A DNA stretch of 64,000 nt from an uncultured bacterium (GCA_965603365.1 CBFDCR010000012.1:21935-85934), one strand, 5' to 3'. Shown: positions 1-64,000, counted from the stretch's first letter. The notes: generated by a model not told the origin, from the sequence alone. Translations and numbers: made by a program.

Positions 1-1
1 A

Positions 2-715
2 ATGAATGAGAGTCAGTTAGAGTATTTACCCAAACTGAGCATAAAAGACTTACAATTCAGAAGAAAAAAGGGAGTGGATTTTTTGCTAAATATCCAGGAT
101 TTGATAATATCTCCAGGGGAAAGAATAGCACTATTAGGCGTAAACGGTTCGGGTAAATCAACTTTATTGGCATTGTTGAACGGTTTATTACTGGCGGATA
201 GGTTTCTTTTTAAAATGGATGGTCGTGAATATACTTCACTAAAAAAGAGCAGGTTGGGTGATTTAATAAAAATTGTCTATCACAGCCCGACCAGTCAGAT
301 TATCGGCACAAAAATAGAAGAAGAGCTATTTGGCTTTCAGCAGATAAATTCAGAAATTCAAGGTTTATTAGAACAGCACTTTCCATTTTTAGAATCTGGT
401 AAAGACCCATTGAATTTATCTTTCGGGCAGCAACGGATATTGTGCATGCTTTCTGCTTTTTTATCGGATAAACCGATACTATTAATAGATGAACCGGAAT
501 ATGGCGTAGATTATCACTATTTGAAGTATATAAAGGCTTATATGCTTAAAAATAGGAGGAATAAGGCTTTAATTTTTTCGACTCACGATCTTGAGCTTGC
601 AGCTCAAATAGCAGATAGATGCTTTTTGATGTGTGATGGGACAATAGTTTCTGAAATCAAGTCTAAAAGTACAGAGGAAGTAAGGGATTGGTTTTTTAAA
701 AACAGTAAACATTGA
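2..715 (+). CDS. ABC ATPase, ECF-transporter A-component-like (CbiO/EcfA family)
   Basis: Walker A GVNGSGKST, signature-like LSFGQQR, Walker B ILLIDEPEYGVD, STHD H-loop. Lies 3 nt upstream of a CbiQ/EcfT-like membrane gene. The ATG at nt 2 is at the window edge, so the true start is uncertain. Confidence 0.8.
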   Translation: MNESQLEYLPKLSIKDLQFRRKKGVDFLLNIQDLIISPGERIALLGVNGSGKSTLLALLNGLLLADRFLFKMDGREYTSLKKSRLGDLIKIVYHSPTSQIIGTKIEEELFGFQQINSEIQGLLEQHFPFLESGKDPLNLSFGQQRILCMLSAFLSDKPILLIDEPEYGVDYHYLKYIKAYMLKNRRNKALIFSTHDLELAAQIADRCFLMCDGTIVSEIKSKSTEEVRDWFFKNSKH

Positions 716-718
716 AAA

Positions 719-1429
719 ATGTCTGATATTAGGCTAAGACTTATAAATTTTTTGCTTTTATCTGTGGCTTATGGTGTGGCATCATTGGAAATTATTCCAA
801 TAGTACTTTTGTCAGCATTCATTTTTGCCTTGATATTTAAACAGTCATTTGTTAGAAACTTTTCGATAATAATGTCAGGTTCAGTCGCAATTCTCGTCAT
901 TGCAGGAATAGCATGGTTATTGTCATCTGAGATTTCAATTTTTGAATTATCCATGAATTACCTACGATGGATTTCCCTTATTGTCATTGCCGTTGTTTTT
1001 TTTGGGATGATCAATTTATTTGAGTTTGTATCTGCTTTACGCTTTTTTAAAGTACCGGCAAGGATAGCTATTGCTTTTGGAATCGGATTAAGATTTTTGC
1101 CGGTTCTGGTTGAAGAGTCTAAGAGGGTGGTTCAAATACAACGGAAAAATGGATTAAAATTCTCTATTGCAACTATCCGAAAGGGAAATTTGATGAATTT
1201 CTTGAATAAAGTTTTAAGTCCTATTTTGGTTTCAATTTTGCGAAGGGCGGATTCAATTTCCCTTTCTGTAGTGATTCAACAAATAGAGTTCAGGATTATC
1301 GATTATCGTTTCAAACCGGTAAAAATTAGCGACTGGCTTAGCCTTGTGTTTTGCTTAATTATCCTGACGCTGTCAATATTAAATTTTGATATTGTTTTAA
1401 ATCAATTAAAGAGTTATTTGTCGGGATAA
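719..1429 (+). CDS. ECF-transporter T-component-like membrane protein (CbiQ/EcfT family)
   Basis: 236 aa with several hydrophobic helices and an Arg-rich loop (ESKRVVQIQRKNG) like EcfT coupling helices. Tightly linked to the preceding ATPase gene. Confidence 0.6.
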   Translation: MSDIRLRLINFLLLSVAYGVASLEIIPIVLLSAFIFALIFKQSFVRNFSIIMSGSVAILVIAGIAWLLSSEISIFELSMNYLRWISLIVIAVVFFGMINLFEFVSALRFFKVPARIAIAFGIGLRFLPVLVEESKRVVQIQRKNGLKFSIATIRKGNLMNFLNKVLSPILVSILRRADSISLSVVIQQIEFRIIDYRFKPVKISDWLSLVFCLIILTLSILNFDIVLNQLKSYLSG

Positions 1430-1581
1430 CCTGGGGAGAACAACGTGTATCAATTATAATCGCCGTGAGATTGGCGCCCAATTTGCCAGATAAAGTATTT
1501 GGCAAGTTGGGGGAGCACTGCGGGATTTGTTCTGGTAGGGATTAGAAGAGGCAGTGGTCAAGGGGCCGGGCGACCGGATGG

Positions 1582-1609
1582 TTGACAGTTGCTGAATTTT
1601 CCATACAAT
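1582..1609 (+). promoter_or_regulatory. sigma70-like promoter (TTGACA-16 nt-TACAAT) placed 7 nt before ATG 1616
   Basis: TTGACA at 1582-1587 and TACAAT at 1604-1609, read directly. It lies inside the TTG-extended track ORF (1589), which argues for the downstream ATG. Confidence 0.5.
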
Positions 1610-1615
1610 AGATCC

Positions 1616-2776
1616 ATGGAACAGGCAAGAACGACTTATCCTGGGGCTGTACGTCGTGATGTGAGTGGGGGCCATAATTGGAAGCCGAAACTAGTATGGA
1701 TTGGGCTGGGGGCCCTGGCGATTCTTTTGAACTACCTTTTCGAGTCGAGTCCCCATATCGTTGAATCGATCTACTCCCGGGGGATTTTCCAGGGGATTCG
1801 TTTCTGCTTAGACTATACCATAGGGTTACTTCCATTCCCCCTGGTTTACTTAATAGCTGCCGCATTGATACTTTTTTTAGTTGTAAAAATTGTCAGGCGG
1901 GTAAAAAAAGGGAAAATATTTAAAGAAGAGATCTCATGGCCGGCGCGGATCGTGAAAGGAGTATTGTCCTGGGCTGCCTTATTGGGGGCAATAGTATTTT
2001 TCTTCTATTTTTTCTGGGGATTCAATTACCAGCGCCTGCCTATAGAAAACCACTTAAAAATAAAGCCCGAACCCCTGGATATAGCTGGAATGAAGAGAGA
2101 GGCAGATATAGCGCTTCAAATGGTTGCGGCTGCCAGGAAAAATATCCAGGGAGCAGGAGAATACCCAATCGATTCTAATTTTTTACCAAAAGGACTCGAA
2201 AGTAAAATCCGAAAAAATCTAAAGAATGTGTTGATGTCTTTGGGATATCCGGCGGCTGGACGGGTTAGGGTACGCAAATTCAGCCCCTCCGGGTTTTTGA
2301 TGACTTTTGCCGTTAGCGGAATCTATCTCCCCTATACGGGAGAGGCATATATACCGGCAAATCTCACGGCAGTGGAATTACCCTTCACTATGGCCCATGA
2401 GATGGCACACGGATTCGGGTTTACAGAGGAGGGGACTGCCAATTTCCTGGCTTACCTGACATGTATTTTATCAAAAAACCCCCTGATACGGTATTCTGGG
2501 TGCATCGAATACTTTAACTACATCTCATTTGAGTTGTTTTTAGCCTCGCGCGAAGCCCACAAAGAGATGATGAAAAAACTGCCTCAAGGGGTTATTGCCG
2601 ACAGGAGAGCTATTTTTCGGAATTGGGGACGATACCGGGGTTGGCTCACAGATCTGGGACAAAAAGTCAATGATATTTACCTTAAAAGCCAGGGAATCAA
2701 AGAAGGTGTGAAAAGCTATAACCGGCTGATTATCCTGACCGCCGCCTGGAGAAGCGCGGCGCAGGATAGAATATAA
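1616..2776 (+). CDS. DUF3810-like membrane protein with HExxH zinc-protease motif
   Basis: N-terminal TM helices plus TMAHEMAHGFGFTEEGTANF (HEMAH). Start moved to ATG 1616 (in frame with track ORF 1589) because the promoter overlaps 1589. Confidence 0.65.
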   Translation: MEQARTTYPGAVRRDVSGGHNWKPKLVWIGLGALAILLNYLFESSPHIVESIYSRGIFQGIRFCLDYTIGLLPFPLVYLIAAALILFLVVKIVRRVKKGKIFKEEISWPARIVKGVLSWAALLGAIVFFFYFFWGFNYQRLPIENHLKIKPEPLDIAGMKREADIALQMVAAARKNIQGAGEYPIDSNFLPKGLESKIRKNLKNVLMSLGYPAAGRVRVRKFSPSGFLMTFAVSGIYLPYTGEAYIPANLTAVELPFTMAHEMAHGFGFTEEGTANFLAYLTCILSKNPLIRYSGCIEYFNYISFELFLASREAHKEMMKKLPQGVIADRRAIFRNWGRYRGWLTDLGQKVNDIYLKSQGIKEGVKSYNRLIILTAAWRSAAQDRI

Positions 2777-2822
2777 CCGGAAAGAGAAGATATATGAAAT
2801 ACTTACATAAGGGAGGTTAAGG

Positions 2823-3119
2823 ATGCAATTTATTGTTATAGCTTATGATGATGTTGACGAGCGGGCAATAGAAAGGAGATTGGCGGCTCGGGACGCCCAT
2901 TTAAAACAAGCTAAGGAAATGTTTGATAAGGGCAGATGGTTATATGCAGCGGGTATTTTGAACGATGATGGAAAGATGATCGGCTCAATGATAGTGTGTG
3001 ATTTTCCTTCCCGAAACGAGCTTGAAGAACAGTGGTTAAAAAATGAGCCTTACATTATCGGGAATGTATGGAAAAAGATTGAGGTGAACCGGGCGCAAGT
3101 AGCACCTTTTTTAAATTAA
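2823..3119 (+). CDS. YciI-family protein
   Basis: 98 aa with the YciI-like N-terminus MQFIVIAYDD...R...R..HL. SD AAGGGAGG lies upstream of the ATG. Confidence 0.65.
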   Translation: MQFIVIAYDDVDERAIERRLAARDAHLKQAKEMFDKGRWLYAAGILNDDGKMIGSMIVCDFPSRNELEEQWLKNEPYIIGNVWKKIEVNRAQVAPFLN

Positions 3120-3213
3120 TCGGTCAAATTGGACCATTTAATGCTCGGGACACCCATTAATTGGAGAAATCGAATTAAACGGGATTTTCAAAGGACAAAA
3201 AAAGTTGTATAAT

Positions 3214-4356
3214 ATGGCCATGATGGAGATTAAGACAGAAACGATCAGTCAATTGAAGGATGTGTTGAAAGATTTTGGCCGACCCGGGGCTACCATCGAC
3301 AGCCTGCAAGAGAAGATGGAGGCATCCAGGGAAAAGAGCGAGCGGAAATTGGCATTCCCGGCGGAATTAATCGATTTGCTGTTTGTCAGGATTTTAAAAT
3401 TCCCCGGACAACAAGGCCCGGGAAAAACCATATGGGCCGTCTATTTTCGCTATCAAAACATCGACTGCTCATTTAAACTGAAAAACATCGGCTTAAGGCT
3501 CTGCCTCCTGCCCGGTCGGGCCAATAAAGCGGACCTGAAGAAAACCGCCGAGGATATTATCGGGAAAACCACCGCGGCCTTGCTGCTGCTGGAACAGGAA
3601 TCATTGATCCCCCTGGGCAAACAGCACATAAAAAAGGGAAATTTCACCCTCGAAAATCAGTTTATAAAATTTTATGAGATGTATCGCTATTTCAGAGATC
3701 AGGCGAGGAAAATAAATGCCAAAATCAACAAAAAATCCCGGGAGGCAAAGAATATCGCCACCTTATTCAAGGAGACATCCCACCTGTCTCAGCAAAGCTT
3801 CTATAACTCCCTGGCCATGATGGATGCCTATTTCGGCGGCTTAGAGCAACTGTTGGTAATCGTATTACCCTTCCTTGACATCAACCTCAAATCACATGAC
3901 TTAGGGAAAATACTGGCAATGAGCTGGCAAGAAAAATTTCCCCGGGTCTTCGATATCCAGGCTAACCAGAAGGCTAGATTATTTTACGATCAGTTCATTT
4001 CACTGGAAGAAAAATTCCGCAATCTCTACGCCCACGGGGGATTTGAAAAAAAGGCTGCTTCTATCTATTGTCATGTTCCTGGGCTGGAGACAGTACCGGT
4101 GCAACTGCTGGGAACAGAACAAAAACTGGCTTTAAACTTCAACCAATTAGAGAAGGTCTTCTTTGAGGATGTATGCCGGCTGTTCGATGAGTTTGACGAG
4201 TGGCTGTTAACGGAAAAGGTCCGGTATGGGATCACCTATGCCCACAGCGGTTTAAGTGTCTCTTTCGATAAAAAATCCAGGACAAAATACCGGAAAGCGA
4301 TGGAATCGGAAGAGAGGTTCAATAAAATGATCAAGGCGCTGCCGGGTAGCAAATAG
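3214..4356 (+). CDS. hypothetical protein with HEPN-like RNxxxH motif
   Basis: Long ORF; first ATG at 3214 (the track starts at TTG 3205). No family recognised. FRNLYAHGG at nt 4018-4035 matches the R-N-x3-H HEPN active-site pattern. Confidence 0.45.
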   Translation: MAMMEIKTETISQLKDVLKDFGRPGATIDSLQEKMEASREKSERKLAFPAELIDLLFVRILKFPGQQGPGKTIWAVYFRYQNIDCSFKLKNIGLRLCLLPGRANKADLKKTAEDIIGKTTAALLLLEQESLIPLGKQHIKKGNFTLENQFIKFYEMYRYFRDQARKINAKINKKSREAKNIATLFKETSHLSQQSFYNSLAMMDAYFGGLEQLLVIVLPFLDINLKSHDLGKILAMSWQEKFPRVFDIQANQKARLFYDQFISLEEKFRNLYAHGGFEKKAASIYCHVPGLETVPVQLLGTEQKLALNFNQLEKVFFEDVCRLFDEFDEWLLTEKVRYGITYAHSGLSVSFDKKSRTKYRKAMESEERFNKMIKALPGSK

Positions 4357-4370
4357 GCAATTCTTGACTC

Positions 4371-5099
4371 TTAATAGAATATCCAGAACAGGAGAAGGGT
4401 AACGAGGCTGCCGGTTAGCGCGCCGAAGGAGATATCCAGAACAGAATGAATCTTCCGCGGCAGCCGGCTCAGGGAGACGAAGATCGCCAGTGCCAATGTA
4501 CCGAAAATAGCGATCCGATGGCTGCTCAAGTTCGTAATGGAAATCCAGATGGAAAAGACAATGGCGGAATGGCCGCTGGGAAATCCCCCCCTTAACGGAT
4601 GCCCTCTGCCGAAGTAGGCCTTGGCCATGATCACGATCAGCATCACCACGATAACCGCCAGCACGGCGATATTTTCCGGGTAGTGTTTGGCGATCCAGAA
4701 CCCTTCACGGATGATTCGCATAAAATAGGGCCAGAGGATCAAATAACCCACCACCAGGGCACCCACGGCGCAGACCAGGACGGCCCCGGCAGCCATGTCT
4801 TTGGCAATGCGGGCGGTTTCATTATTTTCACCATACTTTAAATCAACGATGGCCTCCAACGCCGAGTTGAGCATTTCGGCGGCAATAACCAGGAAAGTGA
4901 CCAGGGTAAGGGCGATAAATTCGTGTTTCTCCACCCCCAGCATGAAACAGCCGAACAGGACAAAAAAGGCCACCATCAGGTGAAATTTGAAGTGCCGCTG
5001 TGTCCTGGCGGCATGGAGTATTCCCTCGACCGCGAAATTGGCAGAATCGATCCAACGAACAAAAATTCTAATAACCGGAATGTCCCGAAGCTTCATCAT
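4371..5099 (-). CDS. fusion of DgkA-type lipid kinase domain and PAP2 phosphatase domain
   Basis: N-terminal half has the DgkA motif AEMLNSALEAIVD. C-terminal half has PAP2 motifs PSGHS and SRLPRKIHSVLD. Confidence 0.75.
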   Translation of the reverse strand: MMKLRDIPVIRIFVRWIDSANFAVEGILHAARTQRHFKFHLMVAFFVLFGCFMLGVEKHEFIALTLVTFLVIAAEMLNSALEAIVDLKYGENNETARIAKDMAAGAVLVCAVGALVVGYLILWPYFMRIIREGFWIAKHYPENIAVLAVIVVMLIVIMAKAYFGRGHPLRGGFPSGHSAIVFSIWISITNLSSHRIAIFGTLALAIFVSLSRLPRKIHSVLDISFGALTGSLVTLLLFWIFY

Positions 5100-5111
5100 T
5101 CACCTCGCTGT

Positions 5112-6119
5112 CTACTTCCAGATGCCGGGGATCTGGGTCTGGCAGTTGCCGCATTGCCCATCCGTCATGTTGATCATCCTGGTATAATAACCGGCCCGCT
5201 CAACCAGCAGCGCGCCGCAGTTGTGGCAGTGGGTGTGATCCCACGCATCCCCCGAAATATTACCGCCGTAGAGGTAGCGAAGCCCCTTTACCTTTGCGGT
5301 TTCCAGGCAGTGAAAGATACTGCCGGTGGGGGTGATGGGCGCATCCGTTAATTTATATTGGGGAAAAAACCGGGACACATGCCAGGGGATATTCTCGTCC
5401 ACTCCCAGGATAAAGTCAATCAGTTGTTTGATCTCTTCCTCATCATCGTTTAAGCCGGGGATTAACAGGGTGGTTAACTCCACCCACACCCCACTCTCAT
5501 TCATCCTCTTGATGGTTTCCAGAACCGGTGCCAGCCTGGCACTGCTGTAGGTTTTGTAAAAATCCTCGGTGTAGGCTTTTAAATCAATATTGGCGGCATC
5601 GAGATAGGGCTCCATCGTGTCAAAGGACTCCCGACTCATATAGCCGTTGGTAACCATGACGTTTTTCAGGCCATTTTCCCTGGCAATCCTGGCGGTCTCC
5701 AGCATCAGCTCAAAGTAGATGGTGGGTTCCGAATAGGTATAGGCGATGGTTTTGGAGTTGTAGGTCAGCGCCTGCCGGACCAACTCTTCGGGAGATATCT
5801 TCTCGCCATATATCTGGTGTTCTCCCGTTACCATAGAGAGGGAGTGATTCTGACAGAAGGTGCACTTAAAATTGCAGCCCATGGCGGCAATCGAAAAAGA
5901 GGTGGATGCCGGCAGGCAGTGATACAGAGGCTTCTTTTCGATGGGATCGGGGTGGGTGGCCGCCACCTTATCGTAATTCAATGAGAATAATTCGCCCTTC
6001 ATATTTTTCCGGACCCGACACACCCCCAACTGGTCCTCTTTGATCACACAATGGTGGGCACAGACATGGCATCTAACCTTGTCTTGATCGATTTTCTCAT
6101 ACAACAGGGCTGGTTTCAT
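5112..6119 (-). CDS. AmmeMemoRadiSam-type radical SAM enzyme (PFL-activase-like)
   Basis: N-terminal Cys cluster CHVCAHHCVIKEDQLGVCRVRKN followed by the rSAM CNFKCTFCQN (CxxxCxxC). 335 aa, the typical length for this family. Confidence 0.75.
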   Translation of the reverse strand: MKPALLYEKIDQDKVRCHVCAHHCVIKEDQLGVCRVRKNMKGELFSLNYDKVAATHPDPIEKKPLYHCLPASTSFSIAAMGCNFKCTFCQNHSLSMVTGEHQIYGEKISPEELVRQALTYNSKTIAYTYSEPTIYFELMLETARIARENGLKNVMVTNGYMSRESFDTMEPYLDAANIDLKAYTEDFYKTYSSARLAPVLETIKRMNESGVWVELTTLLIPGLNDDEEEIKQLIDFILGVDENIPWHVSRFFPQYKLTDAPITPTGSIFHCLETAKVKGLRYLYGGNISGDAWDHTHCHNCGALLVERAGYYTRMINMTDGQCGNCQTQIPGIWK

Positions 6120-6135
6120 GTTGATATCTCCTTAT

Positions 6136-6456
6136 TCACAGGATCTCCATCAGTTTGGCTTCGATCTGAACCTTTTGGACCGAACCCACCAGTTGGGATT
6201 TCACATTGCCGTTTTTCACAAACAGCAGGGTGGGGACACTGCGCACCAGGTACTTAGAAGATGTCCGGGGGCTTTCGTTGACATTGACTTTGAGGATTTT
6301 TACTTGCCCGGGATGATCGTCGGCGACCTTCTGCAAACAGGGCTCGATAGACCGGCAGGGGGCACAGGTAGGGGAAGAGAACTCTACAATAACGGCCCGT
6401 TCATCATTCAGTAGATCGTTAAAATCTGAGTCGTTTGACGGGATCAATTCACTCAT
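6136..6456 (-). CDS. trx: thioredoxin (CAPC active site)
   Basis: 106 aa. Active site FSSPTCAPCRSI, and the cis-Pro region SVPTLLFVKNG. Confidence 0.85.
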   Translation of the reverse strand: MSELIPSNDSDFNDLLNDERAVIVEFSSPTCAPCRSIEPCLQKVADDHPGQVKILKVNVNESPRTSSKYLVRSVPTLLFVKNGNVKSQLVGSVQKVQIEAKLMEIL

Positions 6457-6649
6457 CTATTTTCTCCTTTGTCAATCTTCTAATTTTTTTGATACACATT
6501 TAAACAAACAGGAGGCGAAATCCAATTATAACGCATCCGTCTCATAGGCATATTCTATTATTTTTTCCCGGATATTGTCAAGCGGAAATAAAATTGATTT
6601 TTATTTTGATTTTTCATTCATAATATATGATAATTAACAGTGACTTAAA

Positions 6650-6677
6650 TTGACATTTAGGTTGAATATAATATAAT
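6650..6677 (+). promoter_or_regulatory. sigma70-like promoter for the kinase-like gene (TTGACA-16 nt-TATAAT)
   Basis: TTGACA at 6650-6655 and TATAAT at 6672-6677 in an AT-rich divergent intergenic region. Confidence 0.4.
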
Positions 6678-6710
6678 ACATTATATATAATAGAACGGCA
6701 CCAAGAGACA

Positions 6711-9113
6711 ATGACAGTAGAAATCGACATGCCCGAATTGCCGGAGATACCCGGATACAAGATAATAAGAGTATTGTCTGAAGGGGAGAAGGCCTCGGTT
6801 TGCCTGGGGAGCGGTGAAAAAACGAACCGGAAAGTAGCCATTAAAATCTTCGACCCCTTCAGCTTTGCGGATGAAAAATCTGCCGAGGCTTACTTTGAAC
6901 AGGTAAAAAAACTGTCGACCCTGGAACACCGGAATATCATTTCCGTTTTTGAGGCGGTTTGTCAGGATAAACTTCGCTATGTGGTGATGGAATACCTTGA
7001 GGGGAGCATAAAAGATAGACTTCTCGACCAGGCCCGGTCCGGCCAGCAGGAATTGGTAATAGAGAGCAATATCATAACCGAAGACCAGGCCGGGCAGATT
7101 GAAGATGCGGGAATCGCCTCAAAACCGATTACCCTCCTGGGGGCCCTGAGTATCGCCAAACAAATCGGGGGGGCATTAGATTACAGCCATCAGGCAGGCT
7201 TTTTACACCGCAATATTAACAGTGAAAACATCATGTTTCGCCAGGATGGCACACCGGTACTGATGAATTTTGGCATCATTCCGGAAACGGGCAGCGATAA
7301 AACCGAGGCGAAAGCCAGAATAACGGTGGGTACTCCCGATTTCATGAGTCCGGAACAGTGGCGAAAAGAAGAACTGGACGGCCGCAGCGATATCTACTCC
7401 CTGGGAGTGGTACTGTACGAAATGCTGACCGGTCATCTGCCTTACGAAGGGGATATGTCCGTCGGTGTGGTGGTCAAGCACCTGCAAGAGCCGGTACCCC
7501 CTTTGCCGGATCAGATAAAACAATATCAGACCTTGATTAACCGGACAATGGCCAAAAGGCCGAAAGACAGGGTGCAAAACGGTAAAGAACTGGGTGAGTT
7601 GATCGATTCTCTCCTCGATTCTCCTCAAAAATCCCTTGAAGAAGAGGCCGAAAGCTCTTCCCAGGTATTCCAGAGTGAACGGGAAATAGAGGACTACATA
7701 ATGCCCCAACGAGATCGTTTGGTGTCTTTCGGCTCCGAGGATATCGACGATACCGGTAAAGAAGAGGAGGGTTTGGATCGGCCGGGGATTCACGAGACTC
7801 CTGGATTTAGAAAGTCCCCGGCTGGCGAAAAACGGGGATTCATTGCCGAATTTTTTAGTGATCCGGCAAAACCGGCGCTGGTGGTGGTGATGATCTTCTT
7901 GCTGGGTTTAGCGGTCTACTTTCTGACCAAAACGTTTAAAAGAGAGGCAGTCCCACCTCCCCCTGCCGAGACACAACAGCAGTCAACCGTTAGCCAAAAA
8001 GCGGTACCCACCAAACCCAGAGAGAAAAAACCGACTCGGCCAACGAAGCAAGCCTCCCAACAAACGCTTCAGGATGAGGAATACCAAAAAAATTATCAAC
8101 AGGCAGAAGAATTATTTAACGCCCAGCAGTACGAGGCAGCGTCACAAATACTTGAAGTGGCCAAAAAGATTAAAAATTCAAAAGAAACAAAAAAACTTGA
8201 AAATAATATTCGGCAAGCTCAAAAGGAAAAAGATGAAAAGGATTTTCAACAATATTTTTCCATTGCCCAATCGGAGTTTCGGAGGGGGCGGTATGAAGAA
8301 GCCCAACAGAACCTTGAACTGGCCATAAAAATCAAAACCACCTATGAAGTAACCGAACTGGAGCAGCAGTTAACGTTCAAACTGAAAGAGTTGGAAGCAG
8401 GAAAGCAAGTGGAGGAAAAAAAGCGGCAGGCCACCGAAAGGCAAGACAACGAAACATTCCGGCGATCTTCGATCAGCAACACGACTATGAGCTATCAGGC
8501 CTACCTCAGGAAATTTCCCGACGGTCTTCACGCCCAGGAGGCCCGGAAACGGATCGAGACACTGAAGGGAGGAAGGCTGGCACCTCTTACAACAAAACAA
8601 ACAATGCCGGTGGGAACAGTAAAACTCAGGACAAAACCGAAGGCCCTGAACCCCGCCGAAGTGAAATCCATGCTGAAAAAATGGGGCTTTTTCGACAATC
8701 TGGACAACAAAACCGGTAATTTTCGCAATTCCTTCAGTGTGAAGATTATGGGTAGAGACCGGGTGGTATTGGACGAGGCAACCGGCCTGATGTGGCACAC
8801 AGGCGGCTCAAACGAATACATGAGTTTTGCCAAAGCCGAGGCCTGGGTAGACAAATTCAATCGTATGGGCTATGCCGGATTTACCGACTGGAGACTGCCA
8901 ACCTTAGAAGAGGGGGCCTCGCTGCTGGAGAATCAGAAGAGCGCCAACGGACTCTTTATCGATGCTGTTTTCTTTGGCCGACAGAGTTGGATTTGGACAG
9001 CCGATCCCTATGGTTCCGACGGTCGGTGGCTGGTACGCTTCGACAGTGGAGATGTCTACGGCCGTTCCGTTTTTGACAGCAATTATGTGCGGGTGGTCCG
9101 CTCCATCCAATAG
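6711..9113 (+). CDS. Hanks-type Ser/Thr kinase homologue (degenerate catalytic motifs), TM, coiled-coil/TPR-like region, C-terminal DUF1566 (Lcl C-terminal-like) domain
   Basis: KVAIKIF (VAIK) and GTPDFMSPEQ are present, but HRD is HRN (7206-7214) and DFG is NFG (7266-7274). TM helix ALVVVMIFLLGLAVYF. The C-terminus (GLMWHT...FTDWRLPTLEE...YVRVVRS) is typical of DUF1566. Confidence 0.8.
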   Translation: MTVEIDMPELPEIPGYKIIRVLSEGEKASVCLGSGEKTNRKVAIKIFDPFSFADEKSAEAYFEQVKKLSTLEHRNIISVFEAVCQDKLRYVVMEYLEGSIKDRLLDQARSGQQELVIESNIITEDQAGQIEDAGIASKPITLLGALSIAKQIGGALDYSHQAGFLHRNINSENIMFRQDGTPVLMNFGIIPETGSDKTEAKARITVGTPDFMSPEQWRKEELDGRSDIYSLGVVLYEMLTGHLPYEGDMSVGVVVKHLQEPVPPLPDQIKQYQTLINRTMAKRPKDRVQNGKELGELIDSLLDSPQKSLEEEAESSSQVFQSEREIEDYIMPQRDRLVSFGSEDIDDTGKEEEGLDRPGIHETPGFRKSPAGEKRGFIAEFFSDPAKPALVVVMIFLLGLAVYFLTKTFKREAVPPPPAETQQQSTVSQKAVPTKPREKKPTRPTKQASQQTLQDEEYQKNYQQAEELFNAQQYEAASQILEVAKKIKNSKETKKLENNIRQAQKEKDEKDFQQYFSIAQSEFRRGRYEEAQQNLELAIKIKTTYEVTELEQQLTFKLKELEAGKQVEEKKRQATERQDNETFRRSSISNTTMSYQAYLRKFPDGLHAQEARKRIETLKGGRLAPLTTKQTMPVGTVKLRTKPKALNPAEVKSMLKKWGFFDNLDNKTGNFRNSFSVKIMGRDRVVLDEATGLMWHTGGSNEYMSFAKAEAWVDKFNRMGYAGFTDWRLPTLEEGASLLENQKSANGLFIDAVFFGRQSWIWTADPYGSDGRWLVRFDSGDVYGRSVFDSNYVRVVRSIQ

Positions 9114-9164
9114 TCGATTGCTTTTATATACACCATAATGATATAATCGGGGACTAAAACGAAG

Positions 9165-10169
9165 ATGAAACGAAAAGAGATTGCATTAATCAAGGAAACC
9201 AGGCAGAAACAATTTGTAAAGAAAATTATGGACGCCATCTCTCCTTATATCAGCCTGAAGTCCTGCCACCGGGTGGCCATCAAGATCAACCTCTCCGGCT
9301 CCCGGGAAATCTACGCCAATACCCATTACGAGACGGTGGAATCCTTAATATTTTACTTGAAAGACCAATACGGTATTTCCGATATTTCGGTGATCGAGGG
9401 TTCTGACGGTGCCTATTTTTCCGGTAGGACCACCTGGGATATTTTCTACAAATTTAGATATAAAGAGGTGGAACTAAATGGGGCCCGCCTGGTCAATCTC
9501 GACGAGATGCCCCATGAACAGACGCTGAAAGTGGACACCGTCAGTGGGGAGAGGGAAGTCCATTTCACCACCTTCGATACCGATTATATGATTTCCGTCG
9601 TGCCCCCCAAGACCCATAATATTTTCCCGGTATTCTTATCCATTCCCAACATCATCGGCTTTGTTAAACCGGAAGAACGGGTCTTAATGTTTGGCGCCTC
9701 CCGCAGTGAAATAAGAAAAATCAATTTTTCCACCAATCCTCAATATTTTCAACTGATCGACAATTCCGGTAAAAATTTCAGTCGTCTCCTGACTAAAATC
9801 TCTCCCTCCATGGTGATTATTGATGGACTCCATGGAATGGAGGGCCGGGGTCCCATCAAGGGGAGCCCCGTGTTCCACGGCTTCGCCATCGCCTCAGAAG
9901 ATCCGGTGCTGGCGGATTCGTTAGCCACCTATGTGATGGGATTTGAAGTCAATGAGGTCTCTTATCTCCATTATGCCTTCAACGAGGGCCTGGGGAATAA
10001 TCGTTGGCAAAACGTGATCGGAGTCGATCCGCCTCAGGTCAAATTTCCTTACCGACCGCATCCGCTGCACCACAAGCAAAGGTCATGGAGGAGTCATCTG
10101 CAAAGAAAAAATCGCGGGAACCGTGAAAAACGTGAAAACCGCTTGCCGGAGAACCAGGAAAAAGAATGA
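9165..10169 (+). CDS. DUF362-domain protein
   Basis: 334 aa with DUF362-like core (VAIKINLSG...THY...IIDGLHGMEGRGPIKGSPV). Its stop overlaps the larB start (ATGA at 10166). Confidence 0.6.
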   Translation: MKRKEIALIKETRQKQFVKKIMDAISPYISLKSCHRVAIKINLSGSREIYANTHYETVESLIFYLKDQYGISDISVIEGSDGAYFSGRTTWDIFYKFRYKEVELNGARLVNLDEMPHEQTLKVDTVSGEREVHFTTFDTDYMISVVPPKTHNIFPVFLSIPNIIGFVKPEERVLMFGASRSEIRKINFSTNPQYFQLIDNSGKNFSRLLTKISPSMVIIDGLHGMEGRGPIKGSPVFHGFAIASEDPVLADSLATYVMGFEVNEVSYLHYAFNEGLGNNRWQNVIGVDPPQVKFPYRPHPLHHKQRSWRSHLQRKNRGNREKRENRLPENQEKE

Positions 10170-10942
10170 TCCGGCAATTAAATAAAAATATCCGCCTGTT
10201 AAAGTCCGGGGAACTGTCTGAAGAAGAGTTTGTAAAGTTTTTAAAAAAGTTACCCTATGAAAATTTAGGAAACATCAAACTGGACTTTCACCGGCCCTTC
10301 AGAAGAGGGCTGCCGGAAGTCATCTACGGCCGGGAAAAAAGTCCGGAACAATTACAAAAAATCATTCATAAGTACAAAGAACTGGCTGAAGATATTCTGA
10401 TTACGAAAGTCAACCCGGATCATGTCAAATTACTGCAATCCTCCTTCGGGGATTTAATCTTCCACGAAAAAGCCGGAATTATCACCTTTAATAAAGCACC
10501 GAAAGTCAAATTTGACAGTTCCGTTCTGGTCTTGTCTGCCGGGGCTTCGGATGAGGCTGTGGCCGAAGAAGCCTATATCTCCGCCCTATACCTGGGCAAC
10601 CGGGTGGAAAAGGAGTATGATGTGGGAGTGGCCTGCCTGTCCAGGGTATTGGATCTGAAAGAGAAATTTAATGAGCAGGGTGTCATTATTGTGGTGGCTG
10701 GCATGGAGGGGGCACTGCCTTCGGTGGTGGCGGGTCTTACCGCTACACCGGTCATCGGGGTACCCACCTCTGTCGGCTATGGGGCAAACTTCAACGGAGT
10801 GGCCGCGCTGCTGTCCATGCTGAATGCCTGTGCCGGAGGGGTGAGTGTGGTCAATATCGACAACGGCTTCGGCGCCGCCTATCAGGCCACCCTGATCAGC
10901 CAGAAGATCTGCCGGGCATCAAATTCCTGTACTTTTCCTTGA
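10166..10942 (+). CDS. larB: nickel-pincer cofactor biosynthesis protein LarB (PurE-like carboxylase/hydrolase)
   Basis: PEVIYGREKSPEQL, PurE-like VLSAGASDEAVAEEA, VVAGMEGALPSVVAGL, PVIGVPTSVGYG. Confidence 0.8.
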   Translation: MIRQLNKNIRLLKSGELSEEEFVKFLKKLPYENLGNIKLDFHRPFRRGLPEVIYGREKSPEQLQKIIHKYKELAEDILITKVNPDHVKLLQSSFGDLIFHEKAGIITFNKAPKVKFDSSVLVLSAGASDEAVAEEAYISALYLGNRVEKEYDVGVACLSRVLDLKEKFNEQGVIIVVAGMEGALPSVVAGLTATPVIGVPTSVGYGANFNGVAALLSMLNACAGGVSVVNIDNGFGAAYQATLISQKICRASNSCTFP

Positions 10943-11405
10943 GTTTTTGGTCCACCACGTCGGGTACCATTTTTTTGATCTCACCGCCCAACTGGTATAT
11001 TTCTTTGACCAGGCGGGAACTCAAGAACGAGTAACATATCGACGGCACCAAAAATATGGTTTCGATTTCAGGCTCTAACTTGCGGTTCATCAAGGCCATT
11101 TGAAATTCCACTTCAAAATCCGATATAGCCCTCAAACCCCTGACCACCGTGGTGATATTTTTCTTCTTCACATAATCCACCAGCAGCCCTTCGAAACAAT
11201 CCACTTCGATCCTGGGGTTATCGGCAAAGGTATTTTCTAAAATTTCGAGCCGTTCCTCCAAACTGAACAGATAAGTCTTGGCGGGATTCTTTAAAACCGC
11301 CACCATTATCCTGTCAAAGATCTTGAGTCCCCGCTCGATGATATCGACGTGGCCGTTGGTCAGGGGATCGTAAGACCCCGGATACACTGCATTTTTACCT
11401 GTCAT
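10896..11405 (-). CDS. coaD: phosphopantetheine adenylyltransferase
   Basis: AVYPGSYDPLTNGHVDIIERG and RGLRAISDFEVEFQMALMN, the classical CoaD motifs. Confidence 0.9.
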   Translation of the reverse strand: MTGKNAVYPGSYDPLTNGHVDIIERGLKIFDRIMVAVLKNPAKTYLFSLEERLEILENTFADNPRIEVDCFEGLLVDYVKKKNITTVVRGLRAISDFEVEFQMALMNRKLEPEIETIFLVPSICYSFLSSRLVKEIYQLGGEIKKMVPDVVDQKLKEKYRNLMPGRSSG

Positions 11406-11965
11406 TTTGTTCCTCTGAGTTTGTTTAAAATATTATCGATATTTCTGTAAAGTCCTTCTATAGTTCCGTCATTGATAATATGATAATCGGCGATGGCAAT
11501 CGGGCCGGCCTTTTCGATATTCTTTATTTCAAAAAAATCACGTTCATCGACCTGCTGCGGTGTGAGGGGCCTTACCTTTCGGGTTCCAAGCCTCCGGTAT
11601 CTAATCTCCTTCGACGCATGTAACGCCAGGATAAAAAAAAGTTCGTGGTATTTTTCTTTTAAGTATAAAAATTCGGAAAAGCTGTACAGGCCGTCGATTA
11701 CGACATTCAAACCGGCCTCCAACTGCGAATCGATGTCGTGTACGGCCCTCCTGGCAATGACATCTATGCCAGATTCTTCGCGTAAGTTTTCCCTCACGAC
11801 TCTCTCATTGGCACTATTAATCTCCAAATTTCTTCTCTCGATCTCTGCCAGTACATAGCCGCCAAAATAGACAGACTTGAATCCCTTCACTTCTTCGATG
11901 TATTTAGTCGCCACCGTTTTTCCGGTTCCGCACATCCCCACTGTTGCCAGAACACATTCACTCAT
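11402..11965 (-). CDS. P-loop nucleotide/dephospho-CoA-kinase-like protein
   Basis: P-loop GMCGTGKT; 187 aa. Translationally coupled (4-nt overlap) to coaD. Confidence 0.5.
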   Translation of the reverse strand: MSECVLATVGMCGTGKTVATKYIEEVKGFKSVYFGGYVLAEIERRNLEINSANERVVRENLREESGIDVIARRAVHDIDSQLEAGLNVVIDGLYSFSEFLYLKEKYHELFFILALHASKEIRYRRLGTRKVRPLTPQQVDERDFFEIKNIEKAGPIAIADYHIINDGTIEGLYRNIDNILNKLRGTK

Positions 11966-11977
11966 AAAATGGTTCTC

Positions 11978-12562
11978 CTACTGTCCATATTTGATCTTAT
12001 CTTCGATAATATCATGGCTCTGCCACTCTTTGACCCAGTCGTCCACCAGAAAGGGCATAAGTTTTTTACCTTTATCCTCAACCGAGGCAACGACCCGTTT
12101 TAAGCCGGCGTTGATGATCATCTTCTTGCAGATGAAGCAGGGAAAGGCATTGATGATCTTGCCCGTCTCCCGGTTCTCGCCGTAGATGAACATGTCGCCC
12201 CCCAGTAAGCTGACCCCGGCCCGGGCCGCATTGATGATGGCATTCTGCTCTGCGTGTACCGAACGGCACAATTCATACTGGGTGCCGGAGGGAATCTTTA
12301 ATCTCTGCCGCAGGCAGAAGTCGTGTTCGATGGAACTGCGGGTATGACGTGGCGCACCCACGTAACCGGCGGCAATAATCTGGTCCTCCTTGACGATGAT
12401 GGCCCCTACCAGGACCTTCAGGCAGGTAGACCTCTGGGACACCACTCTGGCAATATTCAGATAGTATTCGTCTTTCGGGGGTCGCGGTATCACTTCACAT
12501 TGTATCAAGTTATCCCCAAAATGTCTAATAAATTCGATTTGAATTTTTAGAAAAATCATCAT
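11978..12562 (-). CDS. dCMP deaminase (ComEB/zinc cytidine-deaminase fold)
   Basis: HAEQNAI and PCFICKKMIINAG zinc motifs. The track ORF extends to 12694, but the homologous part starts near Met at 12562. The upstream extension overlaps a divergent gene. Confidence 0.8.
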   Translation of the reverse strand: MMIFLKIQIEFIRHFGDNLIQCEVIPRPPKDEYYLNIARVVSQRSTCLKVLVGAIIVKEDQIIAAGYVGAPRHTRSSIEHDFCLRQRLKIPSGTQYELCRSVHAEQNAIINAARAGVSLLGGDMFIYGENRETGKIINAFPCFICKKMIINAGLKRVVASVEDKGKKLMPFLVDDWVKEWQSHDIIEDKIKYGQ

Positions 12563-12573
12563 ATAATTGGGAT

Positions 12574-12855
12574 ATGAATCCCGGAACTTTTTCGCAGTTG
12601 AGCGACACCTCGGTGGAGGCCGAAGCGGTACAGATCGAATTGCTGCGAACATTAACGCCGGGTCAGCGGGCTGCCAAAGCCCTCTCCCTGTCACAGCAGG
12701 TGATTAACCTTTCCAAACGGGCCATCCGCCGCCGCCATCCCCACTTGCGTGAGTTTGAACTCAAGATCCTCTACCTCCACCACTTCTACGGCCCCGACAT
12801 CGCCGAAAAGGTGCGAACCCATCTGGAGAACAAACACCCCAATGATAACCAATGA
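12574..12855 (+). CDS. hypothetical small protein
   Basis: 93-aa ORF with ATG start. No family recognised. Confidence 0.35.
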   Translation: MNPGTFSQLSDTSVEAEAVQIELLRTLTPGQRAAKALSLSQQVINLSKRAIRRRHPHLREFELKILYLHHFYGPDIAEKVRTHLENKHPNDNQ

Positions 12856-13107
12856 AATCCAGACCGCATTAACCCCGCTGATTTCCGCTGCTCTTCATTT
12901 TTAATTAAGTTGCCTAAGTCCAACTTACCCGGCATTTCAGCCTCCTTCATCGCTGTTTCAGGAATTCTTATGGGTATTTATTTTCATAATAATATAAAAA
13001 AGTCAAAGTTAAAGAGATTATTTTATATAATTTTCAAAGTACAAGGTAAACCCAGGAAGGCCGGTTTCCCCAACTCCCCTGAAAATATCTCCGGAATGAT
13101 TTTTTGC

Positions 13108-13136
13108 TTGACATTTTTGGATGGAATGGGTATAAA
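13108..13136 (+). promoter_or_regulatory. sigma70-like promoter (TTGACA-17 nt-TATAAA) upstream of precursor peptide 1
   Basis: TTGACA at 13108-13113 and TATAAA at 13131-13136, about 70 nt before ATG 13208. Confidence 0.45.
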
Positions 13137-13207
13137 TGTGGTGGTGAAATCGATTCGAGCTGAAGATACATTGTTGGCAGATATTAAATAAAAAAAGGAG
13201 ATATCCC

Positions 13208-13369
13208 ATGACAACCAGGAAATTTGACAAAAAATTGGTTCTGAACAAGAGAACCGTGTCCCACCTGGACAACAAAGAGATGAAAAACTTACATGGTGGG
13301 GCGAAAGTTACCCAAAGAGAAACACTATGCCCCCCCACCTGCCTTACCTGTAATTGGGAGTGTCTTTAA
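13208..13369 (+). CDS. RiPP-like precursor peptide 1 (double-glycine leader, 4-Cys core), 53 aa
   Basis: Own translation: MTTRKFDKKLVLNKRTVSHLDNKEMKNLHGG / AKVTQRETLCPPTCLTCNWECL. AGGAG lies 7 nt upstream. The leader is paralogous to those of 13399-13551 and 18794-19042. Confidence 0.75.
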   Translation: MTTRKFDKKLVLNKRTVSHLDNKEMKNLHGGAKVTQRETLCPPTCLTCNWECL

Positions 13370-13398
13370 AGCCGGTGAGTCTTTACAAGAAGGTAATC

Positions 13399-13551
13399 GT
13401 GAAGGCCAAAAAACTTAACAAAAAGCTGGTTTTGAACAAAAAGACCATGTCCAATCTGGACACAGAGGAGATGAACCGCATCCACGGCGGAAAATTCACC
13501 TTTGATTTCCCCACCTGTTACTACAGTTGCCATACCTGTTTCTGCCCGTAA
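13399..13551 (+). CDS. RiPP-like precursor peptide 2 (double-glycine leader, 4-Cys core), about 50 aa
   Basis: GTG 13399 gives (M)KAKKLNKKLVLNKKTMSNLDTEEMNRIHGG / KFTFDFPTCYYSCHTCFCP. Start chosen by alignment with peptides 1 and 3. The track shows a TTG-extended 65-aa ORF from 13354. Confidence 0.7.
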   Translation: MKAKKLNKKLVLNKKTMSNLDTEEMNRIHGGKFTFDFPTCYYSCHTCFCP

Positions 13552-13613
13552 TAATTTCCTCTATTTTGAGATTTAGCGTTAGTGGTAGTGGTATAAATCT
13601 CGACTTTTTTTGT

Positions 13614-15494
13614 TTAGCCTTTAAGCAGATTTAGCAGGCCGGTGGTGAGGAAGGGGAGGTAGGTGATGAGCAGCACCGATGCCAGTTGGATGAAGAAGAA
13701 GGGCAGTACATCCTTGTAGATCTTAGCCATGGGTTCATTGAAACGGTAGGAAGCCAGGAACAGATTGAGCCCCACCGGTGGGGTCAGGTAGCCCAGTTCC
13801 ATGTTGGCCAGGAAGATGATGCCCAGGTGTACCGGGTGGATGCCGAAGATGTTGGCCAGCGGGATGATGAGGGGCACCACCACCATGATGGCGGAAAAGA
13901 TGTCCATGAAACAGCCGGTAATCAGCAAGGCCACATTGAGGAAGAGCAGGAATACGTATTTTGAGCTGATGGTGGCCTTGACCCAGGCGGTGAGCTGCAT
14001 GGGCACCTGGGCATCCACGATGAAGTAAGAGAGTCCCTTGGCTAAGGCCAGGATGGACAGCACCCCGCCAATAATGGGCAGGCATTTTAACAGTACCCCG
14101 GATAGGTCTCTGAGTTTCAGATCCCGGTGCACGATAAACTCGATGACAAAGGAATAGACGACAGCCAGGGCCGCACTCTCCACTATGGTGGTGAGTCCGC
14201 CAAAATAACTCACCAGGATCACCACCGGCAGTAAAATTTCCCAGATGGATTCCCGAACCGCGCTTAGAGCCTCTTTCAGATTGAAAGGTTCACGTTCTAC
14301 CTTGTTTCTGCTGGCGTAAATAATACCGAAGATGATCAGGGCCAGGACCATCACAAAACCCGGTATAATGCCGCCGACGAACATGTCTTTGATACTCACC
14401 CCCGCGGCTACCCCGTAGATGATAATGGGCAGACTGGGGGGGAACAGCAGCCCGATGCTGCCGGAAGCCGTTAATAGGCCGATACCGAAGCGGCGCCTGT
14501 ATTTACCCTGGATCAATACATAGGAGAGAAGACCTCCCAACGCCAGGATGGTCACCCCTGAGGCGCCGGTAAAGGTGGTAAAAAACGTACAGACCAGGAT
14601 GGCCATGATGGCTAAGCCGCCGGGAAACCAGGAAAAAAACGATTTAAACAGCCGGACCAGCCGTTCGCCGGCCTTACTTTCCGACAGGATGAAGCCGGCC
14701 ACCGTAAACAGGGGAATGGCGGGGATCGAGTGGCTGATGAGCATGGCATAGGCTTCGTTGGGGATGACCTCCAGGGGTTGCCCCATTCTGGCAAAGAGCA
14801 TGTAGGCAACACCCCCCAGCACCACGAAGATCGGTGTGCCGAATATGGCCGAGACGATCAATATGATGATTATGGGCACGGCGATCGCCCCGTTGACGGC
14901 GTGAAAAGCCTCCACCAATGGAAAGGTAAATGCCGGTACTGTATCGGTGAGCGCGCTCAGGATATTGACAATGGGTTCGAGGGCCAGCAGGGTGCCCAGC
15001 AGGAGGCCCAGGCTGGCAAAGAGTTTGTTCATGCCTTTTTTTTCCAGTCTGGTGACGAAGCGAATCGCCATCACCCCGTAACCAAAGACCATGACCGTGG
15101 CGATGAGCTGGATGGAGATCTTGCCGATTTTATTGGCCGGATCGAAACCGTTGAGAACCAGGGAGAGGGAACTCCAGGCCAAGGCGGTGGTAATCATGGC
15201 CGACAGCAGCGCCAGCCCGGTTTTGATCCAGGTCTTTAAGGGTTCCGGTGTTTTCAATTCTAAGGATAACGAGAGGTGTTTGCCCTCCCGGGAGGTAATC
15301 ATGCCGCCGATAAAGGTGATGACTAAGACCAGGTGGTGGGTATACTCGGTAGAACCGGCCACACCGGTGTGGAAAAATTTACGGGCAATGACTTCCATGA
15401 AGGGAAACATGGCGATCAGGAAGATGAATATATAAGCCAGCAGGTTCTCTAACTTCTGTAAATAGAGAAAAATATTTTTAATTTTTATTTTCAT
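13614..15494 (-). CDS. TRAP transporter fused small/large permease (DctQ-DctM fusion)
   Basis: 626-aa polytopic membrane protein. The N-terminal ~160 aa are DctQ-like and the rest DctM-like. Downstream of the SBP gene with a 17-nt overlap. Confidence 0.8.
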   Translation of the reverse strand: MKIKIKNIFLYLQKLENLLAYIFIFLIAMFPFMEVIARKFFHTGVAGSTEYTHHLVLVITFIGGMITSREGKHLSLSLELKTPEPLKTWIKTGLALLSAMITTALAWSSLSLVLNGFDPANKIGKISIQLIATVMVFGYGVMAIRFVTRLEKKGMNKLFASLGLLLGTLLALEPIVNILSALTDTVPAFTFPLVEAFHAVNGAIAVPIIIILIVSAIFGTPIFVVLGGVAYMLFARMGQPLEVIPNEAYAMLISHSIPAIPLFTVAGFILSESKAGERLVRLFKSFFSWFPGGLAIMAILVCTFFTTFTGASGVTILALGGLLSYVLIQGKYRRRFGIGLLTASGSIGLLFPPSLPIIIYGVAAGVSIKDMFVGGIIPGFVMVLALIIFGIIYASRNKVEREPFNLKEALSAVRESIWEILLPVVILVSYFGGLTTIVESAALAVVYSFVIEFIVHRDLKLRDLSGVLLKCLPIIGGVLSILALAKGLSYFIVDAQVPMQLTAWVKATISSKYVFLLFLNVALLITGCFMDIFSAIMVVVPLIIPLANIFGIHPVHLGIIFLANMELGYLTPPVGLNLFLASYRFNEPMAKIYKDVLPFFFIQLASVLLITYLPFLTTGLLNLLKG

Positions 15495-16488
15495 GCAGCT
15501 TTCGGTATTCTTCCAGATAACCGTTTACCTTCTCATAGATCTCTTTAGAAAAGGCTTTACCCACCAGTACGTCCATTCCTTTGAACGACTCGGACCTCCA
15601 GGCGGAAACTGCGTCTTCCGTGACTTCGTGAATTTTTAGACCGTTTTCGATCATGGTGTCGATGGCCTCTTTCTCCAGTTGACCGATTTCCCCGGATAAT
15701 TTTTTTTGAAGTCTCCGGGTAACCGCCAGCATTTCCTCTCTATACTTTTCGGGGATGCGCTGCCAGACCCGCTGGGAGAGCACGATGCCGCCCACTAAGG
15801 GGGCGATTTTAAGAGAACTCATATGGGGGGCCAGGCTGAAATATTGACCCGAGGCGGCTATCAGGGGCGGGAGGTAAAAGGCATTGACCATGCCGCTCTG
15901 CAAGGCCATCATCAGATCCTTTAAATTCTGAGGTACCACCTGGTAGCCCGATTTCTTCCAGGCCTGCTCCATCCGGGGTTCACCGGTGGTGAAGGATATC
16001 TTGTACTTCCGCATATCTTTGGGGTATAATACCGGTTTCTCGGTGAAGAAGTTGATCCAGCCGGATTTGGTCCAGATAATCAGCTTAAATCCCTTGCCCT
16101 CGATTTCCTTCTCAAATTGAGGTATCAATCGCTCTAACACATAGTCGAGCTCCGCTTCGGAGTTGAACAACAGGGGAATATTCAATACGTACATTTCCTG
16201 GTATAATTTGATGAGGCCCCAATTGGTCAGGGCAGCGCCTCCCAGGATACCCATCCTCATTTTGCGGATGGTATCTTCTTCGTTTCCGGCAATACCGCCG
16301 GGATATATCTTGATTTTGACTGTGCCGTTGGTGATCCGGGCCCACTCTCTGCCCAGCTCTTCCATGGCCTTGTCCCAGGGCGACCGGTCAGGGGCAATGC
16401 TGCCGAGTTTGATGGTCAAGCCCAGGGCAGATAGGCTGAAAAGCATTATAATCAACAGGAAAAAAAAAATGGTTTTGTTTATTTTCAT
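15478..16488 (-). CDS. TRAP transporter substrate-binding protein (DctP family)
   Basis: Signal peptide plus a DctP-like fold sequence (GSIAPDRSPWDKA...). Lies between the TatT-like and permease genes. Confidence 0.75.
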   Translation of the reverse strand: MKINKTIFFFLLIIMLFSLSALGLTIKLGSIAPDRSPWDKAMEELGREWARITNGTVKIKIYPGGIAGNEEDTIRKMRMGILGGAALTNWGLIKLYQEMYVLNIPLLFNSEAELDYVLERLIPQFEKEIEGKGFKLIIWTKSGWINFFTEKPVLYPKDMRKYKISFTTGEPRMEQAWKKSGYQVVPQNLKDLMMALQSGMVNAFYLPPLIAASGQYFSLAPHMSSLKIAPLVGGIVLSQRVWQRIPEKYREEMLAVTRRLQKKLSGEIGQLEKEAIDTMIENGLKIHEVTEDAVSAWRSESFKGMDVLVGKAFSKEIYEKVNGYLEEYRKLHENKN

Positions 16489-17468
16489 TTAAAACCTTCC
16501 TCCTCATGGCAATTTGTATCGTCGTCCGATTGATCGGCATCGTACTCTATAAAGTAATCCCCCACATGCTTCAGCAAGAAGCAGGCCTTGCGGCGGTTGA
16601 TGGTGTGGAGCAGCCGGTTTTCCGGATCAGTGTCCGGATCGATTTTTAAAACCTTTTCCAGCAGTTGTTTAAATTGAGCCAGATCCTGCTCCTTGACACA
16701 CACGGTGGTGGCCAGGGAGAGATATGCGGAAGTCGATTTTTCCCCCGAGGCATCTACGGCCGATTTGAAGTGCTGCCGGGCTTTGTTAAAATCTCCCCCC
16801 ATGTATTCGGGCATGGACCCGTAGTATAACACATAGAAATCGTGGAGGGCCCCCTGGTTAAAGGCAGGATCGAGTTCCAGCACCTTATCCATCATGGCCC
16901 TGGCCCGGGGTACCGTAATGCCCAGTTTCATGTCGAAGGGATCGATGGCAAAAGCACCCAGCCAGCCGGCGGCCGCCCAATAGAGCAGGGACACATCGTC
17001 TTTTTTCATATCTGCCAATGCTGCTTCATATTTCTTTTCATCCAGGGCCTTGCGGAAACCGGGGTGTTTGTGCTCCAGCCCATCCAGCAGGATGTCCCGG
17101 CCCCTCAAGTATAAATTCCTGGCCCGATTGTACATGAATTCCTGTTTTTTGTACTCTTCTTCGGAGAGCATGCTGGCGGGGGTCTGGATAAAGGCATTGG
17201 CGTACATGACATATAGACTGCCGATTCTTAACTGTAGACCCTCGTGACCCGGCACTGAGACCATCAGGCTTTCGTACATCTTGATGGCAAAGGGCAGGGC
17301 ATCGCCCACCAGTTCGGGGTCGTTATCGCCGGTAAAAACCGTACTCGATCCCGGTGCGGAAAGCATATCCGCCACCTTTTTAGTGGCCATTTTAGTGATG
17401 GAGCAGCCGCCGCTTAAGATGAGCAGCACCGGAATAACGATAAAAATAAGCATTCCTTTCCTTTTCAT
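16485..17468 (-). CDS. TatT-like TPR lipoprotein of a TPR-protein-associated TRAP transporter
   Basis: Lipobox LILSGGCS and a helical TPR-like body. The gene order T component, SBP, fused QM matches the Treponema TatT/TatP/TatQM arrangement. Confidence 0.6.
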   Translation of the reverse strand: MKRKGMLIFIVIPVLLILSGGCSITKMATKKVADMLSAPGSSTVFTGDNDPELVGDALPFAIKMYESLMVSVPGHEGLQLRIGSLYVMYANAFIQTPASMLSEEEYKKQEFMYNRARNLYLRGRDILLDGLEHKHPGFRKALDEKKYEAALADMKKDDVSLLYWAAAGWLGAFAIDPFDMKLGITVPRARAMMDKVLELDPAFNQGALHDFYVLYYGSMPEYMGGDFNKARQHFKSAVDASGEKSTSAYLSLATTVCVKEQDLAQFKQLLEKVLKIDPDTDPENRLLHTINRRKACFLLKHVGDYFIEYDADQSDDDTNCHEEEGFK

Positions 17469-17565
17469 CTTTTGCCTCCTCCTTGCCGTTGATATCCAAT
17501 TAAATATTTTTTCATGCCTGTCTCTAAACTCTCTATTCTACAATAAATAAATAATCGTTTGGAAT

Positions 17566-17582
17566 CCAAACGAGTAAATTTA
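17566..17582. promoter_or_regulatory. palindrome CGTTTGG-aat-CCAAACG upstream of the TRAP operon (possible operator)
   Basis: Perfect 7-bp inverted arms read directly, about 100 nt upstream of the TatT-like start codon. Confidence 0.3.
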
Positions 17583-17689
17583 ACTTATATTATACTATAT
17601 TTTACGAAAAACGCTAATCTTTGGTCCATTTATCTTGAAATTTTACATAAGTTTAAACAATTCGGGGCTGCTGCCGAAGAGAAGTTTTT

Positions 17690-17719
17690 GTTGACTTTTT
17701 TGTATTATTGTTCTATAAT
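17690..17719 (+). promoter_or_regulatory. promoter module TTGACTTTTTTGT...TATAAT (copy 1 of a shared module)
   Basis: TTGACT at 17690-17695 and TATAAT at 17714-17719. The sequence through about 17745 is near-identical to the minus-strand module at 30790-30845. Confidence 0.55.
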
Positions 17720-17789
17720 AATAGCACAATGAAACAAAAAGAGAGCAAGTCAATCAATTTTGACAACATAAAAGAGGGAGGTTATCACC

Positions 17790-18092
17790 ATGATCAAAAA
17801 AGGTCTTATATTCATACTTTTCTTGTTACTGGTCGTCTTTGTTTCCTGCCGGGACAAATCTCTGGCAAATGAAGCTAAGATTGGGGAGAATATCCGCAGT
17901 GCCGTTGAACTGTTTCAAGCCGCGCCGGCCCGGGCGGTAGAGGGGCAAGAGAATCCGGCGGGAAAGGGTTTTAAATTACTCCTGGAGGCCGTGACGCTGA
18001 CCCTGCCGGATACGGATTTTCCCGATGAAGTGAAGGAGAAGATTCTGCTGGCCCGCCAGAAATTCCAGGCTGTTCCTGACATCTTTAAATAA
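17790..18092 (+). CDS. small lipoprotein; the reading frame continues after one in-frame TAA to 18308
   Basis: Signal/lipobox LLLVVFVSC, SD GAGGGAGG. ORF 18120-18308 is in the same frame, separated only by TAA 18090-18092. Confidence 0.5.
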   Translation: MIKKGLIFILFLLLVVFVSCRDKSLANEAKIGENIRSAVELFQAAPARAVEGQENPAGKGFKLLLEAVTLTLPDTDFPDEVKEKILLARQKFQAVPDIFK

Positions 18093-18318
18093 AATGAGGA
18101 GCGGGACGCCGCGCTAAAATTGCTTTTCGAGGCCAGGCAGTTATTGAAACCCCAGAGGAACATGGCCACCGCGCCCTTCAAGATCGCCGAAAATGTAAAA
18201 AAACACCTCGACGCCGCCCTGGCCCACCTGGAGTCTGCCGTCCCCCACCAAACAGCCCTCTCTATCCTGGACGCCCTCCTCCTCATATTCCCCACCCCCA
18301 CCGACTAATTCACTCATC

Positions 18319-18395
18319 TACAATGCAAATTGCAAAATACCCAACAACCAACAGCCAATGGAATCTTTAAGTTCTCATTTTGCAATTTGCCATGT
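18319..18395. repeat. palindromic dispersed element, copy R1 (arms TGCAAATTGCAAAA / TTTTGCAATTTGC, heptamer-repeat core CCAACAA CCAACAG CCAATGG)
   Basis: Inverted arms read directly. Related copies at 44191-44330, 31775-31826 (partial) and 47459-47505 (partial). Confidence 0.7.
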
Positions 18396-18433
18396 ATCTG
18401 GGAAAACCGAAAGGGGACAATTTTCCCCACCCT

Positions 18434-18685
18434 GGTAACCCACAACATTTTGTCGGTACAACGTCTCATTTTGCCGGTACATTACGACAAAACGGCGGTA
18501 CAACACGACAAAGTGGCGGTACAATGTGACATTTGTCCGGTACAATGCGATATTTTTATGGTCCGCGTGATATCTTTGCGGTACAACATGACAGAATGCC
18601 GGTACAATACGATATATTTCCCGTCCCCACGACATTTTACCGGAACAACACCCCATTTTGGCGTTACCACACGCCATATTGAAGG
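18434..18685. repeat. degenerate tandem array A, about 11 units of 21 bp (consensus CGGTACAAYRYGACAWWWTGN)
   Basis: Units start at 18454, 18475, 18496, 18517, 18538, 18579, 18600 and so on. The region is open in several frames on both strands, as expected for a stop-free repeat. Confidence 0.75.
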
Positions 18686-18793
18686 TCCCATTACCCGCGC
18701 CGAGGCAGATTTCCAAAAAATGAGCCGACCACAGATGCGGCATAAAGTAATGTCATACACCGTGTAGGGGAAACAGGGGAAATGGGAAGAGAG

Positions 18794-19042
18794 TTATGGA
18801 CAATAGAAGGTGCACATAGTTATCGTCCAGTAGGTGGGCACGCAGTCGATAATCGTTTCGCAGTAAGGTTCGACGAATGTAATGCAACCGGCTGCTGTAC
18901 ATCTTGGTTCGTTGGTTTGACATTCGATGGGGCAAGTTACTGTAACACGGCCGCCTCTTACTTGACTCAGTTCATCATTACCAAGGTTGGCAATGGTTTT
19001 TTTGTTTAGCACCAGTTTTTTTGAAAACTTTTTTGTCTTCAT
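18794..19042 (-). CDS. RiPP-like precursor peptide 3 (double-glycine leader, 8-Cys 51-aa core), 82 aa
   Basis: MKTKKFSKKLVLNKKTIANLGNDELSQVRGG / RVTVTCPIECQTNEPRCTAAGCITFVEPYCETIIDCVPTYWTITMCTFYCP. SD GGAGGA upstream. The C-terminal CP end resembles peptide 2. Confidence 0.75.
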   Translation of the reverse strand: MKTKKFSKKLVLNKKTIANLGNDELSQVRGGRVTVTCPIECQTNEPRCTAAGCITFVEPYCETIIDCVPTYWTITMCTFYCP

Positions 19043-19138
19043 GGTATTAATCCTCCGTTTTTATATAGTTTGTTTTGTCTAACTTGGCTGCAAAAATCAA
19101 AGGATGCCTTTCTTTTCGACCTTCCTTTTGCATATAAC

Positions 19139-19166
19139 AGTATATGTATTTAACAAAAAAAGTCAA
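19139..19166 (-). promoter_or_regulatory. promoter TTGACTTTTTTTGT...TATACT for precursor 3
   Basis: On the minus strand: TTGACT (19166-19161), 16-nt spacer, TATACT (19144-19139). Shares the TTGACTTTTTTGT -35 block with 17690 and 20388. Confidence 0.5.
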
Positions 19167-19226
19167 TAAGTATTTCTGCATTTTTAATTTTAGAATCTCT
19201 GGGGGACAGCCCAAAAATCGCTTCCC

Positions 19227-19255
19227 TTGACAATTTTGTGATTAAATTCTATACT
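19227..19255 (+). promoter_or_regulatory. consensus promoter TTGACA-17 nt-TATACT
   Basis: TTGACA at 19227-19232 and TATACT at 19250-19255. GGAG at 19262 and ATG at 19272 follow. Confidence 0.5.
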
Positions 19256-19271
19256 ATTGCTGGAGACGACA

Positions 19272-19574
19272 ATGGCAGAAGTTATACGTATCAATGAAAA
19301 TATAAAAGATATTTTATTAAAACATACCCAAAAGCAGACCCCGGAAGAGAGTCTCAATGAGATATTAAAGAATGAAATCCACAGAAAGATTAAGAGATAC
19401 CTTTTGATGGTTAGACATTTTGAGAGGAAATATAATACTGATTTTGACCGCTTTGAGGCGATGAATAAAGACACCAGGATGGATTATGAAACGGAAAAAG
19501 ATTACTTTGACTGGGACATGGCCGTCACTGCCTTAGAAGATTTACATACGGAATTGACCCAACTCCAGCCATAA
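19272..19574 (+). CDS. hypothetical helical protein (antitoxin-like size and charge)
   Basis: 100 aa from ATG 19272 (MAEVIRINENIKD...). No family recognised. Confidence 0.4.
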   Translation: MAEVIRINENIKDILLKHTQKQTPEESLNEILKNEIHRKIKRYLLMVRHFERKYNTDFDRFEAMNKDTRMDYETEKDYFDWDMAVTALEDLHTELTQLQP

Positions 19575-19581
19575 AAAACTT

Positions 19582-19926
19582 TTTGAGGAACCCAAAATAG
19601 TAATAAGACAAACATCAGATAAAATTGTAGCAACATACGATGAAAAACAATTTTATGCCCTGAACAATGTAATTATTTTAAAACTTAATCATAATATAGA
19701 TCTTAATTACAAATTCATTCTCTGATTTCATCAAAGAAATCAAAAATCAAAAGACATCCCTCTCCAAGAAAGAAGAATTTGACTTAATGGGTCTATTTGA
19801 AGAACAAAAGTCCAACACCCTGACCCTCCAAAAGGAAATTGACCAGGTCGACAGAGAAATCGACCAGATGGTATATCAATTATACGGGCTGACCGACCAG
19901 GAGATTAAGATCGTAGAGGAGTCATA
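19582..19926 (+). pseudogene. remnant of the C-terminus of a type IIG / Eco57I-like restriction-modification enzyme (frameshifted, 5'-truncated)
   Basis: Own translation, frame A 19582-19725: FEEPKIVIRQTSDKIVATYDEKQFYALNNVIILKLN... (TaqI-like specificity-domain pattern). Frame B 19727-19926: ...LQKEIDQVDREIDQMVYQLYGLTDQEIKIVEES* (typical C-terminal tail of these enzymes). Confidence 0.6.
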
Positions 19927-19972
19927 ACGCAATTTTCGGTTGTCCCCTATTTTTCGTCCCGAAGTGTCCGTT

Positions 19973-20311
19973 TCCGGACAAAATTTCTCTGATGTCAGAG
20001 AAAATCTTTCCGACGTCAGATAAAATTTCTCCGATGCCGGACAAAATTCTTCCGATGCCAGACAAAATCTTTCTGATGTCAGACAAAATTTCTCCGATGC
20101 CAGATAAAATTTCTCTGACGCCAGACAAAATCTTTCTGATGTCAGACAAAATTTCTCCGATGCCAGACAAAATCTTTCCGACGTCAGACAAAATTTCTCC
20201 GATGCCAGACGAAATTCCTCTGATGCCAGACAAAATCTTTCTGATGATGTCAGACAAAATTTCTCCGATGCCAGACAAATTTTGTCCGATAACGGACACC
20301 ATTTATCCGTC
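19973..20311. repeat. tandem array B, 16 units of 21 bp (G[TC]CAGACAAAAT[CT]T[TC]TC[CT]GA[TC]) with 42-bp alternation
   Basis: Units counted by hand from 19973 (one 24-bp unit at 20225). Alternating variants are GTCAGACAAAATTTCTCCGAT and GCCAGACAAAATCTTTCTGAT. Confidence 0.9.
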
Positions 20312-20387
20312 GTCGTCGAGTAACATTTACTCGTGGTTGGCAATCACCTCTTAGCAATAACTACTTGAGGATGCCGCCTCAATGCTC

Positions 20388-20416
20388 TTGACTTTTTTGT
20401 TATGGTTCTATACAAT
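20388..20416 (+). promoter_or_regulatory. promoter TTGACTTTTTTGT...TACAAT for the propeller/rSAM gene string
   Basis: TTGACT at 20388-20393, 17-nt spacer, TACAAT at 20411-20416. ATG 20422 begins 6 nt after the -10 box. Confidence 0.5.
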
Positions 20417-20421
20417 ATGAA

Positions 20422-21471
20422 ATGATAGAAAAGAGGGTTCCGTGCATTGAGGAGTGGGAGGTATTGCCCAAAGCTGGGGCGTTTTATAAGAGAGTCACTG
20501 TGTTTATCCTGTTTGCGGTATTACTTCACTGTGCCTTTTATGCCAGCCAGGTGGATTTGCCGGAAGTATTGGCCCCTGCCTCTATCCATGTATACGGCGG
20601 CCGAATGTTCATTGCCGAAGCCGCGGCCATTCACATTTACTCGTTGAAGGACTTTAAACAGATAAAGCAATTTGGTCGGCAGGGTACGGGGCCGGGTGAG
20701 TTTTTCCGGGATACCAGACTCACCGTTTTCCCGGAGAGACTCGTGGTAAACACCTTTGGAAAACTGATCTTTTTTTCCCATGATGGCCTGTTGATGGAAG
20801 AGCACAAAAAAGCCGTTGAAATTATGTGGATATATCCGGTTGGCGATTGTTTTGTGGGGTCTGAGTTTGTACCCAGGGTTCAGAAAATCAACATCTATGA
20901 TGGAAATTTTCATCGTGTAAAAAATATCTTCGAGGGCTCGATCGGCTGGGTCTCATATTTCGAGAGCGGAACCGCAAAACAGGACCTCATTATGGTCAAG
21001 GATTACGCTGCACCGCATGTTTATAAAGATAAGATCTATATTTTTGATTCATCGAAGGGTTTCTTCTTTGCTGTTTTTGACAGCAGTGGAAAGAAGATTT
21101 TTGAGAAGAACATAGAGTATAAACCGCCGAAGGTCAGCGCCGACTACAAGAAGGAGAGGTTGAGACGGCTGGAAGAATCCCCCTGGTTCAAGAGTAGCAA
21201 AGATAGGTTTAATCCTGTATTCCCCGATTTCTTCCCTCCATACCGGTCGGTACGAATTTCAGATGACAGGATATACTTCGTTACTTATCTAAACATCGAC
21301 AATAAAGATGAAGTCGTCGTCACCGATTTAGAGGGCAATCTCATAAAGAAAACGTACATCCCCGCCACCCTTTACGACAAATACATCTTTACCATCAGCG
21401 GCAATAAGGTATACTCTCTAATTGAAGACGACAAAGAAGAATTATGGCAATTACTCATAGGAGATTTATAG
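20422..21471 (+). CDS. six-bladed beta-propeller-like exported protein (paralogue of 29758-30759)
   Basis: FGRQGTGPGEF motif and repeated beta-strand pattern; hydrophobic N-terminal segment VTVFILFAVLLHCAFYA. An alternative start is TTG 20464, preceded by GGAGTGGGAGG. Confidence 0.6.
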   Translation: MIEKRVPCIEEWEVLPKAGAFYKRVTVFILFAVLLHCAFYASQVDLPEVLAPASIHVYGGRMFIAEAAAIHIYSLKDFKQIKQFGRQGTGPGEFFRDTRLTVFPERLVVNTFGKLIFFSHDGLLMEEHKKAVEIMWIYPVGDCFVGSEFVPRVQKINIYDGNFHRVKNIFEGSIGWVSYFESGTAKQDLIMVKDYAAPHVYKDKIYIFDSSKGFFFAVFDSSGKKIFEKNIEYKPPKVSADYKKERLRRLEESPWFKSSKDRFNPVFPDFFPPYRSVRISDDRIYFVTYLNIDNKDEVVVTDLEGNLIKKTYIPATLYDKYIFTISGNKVYSLIEDDKEELWQLLIGDL

Positions 21472-21487
21472 GAAAAAGGAGGCATCG

Positions 21488-21673
21488 ATGATAAAAAATT
21501 TCTTTGGAGGAGTTGAAGAGCCGATGACCCCGGAGTCGGTTACCCTGGGTTGTGGTTGTTGGTGCAGTTGCGAAGGGGCCTGTGGCGATCAAAACGGCAA
21601 TAGTACCAGCATGACTGATTTGAATTGCTCACCGTTTCCTAAAGTTGCAATTATTTTGCCACCCCCAGCTTAA
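21488..21673 (+). CDS. Cys-rich small peptide, candidate rSAM/SPASM substrate
   Basis: MIKNFFGGVEEPMTPESVTLGCGCWCSCEGACGDQNGNSTSMTDLNCSPFPKVAIILPPPA. Strong SD AAAGGAGG 5 nt upstream. Lies 51 nt upstream of the rSAM/SPASM gene. Confidence 0.6.
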   Translation: MIKNFFGGVEEPMTPESVTLGCGCWCSCEGACGDQNGNSTSMTDLNCSPFPKVAIILPPPA

Positions 21674-21724
21674 ACTCAGATTCATTTGTTGTAAATCTAA
21701 GGCGACGAATAACAAAATCAACTT

Positions 21725-23311
21725 ATGCCACCACATCATATGAAAGTACTGGAAAGCAAAAATAAAGATAATGCTGACCCTCAGATTTGGGCCAAACTCT
21801 TTGAAATTAACGAGAAAAGATATTGTTACGATGTGGGGACTAACCATATTATGGAAGTTGATGATGTCTTGTATGAGGTCTTGAAAAAATACAATTATTC
21901 CAATAAAAAGAGGATAGCCGCAGATTTGTCATCCAGATATTCGGTTGAGGATATTGAAAGAGCGGTTGGCGCGGTGGACGAATTCAGCCAGGCCAAAGGG
22001 GGATTTATACTTCAAAAAAGGATTCGTCTGGCGTTTCCTTTCAGCCAGCGTGAATATAAGTTTCTTCTGGAACATTTTCTCAGTCATCTGATTTTGAATA
22101 TTACAGAAGACTGCAATTTACGTTGTAAATACTGTGCGTTCAGTGGGAGTTATAAATATAGAAGGACTCACAAAAAAGTTTCGATGCCATGGCCGGTTAT
22201 TCAGAAGGCAGTTGATTTCTTTATCCCCCGAACCGTTTTGAGGATAAATGAATTAAAGAGGCCTGTGTCTTTTGGCTTTTATGGAGGAGAGCCCCTATTG
22301 GAGCCAGGGAAAATGTTCAAAACGGTGGAATACGTTCGGCACAGATGGCCGGATATTTTCCCTGAGATTAATTTTGCCATCACCACAAATGGGACTTTGC
22401 TTTCCCGAGAAATAATTGACCCATTAATAAAGTATAATTTTGGGATTACTATAAGTCTGGATGGTTACAAGGAGTTACACGATAAGAGCCGCATTTTTAT
22501 GAAGGGAGGGGGAACGTACGACATAATAATGAAAAACATTGATTTAATTAAAAAAATTGACCGTGAGTATTTCAGACAAAGAGTATTTTTTGCTGGGGCC
22601 ATGTCCCCCCCATATGATCTTCACGGAATACTTGAATATTTTCGCAGGGAGTTCCCAAACCAGGAGATCCCAAATGTGTATAGCCTGGTGGATGAATTTG
22701 ACACCGATTTTTTCGATAATTTCGATATGGATGAAGAGAATAGAAAATATGCACAGCAATCCTTTGAAGCCAGATGTGAATTTATAAAGAAAAAAATGGA
22801 AGGTGAGGATGATCCCATATTATCTGGTTTTATTCAAGATAATACAATGGACATCCATAACAGGAAACTTTTCAGTCTCCCGGAAGCGACATATCCCAAT
22901 GGTTGTTGCCCCCCAGGATTAAAAAAACTTTTTGTGGACACGGAAGGAAGATTTCATGTATGTGAGAGGGTGAATTCATATTTTAGCATTGGAGATCTGG
23001 ATAATGGATTTGATATCCCCAAAATATTCGATCTAATAGACGGATACTCAAAAGCAGCCGATCACTGGAAATATTGCTGGGCGATCAGGTTTTGCAACTC
23101 TTGTTTTGTCTCCGTTATTGAGGGCGATCATTTCTCAAGGGAGAGAAAAAAGACAATGTGTGAGAGAACAAAAGGCGACATCTTAAGTCGGCTGGTTACG
23201 TATGTCTATCTGGCGGAGCATAATCCCCGACTATTTGATAAAAAGTATTTCAGAGGGGAAGATACGGTGGGGGATCTGGTAAAATACCTCCAGCAGAATA
23301 AGTTACATTAA
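21725..23311 (+). CDS. radical SAM/SPASM-type peptide-modifying enzyme
   Basis: ITEDCNLRCKYCAF (CxxxCxxC), FYGGEPLL, and a C-terminal Cys cluster (CCPPG...GRFHVCERV...CWAIRFCNSC) like the SPASM auxiliary-cluster domain. About 100-aa N-terminal extension. Confidence 0.8.
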   Translation: MPPHHMKVLESKNKDNADPQIWAKLFEINEKRYCYDVGTNHIMEVDDVLYEVLKKYNYSNKKRIAADLSSRYSVEDIERAVGAVDEFSQAKGGFILQKRIRLAFPFSQREYKFLLEHFLSHLILNITEDCNLRCKYCAFSGSYKYRRTHKKVSMPWPVIQKAVDFFIPRTVLRINELKRPVSFGFYGGEPLLEPGKMFKTVEYVRHRWPDIFPEINFAITTNGTLLSREIIDPLIKYNFGITISLDGYKELHDKSRIFMKGGGTYDIIMKNIDLIKKIDREYFRQRVFFAGAMSPPYDLHGILEYFRREFPNQEIPNVYSLVDEFDTDFFDNFDMDEENRKYAQQSFEARCEFIKKKMEGEDDPILSGFIQDNTMDIHNRKLFSLPEATYPNGCCPPGLKKLFVDTEGRFHVCERVNSYFSIGDLDNGFDIPKIFDLIDGYSKAADHWKYCWAIRFCNSCFVSVIEGDHFSRERKKTMCERTKGDILSRLVTYVYLAEHNPRLFDKKYFRGEDTVGDLVKYLQQNKLH

Positions 23312-23375
23312 TCGTGAATCCCGAAATAACGATCAATAGATCTCAAAATCATAGAATAGTTTAAAGAGGTTGACG

Positions 23376-25256
23376 ATGCCCAAAGATGGGATAAAACGAA
23401 TAGTGATGCATTGGATGCCGCCGGCAATGATTACGACCCCTTCCCTTTCCTACTCTATATTAAAAAGTTTCATGAATCAGCATGGGTATGATAGCGAGAT
23501 TATTTATTGGAATCAGTTGATATTTAAAATCATGAGACCATTCTTTTATGGTGGGAGGCTTCAAGATTCTGCTGTAGACAATTTATTTCTTGCACCCTTT
23601 TTATTGGAGATTTCGGATAAGTACAGTGACACCCTTAAAAAGAAAAGGGTTTTATCTTTTTTGCGGAGTAATTTATTGAAATTTACAATCAAGGAGGATG
23701 AAGTCGAAGAATATATTTGGGATATTAGGGGAAAAATCGGGCGCTTAGTGGATTCCATTCTGGCTGAGATGGAGGCCGAGAATATTTTCCTGTTCGGATT
23801 TTCCAGTAAATTTTTTCAATGGCTCCCCGGCATGTTACTGGCGGAAAAGTTAAAAGAAAAGTTCCCCGGGATTAAAATAGTAATTGGCGGGTTTGGAGAT
23901 CAGAACGCAGCCCGAGAAATACTTCACCTGTGTCGATATTTTGATTTTGCCGTGTGGGGGGAGGGGGAATATCCACTTCTCGGACTCTGCCAGCGATTGG
24001 AAGATGGTGGCAATCGTTTCGAGTCGATCCCCCGGTTGTTATATTGGGGGCAAGGGGAGGAGATTAAGGCCACCTCATCCCGCAGCCGCTATTTAAATTT
24101 TGATAACTATATGTATCCTGACTTTTCAGATTTTATCGAATCTTATAACAATGAAGAATTGAGAAAAAATATTTACTTTCCCATTGAATCCTCCAGGGGC
24201 TGCCACTGGAACCGCTGTAAATTTTGTACTTTGAATGTGGGGTATAAATACAGAACCCGATCCCCCGAAAGTATTGTTCGGGAGATTGAATTTATGTTTG
24301 ATAAACATAAAATACACCGTTTTCGATTTGCAGACAACGATATTGTGGGAAAGAGCATAGGGCAGTTTGAAAGATTACTGGAGATGGTCACTGCATCATC
24401 ATTGAGAAATCGGGTCAAGTATGACCTCTATGCAGAGATTGTCCACCACGGATTCAATTCCCGGCTTATAAAAAAAATGGCAGTCGCGGGTTTTACCCAC
24501 GTTCAGATCGGCTACGAAGCCATTACCGATGGCTTGTTGAAAAAGATTGATAAAAAAGCAGATTTCGCCGATCATATCCTTTTTGTAAAATTCGCTTCAA
24601 AATATGGAATTTCTATAACCGGAGCCAACATCTTACGGGGGATTATCGGCGAGACCGAAGACGACGTTCTGGAAGGTATTCATGATTTGACATTTCTAAG
24701 ATTCTTTTTAAAAGATGCACCTATTCAGTTTTATCATTATATAAGTGAGCTGCGACTTTCTGGAGGGAGCCGGTTTTTCCAGATGTTGAGCCTGGAAGAG
24801 CGTAAAAAATGGAACGCTAGCGCCATGACTTATTTTATCCCCCAGTGGTTCATCGTGAAAGATAACGATCGACGTTTTGGGCTGTTTTCCTTTTCCAGGG
24901 AGTTGGATAATAAAGTCGAATGGGAAAATTTTGAAAAGTTAAATAACTTTCTCGAAAAAACCGAGGTAACGTATCAAATACTTGAAAATAACGGGATTTA
25001 TTATTACAGTGAATTCATGGCCGGGAAGCGGGTGAATTATATCGTGTTCGATGAACCGGAATATTGGCAGGTATTAAAAGCTGCCAACAACGAGGTAAAA
25101 TCTTTTAAAGAAATATTCGCCGAAGTCAAGACAAAATTCCCCGGTATTATCGAAAAATATCTGGTTGAGATTATTGAAAAACTAAAAAATGATTTTTTGA
25201 TTTACTCCAACAAAGATTTAACGAGAATTGTATCAGTCATGGACACCGGTGAATAG
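23376..25256 (+). CDS. B12-binding-domain radical SAM protein (RiPP-maturation rSAM type)
   Basis: N-terminal Rossmann-like region, then ESSRGCHWNRCKFCTL (CxxxCxxC variant typical of class B rSAM). ATG 23376 follows AAGAGG; the track starts at TTG 23370. Confidence 0.75.
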   Translation: MPKDGIKRIVMHWMPPAMITTPSLSYSILKSFMNQHGYDSEIIYWNQLIFKIMRPFFYGGRLQDSAVDNLFLAPFLLEISDKYSDTLKKKRVLSFLRSNLLKFTIKEDEVEEYIWDIRGKIGRLVDSILAEMEAENIFLFGFSSKFFQWLPGMLLAEKLKEKFPGIKIVIGGFGDQNAAREILHLCRYFDFAVWGEGEYPLLGLCQRLEDGGNRFESIPRLLYWGQGEEIKATSSRSRYLNFDNYMYPDFSDFIESYNNEELRKNIYFPIESSRGCHWNRCKFCTLNVGYKYRTRSPESIVREIEFMFDKHKIHRFRFADNDIVGKSIGQFERLLEMVTASSLRNRVKYDLYAEIVHHGFNSRLIKKMAVAGFTHVQIGYEAITDGLLKKIDKKADFADHILFVKFASKYGISITGANILRGIIGETEDDVLEGIHDLTFLRFFLKDAPIQFYHYISELRLSGGSRFFQMLSLEERKKWNASAMTYFIPQWFIVKDNDRRFGLFSFSRELDNKVEWENFEKLNNFLEKTEVTYQILENNGIYYYSEFMAGKRVNYIVFDEPEYWQVLKAANNEVKSFKEIFAEVKTKFPGIIEKYLVEIIEKLKNDFLIYSNKDLTRIVSVMDTGE

Positions 25257-25359
25257 CGAAGGGTGGGGGAGGAGTCGGATTTGTTGACATGGGGGGGGAA
25301 TTAATTTAAAATTTGTTTTGGTGTGAAATTGTTTTAATAAGTAGAGGTTGAAGCGGTCT

Positions 25360-26100
25360 ATGAGAAGTGTGGTTCAGGTAATAAAAAAGTCGGGTTCGTC
25401 GAAACAGATGGTGATGTTTCCCTTTGGGGGCGGCAGCGGCTATTCGTTTATGGAACTGGTCAAGGAGATTACGGCGGATGCCGAAGTCATCGTGATCAAT
25501 CCGCCGGGTCACATGTTCAACAACGGCAAGCCCCTGGAGAGTATCGATGCCATGGCCTATCTCTATTCAAGGGAACTCCTCCCTCTTTTAAAAGAGAACT
25601 GCCTGTTTTTCGGCCACAGCATCGGCGCACTGGTAGCCTATGAGATGTGCCGGGACTTAGAACGGAAACTGAATATTAAGAAACTGATCATCTCCAGTGT
25701 CAATCCCCCCCACTGTGTGATGGCTGAGGTGGATATGCATTCCGGCATGGATACGCCGCAGTTGATTCAAAAATCGATAAAAATGGGCGGCATGCCGGAG
25801 ATCTTCAAGGAAGATTCCGATCTGCTGGAGAAGTTCATCGCCGGTTTGAGGGCGGATTTGAAGGCCCTGGAGAGATATGACGGCGGTAAATGGGCCGATG
25901 CCGGTAAAATAGGGACCGGCGGCCTGGTATTATACAGCGACGGGGATTATATTGTCGATCCGCTGAAGGTAAGAGAGTGGAACCGGTACCTGGATTGTTC
26001 AGATTTCGTCCAATTTTCCGGCGACCACTTCTACCTGTTCGAGCCGGCCAATCTAAAAGCGGTGGCCCGGCTGCTATCTACCCAGATCAATATGGGGTAG
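25360..26100 (+). CDS. type II thioesterase-like alpha/beta hydrolase
   Basis: MVMFPFGGGSGYSF (like FPYAGG), nucleophile elbow GHSIGA, C-terminal GDHFYL (His). Start uncertain (TTG 25348, ATG 25360 or ATG 25408). Confidence 0.7.
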   Translation: MRSVVQVIKKSGSSKQMVMFPFGGGSGYSFMELVKEITADAEVIVINPPGHMFNNGKPLESIDAMAYLYSRELLPLLKENCLFFGHSIGALVAYEMCRDLERKLNIKKLIISSVNPPHCVMAEVDMHSGMDTPQLIQKSIKMGGMPEIFKEDSDLLEKFIAGLRADLKALERYDGGKWADAGKIGTGGLVLYSDGDYIVDPLKVREWNRYLDCSDFVQFSGDHFYLFEPANLKAVARLLSTQINMG

Positions 26101-26127
26101 ACCGCTTCACCATAAGGGAAGGTAAAC

Positions 26128-27363
26128 ATGAAAAAGTGGGGAATTTATTTTGTTTTTTTTCTATTTTTTAGCCTATCTGCAACGGCCGAAGAGATCCACG
26201 TTCTGGCCGCCAATGGGGAGTTGACCAAAATTCAGGCCTTACTGCAAAAGCAGCCGGAGTTGGTAAACCGTCTGGATCAGGACAAATGGACGCCCCTGCA
26301 CTTTGCCGCTCTTGGGGGCCATCTTAAGGTGGCGGCGTGCCTGGTTGACCGGGGAGCAGAGGTCAATGCCGTGGATAAATATGGGTTGGCGCCCCTGGAT
26401 CTGGCGGCACTGAAAGAGTCCGACCCCCTGGTAGATCTGCTGATCCGCCGGGGCGCCGAAATACGCTCCCGGGAGGAAATATTGGATCGTCTGGGACAGC
26501 GCACCGAAATACCGGTGTTAAACTTCAAGAAGGAGTTGGTGGAACTGCTGGCCAGTAAGGGAATCACCCCGGAGGCGGGCTCCCGGAGCTTCAGCGCCAT
26601 TACCCTGGTGATGGCCATCATGAAGGTGAGGGAGGATGTGGCCGGTATTAAGGATTTAAAGGAGTTGGACCAGAGGCCGACGTTTCATCCGGGTACGACG
26701 TCGCTCCACCAGGCGGCCGAAAAAGGGGATTTGCCCCGGGTCAAATACCTGGTTCAGTCGAATCCCCGGGCGGTGAATGTGGGAGATGAGTTTGGCATTA
26801 CCCCCCTTCACTTTGCCGCCATCAACAACCAAAGGGAAGTCGTCGAATATTTGATTGCCCAGGGAGCCCTGATAAATACCAGAACCCACAAGGGTATAAC
26901 CCCTTTATACGGGGCCTGCAGCGAGGGCCGTAAGGAAATCGCAGCATTGCTGATTGCCAGGGGTGCGGTTGTCAATGCCGCCACTGTGGAGGGCGCTACC
27001 CCCCTTCATGCTGCCCCCACCCGGGAAGTAGCGGAACTGCTGATCAAGCATGGGGCAAAGGTGATGGCTCTGAACAAGTATGGCTATACCCCCCTGCACA
27101 TCGCCGCCCTCTACGGGCATACCGCAGTGGCCAGGTACCTGATCTCAAGGGGGGCGGGGGTCAATCAAAAGAACGTGTTTGGCTGGACCCCGTTAATGGA
27201 GGCGGTCTACGGTAACCATGGGGACGCGGTGCTGCTGCTGCTGGAAAAGGGGGCCTACGTTAATGCCAAAAATCAAAGCGGTTCCACCGCGCTGGAGATT
27301 GCTACTATTTTAAAAAGCCGTGAGATAGCCGCTATCCTCCGGAAACACGACGCCTTTCGCTGA
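26128..27363 (+). CDS. secreted ankyrin-repeat protein
   Basis: Signal peptide MKKWGIYFVFFLFFSLSATA and multiple TPLH[FI]AA...G....LL..GA..N repeats. Confidence 0.85.
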   Translation: MKKWGIYFVFFLFFSLSATAEEIHVLAANGELTKIQALLQKQPELVNRLDQDKWTPLHFAALGGHLKVAACLVDRGAEVNAVDKYGLAPLDLAALKESDPLVDLLIRRGAEIRSREEILDRLGQRTEIPVLNFKKELVELLASKGITPEAGSRSFSAITLVMAIMKVREDVAGIKDLKELDQRPTFHPGTTSLHQAAEKGDLPRVKYLVQSNPRAVNVGDEFGITPLHFAAINNQREVVEYLIAQGALINTRTHKGITPLYGACSEGRKEIAALLIARGAVVNAATVEGATPLHAAPTREVAELLIKHGAKVMALNKYGYTPLHIAALYGHTAVARYLISRGAGVNQKNVFGWTPLMEAVYGNHGDAVLLLLEKGAYVNAKNQSGSTALEIATILKSREIAAILRKHDAFR

Positions 27364-27368
27364 GGCTC

Positions 27369-27830
27369 TTATTGGGTGCGATCGGCATCCGGGTTATTGA
27401 ATGCTGCCAATTTTTGTTTTCGATTGCTGGTGGATATCCCCCCGGTATAGGGTAAATATATGACCTTCACCCCCACCCGGCACAGCTTTTCTTCGAATTT
27501 TTTGAAGCGTTCGGTATTGTACCAATCGTCGCCGATAAACATCACATCGAATTTTAATTTTTGCCACATTTCGTATTTGTCCAGGTGATCCTGGGGGATC
27601 GCCAGATCCACGTACTTGATACTCTGGACGATTTCGAGCCTTTCGGCGAAGGGCACCACCGCCCTCGCCCCTTTATACCCCACCAGCTCATCGATGGTAA
27701 CGCCCACGATTAAGCGGTCACACAGGGCCTTTGCCCTCTTTAATATATTTAAATGCCCGATGTGAAACAGGTCGAAAACGCCGCTGGTATAGCCGATAAC
27801 TTGTTTTTTTTCTTTCTTGTCCTTTTTCAT
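27369..27830 (-). CDS. cytidylyltransferase, glycerol-3-phosphate cytidylyltransferase (TagD)-like
   Basis: GYTSGVFDLFHIGHLNILKRAK (HxGH) and the ...STS... RTxGxST-like C-terminal motif. 153 aa. Confidence 0.75.
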   Translation of the reverse strand: MKKDKKEKKQVIGYTSGVFDLFHIGHLNILKRAKALCDRLIVGVTIDELVGYKGARAVVPFAERLEIVQSIKYVDLAIPQDHLDKYEMWQKLKFDVMFIGDDWYNTERFKKFEEKLCRVGVKVIYLPYTGGISTSNRKQKLAAFNNPDADRTQ

Positions 27831-28036
27831 TCTTTACCCTTTTCCTATATTCACAAGGTCATATAATAAAACATCCGCCATTATTGTGTCAATGCTTTGC
27901 CCCATTCTTATCGATATTTTATTTCGTTTTTCGTTTTCCCTTGAAATGTAGGGGCAAATTTAATAAAATGTTCGTCTATAAGATTAATTTTTTGTTAATG
28001 AAATTTGAAAAAAATGGAGCGAAGAGTCGAGAGACC

Positions 28037-28831
28037 ATGGCTGTAGAAAAGAAATTCACCTATAAGTATGATTTTCGCAAATCATTGAAGGAAGATTCCA
28101 GATATCCCATCCTGAATTATTTCCGGGTGGAGCGATACTTTACCCGGCCGCTGGCGTCGTTGATCGTGAAGGCCGTGATAAATACCCCCATCACCCCCAA
28201 CCAGATTACGGTTTTTTCCTTTTTCCTGGGGATTTGTGCCGGTATCTGCCTTTCCCTCGGTAAGCCCGGTTACTTTATGGCCGGCGGCATCCTGGCCCAG
28301 TTGTCCTCGATTTTTGACTGTTCCGACGGCATGCTGGCCCGGGCCAGGAATAGGTGCAGCGATTACGGCGCCTATCTGGATCTGTTCCTGGACCGCTTTG
28401 TCGATCTTTTCCTGCTTGGTGGCGGGGCGACCGGCTATTTTGTCTATTCAAAAGATTTAACATTTTTTATTGTATCCATCTTTGGCGTGGCGCTCTACTT
28501 TTTGCAGGTCTCCCTTTATTATCTCACCAAAATCTATAAGAAGAATACAAAGTTCGGTGAAGCCGCCGAAGCCCGGGGCTTATACATTTTTTTACTCTTT
28601 GTCTTTTCGCTGGCCAATCAAATGAAGCTGTTGATTTTAATTTATTTAACGGCCACGGTCAGCAACAACATCATCAAGATTATTAATTTAATCAGGTTGG
28701 GTATACTGAGTAAGAAGTCTGCTCTTCCTCCTTCTCAGCATGGGGATCAAACCGACCCCCGCCCACAGGAATCCCAATATGCGCCTGAAGATCACCAGGG
28801 CCACGCCGAAATCCATGGGAATACCCAGTAA
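28037..28831 (+). CDS. CDP-alcohol phosphatidyltransferase family protein
   Basis: DCSDGMLARARNRCSDYGAYLDLFLDRFVD matches DGx2ARx8Gx3Dx3D. Start uncertain (ATG 27998 or 28037). The 3' end overlaps the convergent gene by 144 nt. Confidence 0.75.
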   Translation: MAVEKKFTYKYDFRKSLKEDSRYPILNYFRVERYFTRPLASLIVKAVINTPITPNQITVFSFFLGICAGICLSLGKPGYFMAGGILAQLSSIFDCSDGMLARARNRCSDYGAYLDLFLDRFVDLFLLGGGATGYFVYSKDLTFFIVSIFGVALYFLQVSLYYLTKIYKKNTKFGEAAEARGLYIFLLFVFSLANQMKLLILIYLTATVSNNIIKIINLIRLGILSKKSALPPSQHGDQTDPRPQESQYAPEDHQGHAEIHGNTQ

Positions 28832-29683
28832 AGTAAATAGGGAGAGGTAGGTGACCTCGTAGATGCCTAAGGAGGCCGGCAGCCCGGGAAGTAAATAGGC
28901 AAACGATCCCAGGGTGATCAACAGGAAACTGTCCAGGAAGGTGATGTGTCCGGCACCGATGAATAAAAAGTTCACATAAATCTCCCCTGTCCACCACAAG
29001 ATCATCATGACGTATAAAATAAAGACCCCCGGAAAGGTTTTATGGTGATGGGCATAAAAATCGGAAATATAGGCATCGGTTTCCCGGATCTTTTGCCGGT
29101 TTTTCTCCAGGAATTTGAATTTTAATTTGACTTTTTTCAATAGATCGATGAGCCAGATAAAGAGGCCTTTTTTCTGCTTTTTGAGGATAAAAGCCCCTGA
29201 AAGGACGACCACTGCCGCCAGGGAAATAAACACCAGTCTCTGGCCGCCCGACATGGGGATCTTGATCAGGGCGATGGCCACCCCGATGACGACCAGCAAG
29301 GTGGTGGCCAGGAGTTCGATGGTTTTGTCCACCACTGCCGAAGCCAGGACTTTTTTGGGGGGAGCCGATTCCACCATTAAGACTTTAAAGGCTTCGCCGC
29401 CTATTTTGGAAGAGGGCGTCAGGGAGCCCACCGCATGGCCGGCAAGCCGGGCCCGCAGCAGATGCCACAGCGGGATGCGGCTCTCATACCGGGCCAGGAT
29501 GATCTGCCAGTTGAGGGCCCGGATCAGCCAGAATACGAGCCTCAAACAGAACAGGATCAGGAAGTTTTGCCAGGACATCTTCTGGATAATCTGCCAGATA
29601 TAGCGGGGGTCCAGTTTAACCAGAATATAAATAAACAGCCCCAGCCCGATAAAGGCCAGGATTCTTACAATTTTTTGCCGCAT
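28688..29683 (-). CDS. flippase-like / lysylphosphatidylglycerol-synthase TM-region (UPF0104) family membrane protein
   Basis: 331-aa polytopic protein. N-terminus (KIVRILAFIGLGLFIYILV) and overall pattern are typical of UPF0104. Confidence 0.55.
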   Translation of the reverse strand: MRQKIVRILAFIGLGLFIYILVKLDPRYIWQIIQKMSWQNFLILFCLRLVFWLIRALNWQIILARYESRIPLWHLLRARLAGHAVGSLTPSSKIGGEAFKVLMVESAPPKKVLASAVVDKTIELLATTLLVVIGVAIALIKIPMSGGQRLVFISLAAVVVLSGAFILKKQKKGLFIWLIDLLKKVKLKFKFLEKNRQKIRETDAYISDFYAHHHKTFPGVFILYVMMILWWTGEIYVNFLFIGAGHITFLDSFLLITLGSFAYLLPGLPASLGIYEVTYLSLFTLLGIPMDFGVALVIFRRILGFLWAGVGLIPMLRRRKSRLLTQYTQPD

Positions 29684-29757
29684 GCGGCTCCTTCACATTT
29701 GGGAATGATATTTATACCAGATCTGAATGTTAAATTCAAATCCCCAAACTGCGGCTT

Positions 29758-30759
29758 CTATTCATCCAGATTGTGCAGGTGAAGCTCCCACTCTTCTTCG
29801 TCCATGCTTTCTATGAGTTGATAAAGTTTGCCGTTTTTGACGGCAAAGGGATAGAGATCGGCGGAACTCATGTTTTTAAGGGGCAGTAATACCCTTTTCA
29901 AGAGTTTTCCTTTCAGATGAAATACCAGAATTTCGTAGTTTTCGTTCTCTTTTTTCCAGGTTATGGCATAGACTTTTTGGCCGTCGGCGGCGATCTCCCG
30001 CACCGCCGGGTAGCGGTCGGGAAATTTTATGGGTTTTAACATCTCGGAAAACTGTTTGATCTCGGGGTCTGTCTTTAAATAGTGGATGACCCGATTTTTG
30101 TCCTTTTCCGTGACTTTGATTCTCCGGTACTCTTTCGTTATGGCGTACAGTTTTTGGCCGTTTTCGTCGAAAACATCGATCACGAAGTCTTCTTTCACCG
30201 CGAGCAATAGCTTATCCCCGCAAATATCGGCAGACAGGGTTCTGGCAAAGGCTTTCGTACCCTTGCCCGGTTGAAATTCGACCTCCCATCTGGCTACCTC
30301 TTTTTCCTTTTTTACGGTTGCATCGTAGATGTTCATGGTGTTGTACAGGGTGCCGTCATCCACCACGATTCCGGCCCCGATAAATTTTTTCCCCAGCACC
30401 CGAAATCTCCGGTGATTGGCAGGGGTCCTCATCTCTTTGATAAATTTCCCCTCTTTTGTCAGGTACGAGAGCTTGCCCACGCTGTTGACGATTATGTGAT
30501 CAGCCTGGATGTCGATGAGGTAAATCTTATCCTTAAATTCTGCCGGGCCTTCCCCCTCCCGGCCGAACTGCTGGAGCAACCGGTAATCCTCCAGGGAATA
30601 GACAAAGACCGTTGTCCTGTCGGCCACATAGAGTCTATCTTCATCCACGGCCATGGCCCCGGGTTTCGTCAACTGGCTGAAGACCGCCACCCTTTTACCG
30701 AAAACCTGGGTTGAAAGTATAAAAAACAAGGCCAATAACAATAAAAGTAGTTTTTTCAT
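29758..30759 (-). CDS. six-bladed beta-propeller-like exported protein (paralogue of 20422-21471)
   Basis: Signal peptide MKKLLLLLLALFFILSTQVFG and FGREGEGPAEF motif. Start set at ATG 30759 behind AGGAGG. The track extension to 30879 has no support. Confidence 0.65.
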   Translation of the reverse strand: MKKLLLLLLALFFILSTQVFGKRVAVFSQLTKPGAMAVDEDRLYVADRTTVFVYSLEDYRLLQQFGREGEGPAEFKDKIYLIDIQADHIIVNSVGKLSYLTKEGKFIKEMRTPANHRRFRVLGKKFIGAGIVVDDGTLYNTMNIYDATVKKEKEVARWEVEFQPGKGTKAFARTLSADICGDKLLLAVKEDFVIDVFDENGQKLYAITKEYRRIKVTEKDKNRVIHYLKTDPEIKQFSEMLKPIKFPDRYPAVREIAADGQKVYAITWKKENENYEILVFHLKGKLLKRVLLPLKNMSSADLYPFAVKNGKLYQLIESMDEEEWELHLHNLDE

Positions 30760-30816
30760 GTTTCCTCCTGGACTTTTTAAATGAAAGCAAAGCTTTTTTT
30801 GTATCATTGTGCTATA

Positions 30817-30845
30817 ATAATAGAACAATAATGCAAATTTGTCAA
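30817..30845 (-). promoter_or_regulatory. promoter module (copy 2): TTGACA-17 nt-TATTAT, near-identical to 17690-17745
   Basis: Minus strand: TTGACAAATTTGCATTATTGTTCTATTATTATAGCACAATGATACAAAAA, compared with TTGACTTTTTTGTATTATTGTTCTATAATAATAGCACAATGAAACAAAAA at 17690. Confidence 0.55.
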
Positions 30846-30899
30846 CCCCAAAATTTTTTTTCTTGACTGCCCGAATCATGAACCGCGAATCAGGAAAGA

Positions 30900-31730
30900 T
30901 CAGGCCCCATCGATTCTGGTGAGTGCGTCTCTGGCGGCCATGGGCAGGCCGATGTGGCCGGGGGGGACCTGGGGTTCCCGGGTGTTGATGCGGATTAAGG
31001 TGGCATTATTGCCGGGGATCATGCCCTGGGCAGTCATGCGTACAGTGGGCACACCGGTGCCGGCGCCGCACTCCACAATCGCCATGGGTATTCGCCGGTT
31101 TTCCCTCACCCACCGGTTTAATCCCTGCTGCTGAAGGTCGGTGTTATGGGAGATCCAGTTCCAATCGCCGAACATCAGGATGTTGGGCCTGGCCATATCG
31201 CCGCAATGGGGGCAGCGGGGTAGGGGGGCCTGGGCCTGCATGGTCTCTTCATCTACCCTTACCCCAATATCTCCTGCCTCCCAGATGGCCTCGCCGCAGG
31301 GAGCCGAGCACTGCAGGTGGTGGATGGAGCCGTGACACTCCACCAGCCGGTCTTTGGCGAAACCGGCCTGCTGGAACTGGCCGTCCACGTTGGAGGTAAA
31401 GACAAAGTAACCGCCCGGTTTTTCCTCTCCCCATTTCAGCAGGATGTCGAATCCCTTATGAGGCGTGGTGCTGCGGTACAAATTCAAACGGTGACCGTAA
31501 AAACCCCAGGCTAAGTTTGGCTCCTGTTCAAACCAGTGGGGATTGGCCATGTCGATGAAACTGTAGCCCAACCTGGCAAAGGGTGGATAGGCCTTCCAGA
31601 AGCCCTGGTTGCCCCGGAAATCCGGCAGTCCCGAATCCACCCCCATGCCGGCCCCGGCACAGATAAACAGCGCCTCCGCCTCCCGGATACACCCTGCCGC
31701 CTGCCTGATCGATGTCTCTAAGTGTCCCAT
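30900..31730 (-). CDS. Sir2-family NAD-dependent deacylase
   Basis: GAGMGVDSGLPDFRG, zinc Cys pairs CHGSIHHLQC and CPHCGDMARPNILMFGD. Start set at Met 31730. The upstream extension runs into repeat R3. Confidence 0.8.
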   Translation of the reverse strand: MGHLETSIRQAAGCIREAEALFICAGAGMGVDSGLPDFRGNQGFWKAYPPFARLGYSFIDMANPHWFEQEPNLAWGFYGHRLNLYRSTTPHKGFDILLKWGEEKPGGYFVFTSNVDGQFQQAGFAKDRLVECHGSIHHLQCSAPCGEAIWEAGDIGVRVDEETMQAQAPLPRCPHCGDMARPNILMFGDWNWISHNTDLQQQGLNRWVRENRRIPMAIVECGAGTGVPTVRMTAQGMIPGNNATLIRINTREPQVPPGHIGLPMAARDALTRIDGA

Positions 31731-31774
31731 GTCCAGACCATTTATAACAAAAAAAACCGGAGAAATCAACAAAA

Positions 31775-31826
31775 GGCAAAACAGCCAACAACCAATAGCC
31801 AATTAATCATTGAATGTTGTTTGGCA
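31775..31826. repeat. partial copy R3 of the palindromic heptamer-repeat element
   Basis: GCAAAACAGCCAACAACCAATAGCCAAT matches the core of R1 and R2. Confidence 0.5.
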
Positions 31827-31872
31827 TAAGATGGAGAGTTTGCTATAATTATCTTTTTTTGATGGAGGATCA

Positions 31873-33288
31873 ATGGAGAAGCATGAAATATTTCAACTGA
31901 AGATTACGCTGGTCTATACGGATCCGCCTATATGGCGGCGCTTCCTGGTGGAGAACAATATTACCTTTGCTTCCTTGCATAGGGTGATTCAAGATGTCAT
32001 GGGCTGGGAATTCGATCATGCCTGGGAGTTTGAGATGAAAAAGCAGCGCATTCAGATGCCGGGAAGGAGTGAATCCATTTTCGGTGATTTTGAAAGTGAA
32101 TGTGCCGATGAGGTGGAGCTCCGGGATAAATTGGTGCGGGTGGGACAAAAATTTAAGTATACTTACGATTTCGGCGACGACTGGAAGCATGAGATCCTGT
32201 TTGAAAAGCGTTTGCCTGTGGAGGAGGGCCAATACTACCCCGTCTGCCTGGAGGGGGAGAGGGCCTGTCCACCGGAAGATTGCGGCGGTATCTGGGGCTT
32301 TTATGAAAAACTAAGGGTCATCCAGTCTTCCCCCCAAGATGATGATGACTGGGCCCGGGAGTGGATGGGGGGTTTTGATCCCGACGCCTTCGACATAGAT
32401 GAAGTAAACAAGGCCCTCAGGAGCGGCCGCAGCCTGGGGGGGCACGATGAAGAGGTGGTGGAAAATTTTCTCGAGTTTGCCGGTGAGCCTTTTACATTGG
32501 AGAAGCTCTTCGAGGAGGCCGGCATCGATCCCACAGGGGAACATGCCGCCAGCGTACGGACTGACATCTGGGGAGATGATGAACTCGTCCTGGATCAGGA
32601 TAAGGCATATCCCTCGAGCTACGTCTTGAAGAACGCTTCGATTTTGATCCGGCCCGACGCATTTGAGATCGAACAGGGAATACTGATTCCCGGACAGCGC
32701 CTGTTTCCCTTTTATTATGAGGATGAATATGTTGAAGGCTTTGAGTTGCAGTATAAATACGAGTCCCTGGCAGTAAAAGGGATATCCCTTGAACAGGGAG
32801 ATGTGGATCGCTATTTCGGTTTAATGGCAGATGAGGGCATTCCCCTGGCCGATTTGGACGACTACCCTGAGGAGGAGGGAGAAGGAGAGGCGGTGCGGCT
32901 AATGGTCTGGGATTTAAGCCCCCTGTATCGCACCTGTCAGTTTGAACCGGGCCAGGCTGTCCTGGTAAAGCCCCTCGATATTGGTACCCGCGAGTTTGAG
33001 GTCAAATACTTCTCTCCCCAGAAACTGGAAAAGAAGTGGCCCCGAATCGAGCAGGCGGGGGCACAATTTTTAGAGATTCTAAAAGAAGTGCTGCAGCGAG
33101 ATATCCCCTTTACCTCCATTACCCACCAGATGCTCTATGCCTATTACGAGTTCGGCAAAAAGCACGGTTGGGAACTCCCCTTGCCGGACCTCGACGCCCT
33201 CCTGAAACAGGCCCCCCACATCACCGCCTTCACCCCGGAAACCGGCCCCAAACGCCTCAGCCTCACCACCGACCCACATTCCACCTGA
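31873..33288 (+). CDS. pRiA4b ORF-3-like family protein with long C-terminal extension
   Basis: N-terminus IFQLKITLVYTDPPIWRRFLVENNITFASLHRVIQDVMGWEFDHAWEF is the hallmark of this family. Confidence 0.7.
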   Translation: MEKHEIFQLKITLVYTDPPIWRRFLVENNITFASLHRVIQDVMGWEFDHAWEFEMKKQRIQMPGRSESIFGDFESECADEVELRDKLVRVGQKFKYTYDFGDDWKHEILFEKRLPVEEGQYYPVCLEGERACPPEDCGGIWGFYEKLRVIQSSPQDDDDWAREWMGGFDPDAFDIDEVNKALRSGRSLGGHDEEVVENFLEFAGEPFTLEKLFEEAGIDPTGEHAASVRTDIWGDDELVLDQDKAYPSSYVLKNASILIRPDAFEIEQGILIPGQRLFPFYYEDEYVEGFELQYKYESLAVKGISLEQGDVDRYFGLMADEGIPLADLDDYPEEEGEGEAVRLMVWDLSPLYRTCQFEPGQAVLVKPLDIGTREFEVKYFSPQKLEKKWPRIEQAGAQFLEILKEVLQRDIPFTSITHQMLYAYYEFGKKHGWELPLPDLDALLKQAPHITAFTPETGPKRLSLTTDPHST

Positions 33289-33527
33289 CCCTTCCATTTT
33301 CCCCATAATGATAAAAAAACAGTCGATAACGGGCACTATTCATTCATTCAGGCTTCAACCAGGCCATTAAAGAATAAAAGATGTGGATAAAGATATTGCC
33401 AAAATGGGCGGAAAGTGTTAAATATATAGACGTTATGAGAAACGATGTGGGAACTTTCGCTCGATTTATACGTTTTGTTAAATATGAGGATTAAACTATA
33501 AAAAAAATCGAAATCAGGAGTGTAGGT

Positions 33528-34694
33528 ATGACAGGATTGAGAAAGTTTATCGGTTTTTTGATTCTCCTGTTGATGGGGATTCCGATACTGTTCGGTATCA
33601 TCTGGGCGGTCGGCCTGACCAAGGCAGCCGTTTCGCCCGAGATGGTGTCGGAACTGCCCCGGGAGATTATCGAGGGGGTACCGGCTTATATGGATGAGTT
33701 TATTGCCGCCGCCCAGAAGGAAGACGTGTATATGGACGACAATGAGCGGGCCTGGCTCAATGCCCTGGCAGAGGCCGATATATCCATACGGGATTTGATG
33801 CAGGATACCGGCATTTCCGGCTGGCTGGAAGGGGAGTTGGCCGACTCTCTGGAAGCCCTGGGGGCCGTGCTGCGGGGAGAACGGCGGCCGGACCCGGTGG
33901 TGCTGGACTTCCGTCCCTTAAAGAAGGCGCTGCAGCATGAGGCCATCGATAAGTATTTGCTGAAGGTGCTGGAGAAGCTGCCCCCCTGTTCCGAAGACCA
34001 ACTGGAGGAGTGGAGGGATGCGGCCCTGCACCCCGGTTTTGTGGATATCGAAGATCTGCCGGCCTGCCGACCGGCTGGAGGTGTGGTGGCCGAATACCTG
34101 AAGGTGGCCAAGGCCGAGATGGTATGGGATATGCCGGACGAGGTGGAACTGTTTGAAGGGATTCACCGCTTTCCCCGGGGCCTGAACATCGCCCAATCCG
34201 CGGTCTCCCTCTCCCTGGTTCTCTTCTTGATACCCGCGGCCTTCATTTTCCTGGGCGCCCTGGTGGCCGCCACTTCTAAGGCCAGTTTCTTCCGCTGGAG
34301 CGGTGTCTCTACTTTAGTAGGCGGCCTGTCTGCCCTGGGCCTGGCCTATTTTGCCAAAAATATCGTGCCCTGGGCCATCCATATGTCCTCCTACCACTAT
34401 TCGGAGTGGACCCGGTTGGAGGAACTGGCGGTGGAAAAACTGGGCGGATTGGGCATCGTATTGACCGATTACCTGTTCTCGCCGGTGATATCCGTGGCCG
34501 GTGTCGTCTGTGTGATCGGCGTGATCCTCTTTGCCCTCTCCTTTGCCTTCACCACCGCGGCCCCCGCTGAACCCAGACCCCAGACCCAGCCCCAACCTCA
34601 GCCCACACCGGGCGGCGAACCGATCCCGTCGACACCATCGGAACCCCAGGCAGCAGAGGAATCCCCAAAACCGGAGGCGCCAAAAGAGTCGTAG
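33528..34694 (+). CDS. hypothetical membrane protein with Pro/Gln-rich tail
   Basis: N-terminal TM, large soluble region, a C-terminal TM cluster, and PRPQTQPQPQPTPGGEP low-complexity tail. Confidence 0.5.
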   Translation: MTGLRKFIGFLILLLMGIPILFGIIWAVGLTKAAVSPEMVSELPREIIEGVPAYMDEFIAAAQKEDVYMDDNERAWLNALAEADISIRDLMQDTGISGWLEGELADSLEALGAVLRGERRPDPVVLDFRPLKKALQHEAIDKYLLKVLEKLPPCSEDQLEEWRDAALHPGFVDIEDLPACRPAGGVVAEYLKVAKAEMVWDMPDEVELFEGIHRFPRGLNIAQSAVSLSLVLFLIPAAFIFLGALVAATSKASFFRWSGVSTLVGGLSALGLAYFAKNIVPWAIHMSSYHYSEWTRLEELAVEKLGGLGIVLTDYLFSPVISVAGVVCVIGVILFALSFAFTTAAPAEPRPQTQPQPQPTPGGEPIPSTPSEPQAAEESPKPEAPKES

Positions 34695-34826
34695 ACATTT
34701 TGCAGGTGACTGGCTGTGAAAAAAGTGTAAAAAGTTTAAAATTGGGTTGACTTTCTGTCGGTGCATCTATAAAATAGGGACGGAGTTTATGTATTTGAAA
34801 TTACAATTATATATGGGAGGCTTTAA

Positions 34827-35183
34827 ATGAAATTTTTAACCACGACCCTTGCCAGGATTTTGTTTGCCCTGCCTTTTGGTGTATTTGGTGTCTTGCATTT
34901 TATCAATGCCGGGATGATGCAGGGAATCGTTCCTTCTTTCATGCCGTTTAAGGCATTCTGGGTGTATCTAACCGGTGTGGCTTTAATCCTGGCCTGTATC
35001 AGTATCCTCACCAAGGTTCAGATCAAATTGGCTTCACTGCTGCTCGCCTTAATGCTCCTTATATTTGTATTGACCATTCATCTTCCCGCTGCCATAAAGG
35101 GCATGTCATTGGTCAACCTGTTGAAAGATATCAGTCTGGCTGCTGCTGCCCTCCTGGTGGCCGGGGGCTGCGGTAAAGATTAA
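34827..35183 (+). CDS. DoxX-family membrane protein
   Basis: 118 aa, four hydrophobic helices, DoxX-like ARILFALPFGVFGVLHF. Confidence 0.6.
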   Translation: MKFLTTTLARILFALPFGVFGVLHFINAGMMQGIVPSFMPFKAFWVYLTGVALILACISILTKVQIKLASLLLALMLLIFVLTIHLPAAIKGMSLVNLLKDISLAAAALLVAGGCGKD

Positions 35184-35806
35184 TTTTTCTTATTTTTAAT
35201 TTTTCTGAAATTGCGCTTTATAAGAGCGAGAATCCAGGCATATTTTTCCTGAAGTTGTTTGAGTCGTTCCAGGTTCTGATCGTTCATCGCAGTGTTCGGC
35301 TTTTGGCCGGCTTTCCGGGCAAAATCCAGCACCCCGTCGGCTTCGCTGTCGCCCAACAGGTAGGTTTCGCCGGAGGGAAACTTCAATCTCATATCGATCA
35401 CGTCAACAGGCACCCCCTGCATCAACCGTTCGATCCGCTCATCCCGGTCCCTGGCATCCCGGGCCGTGCCGTACGTTACGGTGGCCCAATAACCTTTTTC
35501 ATTTAAATCCAGTACATAGGAATCGTAAAACCAATCGGGGCTCCAGGAAGAGATACTGCCGCTTTTGCCGCCGGTTCGCTTTTGATATTCCCGGTATAAA
35601 ATGTGTTGTTGGCTCTGGCGGCCGTAGTGTTCGATCACCGCCAATGCCTGGTACATGGTGGCGTCGGCCGGCAGGTTGAGTTTCGGCGGTTGAATCAAGG
35701 GGCCGGTGGTTAGGGGTTCGGTTTTTTTTGGTCCGGCAGCCGAGCAGCCGAACCAGACTGCTATAAATAGGACCGCCAATGCTCTGACAATTTTTTTTAC
35801 TTTCAT
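35180..35806 (-). CDS. hypothetical lipoprotein
   Basis: Signal plus lipobox AVWFGCS. No family recognised. Confidence 0.5.
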   Translation of the reverse strand: MKVKKIVRALAVLFIAVWFGCSAAGPKKTEPLTTGPLIQPPKLNLPADATMYQALAVIEHYGRQSQQHILYREYQKRTGGKSGSISSWSPDWFYDSYVLDLNEKGYWATVTYGTARDARDRDERIERLMQGVPVDVIDMRLKFPSGETYLLGDSEADGVLDFARKAGQKPNTAMNDQNLERLKQLQEKYAWILALIKRNFRKIKNKKN

Positions 35807-36255
35807 GTATTTCTATCCCGTTCCATTTTTTTGGCTCTTGACAGTTCGTTGGTGGCCCCGGCAATGAGCAGCACCAGTGAGGCGGCCAGGGTCAACAATA
35901 TCCCGATTCGGCACTGATGAAGGATATAGCGGCAGCGAAAAAACAGGACGATGATGAGAATGACCGGTACACTGCCGACTAACATGGCAGCCGGGCCGGT
36001 GGATTTATTGAATAGGGAGAGAATAATGATGACAGCCGCGCCGATGGGGATCAGGTAGACCAACAGGGTGATCATACCGGCAATGGATTGGAAGACATTG
36101 ATAAAGTGCAGCAGCCTGGCCATATTGTAACCCGCTACCGTTAAGACCGGGTTGGCAAACCAGGGTAAAAAAAAGGCGGCGATTAATACAATGGCGGAAA
36201 CGCCCACCGGCTTTTTGACCACTCTGAGAAAATGGTTTGATTGATCTGTCGACAT
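35803..36255 (-). CDS. hypothetical membrane protein
   Basis: 150 aa, four predicted TM helices. 4-nt overlap with the downstream lipoprotein gene. Confidence 0.5.
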   Translation of the reverse strand: MSTDQSNHFLRVVKKPVGVSAIVLIAAFFLPWFANPVLTVAGYNMARLLHFINVFQSIAGMITLLVYLIPIGAAVIIILSLFNKSTGPAAMLVGSVPVILIIVLFFRCRYILHQCRIGILLTLAASLVLLIAGATNELSRAKKMERDRNT

Positions 36256-36381
36256 TTTGTATTTCTTTAGGCTACCTTATATCATTTTTCCCCCATAAAA
36301 TCAACCGACCACATTGATTCTATCGGCTGCTTGTGGTATAAAATAGAGGTAAAATATTAAGAGTCAAGATGGGCTGGCAAA

Positions 36382-36696
36382 ATGGACAGTAGAAAGACAA
36401 AAAGGGTTAAGGAAAATAAGGAGATTACGCTGATCGATGACAACCGTCATTTCCCTGCCGTGCTCACCAGCATCTCTAAAAATGGCATGTCGGTAAGATG
36501 CAGCCGTGTCTTCCCCACATACAAGGAGATCGGGATTTCATTCAACATTGGCAACCAGCAGATTGAAATAAGGGGCTGTGTTCGCTGGGTGAACGAGCAT
36601 GTGGGCAGATCGAAAGAAAAATTGAAAGAGATAGGGATTCTGGTCAAGGATCCGCCGGCAGAATTTTTAAATTATGTAAATGCGATTTCTAAGTGA
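36382..36696 (+). CDS. PilZ-domain-like small protein
   Basis: 104 aa. N-terminal R/K-rich KRVKENKE... and ISKNGMSV pattern resemble the PilZ RxxxR / DxSxxG motifs (degenerate). Confidence 0.45.
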   Translation: MDSRKTKRVKENKEITLIDDNRHFPAVLTSISKNGMSVRCSRVFPTYKEIGISFNIGNQQIEIRGCVRWVNEHVGRSKEKLKEIGILVKDPPAEFLNYVNAISK

Positions 36697-37396
36697 AGGA
36701 ACGGGTTAGATAGGTTTTTCTCTTTTCTTCGGGAAATTTCTCTATGGCGTAGCGCAGCATGGTGCGGGGCATGGTCTGATAATGTTTCTTTAAGAATGAC
36801 TCTTCCGATTCCAGATCTCTATTGCCGATCTCCCGCAGCATCCAGCCGACGGCCTTGTGAATCAGTTCTTGGGGGTCATGGACCAGCATTTCTATGATTT
36901 GCAGGGCGGTGGCGAATCGACCGGACTTGATGGCGCCGAAGGTGGACAGGATGGCGATCCGCCGTTCCCACAAATTTTCCGATCGGGCCAGTCGAAACAG
37001 GATATCCTTGTCTCTCCCCTTCAAGAAATCCCCCACAATATGTTCGGCCGAGGCATCTACCAGGTCCCAGTTGTTGATTTTGTGGGTGTTTTTTAAATAG
37101 ATGTCGAAGATTTTACCTTTGCAGTCGGCATCCCCTTTTTTGTAAATGAGGATCAAGATAAAGAGGGCCAGGTGCCGTTCTTCGTGGAATTCCGATTGTA
37201 ACAACGTCTCTGCCTCTTCGATGCTCAAGGTCTTAAATTCTCTGGCCATTTGGCGCAGCACCGGTACCCGGATGCCTAAGAAGCGGTCCCCTTCGCCGTA
37301 TTCACCGGGCCCGGTTTTAAAAAATCGCCGGGCCAAGAGGGCATCCTCCGGGTTGGCCGCTGCCTTCAGTTTTTCCCGTAATAATTTTAAACTCAT
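36689..37396 (-). CDS. DNA alkylation repair protein (AlkD/HEAT-like repeat family)
   Basis: From Met 37396: MSLKLLREKLKAAANPEDALLARRFFKTGPGEYGEGDRFLGIRVP... is typical of this family, as is the later WERR. Confidence 0.7.
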   Translation of the reverse strand: MSLKLLREKLKAAANPEDALLARRFFKTGPGEYGEGDRFLGIRVPVLRQMAREFKTLSIEEAETLLQSEFHEERHLALFILILIYKKGDADCKGKIFDIYLKNTHKINNWDLVDASAEHIVGDFLKGRDKDILFRLARSENLWERRIAILSTFGAIKSGRFATALQIIEMLVHDPQELIHKAVGWMLREIGNRDLESEESFLKKHYQTMPRTMLRYAIEKFPEEKRKTYLTRSFT

Positions 37397-37748
37397 TTTT
37401 TCCTCACACAAATTATTAGCATATTCGATCCCCGCAGTCAATTGTTCCGCAGCAGATCCTGCCCCTTCCCTCCCCAAAATACACATAGAGTTTTTTTATT
37501 AAAATTCAGGAGGTGATGTTTGCTGATTTTGATGCTATAACAATAAAAGAAAAAAACATGGGAAAATTGGTGGGCTGGATTTTTATTGAGATTGGTGGTT
37601 GACAACAGGGAGAAAACATTTTAAGATTATCGTTAAGGATTTAAATGCGCCGGGAATTAGTGCTATTCCATAGGCGGTGTTACTTTTATCACTTTTACCA
37701 GATAATGCAGATAAATTTATTTAAAACGATAAATGAGGAGAATAAGAT

Positions 37749-38942
37749 ATGAGCTACACATTTTCAAAGATGTCAAAAAGCATCGTCCGATCTGAAATCC
37801 GTGAAATATTAAAACTGTCCCGCAAGCCGGGAGTCATCTCTTTTGGCGGGGGCCTGCCCGATGCTTCGCTCTTTCCTATTCAGGACATAATCGCGATTAC
37901 TAAGGATGTGTTGGAAAAAAAAGGGTATTTAGCCCTACAATATGGGCCGACTGCTGGGGAACCCGAAATGCTGGAAGCCCTCAGGGATCATATGGCAGAA
38001 TTTGGAGATAAGACGACCACCGAACAGATATGCGTGACCTCTTCTTCCCAGCAGGGTCTCGATCTGGTTGCCCTGTTGTTGCTGGACGATGGGGAACCCA
38101 TTGTGATGGAACTGCCCTCCTATCTCGGTGCCATCCAGGCTTTTCGCCGCTGTGGTGCAGACATGCGGGGCGTTCTCATGGATGACGATGGCATGGATAT
38201 CCGACAGTTGATAAAGGTGCTGGATGGCTTAGAGAAGGAAGGCAAAAAGCCGAGGTTCATTTACACGGTGCCCGATTTTCAGAATCCTTCGGGTATTACC
38301 ATGAGCATAGAGCGGCGAAAAGAACTCGTTAGAATTGCTCATGAGAGAGAAATTCCCATTGTGGAGGATTCGCCCTACCGGGAACTCTCCTTCACCGGCG
38401 AAGTGTTACCCAGTCTATGGAACATTGCCGCTGGCAGGGGGGTGCTGATGTTAAAGACCTTTTCCAAGATGCTCTTTCCCGGCATGCGCATGGGCTGGCT
38501 CGTAGGGGAAAAAGATTTGATCGACAAGGTCATCATGCTCAAGCAGTCGGTGGACCTGTGCACCCCTCCCTTCAACCAACTGATTCTGGCTTCCTATATC
38601 AAAAAGGGCAAGATGAAGCAGACCATCGACAAGGCCATCGAATGCTATCGCCCCAAGCGGAAGGCCATGCTGGAAGCCCTGGAAAACTATATGCCCAAAG
38701 GGGTCTCCTGGTCGAAACCCGACGGCGGTATGTTTTTGTGGGTTACTTTACCGGAATGGGTCGATACTAAGGAGATATTTGTAAAGGCGGTGGAACGCAA
38801 CGTGGCCTATGTCATCGGCCGCCCCTTTCACTGTGATAATTCCGGCAGCAACACCATGAGGTTGAACTACTCCTTCCCGTCGGTGGAGCAGGTCGACCAG
38901 GGCATCAAACAACTGGCCGAAACCATCAAACAGGTGTTTTAA
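37749..38942 (+). CDS. PLP-dependent aminotransferase, class I/II (2-aminoadipate/aromatic aminotransferase-like)
   Basis: ISFGGGLPD N-terminal motif, YTVPDFQNPSG, TFSKMLFPGMRMGW (PLP Lys). Confidence 0.8.
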   Translation: MSYTFSKMSKSIVRSEIREILKLSRKPGVISFGGGLPDASLFPIQDIIAITKDVLEKKGYLALQYGPTAGEPEMLEALRDHMAEFGDKTTTEQICVTSSSQQGLDLVALLLLDDGEPIVMELPSYLGAIQAFRRCGADMRGVLMDDDGMDIRQLIKVLDGLEKEGKKPRFIYTVPDFQNPSGITMSIERRKELVRIAHEREIPIVEDSPYRELSFTGEVLPSLWNIAAGRGVLMLKTFSKMLFPGMRMGWLVGEKDLIDKVIMLKQSVDLCTPPFNQLILASYIKKGKMKQTIDKAIECYRPKRKAMLEALENYMPKGVSWSKPDGGMFLWVTLPEWVDTKEIFVKAVERNVAYVIGRPFHCDNSGSNTMRLNYSFPSVEQVDQGIKQLAETIKQVF

Positions 38943-39020
38943 TGTTCCTGTTGAAGGGATTTGATTCATCAAACCCCTACAGGCCGGGACATGATATGGT
39001 TATGCCTTAGGAGTGCGAAC

Positions 39021-39779
39021 ATGAAGATCGATCTGTCTGGTATGAATGTGACCGTCACCGGTGCCAGCCGGGGGATCGGCCGGGCCATTGTGCAGGCGTT
39101 GGCCTCTGCCGGTGCCCGGCTGGGCGTTCATTACTGTCGGAACGAAAAGGCGGCCCGCGAGCTTGCCCGAGAGGTGGGCAACGGGTCCCAGATTTTCAGG
39201 GCCGATCTGTCCAGTGCCCCTGAGTGCTCCAAACTCTTTAATGAGGTTGAAGCGGCATTCGGCACCATCCACGCCTGGGTCAACAATGCCGGCATTGCTT
39301 TGAAATCACCGTTGGAGATGCAGTCTGAAACCTGGCAGGCAAACTGGCAGCAAACCTTGATGGTCAATTTAACGGCCGTGGGACTGCTGTGCCGGTCGGC
39401 CATCCGCCATTTTCGTGACCACGGGGGCGGCAGGATTATCAATATCGCTTCACGGGCTGCCTTTAGGGGAGATACGCCGGAATACCTGGCCTATGCCGCT
39501 TCTAAGGGGGGTATCGTTTCCCTGACCCGCTCCATTGCCCGGGGCTGCGGTAAGGAAAATATCAAGGCCTTCATTATTGCTCCCGGTTTTGTACGCACCG
39601 ATATGGCTCAGGAATTCTTTGATGAATACGGCGAGGAGATCGCCTTAGATGACATTGCCCTGCCCCGATTGACCGAGCCGGAGGATCTGGGACCTGTGGT
39701 GGCCCTGCTTTGCAGCGGTTTGGCCGATCATGCCACCGGCTCCACCATCGACATCAATGCCGGAAGCTACGTGCATTGA
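39021..39779 (+). CDS. SDR-family oxidoreductase
   Basis: TGASRGIGRAI, NNAG, and the catalytic YAASKGG pattern. ATG 39021 preferred over the TTG 38961 extension. Confidence 0.85.
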   Translation: MKIDLSGMNVTVTGASRGIGRAIVQALASAGARLGVHYCRNEKAARELAREVGNGSQIFRADLSSAPECSKLFNEVEAAFGTIHAWVNNAGIALKSPLEMQSETWQANWQQTLMVNLTAVGLLCRSAIRHFRDHGGGRIINIASRAAFRGDTPEYLAYAASKGGIVSLTRSIARGCGKENIKAFIIAPGFVRTDMAQEFFDEYGEEIALDDIALPRLTEPEDLGPVVALLCSGLADHATGSTIDINAGSYVH

Positions 39780-39828
39780 TTTTTAATTTGACTCTTTACA
39801 TAAGTTTAACATTTTTATAGAATATAGG

Positions 39829-41079
39829 ATGGACAATCAAGAACTTCAAAATTTTCAAGATATCATTAAGCGTCGGGCAGATTTCCCTTCCCTGGCCCGT
39901 CAACATAATGGCTATACGCTGGCGTTTTTTGATGGCCCTGGCGGCACCCAGGTACCGCAGTCGGTCATCGATGCCGTCCTCCGATATTATATGACCAGCA
40001 ACGCCAACGTCCACGGCTCTTTTATCACCTCTCAGGAGACAGACAGACTGGTAGAAGAGGCCCGATCCGCCATGGCCGATTTTTTGGGGGCGGAGAGCAA
40101 CCTCTGCATCTCGTTCGGTGCCAACATGACCAGTCTCACCTTTTCCCTGAGCAAGGCCATCGGCCGTTTTTTGCAGCCGGGAGAAGAGATCCTGGTCACC
40201 CGGTTAGATCATGAAGCCAACCGGGGGCCGTGGCTGGCCCTGCGGGAGAGGGGCATCCGGGTTCGGGAAGCGGCGATCAAGCCTGACTGTACCCTCGATT
40301 ATGAGGACTTCCGCAGTAAGCTTACCGATTCGACCCGGTTGGTGGCGGTGGGCCTTGCCGCCAATGCCTTCGGCACCGTGAACGACCTGGCGCGGATACG
40401 GAAATGGGCCTACGAAGTCGGTGCCTGGCTGCTGGTGGATGCCGTGCATTATGCCCCCCATTTTCCCCTGGATGTGCAAGCCCTGGGGGTGGATTTCCTG
40501 TTGTGCTCTGCCTACAAGTTCTACGGCCCCCATGTGGGCATCCTCTATTCCAGAGAGGGGCTGCTGGATCGAGTCCAAACGGATCGGCTGCGGACGCAGG
40601 ATCAGCGGGCCCCATACTGCATTGAGACCGGTACGCTGAACCATGCCGCCGTTGCCGGAGTTAAAGCGGCAGTGGAATACATCGCCTCTTTCGCTGAAGC
40701 GGATGGCCAGCGTTCAAGAATTTTTAACGGTATGAGTCGCATCACCGATTGCGAACATGAACTGGCGCGGTCTCTTTTTGATGGCCTCGATAATATTCCA
40801 GGGGTGACCATTTATGGTCCTTCTTTCGGAGATCATCTTCGGGCACCCACAGTCTCTTTTACCGTTGAGGGCAAGAGACCCGAAGAGGTCTGCCAGTTGC
40901 TGGCGGGGAAGGGGATTTGTGCCTCGTACGGCCATTTTTATGCCATCCGGCCCATGGAGGTACTGGGGCTGCTGGAAATGGGTGGGGTCACTCGATTGGG
41001 TATCTCCCTTTACAATACTATGGAGGAGATTAATCGGGTGCTGGATGAAATAAAGCACATCGCTGCCGAGAGCCATTAG
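39829..41079 (+). CDS. class V aminotransferase / cysteine desulfurase-family protein
   Basis: LVDAVHYAPH and SAYKFYGPH (PLP Lys). 416 aa. Confidence 0.75.
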   Translation: MDNQELQNFQDIIKRRADFPSLARQHNGYTLAFFDGPGGTQVPQSVIDAVLRYYMTSNANVHGSFITSQETDRLVEEARSAMADFLGAESNLCISFGANMTSLTFSLSKAIGRFLQPGEEILVTRLDHEANRGPWLALRERGIRVREAAIKPDCTLDYEDFRSKLTDSTRLVAVGLAANAFGTVNDLARIRKWAYEVGAWLLVDAVHYAPHFPLDVQALGVDFLLCSAYKFYGPHVGILYSREGLLDRVQTDRLRTQDQRAPYCIETGTLNHAAVAGVKAAVEYIASFAEADGQRSRIFNGMSRITDCEHELARSLFDGLDNIPGVTIYGPSFGDHLRAPTVSFTVEGKRPEEVCQLLAGKGICASYGHFYAIRPMEVLGLLEMGGVTRLGISLYNTMEEINRVLDEIKHIAAESH

Positions 41080-42855
41080 ATGTTTGACTTTGCCTTTTGG
41101 TATACGGCCAGTTTGCTGGTCATTATGACGACTGTACTGGTGCTGGAGTGGATTGAGGCGGATATCGCCATTTTTTCCGTTTTGATTTTACTCATTGTAG
41201 GCGGCGTGATTGATGTAGAGGAGGCTTTTGTCGGTTTTTCCAATCCCGGCATGTTGACCATCTTGTTTCTGTTTATCGTGGCCGCAGCCATGCAAAAGAT
41301 CGGTGTAGTCAATCAAATTGGGGAAGCACTATTGGGAAAGACAGGGAGCATAACTAAAAAGCTGTTTCGTTTCCTGCCGCCCATCTCGGCAATCTCTGCT
41401 TTTTTTAACAATACCCCTATTGTGGCCATGCTGATTCCGGTGGTGCGGGGCTGGAGTAAGAAAAATCAAATCTCGGTATCGAAGTTGCTGATTCCCCTAT
41501 CTTACGCCACCATCCTGGGCGGCACCTGTACCCTCATCGGCACCAGTACCAACCTGGTGGTGCATGGCCTGATGTTGGAGAATGGATTACAGGGGATGGG
41601 CTTTTTTGAGATATCCAGAGTGGGTATACCGGTCGCCCTGTTCGGACTGGCTGTCATCATCTTGTTCGTGCACCGGTTGTTGCCGGATCGTAAAGAGCCG
41701 TTGGTGGAACTGGGAGAGGAAACCCGGGAATTCGTGGTGGTCATGAAGGTGGAAAAGGGATATCCCCATATTGGTAAGTCCATTGAGGCGGCGGGTTTAA
41801 GGCACTTAAAGGGATTATTTCTCTTTGAAATCGAACGGCACGCTTACCTGCTGAATTCCGTCGGGCCGGACGAGAAAATTCAGTTATACGATCGCCTGTT
41901 TTTCACCGGGCTGCCGGAGACCATCATGGAGCTCCAGAAAACCCAGGGCCTGTCCTTGCTAAAGGATGCGGTCTTTGATTTGAAAAATTACGATTCCGAT
42001 AACCTGCGTACCTTCGAGGTGGTGGTATCCGCCAATTCACCTCTGGTGGGCAAGAATGTACGGGAGAGCAATTTCAGAAGGAATTACGATGCAGTGATCA
42101 TTGCCATCCACAGAAGCGGTGAGCGGATTCGTCAGAAGGTCGGCAATATCGTCATCCGTCCCGGTGATACTTTGTTGATCCTGGCCAAACATAATTTCAT
42201 GCAGCAGTGGTATCACACCAGGGATTTTTACCTGGTCTCCCGCTCGGTAGATATTCCCTCCAAGCCCCGTTGGTATTCTTACTTTTCCCTGGGAATTTTG
42301 GGCGCTATGATCGTGGCCATGGCCTTCGGCGTCATACCTGTCTTAGTGGCGGTGAGTGCGGCGGCGGCAATATTGGTGATTTCCCGCTGTATTACCACCG
42401 AAGATGCTCGCAGCAACGTGGATTGGAAAGTCTTACTTATTATTGCCTCAGCTTTCGGCATTGCCAAAGGACTGGATAACTCCGGTGTAGCCCATTTCCT
42501 GGCGGTTAAACTCGTTGATCTGATTGGCTCTTTAGGGATTCTGGCCATGCTGGCCGTAGTCTATTTTGTGACCAATTTTTATACTTCAATTATCACCAAC
42601 AATGCGGCTGCCGCCCTGCTGGTCCCCGTCGCCCTGTCAACGGCCAATCAGGCAGGATTTGATCCTCGGGCCTTTCTTTTTGCCGTGGCCATAGCTGCCT
42701 CCGCCAGCTTCGCCACCCCTATCGGTTACCAGACCAACCTGATGGTCTACGGTCCCGGAGGATACAAATTTAAAGATTTTCTGAAAGTCGGTGTGCCGCT
42801 GAATATTTTAGTCGGCATCGTGGCGGTCCTGACAATCTATTTTCTTTATAGTTAA
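41080..42855 (+). CDS. SLC13/DASS-family permease with central TrkA-C domains
   Basis: 591 aa. TM bundles flank two soluble TrkA-C-like segments ([18 protein letters not shown]..., [17 protein letters not shown]...). Confidence 0.75.
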
Positions 42856-42861
42856 ATTCTA

Positions 42862-43518
42862 TTAGTCGCTGCAGATGAATTGCACCACCGGATCTGCGGT
42901 GAGCTGGTTGGTGACATATTGAGTGGGATGGCCGATGATCACCGACGGCGTACCCAGGAAGTCGATGGTCCAATCGTTGTAATCGATGTCGAACCCCTGG
43001 TTGTAATAGGCCGCCCATACCAGTTCGCTGCAGTACCATAAGTTGGATGTAATGGGCCAGCCGTACGGGTCATTGCACTTCCTCATGCCGTGAAACCAGT
43101 ACTGATAGTTGTCTTCGCCGGAAGGCGGTGAGCCCATGGCCCATTGAACGGCCGCCGCCTTCTGGGTATCGGAGGCGGTCGCCACTTCGTAGAAGGTGAA
43201 GTTCTCGTACCAATCCTTGAGGGTTGAATAACTTATGGTACCGACGCCGGAATGAGACGCTTCCACGAATTGGTTGCCGTCCAGATAATCGTGGCCCAGG
43301 TAGAGGGCACAATGGTCGTTGCTGGTGCCCTTTAGATAACTTTTCTTCTCGCCTACACCCGGTTTGATATCCATAAAAATGATATCGCCCTTATGCACAC
43401 TGGCGGGCACCTGGTCCACAGTGGTGGGAAAGAGACCGGAAGGCATGGCCGATATCAGCAGTATGGATATCGACAGACTCCACAAAACCCTTTTTTTCAA
43501 TAATACTCTCTGGTTCAT
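42862..43518 (-). CDS. secreted permuted papain-like (YiiX/YaeF, NlpC/P60 superfamily) hydrolase
   Basis: Signal peptide, GDIIF, HCALYLG, VEASHSGV and YCSELVWAAY in the permuted order typical of this family. Confidence 0.55.
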   Translation of the reverse strand: MNQRVLLKKRVLWSLSISILLISAMPSGLFPTTVDQVPASVHKGDIIFMDIKPGVGEKKSYLKGTSNDHCALYLGHDYLDGNQFVEASHSGVGTISYSTLKDWYENFTFYEVATASDTQKAAAVQWAMGSPPSGEDNYQYWFHGMRKCNDPYGWPITSNLWYCSELVWAAYYNQGFDIDYNDWTIDFLGTPSVIIGHPTQYVTNQLTADPVVQFICSD

Positions 43519-43646
43519 GTTGATTTAAACCTCCTTTATATATATTCAATATCAAATGTCGTTTTTCCGGGGTTTGGCTTTACCTCATGTACATATTATG
43601 CAAGCAATACCAGGATTTGTCAAATCCGATTGGCCGAAAAATATTA

Positions 43647-44291
43647 TTAAAACCGGAAAATCAATCCCACCTGGCTGACCCAAAAGCCGGTAGTAGTGCC
43701 GCTGGTAAAGATATGGTGGTAATCGGTTCCCCACTGGATGATCCAGTCGGCATTGAATGAATAATCCAGTCCCAGGCCGAGGTTAACGCCCGGTTGGGCA
43801 CGGCCGGTTTTGGGGATGTAGAGACCGGCACCGCCCCTTACATAGGGTCGGAAAGGATAGGTTGTAAATTCATATTTCAGGTTGGCCGACAGGTTCCACC
43901 AGTGGGTATCAGAGACCGGAGGAGATCCCGCCTTAAAGTGATTGTAGCCCAAAAGGCCCAGCAGCGAGAGCCGTGGTGAAAGATGGTAATCCAGGTTCAA
44001 CCCCAGCCTGTAACTGCCGTTGTAAAAGGTGTTAAAATTCCCGACTGGCAGGGTGATACCGGCATGGACACTGAGACTGTACCGTTTCTGGAGTTTATGG
44101 GCCAGGTTGAATGAGGTGGCCGTTCCCTTGACATCGACGGTGATATCGACATCCCCCAGATCTACGGAGGAGCACATTGGGGACAGCCGGTACAATGCAA
44201 ATTTCAAAATACCCAACAGCCAGCAACCAATTTCAATGGTCATTGCAAAATAACCAATACCCAATAACCAATGAAATCTTAACGTACTCAT
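43647..44291 (-). CDS. outer-membrane beta-barrel protein. N-terminus is uncertain and may be supplied or disrupted by repeat R2
   Basis: Alternating beta-strand pattern and C-terminal ...GLIFRF. Candidate starts are ATG 44177 (no signal peptide) or ATG 44291 (inside repeat R2). The rest of track ORF 43647-45065 is antisense to a radical SAM gene. Confidence 0.55.
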   Translation of the reverse strand: MSTLRFHWLLGIGYFAMTIEIGCWLLGILKFALYRLSPMCSSVDLGDVDITVDVKGTATSFNLAHKLQKRYSLSVHAGITLPVGNFNTFYNGSYRLGLNLDYHLSPRLSLLGLLGYNHFKAGSPPVSDTHWWNLSANLKYEFTTYPFRPYVRGGAGLYIPKTGRAQPGVNLGLGLDYSFNADWIIQWGTDYHHIFTSGTTTGFWVSQVGLIFRF

Positions 44292-44330
44292 TTTGCATTT
44301 TGCATTGGCTGTTTTGCAATTTGCAATGTA
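44191..44330. repeat. palindromic heptamer-repeat element, copy R2 (apparently one copy nested in another)
   Basis: Outer arms TACAATGCAAATTTCAAAA ... TTTTGCAATTTGCAATGTA. The inner unit CATTGCAAAATAACCAATACCCAATAACCAATGAAATCTTAACGTACTCATTTTGCATTTTGCA resembles R1 and R4. Confidence 0.7.
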
Positions 44331-44378
44331 TGTTATAGGCTCCTGGGCCGTCGGGTGGTTTTGGGGTATAATAGGGGT

Positions 44379-45428
44379 ATGGAATATACATGTGAGTTGC
44401 GGAGACAGGGGTTGTCGCCGGGGCGGTGTACGGTGAAGGAGAGGGGTACGGGGCGGCAGGGTCCGGCCTGTGAAATGACCCTCAAGAGCGAGGGCGGCGT
44501 GCTGCAGCGGTTGATCACCTCGGCCCACCTGTCGAGACCGGAACACTATTTTTCCATCTACCAGTCCGGCTGCAACATGGAGTGCCTCAAGTGCCACTCC
44601 TGGCGCTTCAGCCAGTATACGGAGGGGGAGTGGTACTCCGCCGCTGATATCCTGCGAATGGCAGGGGCGTATGCCCGGACAGTCACCTATGAGGAGCCGA
44701 AGGAGCGGGCCACCTCGTTCCATGCCCTGGACCTGTGCCGGGGCTGCGGTGCCTGTGTGCACCCGGACCGCCCCGGCGCCAAGGGGCCTTTGTGTCCCGG
44801 CAAAGTCGAGCCTTACCAGGTGGTCTTGAGTCCCCAGGGTTTTGGCCCGGCCCGAAACATCGTGGCCTTTACCGGCGGCGATGTCATGTGCCGTCCCGAT
44901 TTTTATGCCGACTGCGGCCGGAAGATAAAAGAGAACAACCTGCGCCTGTGGCTGCTGCTGGAGACCAACGGTTACGGTCTCACTCCCCAGAATCTCGATG
45001 TGTTGAAGGGGGCAGGCATCGATGCCTTCTGGCTGGACATCAAGGCCTTTGCTGCCGATGTCCACAAGAAACTGACCGGGGTCTCCAATGAGGGCATCTT
45101 GAAGTTACCGGCGGAGATGGTGAAGCGGGATTTTACCCTGGAGGTGTTGACGTTGTACATTCCCGGCTGGGTGGAGGCAGACCAGATCGGCCGCATTGCC
45201 GAAATCACGGCAGCGGTGGACAAAAACATCCCCTTCACCATCCTGGCCTTCTTCCCGGAATACAAGATGAAGCAGGTGACTTCCCCCACCCTGGATCAGA
45301 TGCTGGCCGCCTACGACGAAGTAAAGAAGACCGGCCTCCACCATGTCCGCCTGGCCAACCTGGGGGTATTCATCACCAGCGAAACCCAGATGGCCGCCCT
45401 CCTCTCCCATGCCCCCGACGCCGTTTAG
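44379..45428 (+). CDS. radical SAM protein (PFL-activase-related, function unknown)
   Basis: YQSGCNMECLKCHSW (CxxxCxxC) and FTGGDVM. Start uncertain (GTG 44355, ATG 44379 or ATG 44472). Confidence 0.7.
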   Translation: MEYTCELRRQGLSPGRCTVKERGTGRQGPACEMTLKSEGGVLQRLITSAHLSRPEHYFSIYQSGCNMECLKCHSWRFSQYTEGEWYSAADILRMAGAYARTVTYEEPKERATSFHALDLCRGCGACVHPDRPGAKGPLCPGKVEPYQVVLSPQGFGPARNIVAFTGGDVMCRPDFYADCGRKIKENNLRLWLLLETNGYGLTPQNLDVLKGAGIDAFWLDIKAFAADVHKKLTGVSNEGILKLPAEMVKRDFTLEVLTLYIPGWVEADQIGRIAEITAAVDKNIPFTILAFFPEYKMKQVTSPTLDQMLAAYDEVKKTGLHHVRLANLGVFITSETQMAALLSHAPDAV

Positions 45429-45515
45429 TTTACTTTACCCTATCTTAATGTTCCATCATCTTCATCTCAGTTTTTTTGGTTTACAGATTTTTTTGCCTGT
45501 CCCCTTTCGCCTCCC

Positions 45516-45719
45516 TTAAGTGATTTCTTTTACCAGTTGGATATTTTGCCTGATCAGTTTATTCACCATTGTTTCCACATCCATGCCCTTCCTGGCGGCT
45601 ATATCTTCAACAAACTTCCGAATATCCGGCTCCAGGTAAATCGGTAGATTCAATTTAACGTTCTTTCTATAAAATTTACCTCTTTCACCCTTAGAAAAAT
45701 CATACTCTTTTTGAATCAT
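45516..45719 (-). CDS. small antitoxin-like protein (RHH/CopG-like; EYDFSKGERGKFY N-terminus)
   Basis: 67 aa. This N-terminal motif is common in antitoxins encoded downstream of BrnT-type toxins. Lies directly downstream of a BrnT-like remnant. Confidence 0.5.
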   Translation of the reverse strand: MIQKEYDFSKGERGKFYRKNVKLNLPIYLEPDIRKFVEDIAARKGMDVETMVNKLIRQNIQLVKEIT

Positions 45720-45728
45720 AATATCTCC

Positions 45729-45785
45729 TCATATTGCCTTATCATGATCCCAATCGAAATCGTAATTGAATACTCTTTCAGCCAT
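45729..45785 (-). pseudogene. 18-codon remnant of a BrnT-like toxin gene
   Basis: Own translation MAERVFNYDFDWDHDKAI* matches the F-x-WD-x2-KA start of BrnT toxins, then stops. Confidence 0.45.
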
Positions 45786-45893
45786 TTTTCATATCCGCAA
45801 AATCAAGCACGCCTGAATATAGCATTTTCGTATTTATCACCTTATTATATATGATACACAAATTTTGCAATTGGTCAATATGGGACTCTCTTT

Positions 45894-46060
45894 TTGCCTG
45901 TCCCGTAAACTCTTGTTCATACAAAAATTAAACTCACCCCTTGATCCCCTCTCTTAAAAAGAGAGGGGAAATAAACTCCCCTTCTCTTTATAAGAGAAGG
46001 GGTTGGGGGATGAGTTAAGGAAGTTCGCTATTTTCATAGGAGCAAAAAAGGGACAGGCAA
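45894..46060. mobile_element. MITE-like double-hairpin element, copy A (TIR TTGCCTGTCCC / GGGACAGGCAA)
   Basis: Two perfect hairpins (CCCCTCTC-7 nt-GAGAGGGG at 45946-45968; CCCCTTCTCTT-tat-AAGAGAAGGGG at 45978-46002) between 11-bp terminal inverted repeats. The 92-nt core (45925-46016) equals the reverse complement of 50377-50468 except at 3 positions. Confidence 0.7.
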
Positions 46061-46061
46061 G

Positions 46062-46724
46062 AATATCATCCATAACCTGGATGATATTACATTGGACCGG
46101 AGATATGCCGCCATGTTGGGATATACCCAGGACGAACTGCACCGCTATTTTGATGACAGGATGGAGGCCTTCTGCAAACTAAAGGATTTTAAAAAAGAAG
46201 AACTGCAGGATGACATAAAATATTGGTACAATGGGTACTCCTGGGATGGCCAAAACTATGTATACAACCCCTTTTCGCTGCTGAAGTTTTTCCATAAAAG
46301 TCAATTTAGCAACTACTGGTTTGAGAGTGCCACCCCCTCTTTTTTAGTTAAACTCATCAAGGAAAAAGAGTACAGGGTACAGGATGTGGCCCAACTGGAG
46401 AACTATAAAGCCGGGGAATCGGTGTTTGAATCCTTTGAGATCGAAAAGATGAATGTGACGTCGCTGCTGTTTCAAACCGGTTATCTGACCATCCGGGAGA
46501 TCGAACCCATCGATCGCAATCGCAATAGAAGGCTTTATGTATTGTCCTACCCCAATATAGAAGTCAAAGAATCCTTTATGGAACACCTCCTGGCCGAGTT
46601 CTCCGAAAAATTCGCCGATAAAGTGAGTGTGATCATTTACGAGTTAAGGTGGAGCAAAAAGGGGCCAGGCAAATATCCCCCATTATTGAAAAAGAGAGTA
46701 GAATCTGATAATATAAGGCCGTGA
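46062..46724 (+). pseudogene. internal fragment of an AAA-ATPase-like/PD-(D/E)XK (PF09820-type) gene, truncated at both ends
   Basis: NIIHNLDDITLDRRYAAMLGYTQDEL...YNGYSWDG...YNPFSLLKFF...YWFESATPSFL... matches the middle of this family. There is no Walker A region and no C-terminal nuclease domain. Begins at the edge of MITE copy A. Confidence 0.6.
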
Positions 46725-46730
46725 TGTAAA

Positions 46731-47117
46731 ATGATTGACGTAAACAAACAGATTGAATATTGGACAGCAGGCGCGGAAGCTGATATTGATACAGCCGGAA
46801 TTTTAATAAAAAAGAGGAAATATCTTCATGGCCTTTTCTTTTGCCATTTAGCGATTGAAAAAATTATTAAAGCGAATGTGGCCAAAGGCACTCATCAGAC
46901 CCCACCCAAATCCCACAATTTATTTCGACTTTTAGAAGATGCCGGTATAGATATGGAGGATGAAAACATAGAGTTTCTTGGAATTTTGATGAAATATCAG
47001 TTGGAAGGAAGGTATCCGGATTATAGCCCCCAGGTTCCTGATAAGAAGACGGTAAGGGGATATTTTAGTAAAACCAGGGAGATGTTGATATGGCTAAAAA
47101 GGAAATTGTACGATTGA
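46731..47117 (+). CDS. HEPN-domain protein (toxin-type partner of a minimal nucleotidyltransferase)
   Basis: 128 aa, helical, with the EGRYPDY motif. Overlaps the following nucleotidyltransferase gene by 28 nt. Confidence 0.7.
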   Translation: MIDVNKQIEYWTAGAEADIDTAGILIKKRKYLHGLFFCHLAIEKIIKANVAKGTHQTPPKSHNLFRLLEDAGIDMEDENIEFLGILMKYQLEGRYPDYSPQVPDKKTVRGYFSKTREMLIWLKRKLYD

Positions 47118-47410
47118 TCCAGGAGTTGTTGAAACGTCTTTTCCAGGAAGGGATCTCTGTAGAGAAGGCTTTTTTATACGGCAGTCATGCCAGGGGAGAA
47201 GAGAATGAGGAGAGCGATATCGATATATTGCTGGTGTCTGCACTTTTTGATCAAAATGATGATCAGGTGGTGGGCAGGGCCTGGCGAATCAGTCGGTCCA
47301 TAGATCCCAGGCTTGAGCCCTATACCATGGGCAAAGAGAAATTTTCCAACGATCATATTTCGCCACTTATACAGATCGTAAAGAAAGAGGGCGTAGAGAT
47401 CCGGCTGTAG
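47090..47410 (+). CDS. minimal nucleotidyltransferase (MNT) domain protein
   Basis: YGSHARGEENEESDIDILLV (GSx10-11 DxD motif). 106 aa. Confidence 0.8.
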   Translation: MAKKEIVRLIQELLKRLFQEGISVEKAFLYGSHARGEENEESDIDILLVSALFDQNDDQVVGRAWRISRSIDPRLEPYTMGKEKFSNDHISPLIQIVKKEGVEIRL

Positions 47411-47458
47411 TTCCACCGATTTTCGAATTTGGCCCACCTGAGTTCCCAAATTTTCCAC

Positions 47459-47505
47459 CATAACCAATAAAATCTTGAAGGATTCATTTTGCTTTTTGCA
47501 TTGAA
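47459..47505. repeat. partial copy R4 (right half) of the palindromic heptamer-repeat element
   Basis: AACCAATAAAATCTTGAAGGATTCATTTTGCTTTTTGCATTG aligns with the inner unit of R2. Confidence 0.5.
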
Positions 47506-47569
47506 TAGCCCTCTACAGGCTTGACTTTTGGTGCTGGTTTTTAATAGAATGGGTTTTCAGGGGAAAAAT

Positions 47570-50317
47570 ATGAGTGTAATAGATTGGGCAGTGATTATGG
47601 GTTCCGGCGCCGCGGTGTTGAGTTGTCTTTTATTTCTTTACCAACTCTTGCGGCGTAAGAAAATCAAAAGAGATGAACTGGTCGCTCAGCGGGAAGCCAT
47701 ACACCTGTATAAGGAGAAGATGCTCAAGAAGGGCGCGCCCGTGTTGATGAAGGATTACCGGGAGGCACTGGCCAAAGAGTTGGGCACCGTCAACCTGTTT
47801 GGCCTGCGGCATTTCGATAATATCCCGGTGAAGCTGGATGAGGTGTTTGTACCCCTGCGCATTTCCGAAGCCTGGCGCAGCGAGTGGCGCTTCGATCCCC
47901 GCAAGCGTAAAAACAGGCAAGAGCTGGCCAGGTTTGAGTCCGGCGAGCGATCCTTTGCCCCGGCAGAGGTGATGCGCCGGGCCTTTAAAAAAGCCCCACT
48001 CTTACTGATCATCGGCGACCCCGGCTCCGGTAAGACCACCTTGTTGAAATACTATGCCATATCCTGCCTGGAAAACCGGCACAAACAACTGGGACTGCCT
48101 AAACATGTACTGCCCATCTTTCTTCCCCTGCGGGAACTGCAATTTGAAGGATCCCGTCCCATCCTGCTGTGGGAAAACCTGGCCCGGCGGCCAAAGACCG
48201 CTCTTTTAAATATTACCGCACGGGACTTTCGATACTGGATCCGGAACCGGCCCAGCCTGATCCTGCTGGACGGCCTGGATGAGATCAGCGACCTGGAGCG
48301 CCGCTGGGCCGCGTGTGAGTGGATCAAGCACCTCAGCGAGACCCTGCCAGAGGCCCGGTTCGTGGTCACGGCCCGGGGAACCGGCGTGCGCAAGGAAGAT
48401 CTGGTGGAACTGGAGTGCCGCCACTTGCGGGCGGATATCCTGGATTTTTCGCCGGAGCAGCAGGGGATATTTTTGAAGAGCTGGTTCCGCTCCGCGTTCC
48501 TGGAAGAACTGCCGGAAGAGGGGATAACGGAGCGGGCCTGGCAGGCGCAGCAGACCGGGGAGGCCGAGGCAAAGGCAAGAGAGATCATCGATTTTTTAAA
48601 TAAAAAGGAGAACCGGGGCATCCGCCAGTTGGCGGGCATACCCATGCTGCTGCAAATCATGGCAATTGTGTGGAAGGACCGGGAGTACCTGCCGGGCAGC
48701 CGCTTTGAACTGTATGATACTGCCCTGGATTACCTGCTGGATTACCGGGACCGCCGGCGGAAAATCAAGCCGCCGCTGCCGGTGGAAAGCAGCCGGCGGG
48801 TGCTGGAACCCACGGCCCTATGGATGCAGCTTGAAGAGCGAGATGAGGCCGAAAAGAGTGAATTCCATGAAAAAGCGGCGCCCATTTTAGAGACCATGAA
48901 AGAGCAGTTGTCGGCGGAGAAGTTTTGTGTCTATCTGCGGGACCGGGCCGGTCTGATCGCCGATTACGGGGAAGATCACTATATATTCCGCCACAAGTCT
49001 TTCCGGGAGTTCCTGACCGGCGCGCAGTTGCTCAAGGAGGGCCACCAGGAGGAGTGGCTGAAGACCCTGGTGGAGAATTTTAAACAGCCCTGGTGGGAAG
49101 AGGTGCTGCGTTTTTTCATGAGCAGTGCCGACGATAAAATCTTTGACCGCTTCATGCGCCTCTTCTTCCGCTCAGAGGTGAGCCGGTCCCTCACTGCCAA
49201 CCAGCAGATACTGCTTGAGAACCTGGTGCGGGAATCCCCCCAGTGGAAGGTGGATGGCCTGATCGACAGCCTGGAGGATACCGGTCTGAACCACAACCAG
49301 ATCCGCTGTGCACTGGATTGCCTGAAAACAATCGGTATCCCCCGGGCGATAGACGGCATCAAAGAAGCCGACAAAAGCAGTTGGAGCCAGGCCAACCGCA
49401 GCCATGCCGACGACATCGTGGCCGAAGCCACGGGTACACCGGCAAAACCGGCGATAGTAGATGAGGCGGCGCCCCCCTCTTTCCGCAACCCCTTCGAGGA
49501 CAACGTGGAGTACATCCTGATCCCCGGCAACACCTACACCTATTCGGTGTCGAAAAAAGAGGTCACTGTGCCGGACAGCTACTTCTGCAAATACCCGGTC
49601 ACCAACAAACGCTACCGCCGCTTCATGGCTTACCTCTCCAAAGAGGAAAAGGAACTGACCGGTGTGCTTCCCCTTGACCTGTTTGCTCCCAAACTGCGGA
49701 CATTTGCAGGCTCCATACAAGGGTTTCTGGAAAAGTCGGGCAAGCAGCCGGAAAAGTGGTTGAAGGCATTCCGTTCCCGGGCCGATGATGATCGACATTT
49801 TAACGGTCCCGACCAGCCGGTGGTAAGGATTAACTGGTATGCGGCCCGGGCCTACTGCTTCTGGCTTTCATGCATGGAAGCGGCCCAACAGGGAGATTTT
49901 AAGAACCGGGATGTCGATGCGGTTGCGTCTATTTACCGGCTGCCCCGTGAATGGGAGTGGGAGTGGGCCGCGGCCGGTCGCGAACCGGACGGCTCTTTAA
50001 GGGAGTACCCCTGGCCCAAAAACAAGGGAGAACCCACCCCGGAACTGGCCAATTACGGTAGAAATGTGATTACCACCACACCGGTGGGCCGCTACCCCGA
50101 TGGGGCCACGTCCGAGGGCTTAATGGACATGGCCGGCAATGTCTGGGAGTGGATGGAGAATTTAGATAAAGAATATGGGATTCCGGCGTTGCGCGGCGGC
50201 TCGTGGATCAACGGTAAGGTCAACCTCCGTTGTTCCGCCCGCAGCAACGCCAGCCTCATCACCCCTCGTGCCAAGTTCTACGGCATCGGTTTTCGTGTTG
50301 TGCGGTGCCAGTTTTAG
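47570..50317 (+). CDS. membrane-anchored NACHT (STAND) NTPase fused to a C-terminal FGE-sulfatase (SUMF1-like) domain
   Basis: N-terminal TM IMGSGAAVLSCLLFLYQLL, Walker A GDPGSGKTTLLKY, Walker B LILLDGLDE. C-terminus has PVVRINWYAARAYCFWLS, YRLPREWEWEWAA, MAGNVWEWM, RGGSW and GFRVVR. ATG 47570 follows AGGGGA; the track starts at TTG 47528. Confidence 0.8.
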   Translation: MSVIDWAVIMGSGAAVLSCLLFLYQLLRRKKIKRDELVAQREAIHLYKEKMLKKGAPVLMKDYREALAKELGTVNLFGLRHFDNIPVKLDEVFVPLRISEAWRSEWRFDPRKRKNRQELARFESGERSFAPAEVMRRAFKKAPLLLIIGDPGSGKTTLLKYYAISCLENRHKQLGLPKHVLPIFLPLRELQFEGSRPILLWENLARRPKTALLNITARDFRYWIRNRPSLILLDGLDEISDLERRWAACEWIKHLSETLPEARFVVTARGTGVRKEDLVELECRHLRADILDFSPEQQGIFLKSWFRSAFLEELPEEGITERAWQAQQTGEAEAKAREIIDFLNKKENRGIRQLAGIPMLLQIMAIVWKDREYLPGSRFELYDTALDYLLDYRDRRRKIKPPLPVESSRRVLEPTALWMQLEERDEAEKSEFHEKAAPILETMKEQLSAEKFCVYLRDRAGLIADYGEDHYIFRHKSFREFLTGAQLLKEGHQEEWLKTLVENFKQPWWEEVLRFFMSSADDKIFDRFMRLFFRSEVSRSLTANQQILLENLVRESPQWKVDGLIDSLEDTGLNHNQIRCALDCLKTIGIPRAIDGIKEADKSSWSQANRSHADDIVAEATGTPAKPAIVDEAAPPSFRNPFEDNVEYILIPGNTYTYSVSKKEVTVPDSYFCKYPVTNKRYRRFMAYLSKEEKELTGVLPLDLFAPKLRTFAGSIQGFLEKSGKQPEKWLKAFRSRADDDRHFNGPDQPVVRINWYAARAYCFWLSCMEAAQQGDFKNRDVDAVASIYRLPREWEWEWAAAGREPDGSLREYPWPKNKGEPTPELANYGRNVITTTPVGRYPDGATSEGLMDMAGNVWEWMENLDKEYGIPALRGGSWINGKVNLRCSARSNASLITPRAKFYGIGFRVVRCQF

Positions 50318-50337
50318 GGTCTCTGTTGGTACTCTGA

Positions 50338-50493
50338 TGCTCTGTCCATCTGAAACTCTGGTCCCGCGGCAGGTGCAACTCATCCCCCAACCCCTTCTCT
50401 TAGAAAGAGAAGGGGAGTGTATTTCCCCTCTCTTCTTAAGAGAGGGGATCAAGGGGTGAGTTTAATTTTTAAGGGAAACAAAACGGGACAGTC
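50338..50493. mobile_element. MITE-like double-hairpin element, copy B (inverted relative to copy A)
   Basis: The core 50377-50468 is the reverse complement of 45925-46016 (3 differences, located in hairpin loops or the linker). Degenerate end TGCTCTGTCC at 50338 and GGGACAG at 50485. Confidence 0.65.
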
Positions 50494-50513
50494 CAATTTC
50501 TCTACCACTATTT

Positions 50514-50618
50514 TCATTTTATTATAGAAGCTAAATACCGGGTTTTATCGACATAATAATAGTGTCCTGTCACAAATTTTTCATAGTCTGTCAGGCCATA
50601 AGGGATTTTTTTGATCAT
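50514..50618 (-). pseudogene. N-terminal fragment (34 codons) of an AAA-ATPase-like (PF09820-type) gene
   Basis: Own translation MIKKIPYGLTDYEKFVTGHYYYVDKTRYLASIIK* matches the family N-terminus (...Y[FY]VDKT.[YF]I). Lies 21 nt from MITE copy B. Confidence 0.55.
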
Positions 50619-50819
50619 CTTATCACGTATCTCCGCTAAGATTATATCCAATCTCCACCGCTATTGCAAACCCCGGCTAAAGATTTTGGGCGGGGGGTGA
50701 AAAATGTGGAAAAAATGGCCTGCTTCTATTGAAATACCGCTTTATTTCGTTTAAAATTCCTTTTTGGAGCCTCGTCGACTCAGAGGAATTTATTATTAAC
50801 GATGAAATAAGGAGGAATC

Positions 50820-51959
50820 GTGGATTATTTATTGACCGAAGAGCAAATGATGTTGCGGGACATGGTTGCCAAATTTGCCAAAAATGAGATCGGCCCCTGT
50901 GCCCGGGAAAACCAGGAGAAGGGAGAATTCCCGGCGGAGATTGTGAAAAAGGCCGGTGAACTGGGTTTGATGGGCGTGGCCTATCCGCCGGAGTACGGCG
51001 GGGCCGGCATGGATTATGTGTCGTATATGATCGCTATCGAGGAAATTTCCCGGTATTGTGCCTCCACCGGCGTGATCGTCTCGGCCCACTCTTCGCTGTC
51101 GGTGGACCCCATCTTCCGCTTTGGTACCGAGGAACAAAAGAAGAAATATTTGCCGGACATGTGTGCCGGTAAGAAGATCGGCTGCCTGGCCCTGACCGAG
51201 CCGGGGGCCGGTTCCGACGCCGGTGCTACCAAAACAACGGCTAAGCTTGAAGGTGATCATTGGGTGCTGAACGGCACCAAACAGTTTACCACCAACGGCA
51301 ACGAAGCGGAAGTGGCGGTCATTATCGCCTCCACCGATCCGGCCCAGAAGGCCCGCGGCATCAGTGCCTTTATCGTGGAAAAGGGAACACCCGGTTTCCG
51401 GGTGGGCAAGCTGGAACACAAACTGGGGATCAAAGCTACCTCCACGGCGGAATTTATCTTAGAGGAGTGCAAAATCCCCCAAGGGAACCTGCTGGGTGAG
51501 TTGAACAAAGGATTCAAGATCTCCATGATTACGTTGGACGGCGGCCGGTTGGGAATCGCCTCTCAGGCCCTGGGTATTGCCCGGGCCTCCATAGAGGATT
51601 CCATTCAATACGCCAAGGAACGGGAGCAGTTTGATCAGCCCATTGCCAGTTTCCAGGCCATCCAGTGGATGATTGCCGATATGTGGACCGAGTATGAGGC
51701 GGCCTGGCTGTTGACCTACCGGGCCTCTTTGATGAAGGATAAAGGTTTGCCCTATTCCAGGGAGGCGGCCATGGCCAAGCTCAAGGCCTCCGAAGTGGCC
51801 TCCTTTTGCGCCAACAAGGCGATTCAGATCCACGGCGGTTACGGCTACATCAAGGAATTTGATGTGGAGCGATACTTGCGGGATGCCAAAATCACCGAGA
51901 TTTACGAGGGCACCAGTGAAATCATGAGGCTGGTGATATCGGCGAGTCTGTTGAAATGA
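50820..51959 (+). CDS. acyl-CoA dehydrogenase (short/branched-chain type)
   Basis: GTG start behind AAGGAGG. LTEPGAGSD, QIHGGYGY, and IYEGTSEI near the C-terminus. Confidence 0.9.
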   Translation: MDYLLTEEQMMLRDMVAKFAKNEIGPCARENQEKGEFPAEIVKKAGELGLMGVAYPPEYGGAGMDYVSYMIAIEEISRYCASTGVIVSAHSSLSVDPIFRFGTEEQKKKYLPDMCAGKKIGCLALTEPGAGSDAGATKTTAKLEGDHWVLNGTKQFTTNGNEAEVAVIIASTDPAQKARGISAFIVEKGTPGFRVGKLEHKLGIKATSTAEFILEECKIPQGNLLGELNKGFKISMITLDGGRLGIASQALGIARASIEDSIQYAKEREQFDQPIASFQAIQWMIADMWTEYEAAWLLTYRASLMKDKGLPYSREAAMAKLKASEVASFCANKAIQIHGGYGYIKEFDVERYLRDAKITEIYEGTSEIMRLVISASLLK

Positions 51960-51987
51960 CCGGGTTACCGCGAGGGGAAAAGGGGTC

Positions 51988-52731
51988 ATGACAGAAGATA
52001 AAAGAAGCGCCGAAGATCTCAGCCAGGAAGAACTGGTGCGCTTGCTGATGGATTTTTTTCACCGCACCGCCATGCACCATGCCATGTGGTATGCCGAAGT
52101 GCAGCACCAACTGGGACGGCAAAAGGCCCAGGATATTCTGAAGTCGGTGGTGGAGAAGGGATTCGACATCCAACTAAAGAGGTTGGCCAAAACCATCGGT
52201 TTCGAGATGAAGGATGGTCTGCCGGTGCCGCTGTTGAATCTACCCGAAGATAAATTGAAGGAATTGACCGAAACCGCGGCCGTCAACTGGTTGGCCAACG
52301 ACGGTGTCTGGTTTCAGGCGGTGGAGTTCTCACGGAATATGGGCGATGCCAAGCGGAGCAACGATTCCTGCTGGGCCCAATTTTCTCCCTTCGAGGCCTG
52401 GTCCATCAAGCGGTTTTTGGACCTGCCGGATCAGCCGGGTCTGGAAGGTTTAAAAAGGGCTTTACAGTTTCGTTTATATGCCTTTATCAACAAGCAGTCC
52501 ATCGCGGCTGAGACGGCCGAAGGCTTCACCTTCATGATGAATGAGTGCCGGGTACAGGCGGCCAGGAAGCGAAAAGGTCTGGATGATTATCCCTGCAAAT
52601 CGGCGGGGCTGGTGGAATACCCGATGTTTGCCGAAGCCATCGATTCCCGCATCAGAACCGAATGTATCGGCTGCCCGCCGGATGAGCATCCGGACGAATG
52701 GTACTGTGCCTGGCGGTTCACCATGAAATAA
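51988..52731 (+). CDS. conserved hypothetical protein (DUF6125 / ATC-hydrolase-like), Cys-rich C-terminus
   Basis: 247 aa with C-terminal CRVQ...CKS...CIGC...CAWRF. The family assignment is from memory only. Confidence 0.4.
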
Positions 52732-52747
52732 TGGAATAGAGGAGAAT

Positions 52748-55700
52748 ATGACGGCAAAAACAGCAGACGTAGACGTTTATCAGGCAAAAAATAAGATTCG
52801 GGTGGTGACCGCCACCTCGTTGTTTGACGGCCACGATGCCTCCATTAATATCATGCGCCGTATTATCCAGGCTTCCGGCTGCGAGGTGATCCACCTGGGG
52901 CACAACCGTTCGGTAAAAGAGGTGGTGAACTGTGCCATCCAGGAGGATACCCAGGCTGTGGCGGTGACCTCCTACCAGGGCGGCCATGTGGAATATTTAA
53001 AGTACATGTATGACCTGCTCAAGCAGGCCGGCGCGGATCACATCAAAATCTTTGCCGGCGGCGGCGGGGTGATCCTGCCGGCTGAGATCAAGGAGCTTCA
53101 GGAATACGGCATCACCCGGATTTACTCCCCCGATGACGGCCGGGCCATGGGGCTGCAGGGCATGATCAACGATATGCTATCCAGATGTGATGTTCCCACC
53201 GGTGCCCATTTAGACGGTGCGTTTGAAAATCTGAGAAACAGGGATTATAAAGCCATTGCCCGCCTGATATCGGCGGCCGAAAATTTTCCCGATAAGTCCA
53301 GAGGGGTGATGCGGCAGCTCGAGGAGATTGTCCGGGAAAAAACGGTGCCGGTGTTAGGCGTTACCGGCACTGGCGGTTCGGGAAAGTCTTCGCTGCTGGA
53401 TGAAGTGATCAACCGTTTCCTGAAGGATTTTAAAGAAAAGAGTGTGGCTGTTATTTCGGTGGATCCATCCAGGAGAAAGTCCGGTGGGGCATTAATGGGA
53501 GACCGCATCCGCATGAATGCCATTCACGACGGCCGGGTGTATATGCGCTCCCTGGCCACCCGGCAGTCTAATCTGGCTCTGTCGAAGTATGTGCGGGAGG
53601 CCGTCGATATTCTAAAAGCCGCCGGATTTGATCTGGTTCTGCTGGAGACCTCAGGGATAGGCCAGTCGGACACCGAGATTATCGATCATTCCGATGTGTG
53701 CCTCTATGTCATGACACCGGAGTACGGTGCCGCCACCCAACTGGAAAAGATCGACATGCTGGATTTTGCCGATCTGATCGCCATCAACAAGTTTGATAAA
53801 ATCGGCGCCCAGGATGCGCTGCGGGATGTGCGAAAACAGTATCAGCGCAATCATCAACTCTGGGATACCCCGGTTGAGGATCTGCCGGTTTTCGGCACCA
53901 TCGCCTCTCACTTCAACGATCCCGGAGTGAACTTACTGTATAGAGCCATTCTCAATCGGATTGTGGAAAAGACCGGCGCAGATTTAAAATCCACTTACCG
54001 GATCACTGCGGAGATGAGCCAGAAAGTATTCATCATTCCTCCCCATCGAACCCGCTACCTGTCGGAGATCACCGAGAGTATTCGCCGTTACGATCAATGG
54101 GTGGAGGACCAGCGGGAAGTGGCGCAGCAGTTGTATGGTATCAAACAATCCTTAGGGGCCCTTGACAGGGCCGAAACTCCGGCTCGAGGTGAATTGAAGA
54201 AACAGTTGTCAGAGCTTTATCAGGAATATGAAACCCAACTGGATGAGCAGAACAGGAAAGTCCTGGAAAACTGGGATCAAAAAGTCCAATCCTATAAAAA
54301 GGATTTTTATACTTTCAAAGTCCGGGATAAGGAGATCAAAATCGCCACCCACAGCGAAACCCTGTCCCACACCCATTTTCCCAGGATCAGTCTACCGAGA
54401 TACAAAGCCTGGGGAGATATCTTGAGGTGGAATTTGCAGGAAAATGTACCGGGGGAATTCCCCTTTACCGCCGGCGTGTTTCCCTTTAAACGGGAGGGCG
54501 AAGACCCCACCCGCATGTTTGCCGGTGAGGGCGGACCCGAACGTACCAACAGACGGTTTCATTATCTGGCCTTTGATCAACCGGCCAAGCGGCTGTCCAC
54601 CGCCTTTGATGCGGTCACCCTGTACGGCGAAGATCCGGATCTTCGCCCCGATATCTATGGTAAGATCGGCAATTCCGGTGTCTCTATCTGCTGCCTGGAC
54701 GATGCCAAGAAGCTCTATTCCGGTTTTCGGCTGGCGGATCCCAGGACCTCGGTCTCCATGACCATCAACGGCCCGGGCCCCATCATGACCGGTTTCTTCA
54801 TGAACACCGCGGTAGACCAGGAGTGTGAGATCTACATCAAAGAGCATGGACTGGTGGACCGGGTCAACCAAAAAATCGACCGGATATATAAAGAAAAGGG
54901 AGTGCGGCCCCGTTATCAGGGTGAGCTGCCCCGGGGCAGCGATGGCCTGGGTTTGATGCTCCTGGGAGTGACAGGTGACCAGGTACTGCCCCGGGATATT
55001 TACGAGAACATAAAGGCAGAGACCCTGTGCCGGGTGCGGGGCACGGTCCAGGCGGATATCTTGAAAGAAGACCAGGCCCAGAATACCTGCATCTTCTCCA
55101 CCGAATTTGCCTTGAAGATGATGGGGGATGTGCAGGAGTACTTTACCCGGCACAATGTGCGCAACTTTTACTCGGTCTCCATTTCCGGTTACCACATCGC
55201 CGAGGCCGGTGCCAATCCCATTACCCAGTTGGCCCTGACCCTGGCCAACGGCTTTACCTACGTGGAATATTATCTAGCCCGGGGCCTGGACATCGATCAG
55301 TTTGCCCCCAACCTCTCCTTTTTCTTTTCCAACGGCATCGAACCGGAGTATGCGGTCATCGGCCGGGTGGCCCGGCGCATATGGGCCAAGGCCATGAAGT
55401 TTAAATACAAGGGCAATGACCGTTCCCAGAAGTTGAAATATCACATCCAGACCTCCGGCCGGTCGCTCCACTCCCAGGAGATCAATTTTAACGACATCCG
55501 CACCACCCTCCAGGCCCTGTACGCCATCTACGACAACTGCAACTCCCTGCACACCAACTCCTACGACGAGGCCATCACCACCCCCACCGAGGAGTCGGTG
55601 CGGCGGGCCATGGCCATCCAGTTGATCATCAACCGGGAACTGGGGCTGGCCAAAAACCAGAATCCGCTGCAGGGATCTTTCATCATCGAAGAGTTGACCG

Positions 55701-56137
55701 ACCTGGTGGAGGAGGCGGTGTTGCTGGAGTTTGACCGCATCTCCGAGCGGGGCGGCGTACTGGGGGCCATGGAGACCAATTACCAGCGGGGCAAGATACA
55801 GGAGGAATCCCTCTATTACGAACAGTTGAAGCAGACGGGCGAGTATCCCATCATCGGCGTCAACACCTGGCTCTCTTCCGAGGGATCCCCTACGGTCATC
55901 CCCGGCGAGGTGATCCGGGCCAGCCAAGAGGAGATGCAATTTCAACTGCAGACCGTGGAGAGCCTGCACCAACGAAATGAGGCTACCGGCCCCCAACTGC
56001 TGGAAGAGCTGCAGCAGGTGGCCGTCAATAACGAAAATATCTTTGAAAAACTGGTGGAGGTCACTAAATACTGCTCCATCGGCCAGATCACCGGCGCCCT
56101 CTACAAAGTAGGCGGCCGCTACCGCCGCAATATGTAG
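52748..56137 (+). CDS. icmF: fused isobutyryl-CoA mutase (B12-binding domain, MeaB-like G protein, mutase catalytic domain)
   Basis: N-terminal [10 protein letters not shown] (DxHxxG B12 motif), central [14 protein letters not shown]-loop and NKFD, and a C-terminal methylmalonyl-CoA-mutase-like TIM barrel. 1129 aa. Confidence 0.9.
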
Positions 56138-56192
56138 ATCCCCCCAGCAAGTAGATGGAAAAAAGGGGAAATGGGGCCCTTTTTTCGTGAAC

Positions 56193-56221
56193 TTGACAAA
56201 AGAGGAGCCGTCGGCGATAAT
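56193..56221 (+). promoter_or_regulatory. consensus promoter TTGACA-17 nt-GATAAT inside the 5' end of track ORF 56171
   Basis: TTGACA at 56193-56198 and GATAAT at 56216-56221. Argues that the RhuM-like CDS starts downstream. Confidence 0.45.
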
Positions 56222-56260
56222 ACCCACAAACATCGTGAAGAAATTAATGGAGAAACAGAA

Positions 56261-57331
56261 TTGAGTGATAAGGATATTTCAGAATCTATTCCCAATTCTG
56301 AAATTACCATTTATGAAACAGAAGACGGGAAGGTAAAGATCGAAGTTTATTTTGGGAATGAAAATCTTTGGCTGTCGCAGGGGCTAATGGCGAAGCTGTT
56401 TGAATGCTCTAAAGACAACATTTCCCTTCACCTGAAAAATATCTACAGCGAAGGTGAACTGGATGAAGCGGCAACTACCGAGGAATTCTCGGTAGTTCGG
56501 CAAGAGGGTAAACGTCAGGTAAAACGGAGCATCACATTTTATAGCCTGGAGGCCATCATCGCTGTCGGCTACAGGGTAAACTCTACTCGAGGCACCCAGT
56601 TTCGGACCTGGGCAACCGATAAACTGAAAAACTATATTCTTAAAGGTTTTGCCATTGACGGCGATCGTTTCAAATACGGTACTCGCTTTGATGCTCGATA
56701 TTTCGAGGAACTCCTGGAAGAAATTAGAGAGATCCGGGCCAGTGAACGCATGGTGTATCAGAAGATTACCGATATTTATGCTACGGCTGTGGACTATTCT
56801 CCTAACTCTGTTGAAACAGAAAAGTTTTTTGCTACCGTGCAAAATAAAATGCACTTTGCAATAACTGGAAAGACCGCGGCGGAAATTGTTGCAGAGCGAG
56901 CAGATAAATATAAACCCAATATGGGTCTGACAACCTGGCGAAAGTCGCCCAAAGGAAAAATTTTGAAATCCGATATTTTCATAGCCAAAAATTATTTGCA
57001 AAAAGAGGAAATAAAAGCCCTTAATCATATTGTAGACATGTATCTGGATTATGCCGAGCTTCAGGCCAGCAGGGGGCGGCTAATGAAGATGGGGGACTGG
57101 GTGGGAAAACTCAATGCTTTCCTGAAGTTTAATGAGTTTGATATTTTGCAGGACAAAGGCAAAATTTCTCGTGAAGTTGCCAATGCACTGGCTGAAAAAG
57201 ACTATGAAGTTTTTCGGATCAATCAGGATAAAAATTATATTTCTGATTTTGATCGAATGGTGAAAGGGCTAAAAAAACCTAAAAAAAATGAAGAGGGTAT
57301 AAAAACGGGACACACGAAACATTCCTCATAG
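56261..57331 (+). CDS. RhuM-family (virulence-associated, Fic/DOC-context) protein
   Basis: IYETEDGKVKIEVYF...LWLSQ..MAKLF......ISLHLKNIY..GEL......EEF..V..EG.R.V.R....Y.L.AIIAVGYRVNS..GTQFR.WAT is the RhuM hallmark. TTG 56261 is a tentative start; there is no in-frame ATG until much later. Confidence 0.75.
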   Translation: MSDKDISESIPNSEITIYETEDGKVKIEVYFGNENLWLSQGLMAKLFECSKDNISLHLKNIYSEGELDEAATTEEFSVVRQEGKRQVKRSITFYSLEAIIAVGYRVNSTRGTQFRTWATDKLKNYILKGFAIDGDRFKYGTRFDARYFEELLEEIREIRASERMVYQKITDIYATAVDYSPNSVETEKFFATVQNKMHFAITGKTAAEIVAERADKYKPNMGLTTWRKSPKGKILKSDIFIAKNYLQKEEIKALNHIVDMYLDYAELQASRGRLMKMGDWVGKLNAFLKFNEFDILQDKGKISREVANALAEKDYEVFRINQDKNYISDFDRMVKGLKKPKKNEEGIKTGHTKHSS

Positions 57332-57644
57332 CCTTTACTGGAAGATTTTTATTGATCACAATCCAATAGAGGATTGGCAACCATAGGGGACAAGAGTTCG
57401 CTCCTGTCGAGATTTACTCCAATTCCGGCCTTTAAGACGAAATACCGAAGATCAACTCCCACTTTCGGGGCTTTTTTCCCCAAAAACGAGGTTTTAACCT
57501 CGAGGGAGATGACCCTGATGGAACGCTGCCCGCCAGACAGGTAAGCGGGCAATCTCCGGTGCTGCCTCAAGGTGAATTTGAAGAAAAAATGAAATGGGGG
57601 GGCGTTCTTTTGTGGGGGGAAATGGTGTATAATGATCGCGGACT

Positions 57645-58013
57645 ATGGAAGTAAAATTGCCGGATAAGTTGACGTTCAAGAGAAGGGAGGTCATCCAGTT
57701 GACCAAACTGGATGGCAGGGTGCTGGATTTCTGGGAGAGTGAATTCGGCGGATTCGTGCCGGTGGTCAATAACCTGGGGGAAAAATTTTATACCCGCCGG
57801 GATGTGGAACTTATTTTAAAAATCAAAAAATTTCTATTTGAGGAAAAGGTCGACAAGACCAGGATCAAAGAGATGCTGCGGACCGACACCCCATCTCCTT
57901 CTCCGAAGGTTGAAGCGGCCGATAATGGCAACTGGTGGCCCGAAAGGCGTGATTTAATTAAAAGTCGTTTAAAAGAGATATTGACATTACTGGACAAACG
58001 TGATAAAAAGTAA
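57645..58013 (+). CDS. MerR-family transcriptional regulator (small)
   Basis: HTH region FKRREVIQLTKLDGRVLDFWESEF and YTRRDVELILKIK. Immediately precedes tRNA-Pro. Confidence 0.7.
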   Translation: MEVKLPDKLTFKRREVIQLTKLDGRVLDFWESEFGGFVPVVNNLGEKFYTRRDVELILKIKKFLFEEKVDKTRIKEMLRTDTPSPSPKVEAADNGNWWPERRDLIKSRLKEILTLLDKRDKK

Positions 58014-58020
58014 TATAAGT

Positions 58021-58097
58021 CGGGACGTGGCGCAGTCTGGTAGCGTACACGCTTGGGGTGCGTGTGGTCGGTGGTTCAAATCCACTCGTCCCGACCA
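58021..58097 (+). tRNA. tRNA-Pro: tRNA-Pro (anticodon GGG), CCA encoded
   Basis: Folded by hand: acceptor CGGGACG/CGTCCCG, D arm GCGC...GCGT, anticodon stem CACGC/GCGTG with loop TTGGGGT (GGG), T arm GGTGG-TTCAAAT-CCACT, then ACCA. Confidence 0.9.
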
Positions 58098-58216
58098 TCT
58101 TCTCTATGATCTTCATGGCAGTGTACCAATAACAAGGGAATATAAATTAGTATTGCCTTAAATTAAAACGTTCATCACCCATAAAGGTTGAGAAATAGAA
58201 GACGAGGAGCATTGTA

Positions 58217-58987
58217 TTGAGCGGAAAAAAGAGGCCATGTATCTTGTTGACCAACGACGACGGCTATCAGTCGGCGGGTATCACTACTTTGAGGGAGCGT
58301 CTTTCTAAAGATTACAACGTATATATGGTGGCACCGGATCGGGAGAGAAGCGCCATCAGCATGGCCCTGACCTTGAAGCGACCCCTTAGAGTAACGGAAT
58401 TTTCTGAACATTGCTTCTGGATAGACGGGACACCCATCGATTGCGTCAATCTAGCTCTCCATAAGCTTTTGCCAACCACTCCCGATTTCATCGTTTCCGG
58501 CATGAATTTCGGGGAAAATATTTCGTATGATGTTTTTTTCTCCGGCACGGTGGCCGGTGCCTTTTCAGGCTTCCTGTACGGAATCCCCTCCATGGCGGTT
58601 TCGTTGATTCCGGATCAGACGAGCAATTCTGCCGATTCATACAACGTTGACCAGGGGGCCGAAATCGCCCTCAGGATCTTGCGCAAGCTGCTGCCCCGGA
58701 AGAATGCCGATGTGGTCTATAATTTGAATATTCCCTTTCACAATAACGGCGAAGTTATAGTGACCTCCCTGGGGGACAAGAAATATTATCCGGATGTAGA
58801 GGTGCGCAGCGATCCCCGGGGCAAGGAGTATTACTGGTTGGGAACCGGAAACCCGGTCTATCGATTGGTTGAGGGTACCGATGTCTGGGCGCTAAAAAAC
58901 GGCTATATCTCGTTGAGCGTGATCAAGTATGATTTAAATTGCAGGGAAGAACAGCAAAAGTTGACGGAGGGTTTAGATGAAGTTTAA
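58217..58987 (+). CDS. surE: 5'/3'-nucleotidase SurE
   Basis: ILLTNDDGYQSAGI and SGMNFGEN. TTG start 8 nt after GAGGAG. Confidence 0.9.
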   Translation: MSGKKRPCILLTNDDGYQSAGITTLRERLSKDYNVYMVAPDRERSAISMALTLKRPLRVTEFSEHCFWIDGTPIDCVNLALHKLLPTTPDFIVSGMNFGENISYDVFFSGTVAGAFSGFLYGIPSMAVSLIPDQTSNSADSYNVDQGAEIALRILRKLLPRKNADVVYNLNIPFHNNGEVIVTSLGDKKYYPDVEVRSDPRGKEYYWLGTGNPVYRLVEGTDVWALKNGYISLSVIKYDLNCREEQQKLTEGLDEV

Positions 58988-59597
58988 TCCCATTCGCCGG
59001 CTGTATGATTGGGTGTTGGCCTGGGCGGAAAAGCCCTCGGCCCAATATGCCCTGTTTGCACTGGCCTTTGCCGAGAGCAGTTTCTTCCCGGTACCGCCTG
59101 ACGTACTGCTCATCCCCCTGGTACTGGGATACCGTAAAAAGTGGTTCCGGCTGGCCCTTACCGTTACGGTGGCTTCGGCCTTAGGCGGGATATTTGGCTA
59201 TGTGATCGGTCATTTTATGTGGTGGGGTGGGGCCGGCCAGTATTCAGGGGTGGCCCAGTTCTTCTTTCACCATATACCGGGATTCTCCGAAGAGGTCTTT
59301 CGCTCCATGCAACTGCAGTATATGAAGTATGGCTTCTGGATTGTGTTCACCGCCGGATTTACCCCCATCCCCTACAAGATTTTTACCATCTCCTCCGGTG
59401 CCTTTGATCTCAATTTTGTAACCTTTATGGCTGCCTCGGTGATCTCCCGGGGTGCCCGCTTCTTTCTGGTGGCCTTTCTGATTTACTATTTTGGCGAATC
59501 CATCAAGATCTTTATCGATAAATACTTCAACTGGCTGGCCCTGGTGTTTACCGTACTGTTAATCGGCGGCTTCCTCCTCATCAAAAAAATGGTCTAA
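58977..59597 (+). CDS. YqaA/DedA-like (VTT/SNARE-associated domain) membrane protein
   Basis: FAESSFFPVPPDVLLIP motif. 206 aa, polytopic. Confidence 0.7.
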   Translation: MKFNPIRRLYDWVLAWAEKPSAQYALFALAFAESSFFPVPPDVLLIPLVLGYRKKWFRLALTVTVASALGGIFGYVIGHFMWWGGAGQYSGVAQFFFHHIPGFSEEVFRSMQLQYMKYGFWIVFTAGFTPIPYKIFTISSGAFDLNFVTFMAASVISRGARFFLVAFLIYYFGESIKIFIDKYFNWLALVFTVLLIGGFLLIKKMV

Positions 59598-59622
59598 ATC
59601 TTTACGCCCTTCGCGGCTTTAT

Positions 59623-60528
59623 TTAAGCCATGGCCGCGGCCAGGACAATGGAGTAGTATTTGGAGTCGTCCTCGTCGGCCCGGGAGGTCAGCACCGCCGG
59701 GAAGGGGGCACCGGTAACAATGGCTGCCGGCCGGCCCTTAGCTAAAATGGTGATGGATTTGTAGAAGACATTGCCGGTTTCGATATTGGGGAAAATCAGG
59801 ATGTCGGCATGGCCGTCCACCGGCGACTTTAACCCCTTGATCTCGCAGGCCCTCTTGGAGAGGGCCACGTCGAGGGCTAAGGGGCCGTCCACAATGGCGC
59901 CTTTAATCTGTTCCCGGTCGGCCATCTTGGAAATAATGGCGGCATCCAGGGTGGCGGGTAATTTATCCGAGACCTTCTCGTTGGCGGCAATCAGAGCCAC
60001 TTTTGGATTGTCGATGTGCAGGCTTTGGGCAACGTTGATGTCGAATCGGAGTATCTGGATCTTTTGCTGCAAGTCGGGTTCCGGGATCATGGCCACGTCT
60101 GAGACAATCAGTAATTTATCGTATGTGGGTACCTCGATGATGGAGGCATGGGATAGGATGCACCCCTCCTTGATGAGATTGAATTCTTTGTTTAAGATGG
60201 ATTTTAAGAAGAGGGTCGTTGAAATAAATCCCTTCATCAGTATGGAGGCCTTCTCATCGAGGATCATCTTTACCGCCTGCATGCCGCTCTTTTTTTCATC
60301 CGGTTCGTCTACGATATCAAACATGTCTGGCGGTATGTTTAATTTTCGGCATTTTTCCTCTATGATTTTTCCATCGCCGATTAAGATACCGTCTACGATT
60401 TTCTCCCTCACCGCCCGTTCCACCGCCTGTATGGTCTCCTCATCTTGTCCGTAGGCCACCGCCATTTTGGGTGTTTGTTTCTTTTTGACCAGAGTTTCCA
60501 ATTCCCCTAAACTCTTTATTGAAGTCAT
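59623..60528 (-). CDS. ptb: phosphate butyryltransferase
   Basis: 301-aa phosphate acyltransferase fold. Immediately downstream of, and overlapping, buk. Confidence 0.85.
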   Translation of the reverse strand: MTSIKSLGELETLVKKKQTPKMAVAYGQDEETIQAVERAVREKIVDGILIGDGKIIEEKCRKLNIPPDMFDIVDEPDEKKSGMQAVKMILDEKASILMKGFISTTLFLKSILNKEFNLIKEGCILSHASIIEVPTYDKLLIVSDVAMIPEPDLQQKIQILRFDINVAQSLHIDNPKVALIAANEKVSDKLPATLDAAIISKMADREQIKGAIVDGPLALDVALSKRACEIKGLKSPVDGHADILIFPNIETGNVFYKSITILAKGRPAAIVTGAPFPAVLTSRADEDDSKYYSIVLAAAMA

Positions 60529-61619
60529 GATTTACCTCCTGAAAAACGCCAGATTTTTGCTTGACTTTCTCCGTTTAAAACACGGAGTACAGCCTTAGAC
60601 AAGGCCGACATTTCGTCTTCCCCCGGAAACACCAATATGGGGGCCAGAAATTCGATTCTCTGCCTGACCAGGTCCACCAGTTCTTCATGGTAGGCCATGC
60701 CGCCGGTTAATACCACGGCGTCAATGCGACCGGAAAAAACCGCGGACAGGGCCGCGATGGCCTTAGCCGCGGTGTAGGCCATGGCCGTAAAGATGAGTTC
60801 CGCCCGTTTATCGCCGTCGGCAATTCTCCGGGCTACCTCTTTTAAATTGTTGGTGCCTAAATGGCCCACCAGCCCGCCCTTACCGGTGATTTTTTGCTTC
60901 AATTCCGCCAGGCTGTATTTACCGGAAGTGGCCAGTTCCACCAGGCTCCAGGTCGGAATAGTCCCGGCTCTCTCTGGCGAAAAGGGCCCCTCTCCATCGA
61001 GGGCATTGTTGACGTCCACTACCGCTCCCTGCTTGTGGGCACCGATGGAAATGCCGCCCCCCAGGTGGGCCACAATCAGGTTGCACTCTTCGTATTTTTT
61101 TCCCAGGCTGTCGGCTGCCTCCCGGGCGGTTGCCTTCTGATTCAGGGCATGAAAGATGCTGACCCGCTTGATTTCCGGAATCCCTGTAATCCTGGCTGTG
61201 TCGTCCATCTCATCTACCACCACCGGATCTACGATGTAGGCGGGAATATTTAGGGGTTCGGAGATGGAAAAGGCAATAATAGCGCCCAGGTTCGAGGCGT
61301 GTTCTGCGGTTGTGACGGACAGATAATCCACCATTTCCCGATTAACGATATAGGTGCCGGATTTCAGGGGGGGGAGCAGTCCGCCTCTGCCGGCCACCGC
61401 ATTCAGATTCGCCATGTCCATCTCGTTTTTTTTCATGAAGTCCAGGACAATTTTGGTTCTGAAATCCCTTTGATCGATGATTCTGGGGTATCGGGCGATT
61501 TCCCTGACGGTATGGGATATCGTGGAGGAAAGGATTTTTTTCTCGTTTAAGAAAACCGCCACTTTGGTGGAGGTGGAGCCCGGGTTGATGGTCAGAATGT
61601 ACAGTTTGGGCGATCCCAA
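60525..61619 (-). CDS. buk: butyrate kinase
   Basis: ILTINPGSTSTKVAVF N-terminus and HLGGGISIGAH. 364 aa. Confidence 0.9.
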   Translation of the reverse strand: MGSPKLYILTINPGSTSTKVAVFLNEKKILSSTISHTVREIARYPRIIDQRDFRTKIVLDFMKKNEMDMANLNAVAGRGGLLPPLKSGTYIVNREMVDYLSVTTAEHASNLGAIIAFSISEPLNIPAYIVDPVVVDEMDDTARITGIPEIKRVSIFHALNQKATAREAADSLGKKYEECNLIVAHLGGGISIGAHKQGAVVDVNNALDGEGPFSPERAGTIPTWSLVELATSGKYSLAELKQKITGKGGLVGHLGTNNLKEVARRIADGDKRAELIFTAMAYTAAKAIAALSAVFSGRIDAVVLTGGMAYHEELVDLVRQRIEFLAPILVFPGEDEMSALSKAVLRVLNGESQAKIWRFSGGKS

Positions 61620-61639
61620 TGGATTGCCCCTTTATTTAC

Positions 61640-63487
61640 TTAAAAAGAGAGGGTGATGGGCACATCTAACCAGACTTTTACTTTAACCCCATTCTTCTGG
61701 GCAGGCTTATATTTCCCGTTGGCCAGGGTGGTGGACAGCGTTAATTTGATCTCCGGTTCCACATTGCCCTTGATTTTAACCCTGGATATGTTGCCCTTTT
61801 CGTCAATGAGCAGGGAACAGGTGATGTTCATCTGCAGGCCCTTGTATTTTTTTCGAATGGATCGGGAGAATTCGGGATCTTCGCTGTTGATCAGGATCGG
61901 CTTCTGGGTGGCAAATTGAATGTCGATGAGTTCGCCCACGGCTACCACCCTCTCCTGTTCCTCCTTTAATTTCCTCTCGGCCTCCTCTTTTTGTTTTTGC
62001 TTTTCTTCTTCCAGCCTTTTCTTCTCTGACTCTTCTTCCAGTTTTATTTTTTCCTCTTCGATTCTCTTTTTTTCGGCCTCAAGTTCTTCTAATTTTTTGG
62101 CCTGCTCGATTGCCTGTTTGCTTTCCTGTTCTTTTCGTTCCTGTTCCTGGCGCCAGGCTTTGAGCCTGGCGATTTCACCTTCTTTGGTCTTTTGCTCTTC
62201 CTCGGTGGTGGTAATCTGTTCTTCCAGGGATTTCAATTTTGCCTCATATTCGTTTTTTGTTTGCTGCTGAATCTGGGCCAGCTTTCGTTCCGATTCCTGT
62301 TTAACCTTCAATTGTTCTTGTTTGGCCTTGTTGGCCTGGCTAATATATAAAAAACCGGCTATACCGATTACGGCAATCAGTATAATAATCAAAGGCAGCA
62401 GGAATTTTGATTTCGATTTTTCGGTTTCCTCAAGGCCGGTCAGGATCTTTTCCACGATTTCGTTATCTGCTCTGGCCCGTTCTTCAGCCGTTTTTTCTCC
62501 GACTTCCGGGTCGGATTCCGGAATTTCATAGTTCAACTCCCCGGCCATCATGGTTGTCTCTTCTTCCATCATGTCGGTGTAAAGGGAATTCATGAAGTAG
62601 GCCAGACTAAAGGTCACAGAGGAGAGCTCTTCAATCTTAAAATAATTTGAGATGTAATCCTTTAACTCCCTGACATTGTTGAATCTTTTAATGGGGTCCG
62701 GATGGAGGGTTTTTTTGAAAAAATTGATCATACTGGTCAGATAATCTTTATCGGTGGTGGGTATGAGATGGCTAAAGCTGATACTGGAGAATTTGGCATC
62801 AAAATCCTCACCCGGTGTATATGAAAAATACTTGCCGGTTAAGATGCGATATATGGTATAACCCAGATGATATATATCGGATTGGGGAACGATCTTATCT
62901 CTTTTTTGATATTCGGGGGTCAGCCAGGAGCCGTATTTCATCTCCATTTCTTTATATAGATTGCCGTTTTGACTCAGATAGGGGGCGATGCCATAATTTT
63001 TTAGATATATATTGCCGTCATAGTCAATGATGATGTTGTCGGGTGTTAAAAATCCGTGAAAGGATTTTTTCCCGCTCACCACTATGGATGATCCCATATC
63101 GATGATATCGGCAATAGCGGTGACCATGGAGAAGGCCAGGTCGAAATTGATGGGTACCTCTTGTTGGGCGGCGTCTTCGAGGATATTTTCCAGGGTTTTC
63201 CCCTTAAGATAGGGGAAGATCAAGAGGGTCGCCTCTTTACTCCTGACAATTTTGTCGGGAGAATAGAGATGGGTGATGTTGGATTTTTTGATGCCCTCCA
63301 GCAGAACCGATACCCTCTTCCAGGTGGTCTCATCCATGGTATAAACGGGATTCACTTCGGTGATGAGTTGATGTTGAACCGGTTTGTTGTCTTCGATACC
63401 GGCGCCCCGAAAGTTGGCTCCTATTGAGTCCGCATGCAATTGTTCAAAAATTAAGTAGTTGTTTAAAATGTTGTATGTTTTCATCAT
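61640..63487 (-). CDS. kinase-like (pseudokinase), TM, Glu/Lys-rich coiled coil, C-terminal TonB-C-like domain protein
   Basis: Kinase-fold pattern, but the catalytic loop reads HGFLTPDNIII (no HRD Asp or Lys), DFG reads NYG, and there is no VAIK Lys. TM LLPLIIILIAVIGIAGFLYI. A long EEKxK coiled coil. The C-terminal ~90 aa resemble TonB_C. Confidence 0.6.
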   Translation of the reverse strand: MMKTYNILNNYLIFEQLHADSIGANFRGAGIEDNKPVQHQLITEVNPVYTMDETTWKRVSVLLEGIKKSNITHLYSPDKIVRSKEATLLIFPYLKGKTLENILEDAAQQEVPINFDLAFSMVTAIADIIDMGSSIVVSGKKSFHGFLTPDNIIIDYDGNIYLKNYGIAPYLSQNGNLYKEMEMKYGSWLTPEYQKRDKIVPQSDIYHLGYTIYRILTGKYFSYTPGEDFDAKFSSISFSHLIPTTDKDYLTSMINFFKKTLHPDPIKRFNNVRELKDYISNYFKIEELSSVTFSLAYFMNSLYTDMMEEETTMMAGELNYEIPESDPEVGEKTAEERARADNEIVEKILTGLEETEKSKSKFLLPLIIILIAVIGIAGFLYISQANKAKQEQLKVKQESERKLAQIQQQTKNEYEAKLKSLEEQITTTEEEQKTKEGEIARLKAWRQEQERKEQESKQAIEQAKKLEELEAEKKRIEEEKIKLEEESEKKRLEEEKQKQKEEAERKLKEEQERVVAVGELIDIQFATQKPILINSEDPEFSRSIRKKYKGLQMNITCSLLIDEKGNISRVKIKGNVEPEIKLTLSTTLANGKYKPAQKNGVKVKVWLDVPITLSF

Positions 63488-63559
63488 TAACCTCGTGCTC
63501 GCTCTAAATATATATGATTACACTCAAAATTTCAATAACAAAATGGTATTATATTTTTT

Positions 63560-63868
63560 TTATTCCATTTTTGTCTTGACCGATTGGATCTTGCCTTCCA
63601 TCGATCCTTTTTTATCCCGCCGGTCATCGATGCTGATCCGGGTGGAGACACGCCGGGCCCCTTTCAGGAATGGCGTTTCGTGCATCTGGCGGATGAGTTT
63701 GAGAATGCCGTCGAGATCCCCTTCCAATATGGTGGCCATGGGGGTAAGCATGCTTTTTACATTTTTATACTCTTTTACCACCTTCTCCACCTCCGCCACA
63801 TAGGCACTCAAGGACGTAGATCCCGTACCCAACGGCACCACCGTAACTTCCACAATAACATGACTCAT
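63560..63868 (-). CDS. MTH1187/YkoF-family (DUF77) thiamine-binding-like protein
   Basis: VIVEVTVVPLGTGSTSLSAYVAEV... and MATILEGDLD. 102 aa. Confidence 0.75.
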   Translation of the reverse strand: MSHVIVEVTVVPLGTGSTSLSAYVAEVEKVVKEYKNVKSMLTPMATILEGDLDGILKLIRQMHETPFLKGARRVSTRISIDDRRDKKGSMEGKIQSVKTKME

Positions 63869-64000
63869 ACTACCCCTCCTCGGATTTTTATTTCAGACCT
63901 TTCGCACTTTTCATGTTCTCTGACCATTGGAAATGGCCGCATTTGTGTCAGCGTCCGTATCAGAAGGCTCCTCAAGTTCAAACAAATCATGGCTTCTACG

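Follow-up and report, generated by a model that had tools for sequence, protein, structure and literature searches.

A membrane-tethered NACHT-FGS gene of an uncultured bacterium: a probable NLR-like receptor cassette with a DGR-type variable region

Proteins of the NACHT-FGS 'antigen-receptor type', their linkage to DGRs and the occurrence of remote targets diversified in trans are described in several studies (PMC8195603; bioRxiv 10.1101/2022.07.19.500537; PMC10907252; PMC13581612). Computational work (Kaur 2020/2021, Kibby 2022, Doré 2024) has already described the family of TM-NACHT-FGS bacterial NLRs, and the CLec/FGS domains linked to STAND proteins are referred to as not yet experimentally characterised (PMC10907252). 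Of the bacterial counterparts so far put forward for somatically diversified immune receptors, NACHT-FGS proteins, with an NLR chassis and a hypermutable lectin tip, come closest. In the text available from PMC8195603 and 10.1101/2022.07.19.500537, NACHT-FGS/STAND NTPase-FGS systems possess a central NACHT domain and a single C-terminal FGS domain as the proposed invader sensor, are present in several copies per genome and are often linked to a DGR, either adjacent or at another genomic site; at the N-terminus, the same portions stress EADs or effector enzymes (TIR, caspase, trypsin, others). The gene studied here, located in a 64-kb stretch of DNA that was analysed as a whole (hereafter the window), shares the central NACHT and the single C-terminal FGS domain. 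Yet, in contrast to the systems as presented in those portions (Kaur 2021, Kibby 2022), its N-terminus consists only of a TM helix and a helical stalk, and no DGR lies nearby.

A comparable relationship exists with the DGR clade 5D targets of multicellular bacteria such as Thiohalocapsa PB-PSB1 (Doré 2024, PMC10907252; an example is the DGR 3 locus), in which a CLec domain diversified by a DGR is joined to NACHT or nSTAND1. These targets have N-terminal extensions without known domains; some of the targets contain TM segments, some are tandem duplicates and some are remote and diversified in trans, and their loci are reshaped by MITE-like repeats and transposons (PMC10907252). Unlike them, the window comes from another lineage, seemingly an uncultured bacterium of sediment, and has no RT or TR in reach. 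Experimentally characterised antiviral STANDs (Avs1-7, bNACHT01, others) follow the same sensor-NTPase-effector-end logic of NLRs, and the NACHT fold of the window protein likewise resembles NLRC4/NLRP3, but they mostly employ TPR-like repeat sensors and mostly enzymatic effectors, and bNACHT01 has a short C-terminal extension. In turn, Mtd of Bordetella phage BPP-1 and TvpA of Treponema present the CLec/FGS fold with a C-terminal ligand-binding surface derived from AAC-rich template codons; these are extracellular receptor-binding proteins, whereas the FGS domain of the window protein is a predicted cytoplasmic part of an NTPase switch. What the locus contributes to the NACHT-FGS family is a compact member with a TM anchor and no effector, rather than a new kind of system. 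The gene and its parts are the following:

47521–47550, + strand: sigma-70-like promoter of the NACHT-FGS cassette, TTGACT-18-TAGAAT (consensus scan, 10/12)
47570–50317, + strand: TM-NACHT-FGS gene, NLR-like STAND NTPase, 915 aa (ORF, Pfam, AF2 model, Foldseek)
47576–47647, + strand: N-terminal TM helix, aa 3-26, followed by RRKKIKR (hydropathy, Kyte-Doolittle 1.9)
48002–48493, + strand: NACHT NTPase domain, aa 145-308 (Pfam PF05729, E 2.7e-12, 47.3 bits vs. cut-off 26.7)
48530–49432, + strand: helical arm, HD1/WHD/HD2-like, aa ~321-621 (AF2 model, pLDDT mostly >85)
49556–50305, + strand: FGE-sulfatase/C-type-lectin-like (FGS) sensor, aa 663-912 (Pfam E 9.3e-34)
50189–50302, + strand: DGR-type variable region (VR), aa 874-911, LRGGSW-INGKVN-LRCSAR-SNASLITPRAKFYGI-GFRVV (alignment with homologue VRs)
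50318–50370, + strand: conserved 3' flank, with the core TACTCTGATGCTCTGTCCATCTGAAACTCTGG at 50330-50361, common to all lineage paralogues

The initial annotation had described a NACHT ATPase fused to a complete C-terminal FGE-sulfatase domain, with a single TM helix in place of a recognised effector, and our analysis bears this out. Both Walker motifs are intact (Walker A, GDPGSGKT, aa 149-156; Walker B, LILLDGLDE, aa 230-238) and their residues are invariant across a 48-sequence family alignment. According to the hydropathy profile, aa 3-26 form the sole hydrophobic segment of the protein; the predicted topology is N-out/C-in, which would place the NACHT domain and the sensor in the cytoplasm. 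Of the 118 homologues having a Walker A motif, 101 likewise show hydrophobic segments, one or two in number, ahead of it. In the AF2 model (pLDDT 81.4, pTM 0.75) a continuous helix extends over aa 6-71. Foldseek searches with this model retrieved NLRC4 (4kxf, E 1.4e-11) and many NLRP3 entries (E ~1e-10), with alignments spanning ~600 columns; the modelled protein has an NBD-HD1-WHD-HD2 fold resembling that of animal NLRs, in line with the NLR-like STAND identity proposed at the outset. Sequence matches in the PDB (EgtB, ToxD, PorK, PvdO) are restricted to the FGS domain. The homologue family is large, with 1167 matches at E<=1e-5 among 8000 candidates scored. Nearly all of the best 120 of these matches carry both the NACHT and the FGE-sulfatase Pfam domains, and they share 47-57% identity over ~85-100% of the query.

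We found that the last ~38 codons of the gene constitute a variable region. The C-terminus of the window protein aligns residue for residue with the VRs of seven homologues for which TRs were found (L002, L005, L009, L017, L029, L045 and L055), and the AAC (Asn) codons of the homologue TRs fall exactly at INGKVN and SNAS...AKFYGI of the window protein. TR/VR mismatches are located at TR adenines almost without exception: 14/14 in L002, 18/18 in L005, 17/18 in L009, 11/11 in L014, 21/21 and 20/20 in L017, 12/12 in L020, 20/20 in L029, 14/14 in L034, 15/15 in L045, 12/12 in L055, 13/13 in L060 and 21/21 in L067. L014 presents the same 1-TM architecture as the window protein, with TR, RT and target in cis. 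A Pfam scan of 165 neighbouring ORFs around homologues (86 upstream and 79 downstream) revealed bAvd as the top recurrent downstream neighbour (7/79), while RVT_1 was detected four times upstream and four times downstream. An HMM built from 15 DGR RTs matched in 21 of 75 homologue genome loci; an RT match, a TR or both are present in 22/75, and in 14 of the 46 loci of at least 12 kb (~30%). Judging from these sequences, close homologues belonging to other phyla owe their diversification to Avd-TR-RT cassettes next to them. The variable region, although the main feature of the gene, had been missed in the initial annotation.

The sister genome (JGI sample 3300068089) encodes at least five NACHT-FGS paralogues, to which the window copy is added. 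In the six lineage paralogues, the scaffold codons of the VR (LRGGSW, CSAR, FRVV) are identical at the nucleotide level and the hypervariable codons have the form NNC; their NACHT parts are only ~60-65% identical in nucleotide sequence. Variable sites among the six are distributed by codon position as 19/16/9 in the VR vs. 80/62/140 in the remaining FGE domain (Fisher p 2.8e-4). This codon pattern and the homology to TR-paired VRs together identify the region as DGR-type by sequence criteria. A TR for the lineage VRs would be expected to have a form such as GGCGGCTCGTGG-AAC AAC GAT GAA AAC AAC-CTCCGTTGTTCCGCCCGC-(AAC)n-CCT-...-GGGTTTCGTGTTGTGCGGTGCCAAT. Compared with the paralogues, the window VR contains an extra in-frame insertion of 9 nt, in which the codons are still NNC, and ends at a premature stop (QF* vs. 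QLPGLR*); with these two changes it could perhaps no longer match a TR.

No TR, RT or Avd was detected in the 64-kb window or in ~100 kb from lineage relatives. The 3' 417 nt of the gene, searched by BLAST against the window, returned the self-match and chance matches without a TR, and the RT HMM gave no match within the window even at E<=10. Contigs of strain relatives retrieved by exact-protein match were also devoid of RT and TR. An apparent RT remnant upstream of the orthologue L001 (E ~5e-4) was rejected, as this region is a 21/41/62-nt tandem-repeat array. A pattern scan of a metagenome collection with the VR scaffold yielded 0 matches, and the three matches to a 19-mer of the VR end were all to unrelated sequences; the lineage is evidently absent from the scanned collection. 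Diversification of the window copy must have proceeded through a DGR beyond the 64 kb acting in trans or through a DGR since lost. The lack of RT and Avd nearby does not exclude membership among DGR targets, because remote targets are known (PMC10907252). For the window copy, we infer diversification in trans solely from codon patterns. The window copy and the sister-genome paralogues have in common the promoter, the nucleotide-identical VR scaffold and the ~53-nt 3' tag. We tentatively suggest, as a possibility that is less likely than its opposite, that one distant DGR, acting in trans, diversifies the dispersed membrane-tethered NLR cassettes of the lineage as a single repertoire, that the 3' tag is a cis element guiding the retroelement to its scattered targets, and that sensors are also shuffled between paralogues by recombination.

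Sequence comparisons indicate that the NACHT-FGS gene is a self-contained single-gene cassette made up of its own promoter, the ORF and the conserved 3' flank. The ORF, which ends at 50317 on the + strand, has two candidate starts, TTG 47528 and ATG 47570. The latter is likelier because the TTG falls between the promoter-like -35 and -10 elements, and public collections hold the product in the 915-aa form that begins at this ATG. The -35/-10 block is conserved upstream of 6/6 lineage paralogues, and the sequence farther upstream is unrelated. The 3' flank was folded in three copies: two showed no significant structure (z -0.13 and -0.21), and the stable hairpin of the L001 copy (z -2.2) is located past the conserved core, on its downstream side. 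L001 shares just positions 47520-50370 of the window, at 90% nucleotide identity, in a different neighbourhood; its NACHT part is 96.6% identical without frameshifts, and its sensor is ~80% identical.

The cassette is surrounded by the following elements:

45516–45719, - strand: orphan BrnA-like antitoxin gene, 67 aa, 100% identical to the gene adjoining intact BrnT in strain-level relatives
45923–46016, strand not assigned: left arm of a 94-nt inverted repeat (double-hairpin, MITE-like; repeat search)
46092–46724, + strand: remnant of the AAA-ATPase_like/PDDEXK_9 family, middle third only (24% identity, E 2e-4)
46731–47117 and 47090–47410, + strand: overlapping HEPN and MNT genes (PF05168, E 6.7e-16; NTP_transf_2, E 6.9e-9)
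50377–50470, strand not assigned: right arm of the 94-nt inverted repeat, a hairpin resembling a terminator after the NACHT-FGS gene

The HEPN/nucleotidyltransferase pair had been correctly placed upstream on the same strand, with 159 nt between the end of MNT and ATG 47570. Its proposed membership in one three-gene defence module, with HEPN as RNase effector, MNT as regulator and the NLR as sensor, is largely refuted by the comparative sequence data, and we regard it as very unlikely despite the adjacency and common orientation of the genes. The pair is missing beside L001, beside four further paralogues in the sister genome, and also in L082 and L083, two strain-level relatives with flanks ~99% identical to those of the window. 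An upstream MNT/HEPN neighbour occurs in 1/46 homologue loci (L002) and a downstream MNT in one (L055), and neither HEPN nor NTP_transf_2 is recurrent among the 165 neighbouring ORFs. The initial annotation had proposed to check for co-occurrence, and a conserved one was not found. L002, an unrelated metagenomic contig, does speak for a functional connection, as an MNT gene is followed there by an in-frame HEPN-TM-NACHT-FGE ORF of 1081 aa, and bioRxiv 10.1101/2022.07.19.500537 names HEPN as one of the domains that bacterial NACHT proteins carry at the N-terminus. However, the order is MNT-HEPN in L002 and HEPN-MNT here, the NLR gene has its own conserved promoter, and a dispersed-repeat fragment (47460-47503) separates the two units. 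The pair looks like an independent toxin-antitoxin-like module and a chance neighbour of the NACHT-FGS gene. It resembles type VII HepT/MntA-like systems in consisting of just a HEPN and a nucleotidyltransferase gene whose ORFs overlap (46731-47410), but differs from them in that HEPN comes first, MNT scores 28.9 bits against the NCBIfam MntA equivalog (cut-off 60) and a conserved link to the NLR gene is lacking. Iterated HMM searches started from single HEPN and MNT sequences gave few matches, and the very low E-value obtained for L011 is an artefact of the two-sequence profile, the identity being just 33% for HEPN and 26% for MNT. The PADLOC scan suggested for the islet (v2) was productive for this pair, with a PDC-S09 match (E 1.5e-14), but not for the NACHT-FGS protein, which no system model, Avs and bNACHT included, matches beyond the P-loop (only mad8 over aa 139-170, E 2e-5, and PDC-S60, E 0.003); NCBIfam EruA reaches 33 bits on the latter vs. 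a cut-off of 1000.

The reading that we favour, and consider fairly probable, is that the gene encodes a membrane-tethered TM-NACHT-FGS NLR-like receptor in an autonomous cassette with a DGR-type VR, of which HEPN/MNT is not a part. The hypervariable lectin surface would bind a foreign molecule (of a phage or other invader) or a guarded host molecule in the cytoplasm, and ligand binding would free the NACHT module for nucleotide exchange and oligomerisation. The N-terminal TM helices might then cluster, and the membrane would be perturbed or a signal sent from it in an abortive-infection-like manner. The passage from cytoplasmic sensing to a membrane effect, the effector role of the TM helix, the ligand and any anti-phage activity are inferred throughout. 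Alternatively, the locus may be a fossil whose VR, once written by a DGR, is now frozen, possibly non-functional and one step before the breakage seen in the sister strains. The missing DGR parts within 64 kb, the 9-nt insertion and the altered 3' end with its early stop, the insertions all around the gene and the copy that L082 and L083 have at this locus, split and partly deleted, all agree with such decay. Against it stand the full-length ORF, in which catalytic motifs and family-invariant residues are all intact, the equally intact promoter and 3' flank, the frameshift-free NACHT part nearly identical to that of L001 and the documented trans-diversified remote targets (PMC10907252), and we judge it unlikely, though it deserves some weight.

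The receptor could also serve non-immune signalling, e.g., self/non-self or cell-cell recognition or the sensing of an endogenous metabolite, which would suit the lack of a recognised effector domain and of a PADLOC system match, as well as the one promoter common to several paralogues per genome; a role in tuning regulatory pathways has also been proposed for cyanobacterial DGR targets (PMC7517822). We find this rather improbable. Conflict systems are usually marked by NLR-like architecture, hypervariability, paralogue expansion and sensor recombination, as well as by strain-level presence/absence and TA-rich surroundings, and the literature consistently assigns NACHT-FGS to such systems (PMC10907252; PMC8195603; bioRxiv 10.1101/2022.07.19.500537). 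A working FGE/EgtB/PvdO-type enzyme under NTPase control seems extremely improbable, even though the Pfam FGE-sulfatase match is strong and homologues are annotated publicly as 'SUMF1/EgtB/PvdO family nonheme iron enzyme'. The NCBIfam equivalogs remain far under their cut-offs (EgtB 27.4/360, PvdO 32.4/500, SenA 29.1/420, OvoA 27.1/400, GldK 58.6/350), and the same scaffold serves as a DGR VR. The catalytic Cys pair of human FGE presumably lies in the stretch after GGSW; in the window protein, the loop at this position (aa 880-885, INGKVN) contains no Cys, and the stretch is hypervariable among paralogues and has no conserved Cys.

The membrane-tethered receptor cassette resides in an islet that is a strain-variable hotspot. 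Its further accessory content, namely HEPN/MNT, the PDDEXK_9 remnant, the orphan BrnA gene and the 94-nt repeats, does not belong to the receptor system. The locus appears prone to decay because strain-level relatives hold a broken copy there. The orthologue L001 with its diverged sensor, the paralogues with identical scaffolds and the sister strains with the broken gene offer natural comparisons. The decayed toxin-antitoxin reported earlier next to the islet is real: the BrnA-like gene is kept, and its BrnT toxin partner is deleted in the window strain relative to strain-level relatives. The PDDEXK_9 remnant has no Pfam match by itself and was recognised through its alignment to aa 250-454 of a 588-aa PDDEXK_9 protein of L082. 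The bracketing of the islet by repeats likewise holds, the two 94-nt arms being 97% complementary and present in only two copies within the window. Rfam matches to these repeats were dismissed as miRNA-hairpin look-alikes far below gathering scores. The left-arm element is not present in strain-level relatives, and the 94-nt inverted-repeat element is also located upstream of the paralogue L079.

The NACHT-FGS open reading frame was found to be genuine: it lies on the (+) strand, starts at TTG 47528 or ATG 47570 and ends at 50317. Because the TTG falls inside a promoter-like site (47521-47550), between its -35 and -10 hexamers, ATG 47570 is judged the likelier start; it is preceded by AGGGGA, and public protein collections hold the 915-aa form beginning there. 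All elements listed for the locus in the initial annotation are present (TM segment, NACHT, FGE-sulfatase, HEPN/MNT upstream and inverted repeats) and its domain reading of 47570-50317 was right, yet it overlooked the key feature, a DGR-type variable region (VR). The features of the locus and of the encoded protein are:

45923-46016 and 50377-50470, 94-nt inverted repeats, 97% complementary, sole copies in the window
46731-47117, HEPN gene (Pfam), upstream of the NACHT-FGS gene
47090-47410, MNT gene (Pfam), overlapping HEPN
47570-50317 (+), NACHT-FGS gene, with the VR at 50189-50302
aa 3-26, single hydrophobic segment, followed by RRKKIKR
aa 145-308, NACHT domain (Pfam, E 2.7e-12)
aa 149, Walker A, GDPGSGKT, intact
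aa 230, Walker B, LILLDGLDE, intact
aa 663-912, FGE-sulfatase domain (Pfam, E 9.3e-34)

The AlphaFold2 model, computed from 48 family sequences (mean pLDDT 81.4, pTM 0.75), shows, besides the NTPase domain, a continuous helix that covers TM and stalk (aa 6-71), an arm of helices (aa ~321-621) and, at the C-terminus, a beta-rich domain. In a Foldseek comparison with the PDB, NLRC4 (4kxf, E 1.4e-11) came out on top together with numerous NLRP3 structures, followed by ORC/Cdc6, while sequence matches to solved structures (EgtB, ToxD, PorK, PvdO) were confined to the C-terminal domain. This domain reads as a binding module rather than an enzyme, since all NCBIfam enzyme equivalogs score far under their cut-offs and the loop after GGS[WY], which presumably holds the catalytic cysteines in human FGE, is hypervariable in this family and carries no conserved Cys. 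The positive-inside rule of membrane orientation and the requirement of an NTPase for cytoplasmic nucleotide together predict a cytoplasmic location for the NACHT and lectin domains. PADLOC v2 did not recognize the protein.

A search of 5.8 billion proteins, with 8000 candidates scored, returned 1167 matches at E<=1e-5. The NACHT and FGE-sulfatase make-up is retained in nearly all of the best 120 of these (47-57% identity, ~85-100% query coverage; one homologue among those listed is 86% identical). Protein sources include Aminicenantes, KSB1 and Calditrichaceae, to which genome loci add, among others, Chlorobiaceae, Planctomycetota and a gutless-worm Delta1 symbiont; a single Aminicenantes MAG supplies at least nine homologous loci, and tandem paralogues occur in 14 of the 75 genome loci. 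Of 118 homologues, 101 have hydrophobic segments ahead of Walker A (39 with one, 61 with two), so the TM N-terminus is a family trait rather than the result of truncation. Some TM-bearing members have a DGR in cis; in L014, for instance, template repeat (TR), reverse transcriptase (RT) and target lie together, and the protein has a single TM, with Walker A starting at aa 150.

DGR parts (RT or TR) were detected in 22 of the 75 loci, and in 14/46 among those of at least 12 kb; an RT HMM built from 15 reverse transcriptases of homologous loci matches 21/75. The 3' gene ends pair with nearby repeats, and mismatches fall at repeat adenines (examples, as adenine mismatches/total: L005 18/18, L017 21/21 and 20/20, L029 20/20, L067 21/21, L045 15/15, L034 14/14, L002 14/14, L060 13/13, L055 12/12, L020 12/12, L014 11/11, L009 17/18), the signature by which a DGR is defined. 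In these homologues the TRs encode ...LRGGSW-NN-xx-xN-LRCSAR-NxNN-P-xNRNNN-[IV]GFRVV..., and the window protein ends with ...LRGGSW-INGKVN-LRCSAR-SNASLITPRAKFYGI-GFRVVRCQF, i.e., the scaffold is equal and the Asn positions are filled by non-template residues. Neither TR, RT nor the accessory Avd was found within the 64-kb window or on the contigs retrieved for lineage relatives. Related systems are known to serve remote targets in trans (PMC10907252); the diversifier of the window copy may be a distant DGR or a DGR since lost. That the gene itself is a frozen or decaying relic seems improbable.

Further copies of this gene are dispersed in the sister sample (JGI 3300068089). The 86%-identical protein P0001 is encoded on a 121-kb contig with a neighborhood unlike the window, and nucleotide homology to the orthologue L001 is limited to 47520-50370, that is, promoter, gene and ~53 nt of 3' flank. 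At least four further paralogues lie on other contigs of this sample; their neighbors are various small TA-like pairs (RelE; UPF0175 with DUF3368; DUF2204/DUF6036), in no case HEPN/MNT. Six copies (window 47521-47550, L001, L079, L080, L081a/b) share the promoter-like block CTTGAC(T/A)TTTG...TA(G/A)AAT, with homology ending immediately upstream of it, which suggests one regulation for the whole paralogue set. They also share the 3' flank with the core TACTCTGATGCTCTGTCCATCTGAAACTCTGG, which may represent a DGR target-recognition element or merely part of the duplicated unit; folding revealed no significant secondary structure in it. The flank follows the stop codon in unrelated contexts (window 50318-50370; L001 12773-12813; L079, L080, two copies in L081, and L082).

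Nucleotide identity between the window and L001 drops from 96.6% in the NACHT part to ~80% across the FGE domain and to 75% over the last 140 nt, whereas for the paralogues it rises from 60-65% in the NACHT part to 74-88% in the FGE domain. This mosaic, in which orthologues differ most where distant paralogues agree most, suggests that sensor domains were swapped among paralogues by recombination. Within the VR, all six copies carry the same scaffold codons (RGGSW, CSAR, FRVV); in the hypervariable codons the changes affect positions 1-2, and position 3 is usually still C (NNC). Counted by codon position, variable sites number 19/16/9 in the VR, 80/62/140 in the remainder of the FGE domain (Fisher's test between the two, p = 2.8e-4) and 378/289/480 in the NACHT half; we read the VR pattern as the trace of AAC-templated mutagenic homing, opposite to ordinary drift. 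The window copy differs from its paralogues by three additional NNC codons (AGC CTC ATC) and by a stop codon that comes sooner.

The initial annotation had joined HEPN, MNT and NACHT-FGE into one three-gene defense module, which we consider very unlikely. The pair is absent beside the further paralogues of the sister sample and in the strain-level relatives L082 (ENA) and L083 (JGI), and it does not recur near homologues: when the two nearest ORFs per side were called in the fetched loci and assigned with Pfam (86 upstream in 46 loci, 79 downstream in 42), HEPN and NTP_transf_2 were not among families matched more than once, the recurrent ones being bAvd (7 downstream), RVT_1 (4 upstream, 4 downstream) and the Avd-like 23S_rRNA_IVP (4). 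In favor of a link, L002 7670-11587 carries an MNT gene that precedes and overlaps an in-frame HEPN-TM-NACHT-FGE ORF of 1081 aa, with the TR (14/14) downstream. However, this is the sole HEPN link in 46 loci, and its gene order is opposite to that of the window. The L002 ORF is a true family variant with a HEPN effector, or else a stop codon has been lost.

L082 and L083, independent metagenome contigs, match window 35367-45918 and 50524-57768 at 98.5-99.3% identity, and between these flanks contain neither HEPN/MNT nor the 94-nt repeats. The toxin-antitoxin regarded as decayed in the window is there represented by an intact BrnT beside a 100% identical antitoxin gene. Their positions 10001-11616 (window 45880-50367) hold a broken NACHT-FGS gene, with a 276-aa NACHT fragment (window 47794-48560, 93.6%) and a 243-aa FGE fragment (49580-50367, 78.6%), each preceded by the 33-nt motif GGGACTCTCTTTTTGCCTGTCCCGTAAACTCTT (window 45882-45914), i.e., at both deletion junctions. 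A full-length AAA-ATPase_like/PDDEXK_9 gene follows, of whose family window ORF 46092-46724 retains a distant middle fragment only; a dispersed-repeat fragment (47460-47503) separates the MNT stop codon from the NACHT-FGS promoter. Together with the missing HEPN/MNT and 94-nt repeats, these pieces argue that the islet site is a strain-variable hotspot holding unrelated accessory elements. By eye, related TTTTTGCCTGTCCC-like motifs occur around the islet and beside the PDDEXK_9 gene end in L082. The 94-nt double-hairpin element is also found directly upstream of the L079 NACHT-FGS promoter in the sister genome; hence, it is a dispersed MITE-like repeat of the lineage, possibly associated with NACHT-FGS cassettes.

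The window gene belongs to an already described kind, and the three-gene module is unsupported. NACHT/STAND-FGS proteins, their DGR linkage, several copies per genome and remote targets are described in PMC7159879, PMC8195603, bioRxiv 10.1101/2022.07.19.500537 and PMC10907252, and FGE-sulfatase sensors also in a 2026 STAND survey (PMC13581612); according to Doré et al., STAND-linked CLec domains were then experimentally uncharacterized (PMC10907252). The protein combines an NTPase switch of NLR type with a predicted N-terminal membrane anchor and a non-catalytic tip of lectin fold, the surface of which is hypervariable in the DGR manner; the gene shows an autonomous promoter, paralogue expansion and rapid turnover. 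The variable surface would bind a cytoplasmic molecule, either guarded or derived from an invader, upon which the NACHT module would oligomerize. As most members lack an enzymatic effector and, DGR parts aside, a conserved partner gene, the output would most likely come from clustered TM helices that perturb the membrane or signal close to it. A non-immune signaling role is less probable still than a relic. The locus would gain interest should the dispersed cassettes with their shared 3' tag prove to be a repertoire that a single retroelement diversifies in trans.

Elsewhere in the window, 6711-9113 (+) encodes a Ser/Thr protein kinase of 800 aa whose C-terminal domain is Lcl_C (PF07603), the former DUF1566, of C-type-lectin type. 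Kinase fusions with Lcl_C-like domains are typical DGR targets; no matching TR was found within the window. The YaeF/YiiX C92 (NlpC/P60-like) peptidase gene at 42862-43518 (-) lies in an insertion (42864-43633) missing from the strain-level relatives, whose flanks are otherwise 99% identical. A short dispersed repeat is common to the window genome (47460-47503, 44196-44324, 18321-18394) and the sister genome (L001 14287-14392, 15379-15466). The 2.4-kb region 17468-19876 has no long ORFs and contains 21-nt repeats (18475-18525); ~18470-18720 resembles a tandem array with 21/41/62-nt units that lies immediately ahead of the L001 orthologue (L001 9484-9745), and 14.8 copies of a 21-nt tandem repeat (19977-20290) lie inside ORF 19876-20343 (-). 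Finally, a RhuM-family gene (56171-57331 (+); PF13310, E 2e-107) follows an IcmF-like fused B12-binding/MeaB/methylmalonyl-CoA-mutase gene; its 90%-identity cluster includes a protein named by NCBI from an Aminicenantes MAG, which hints at horizontal transfer.
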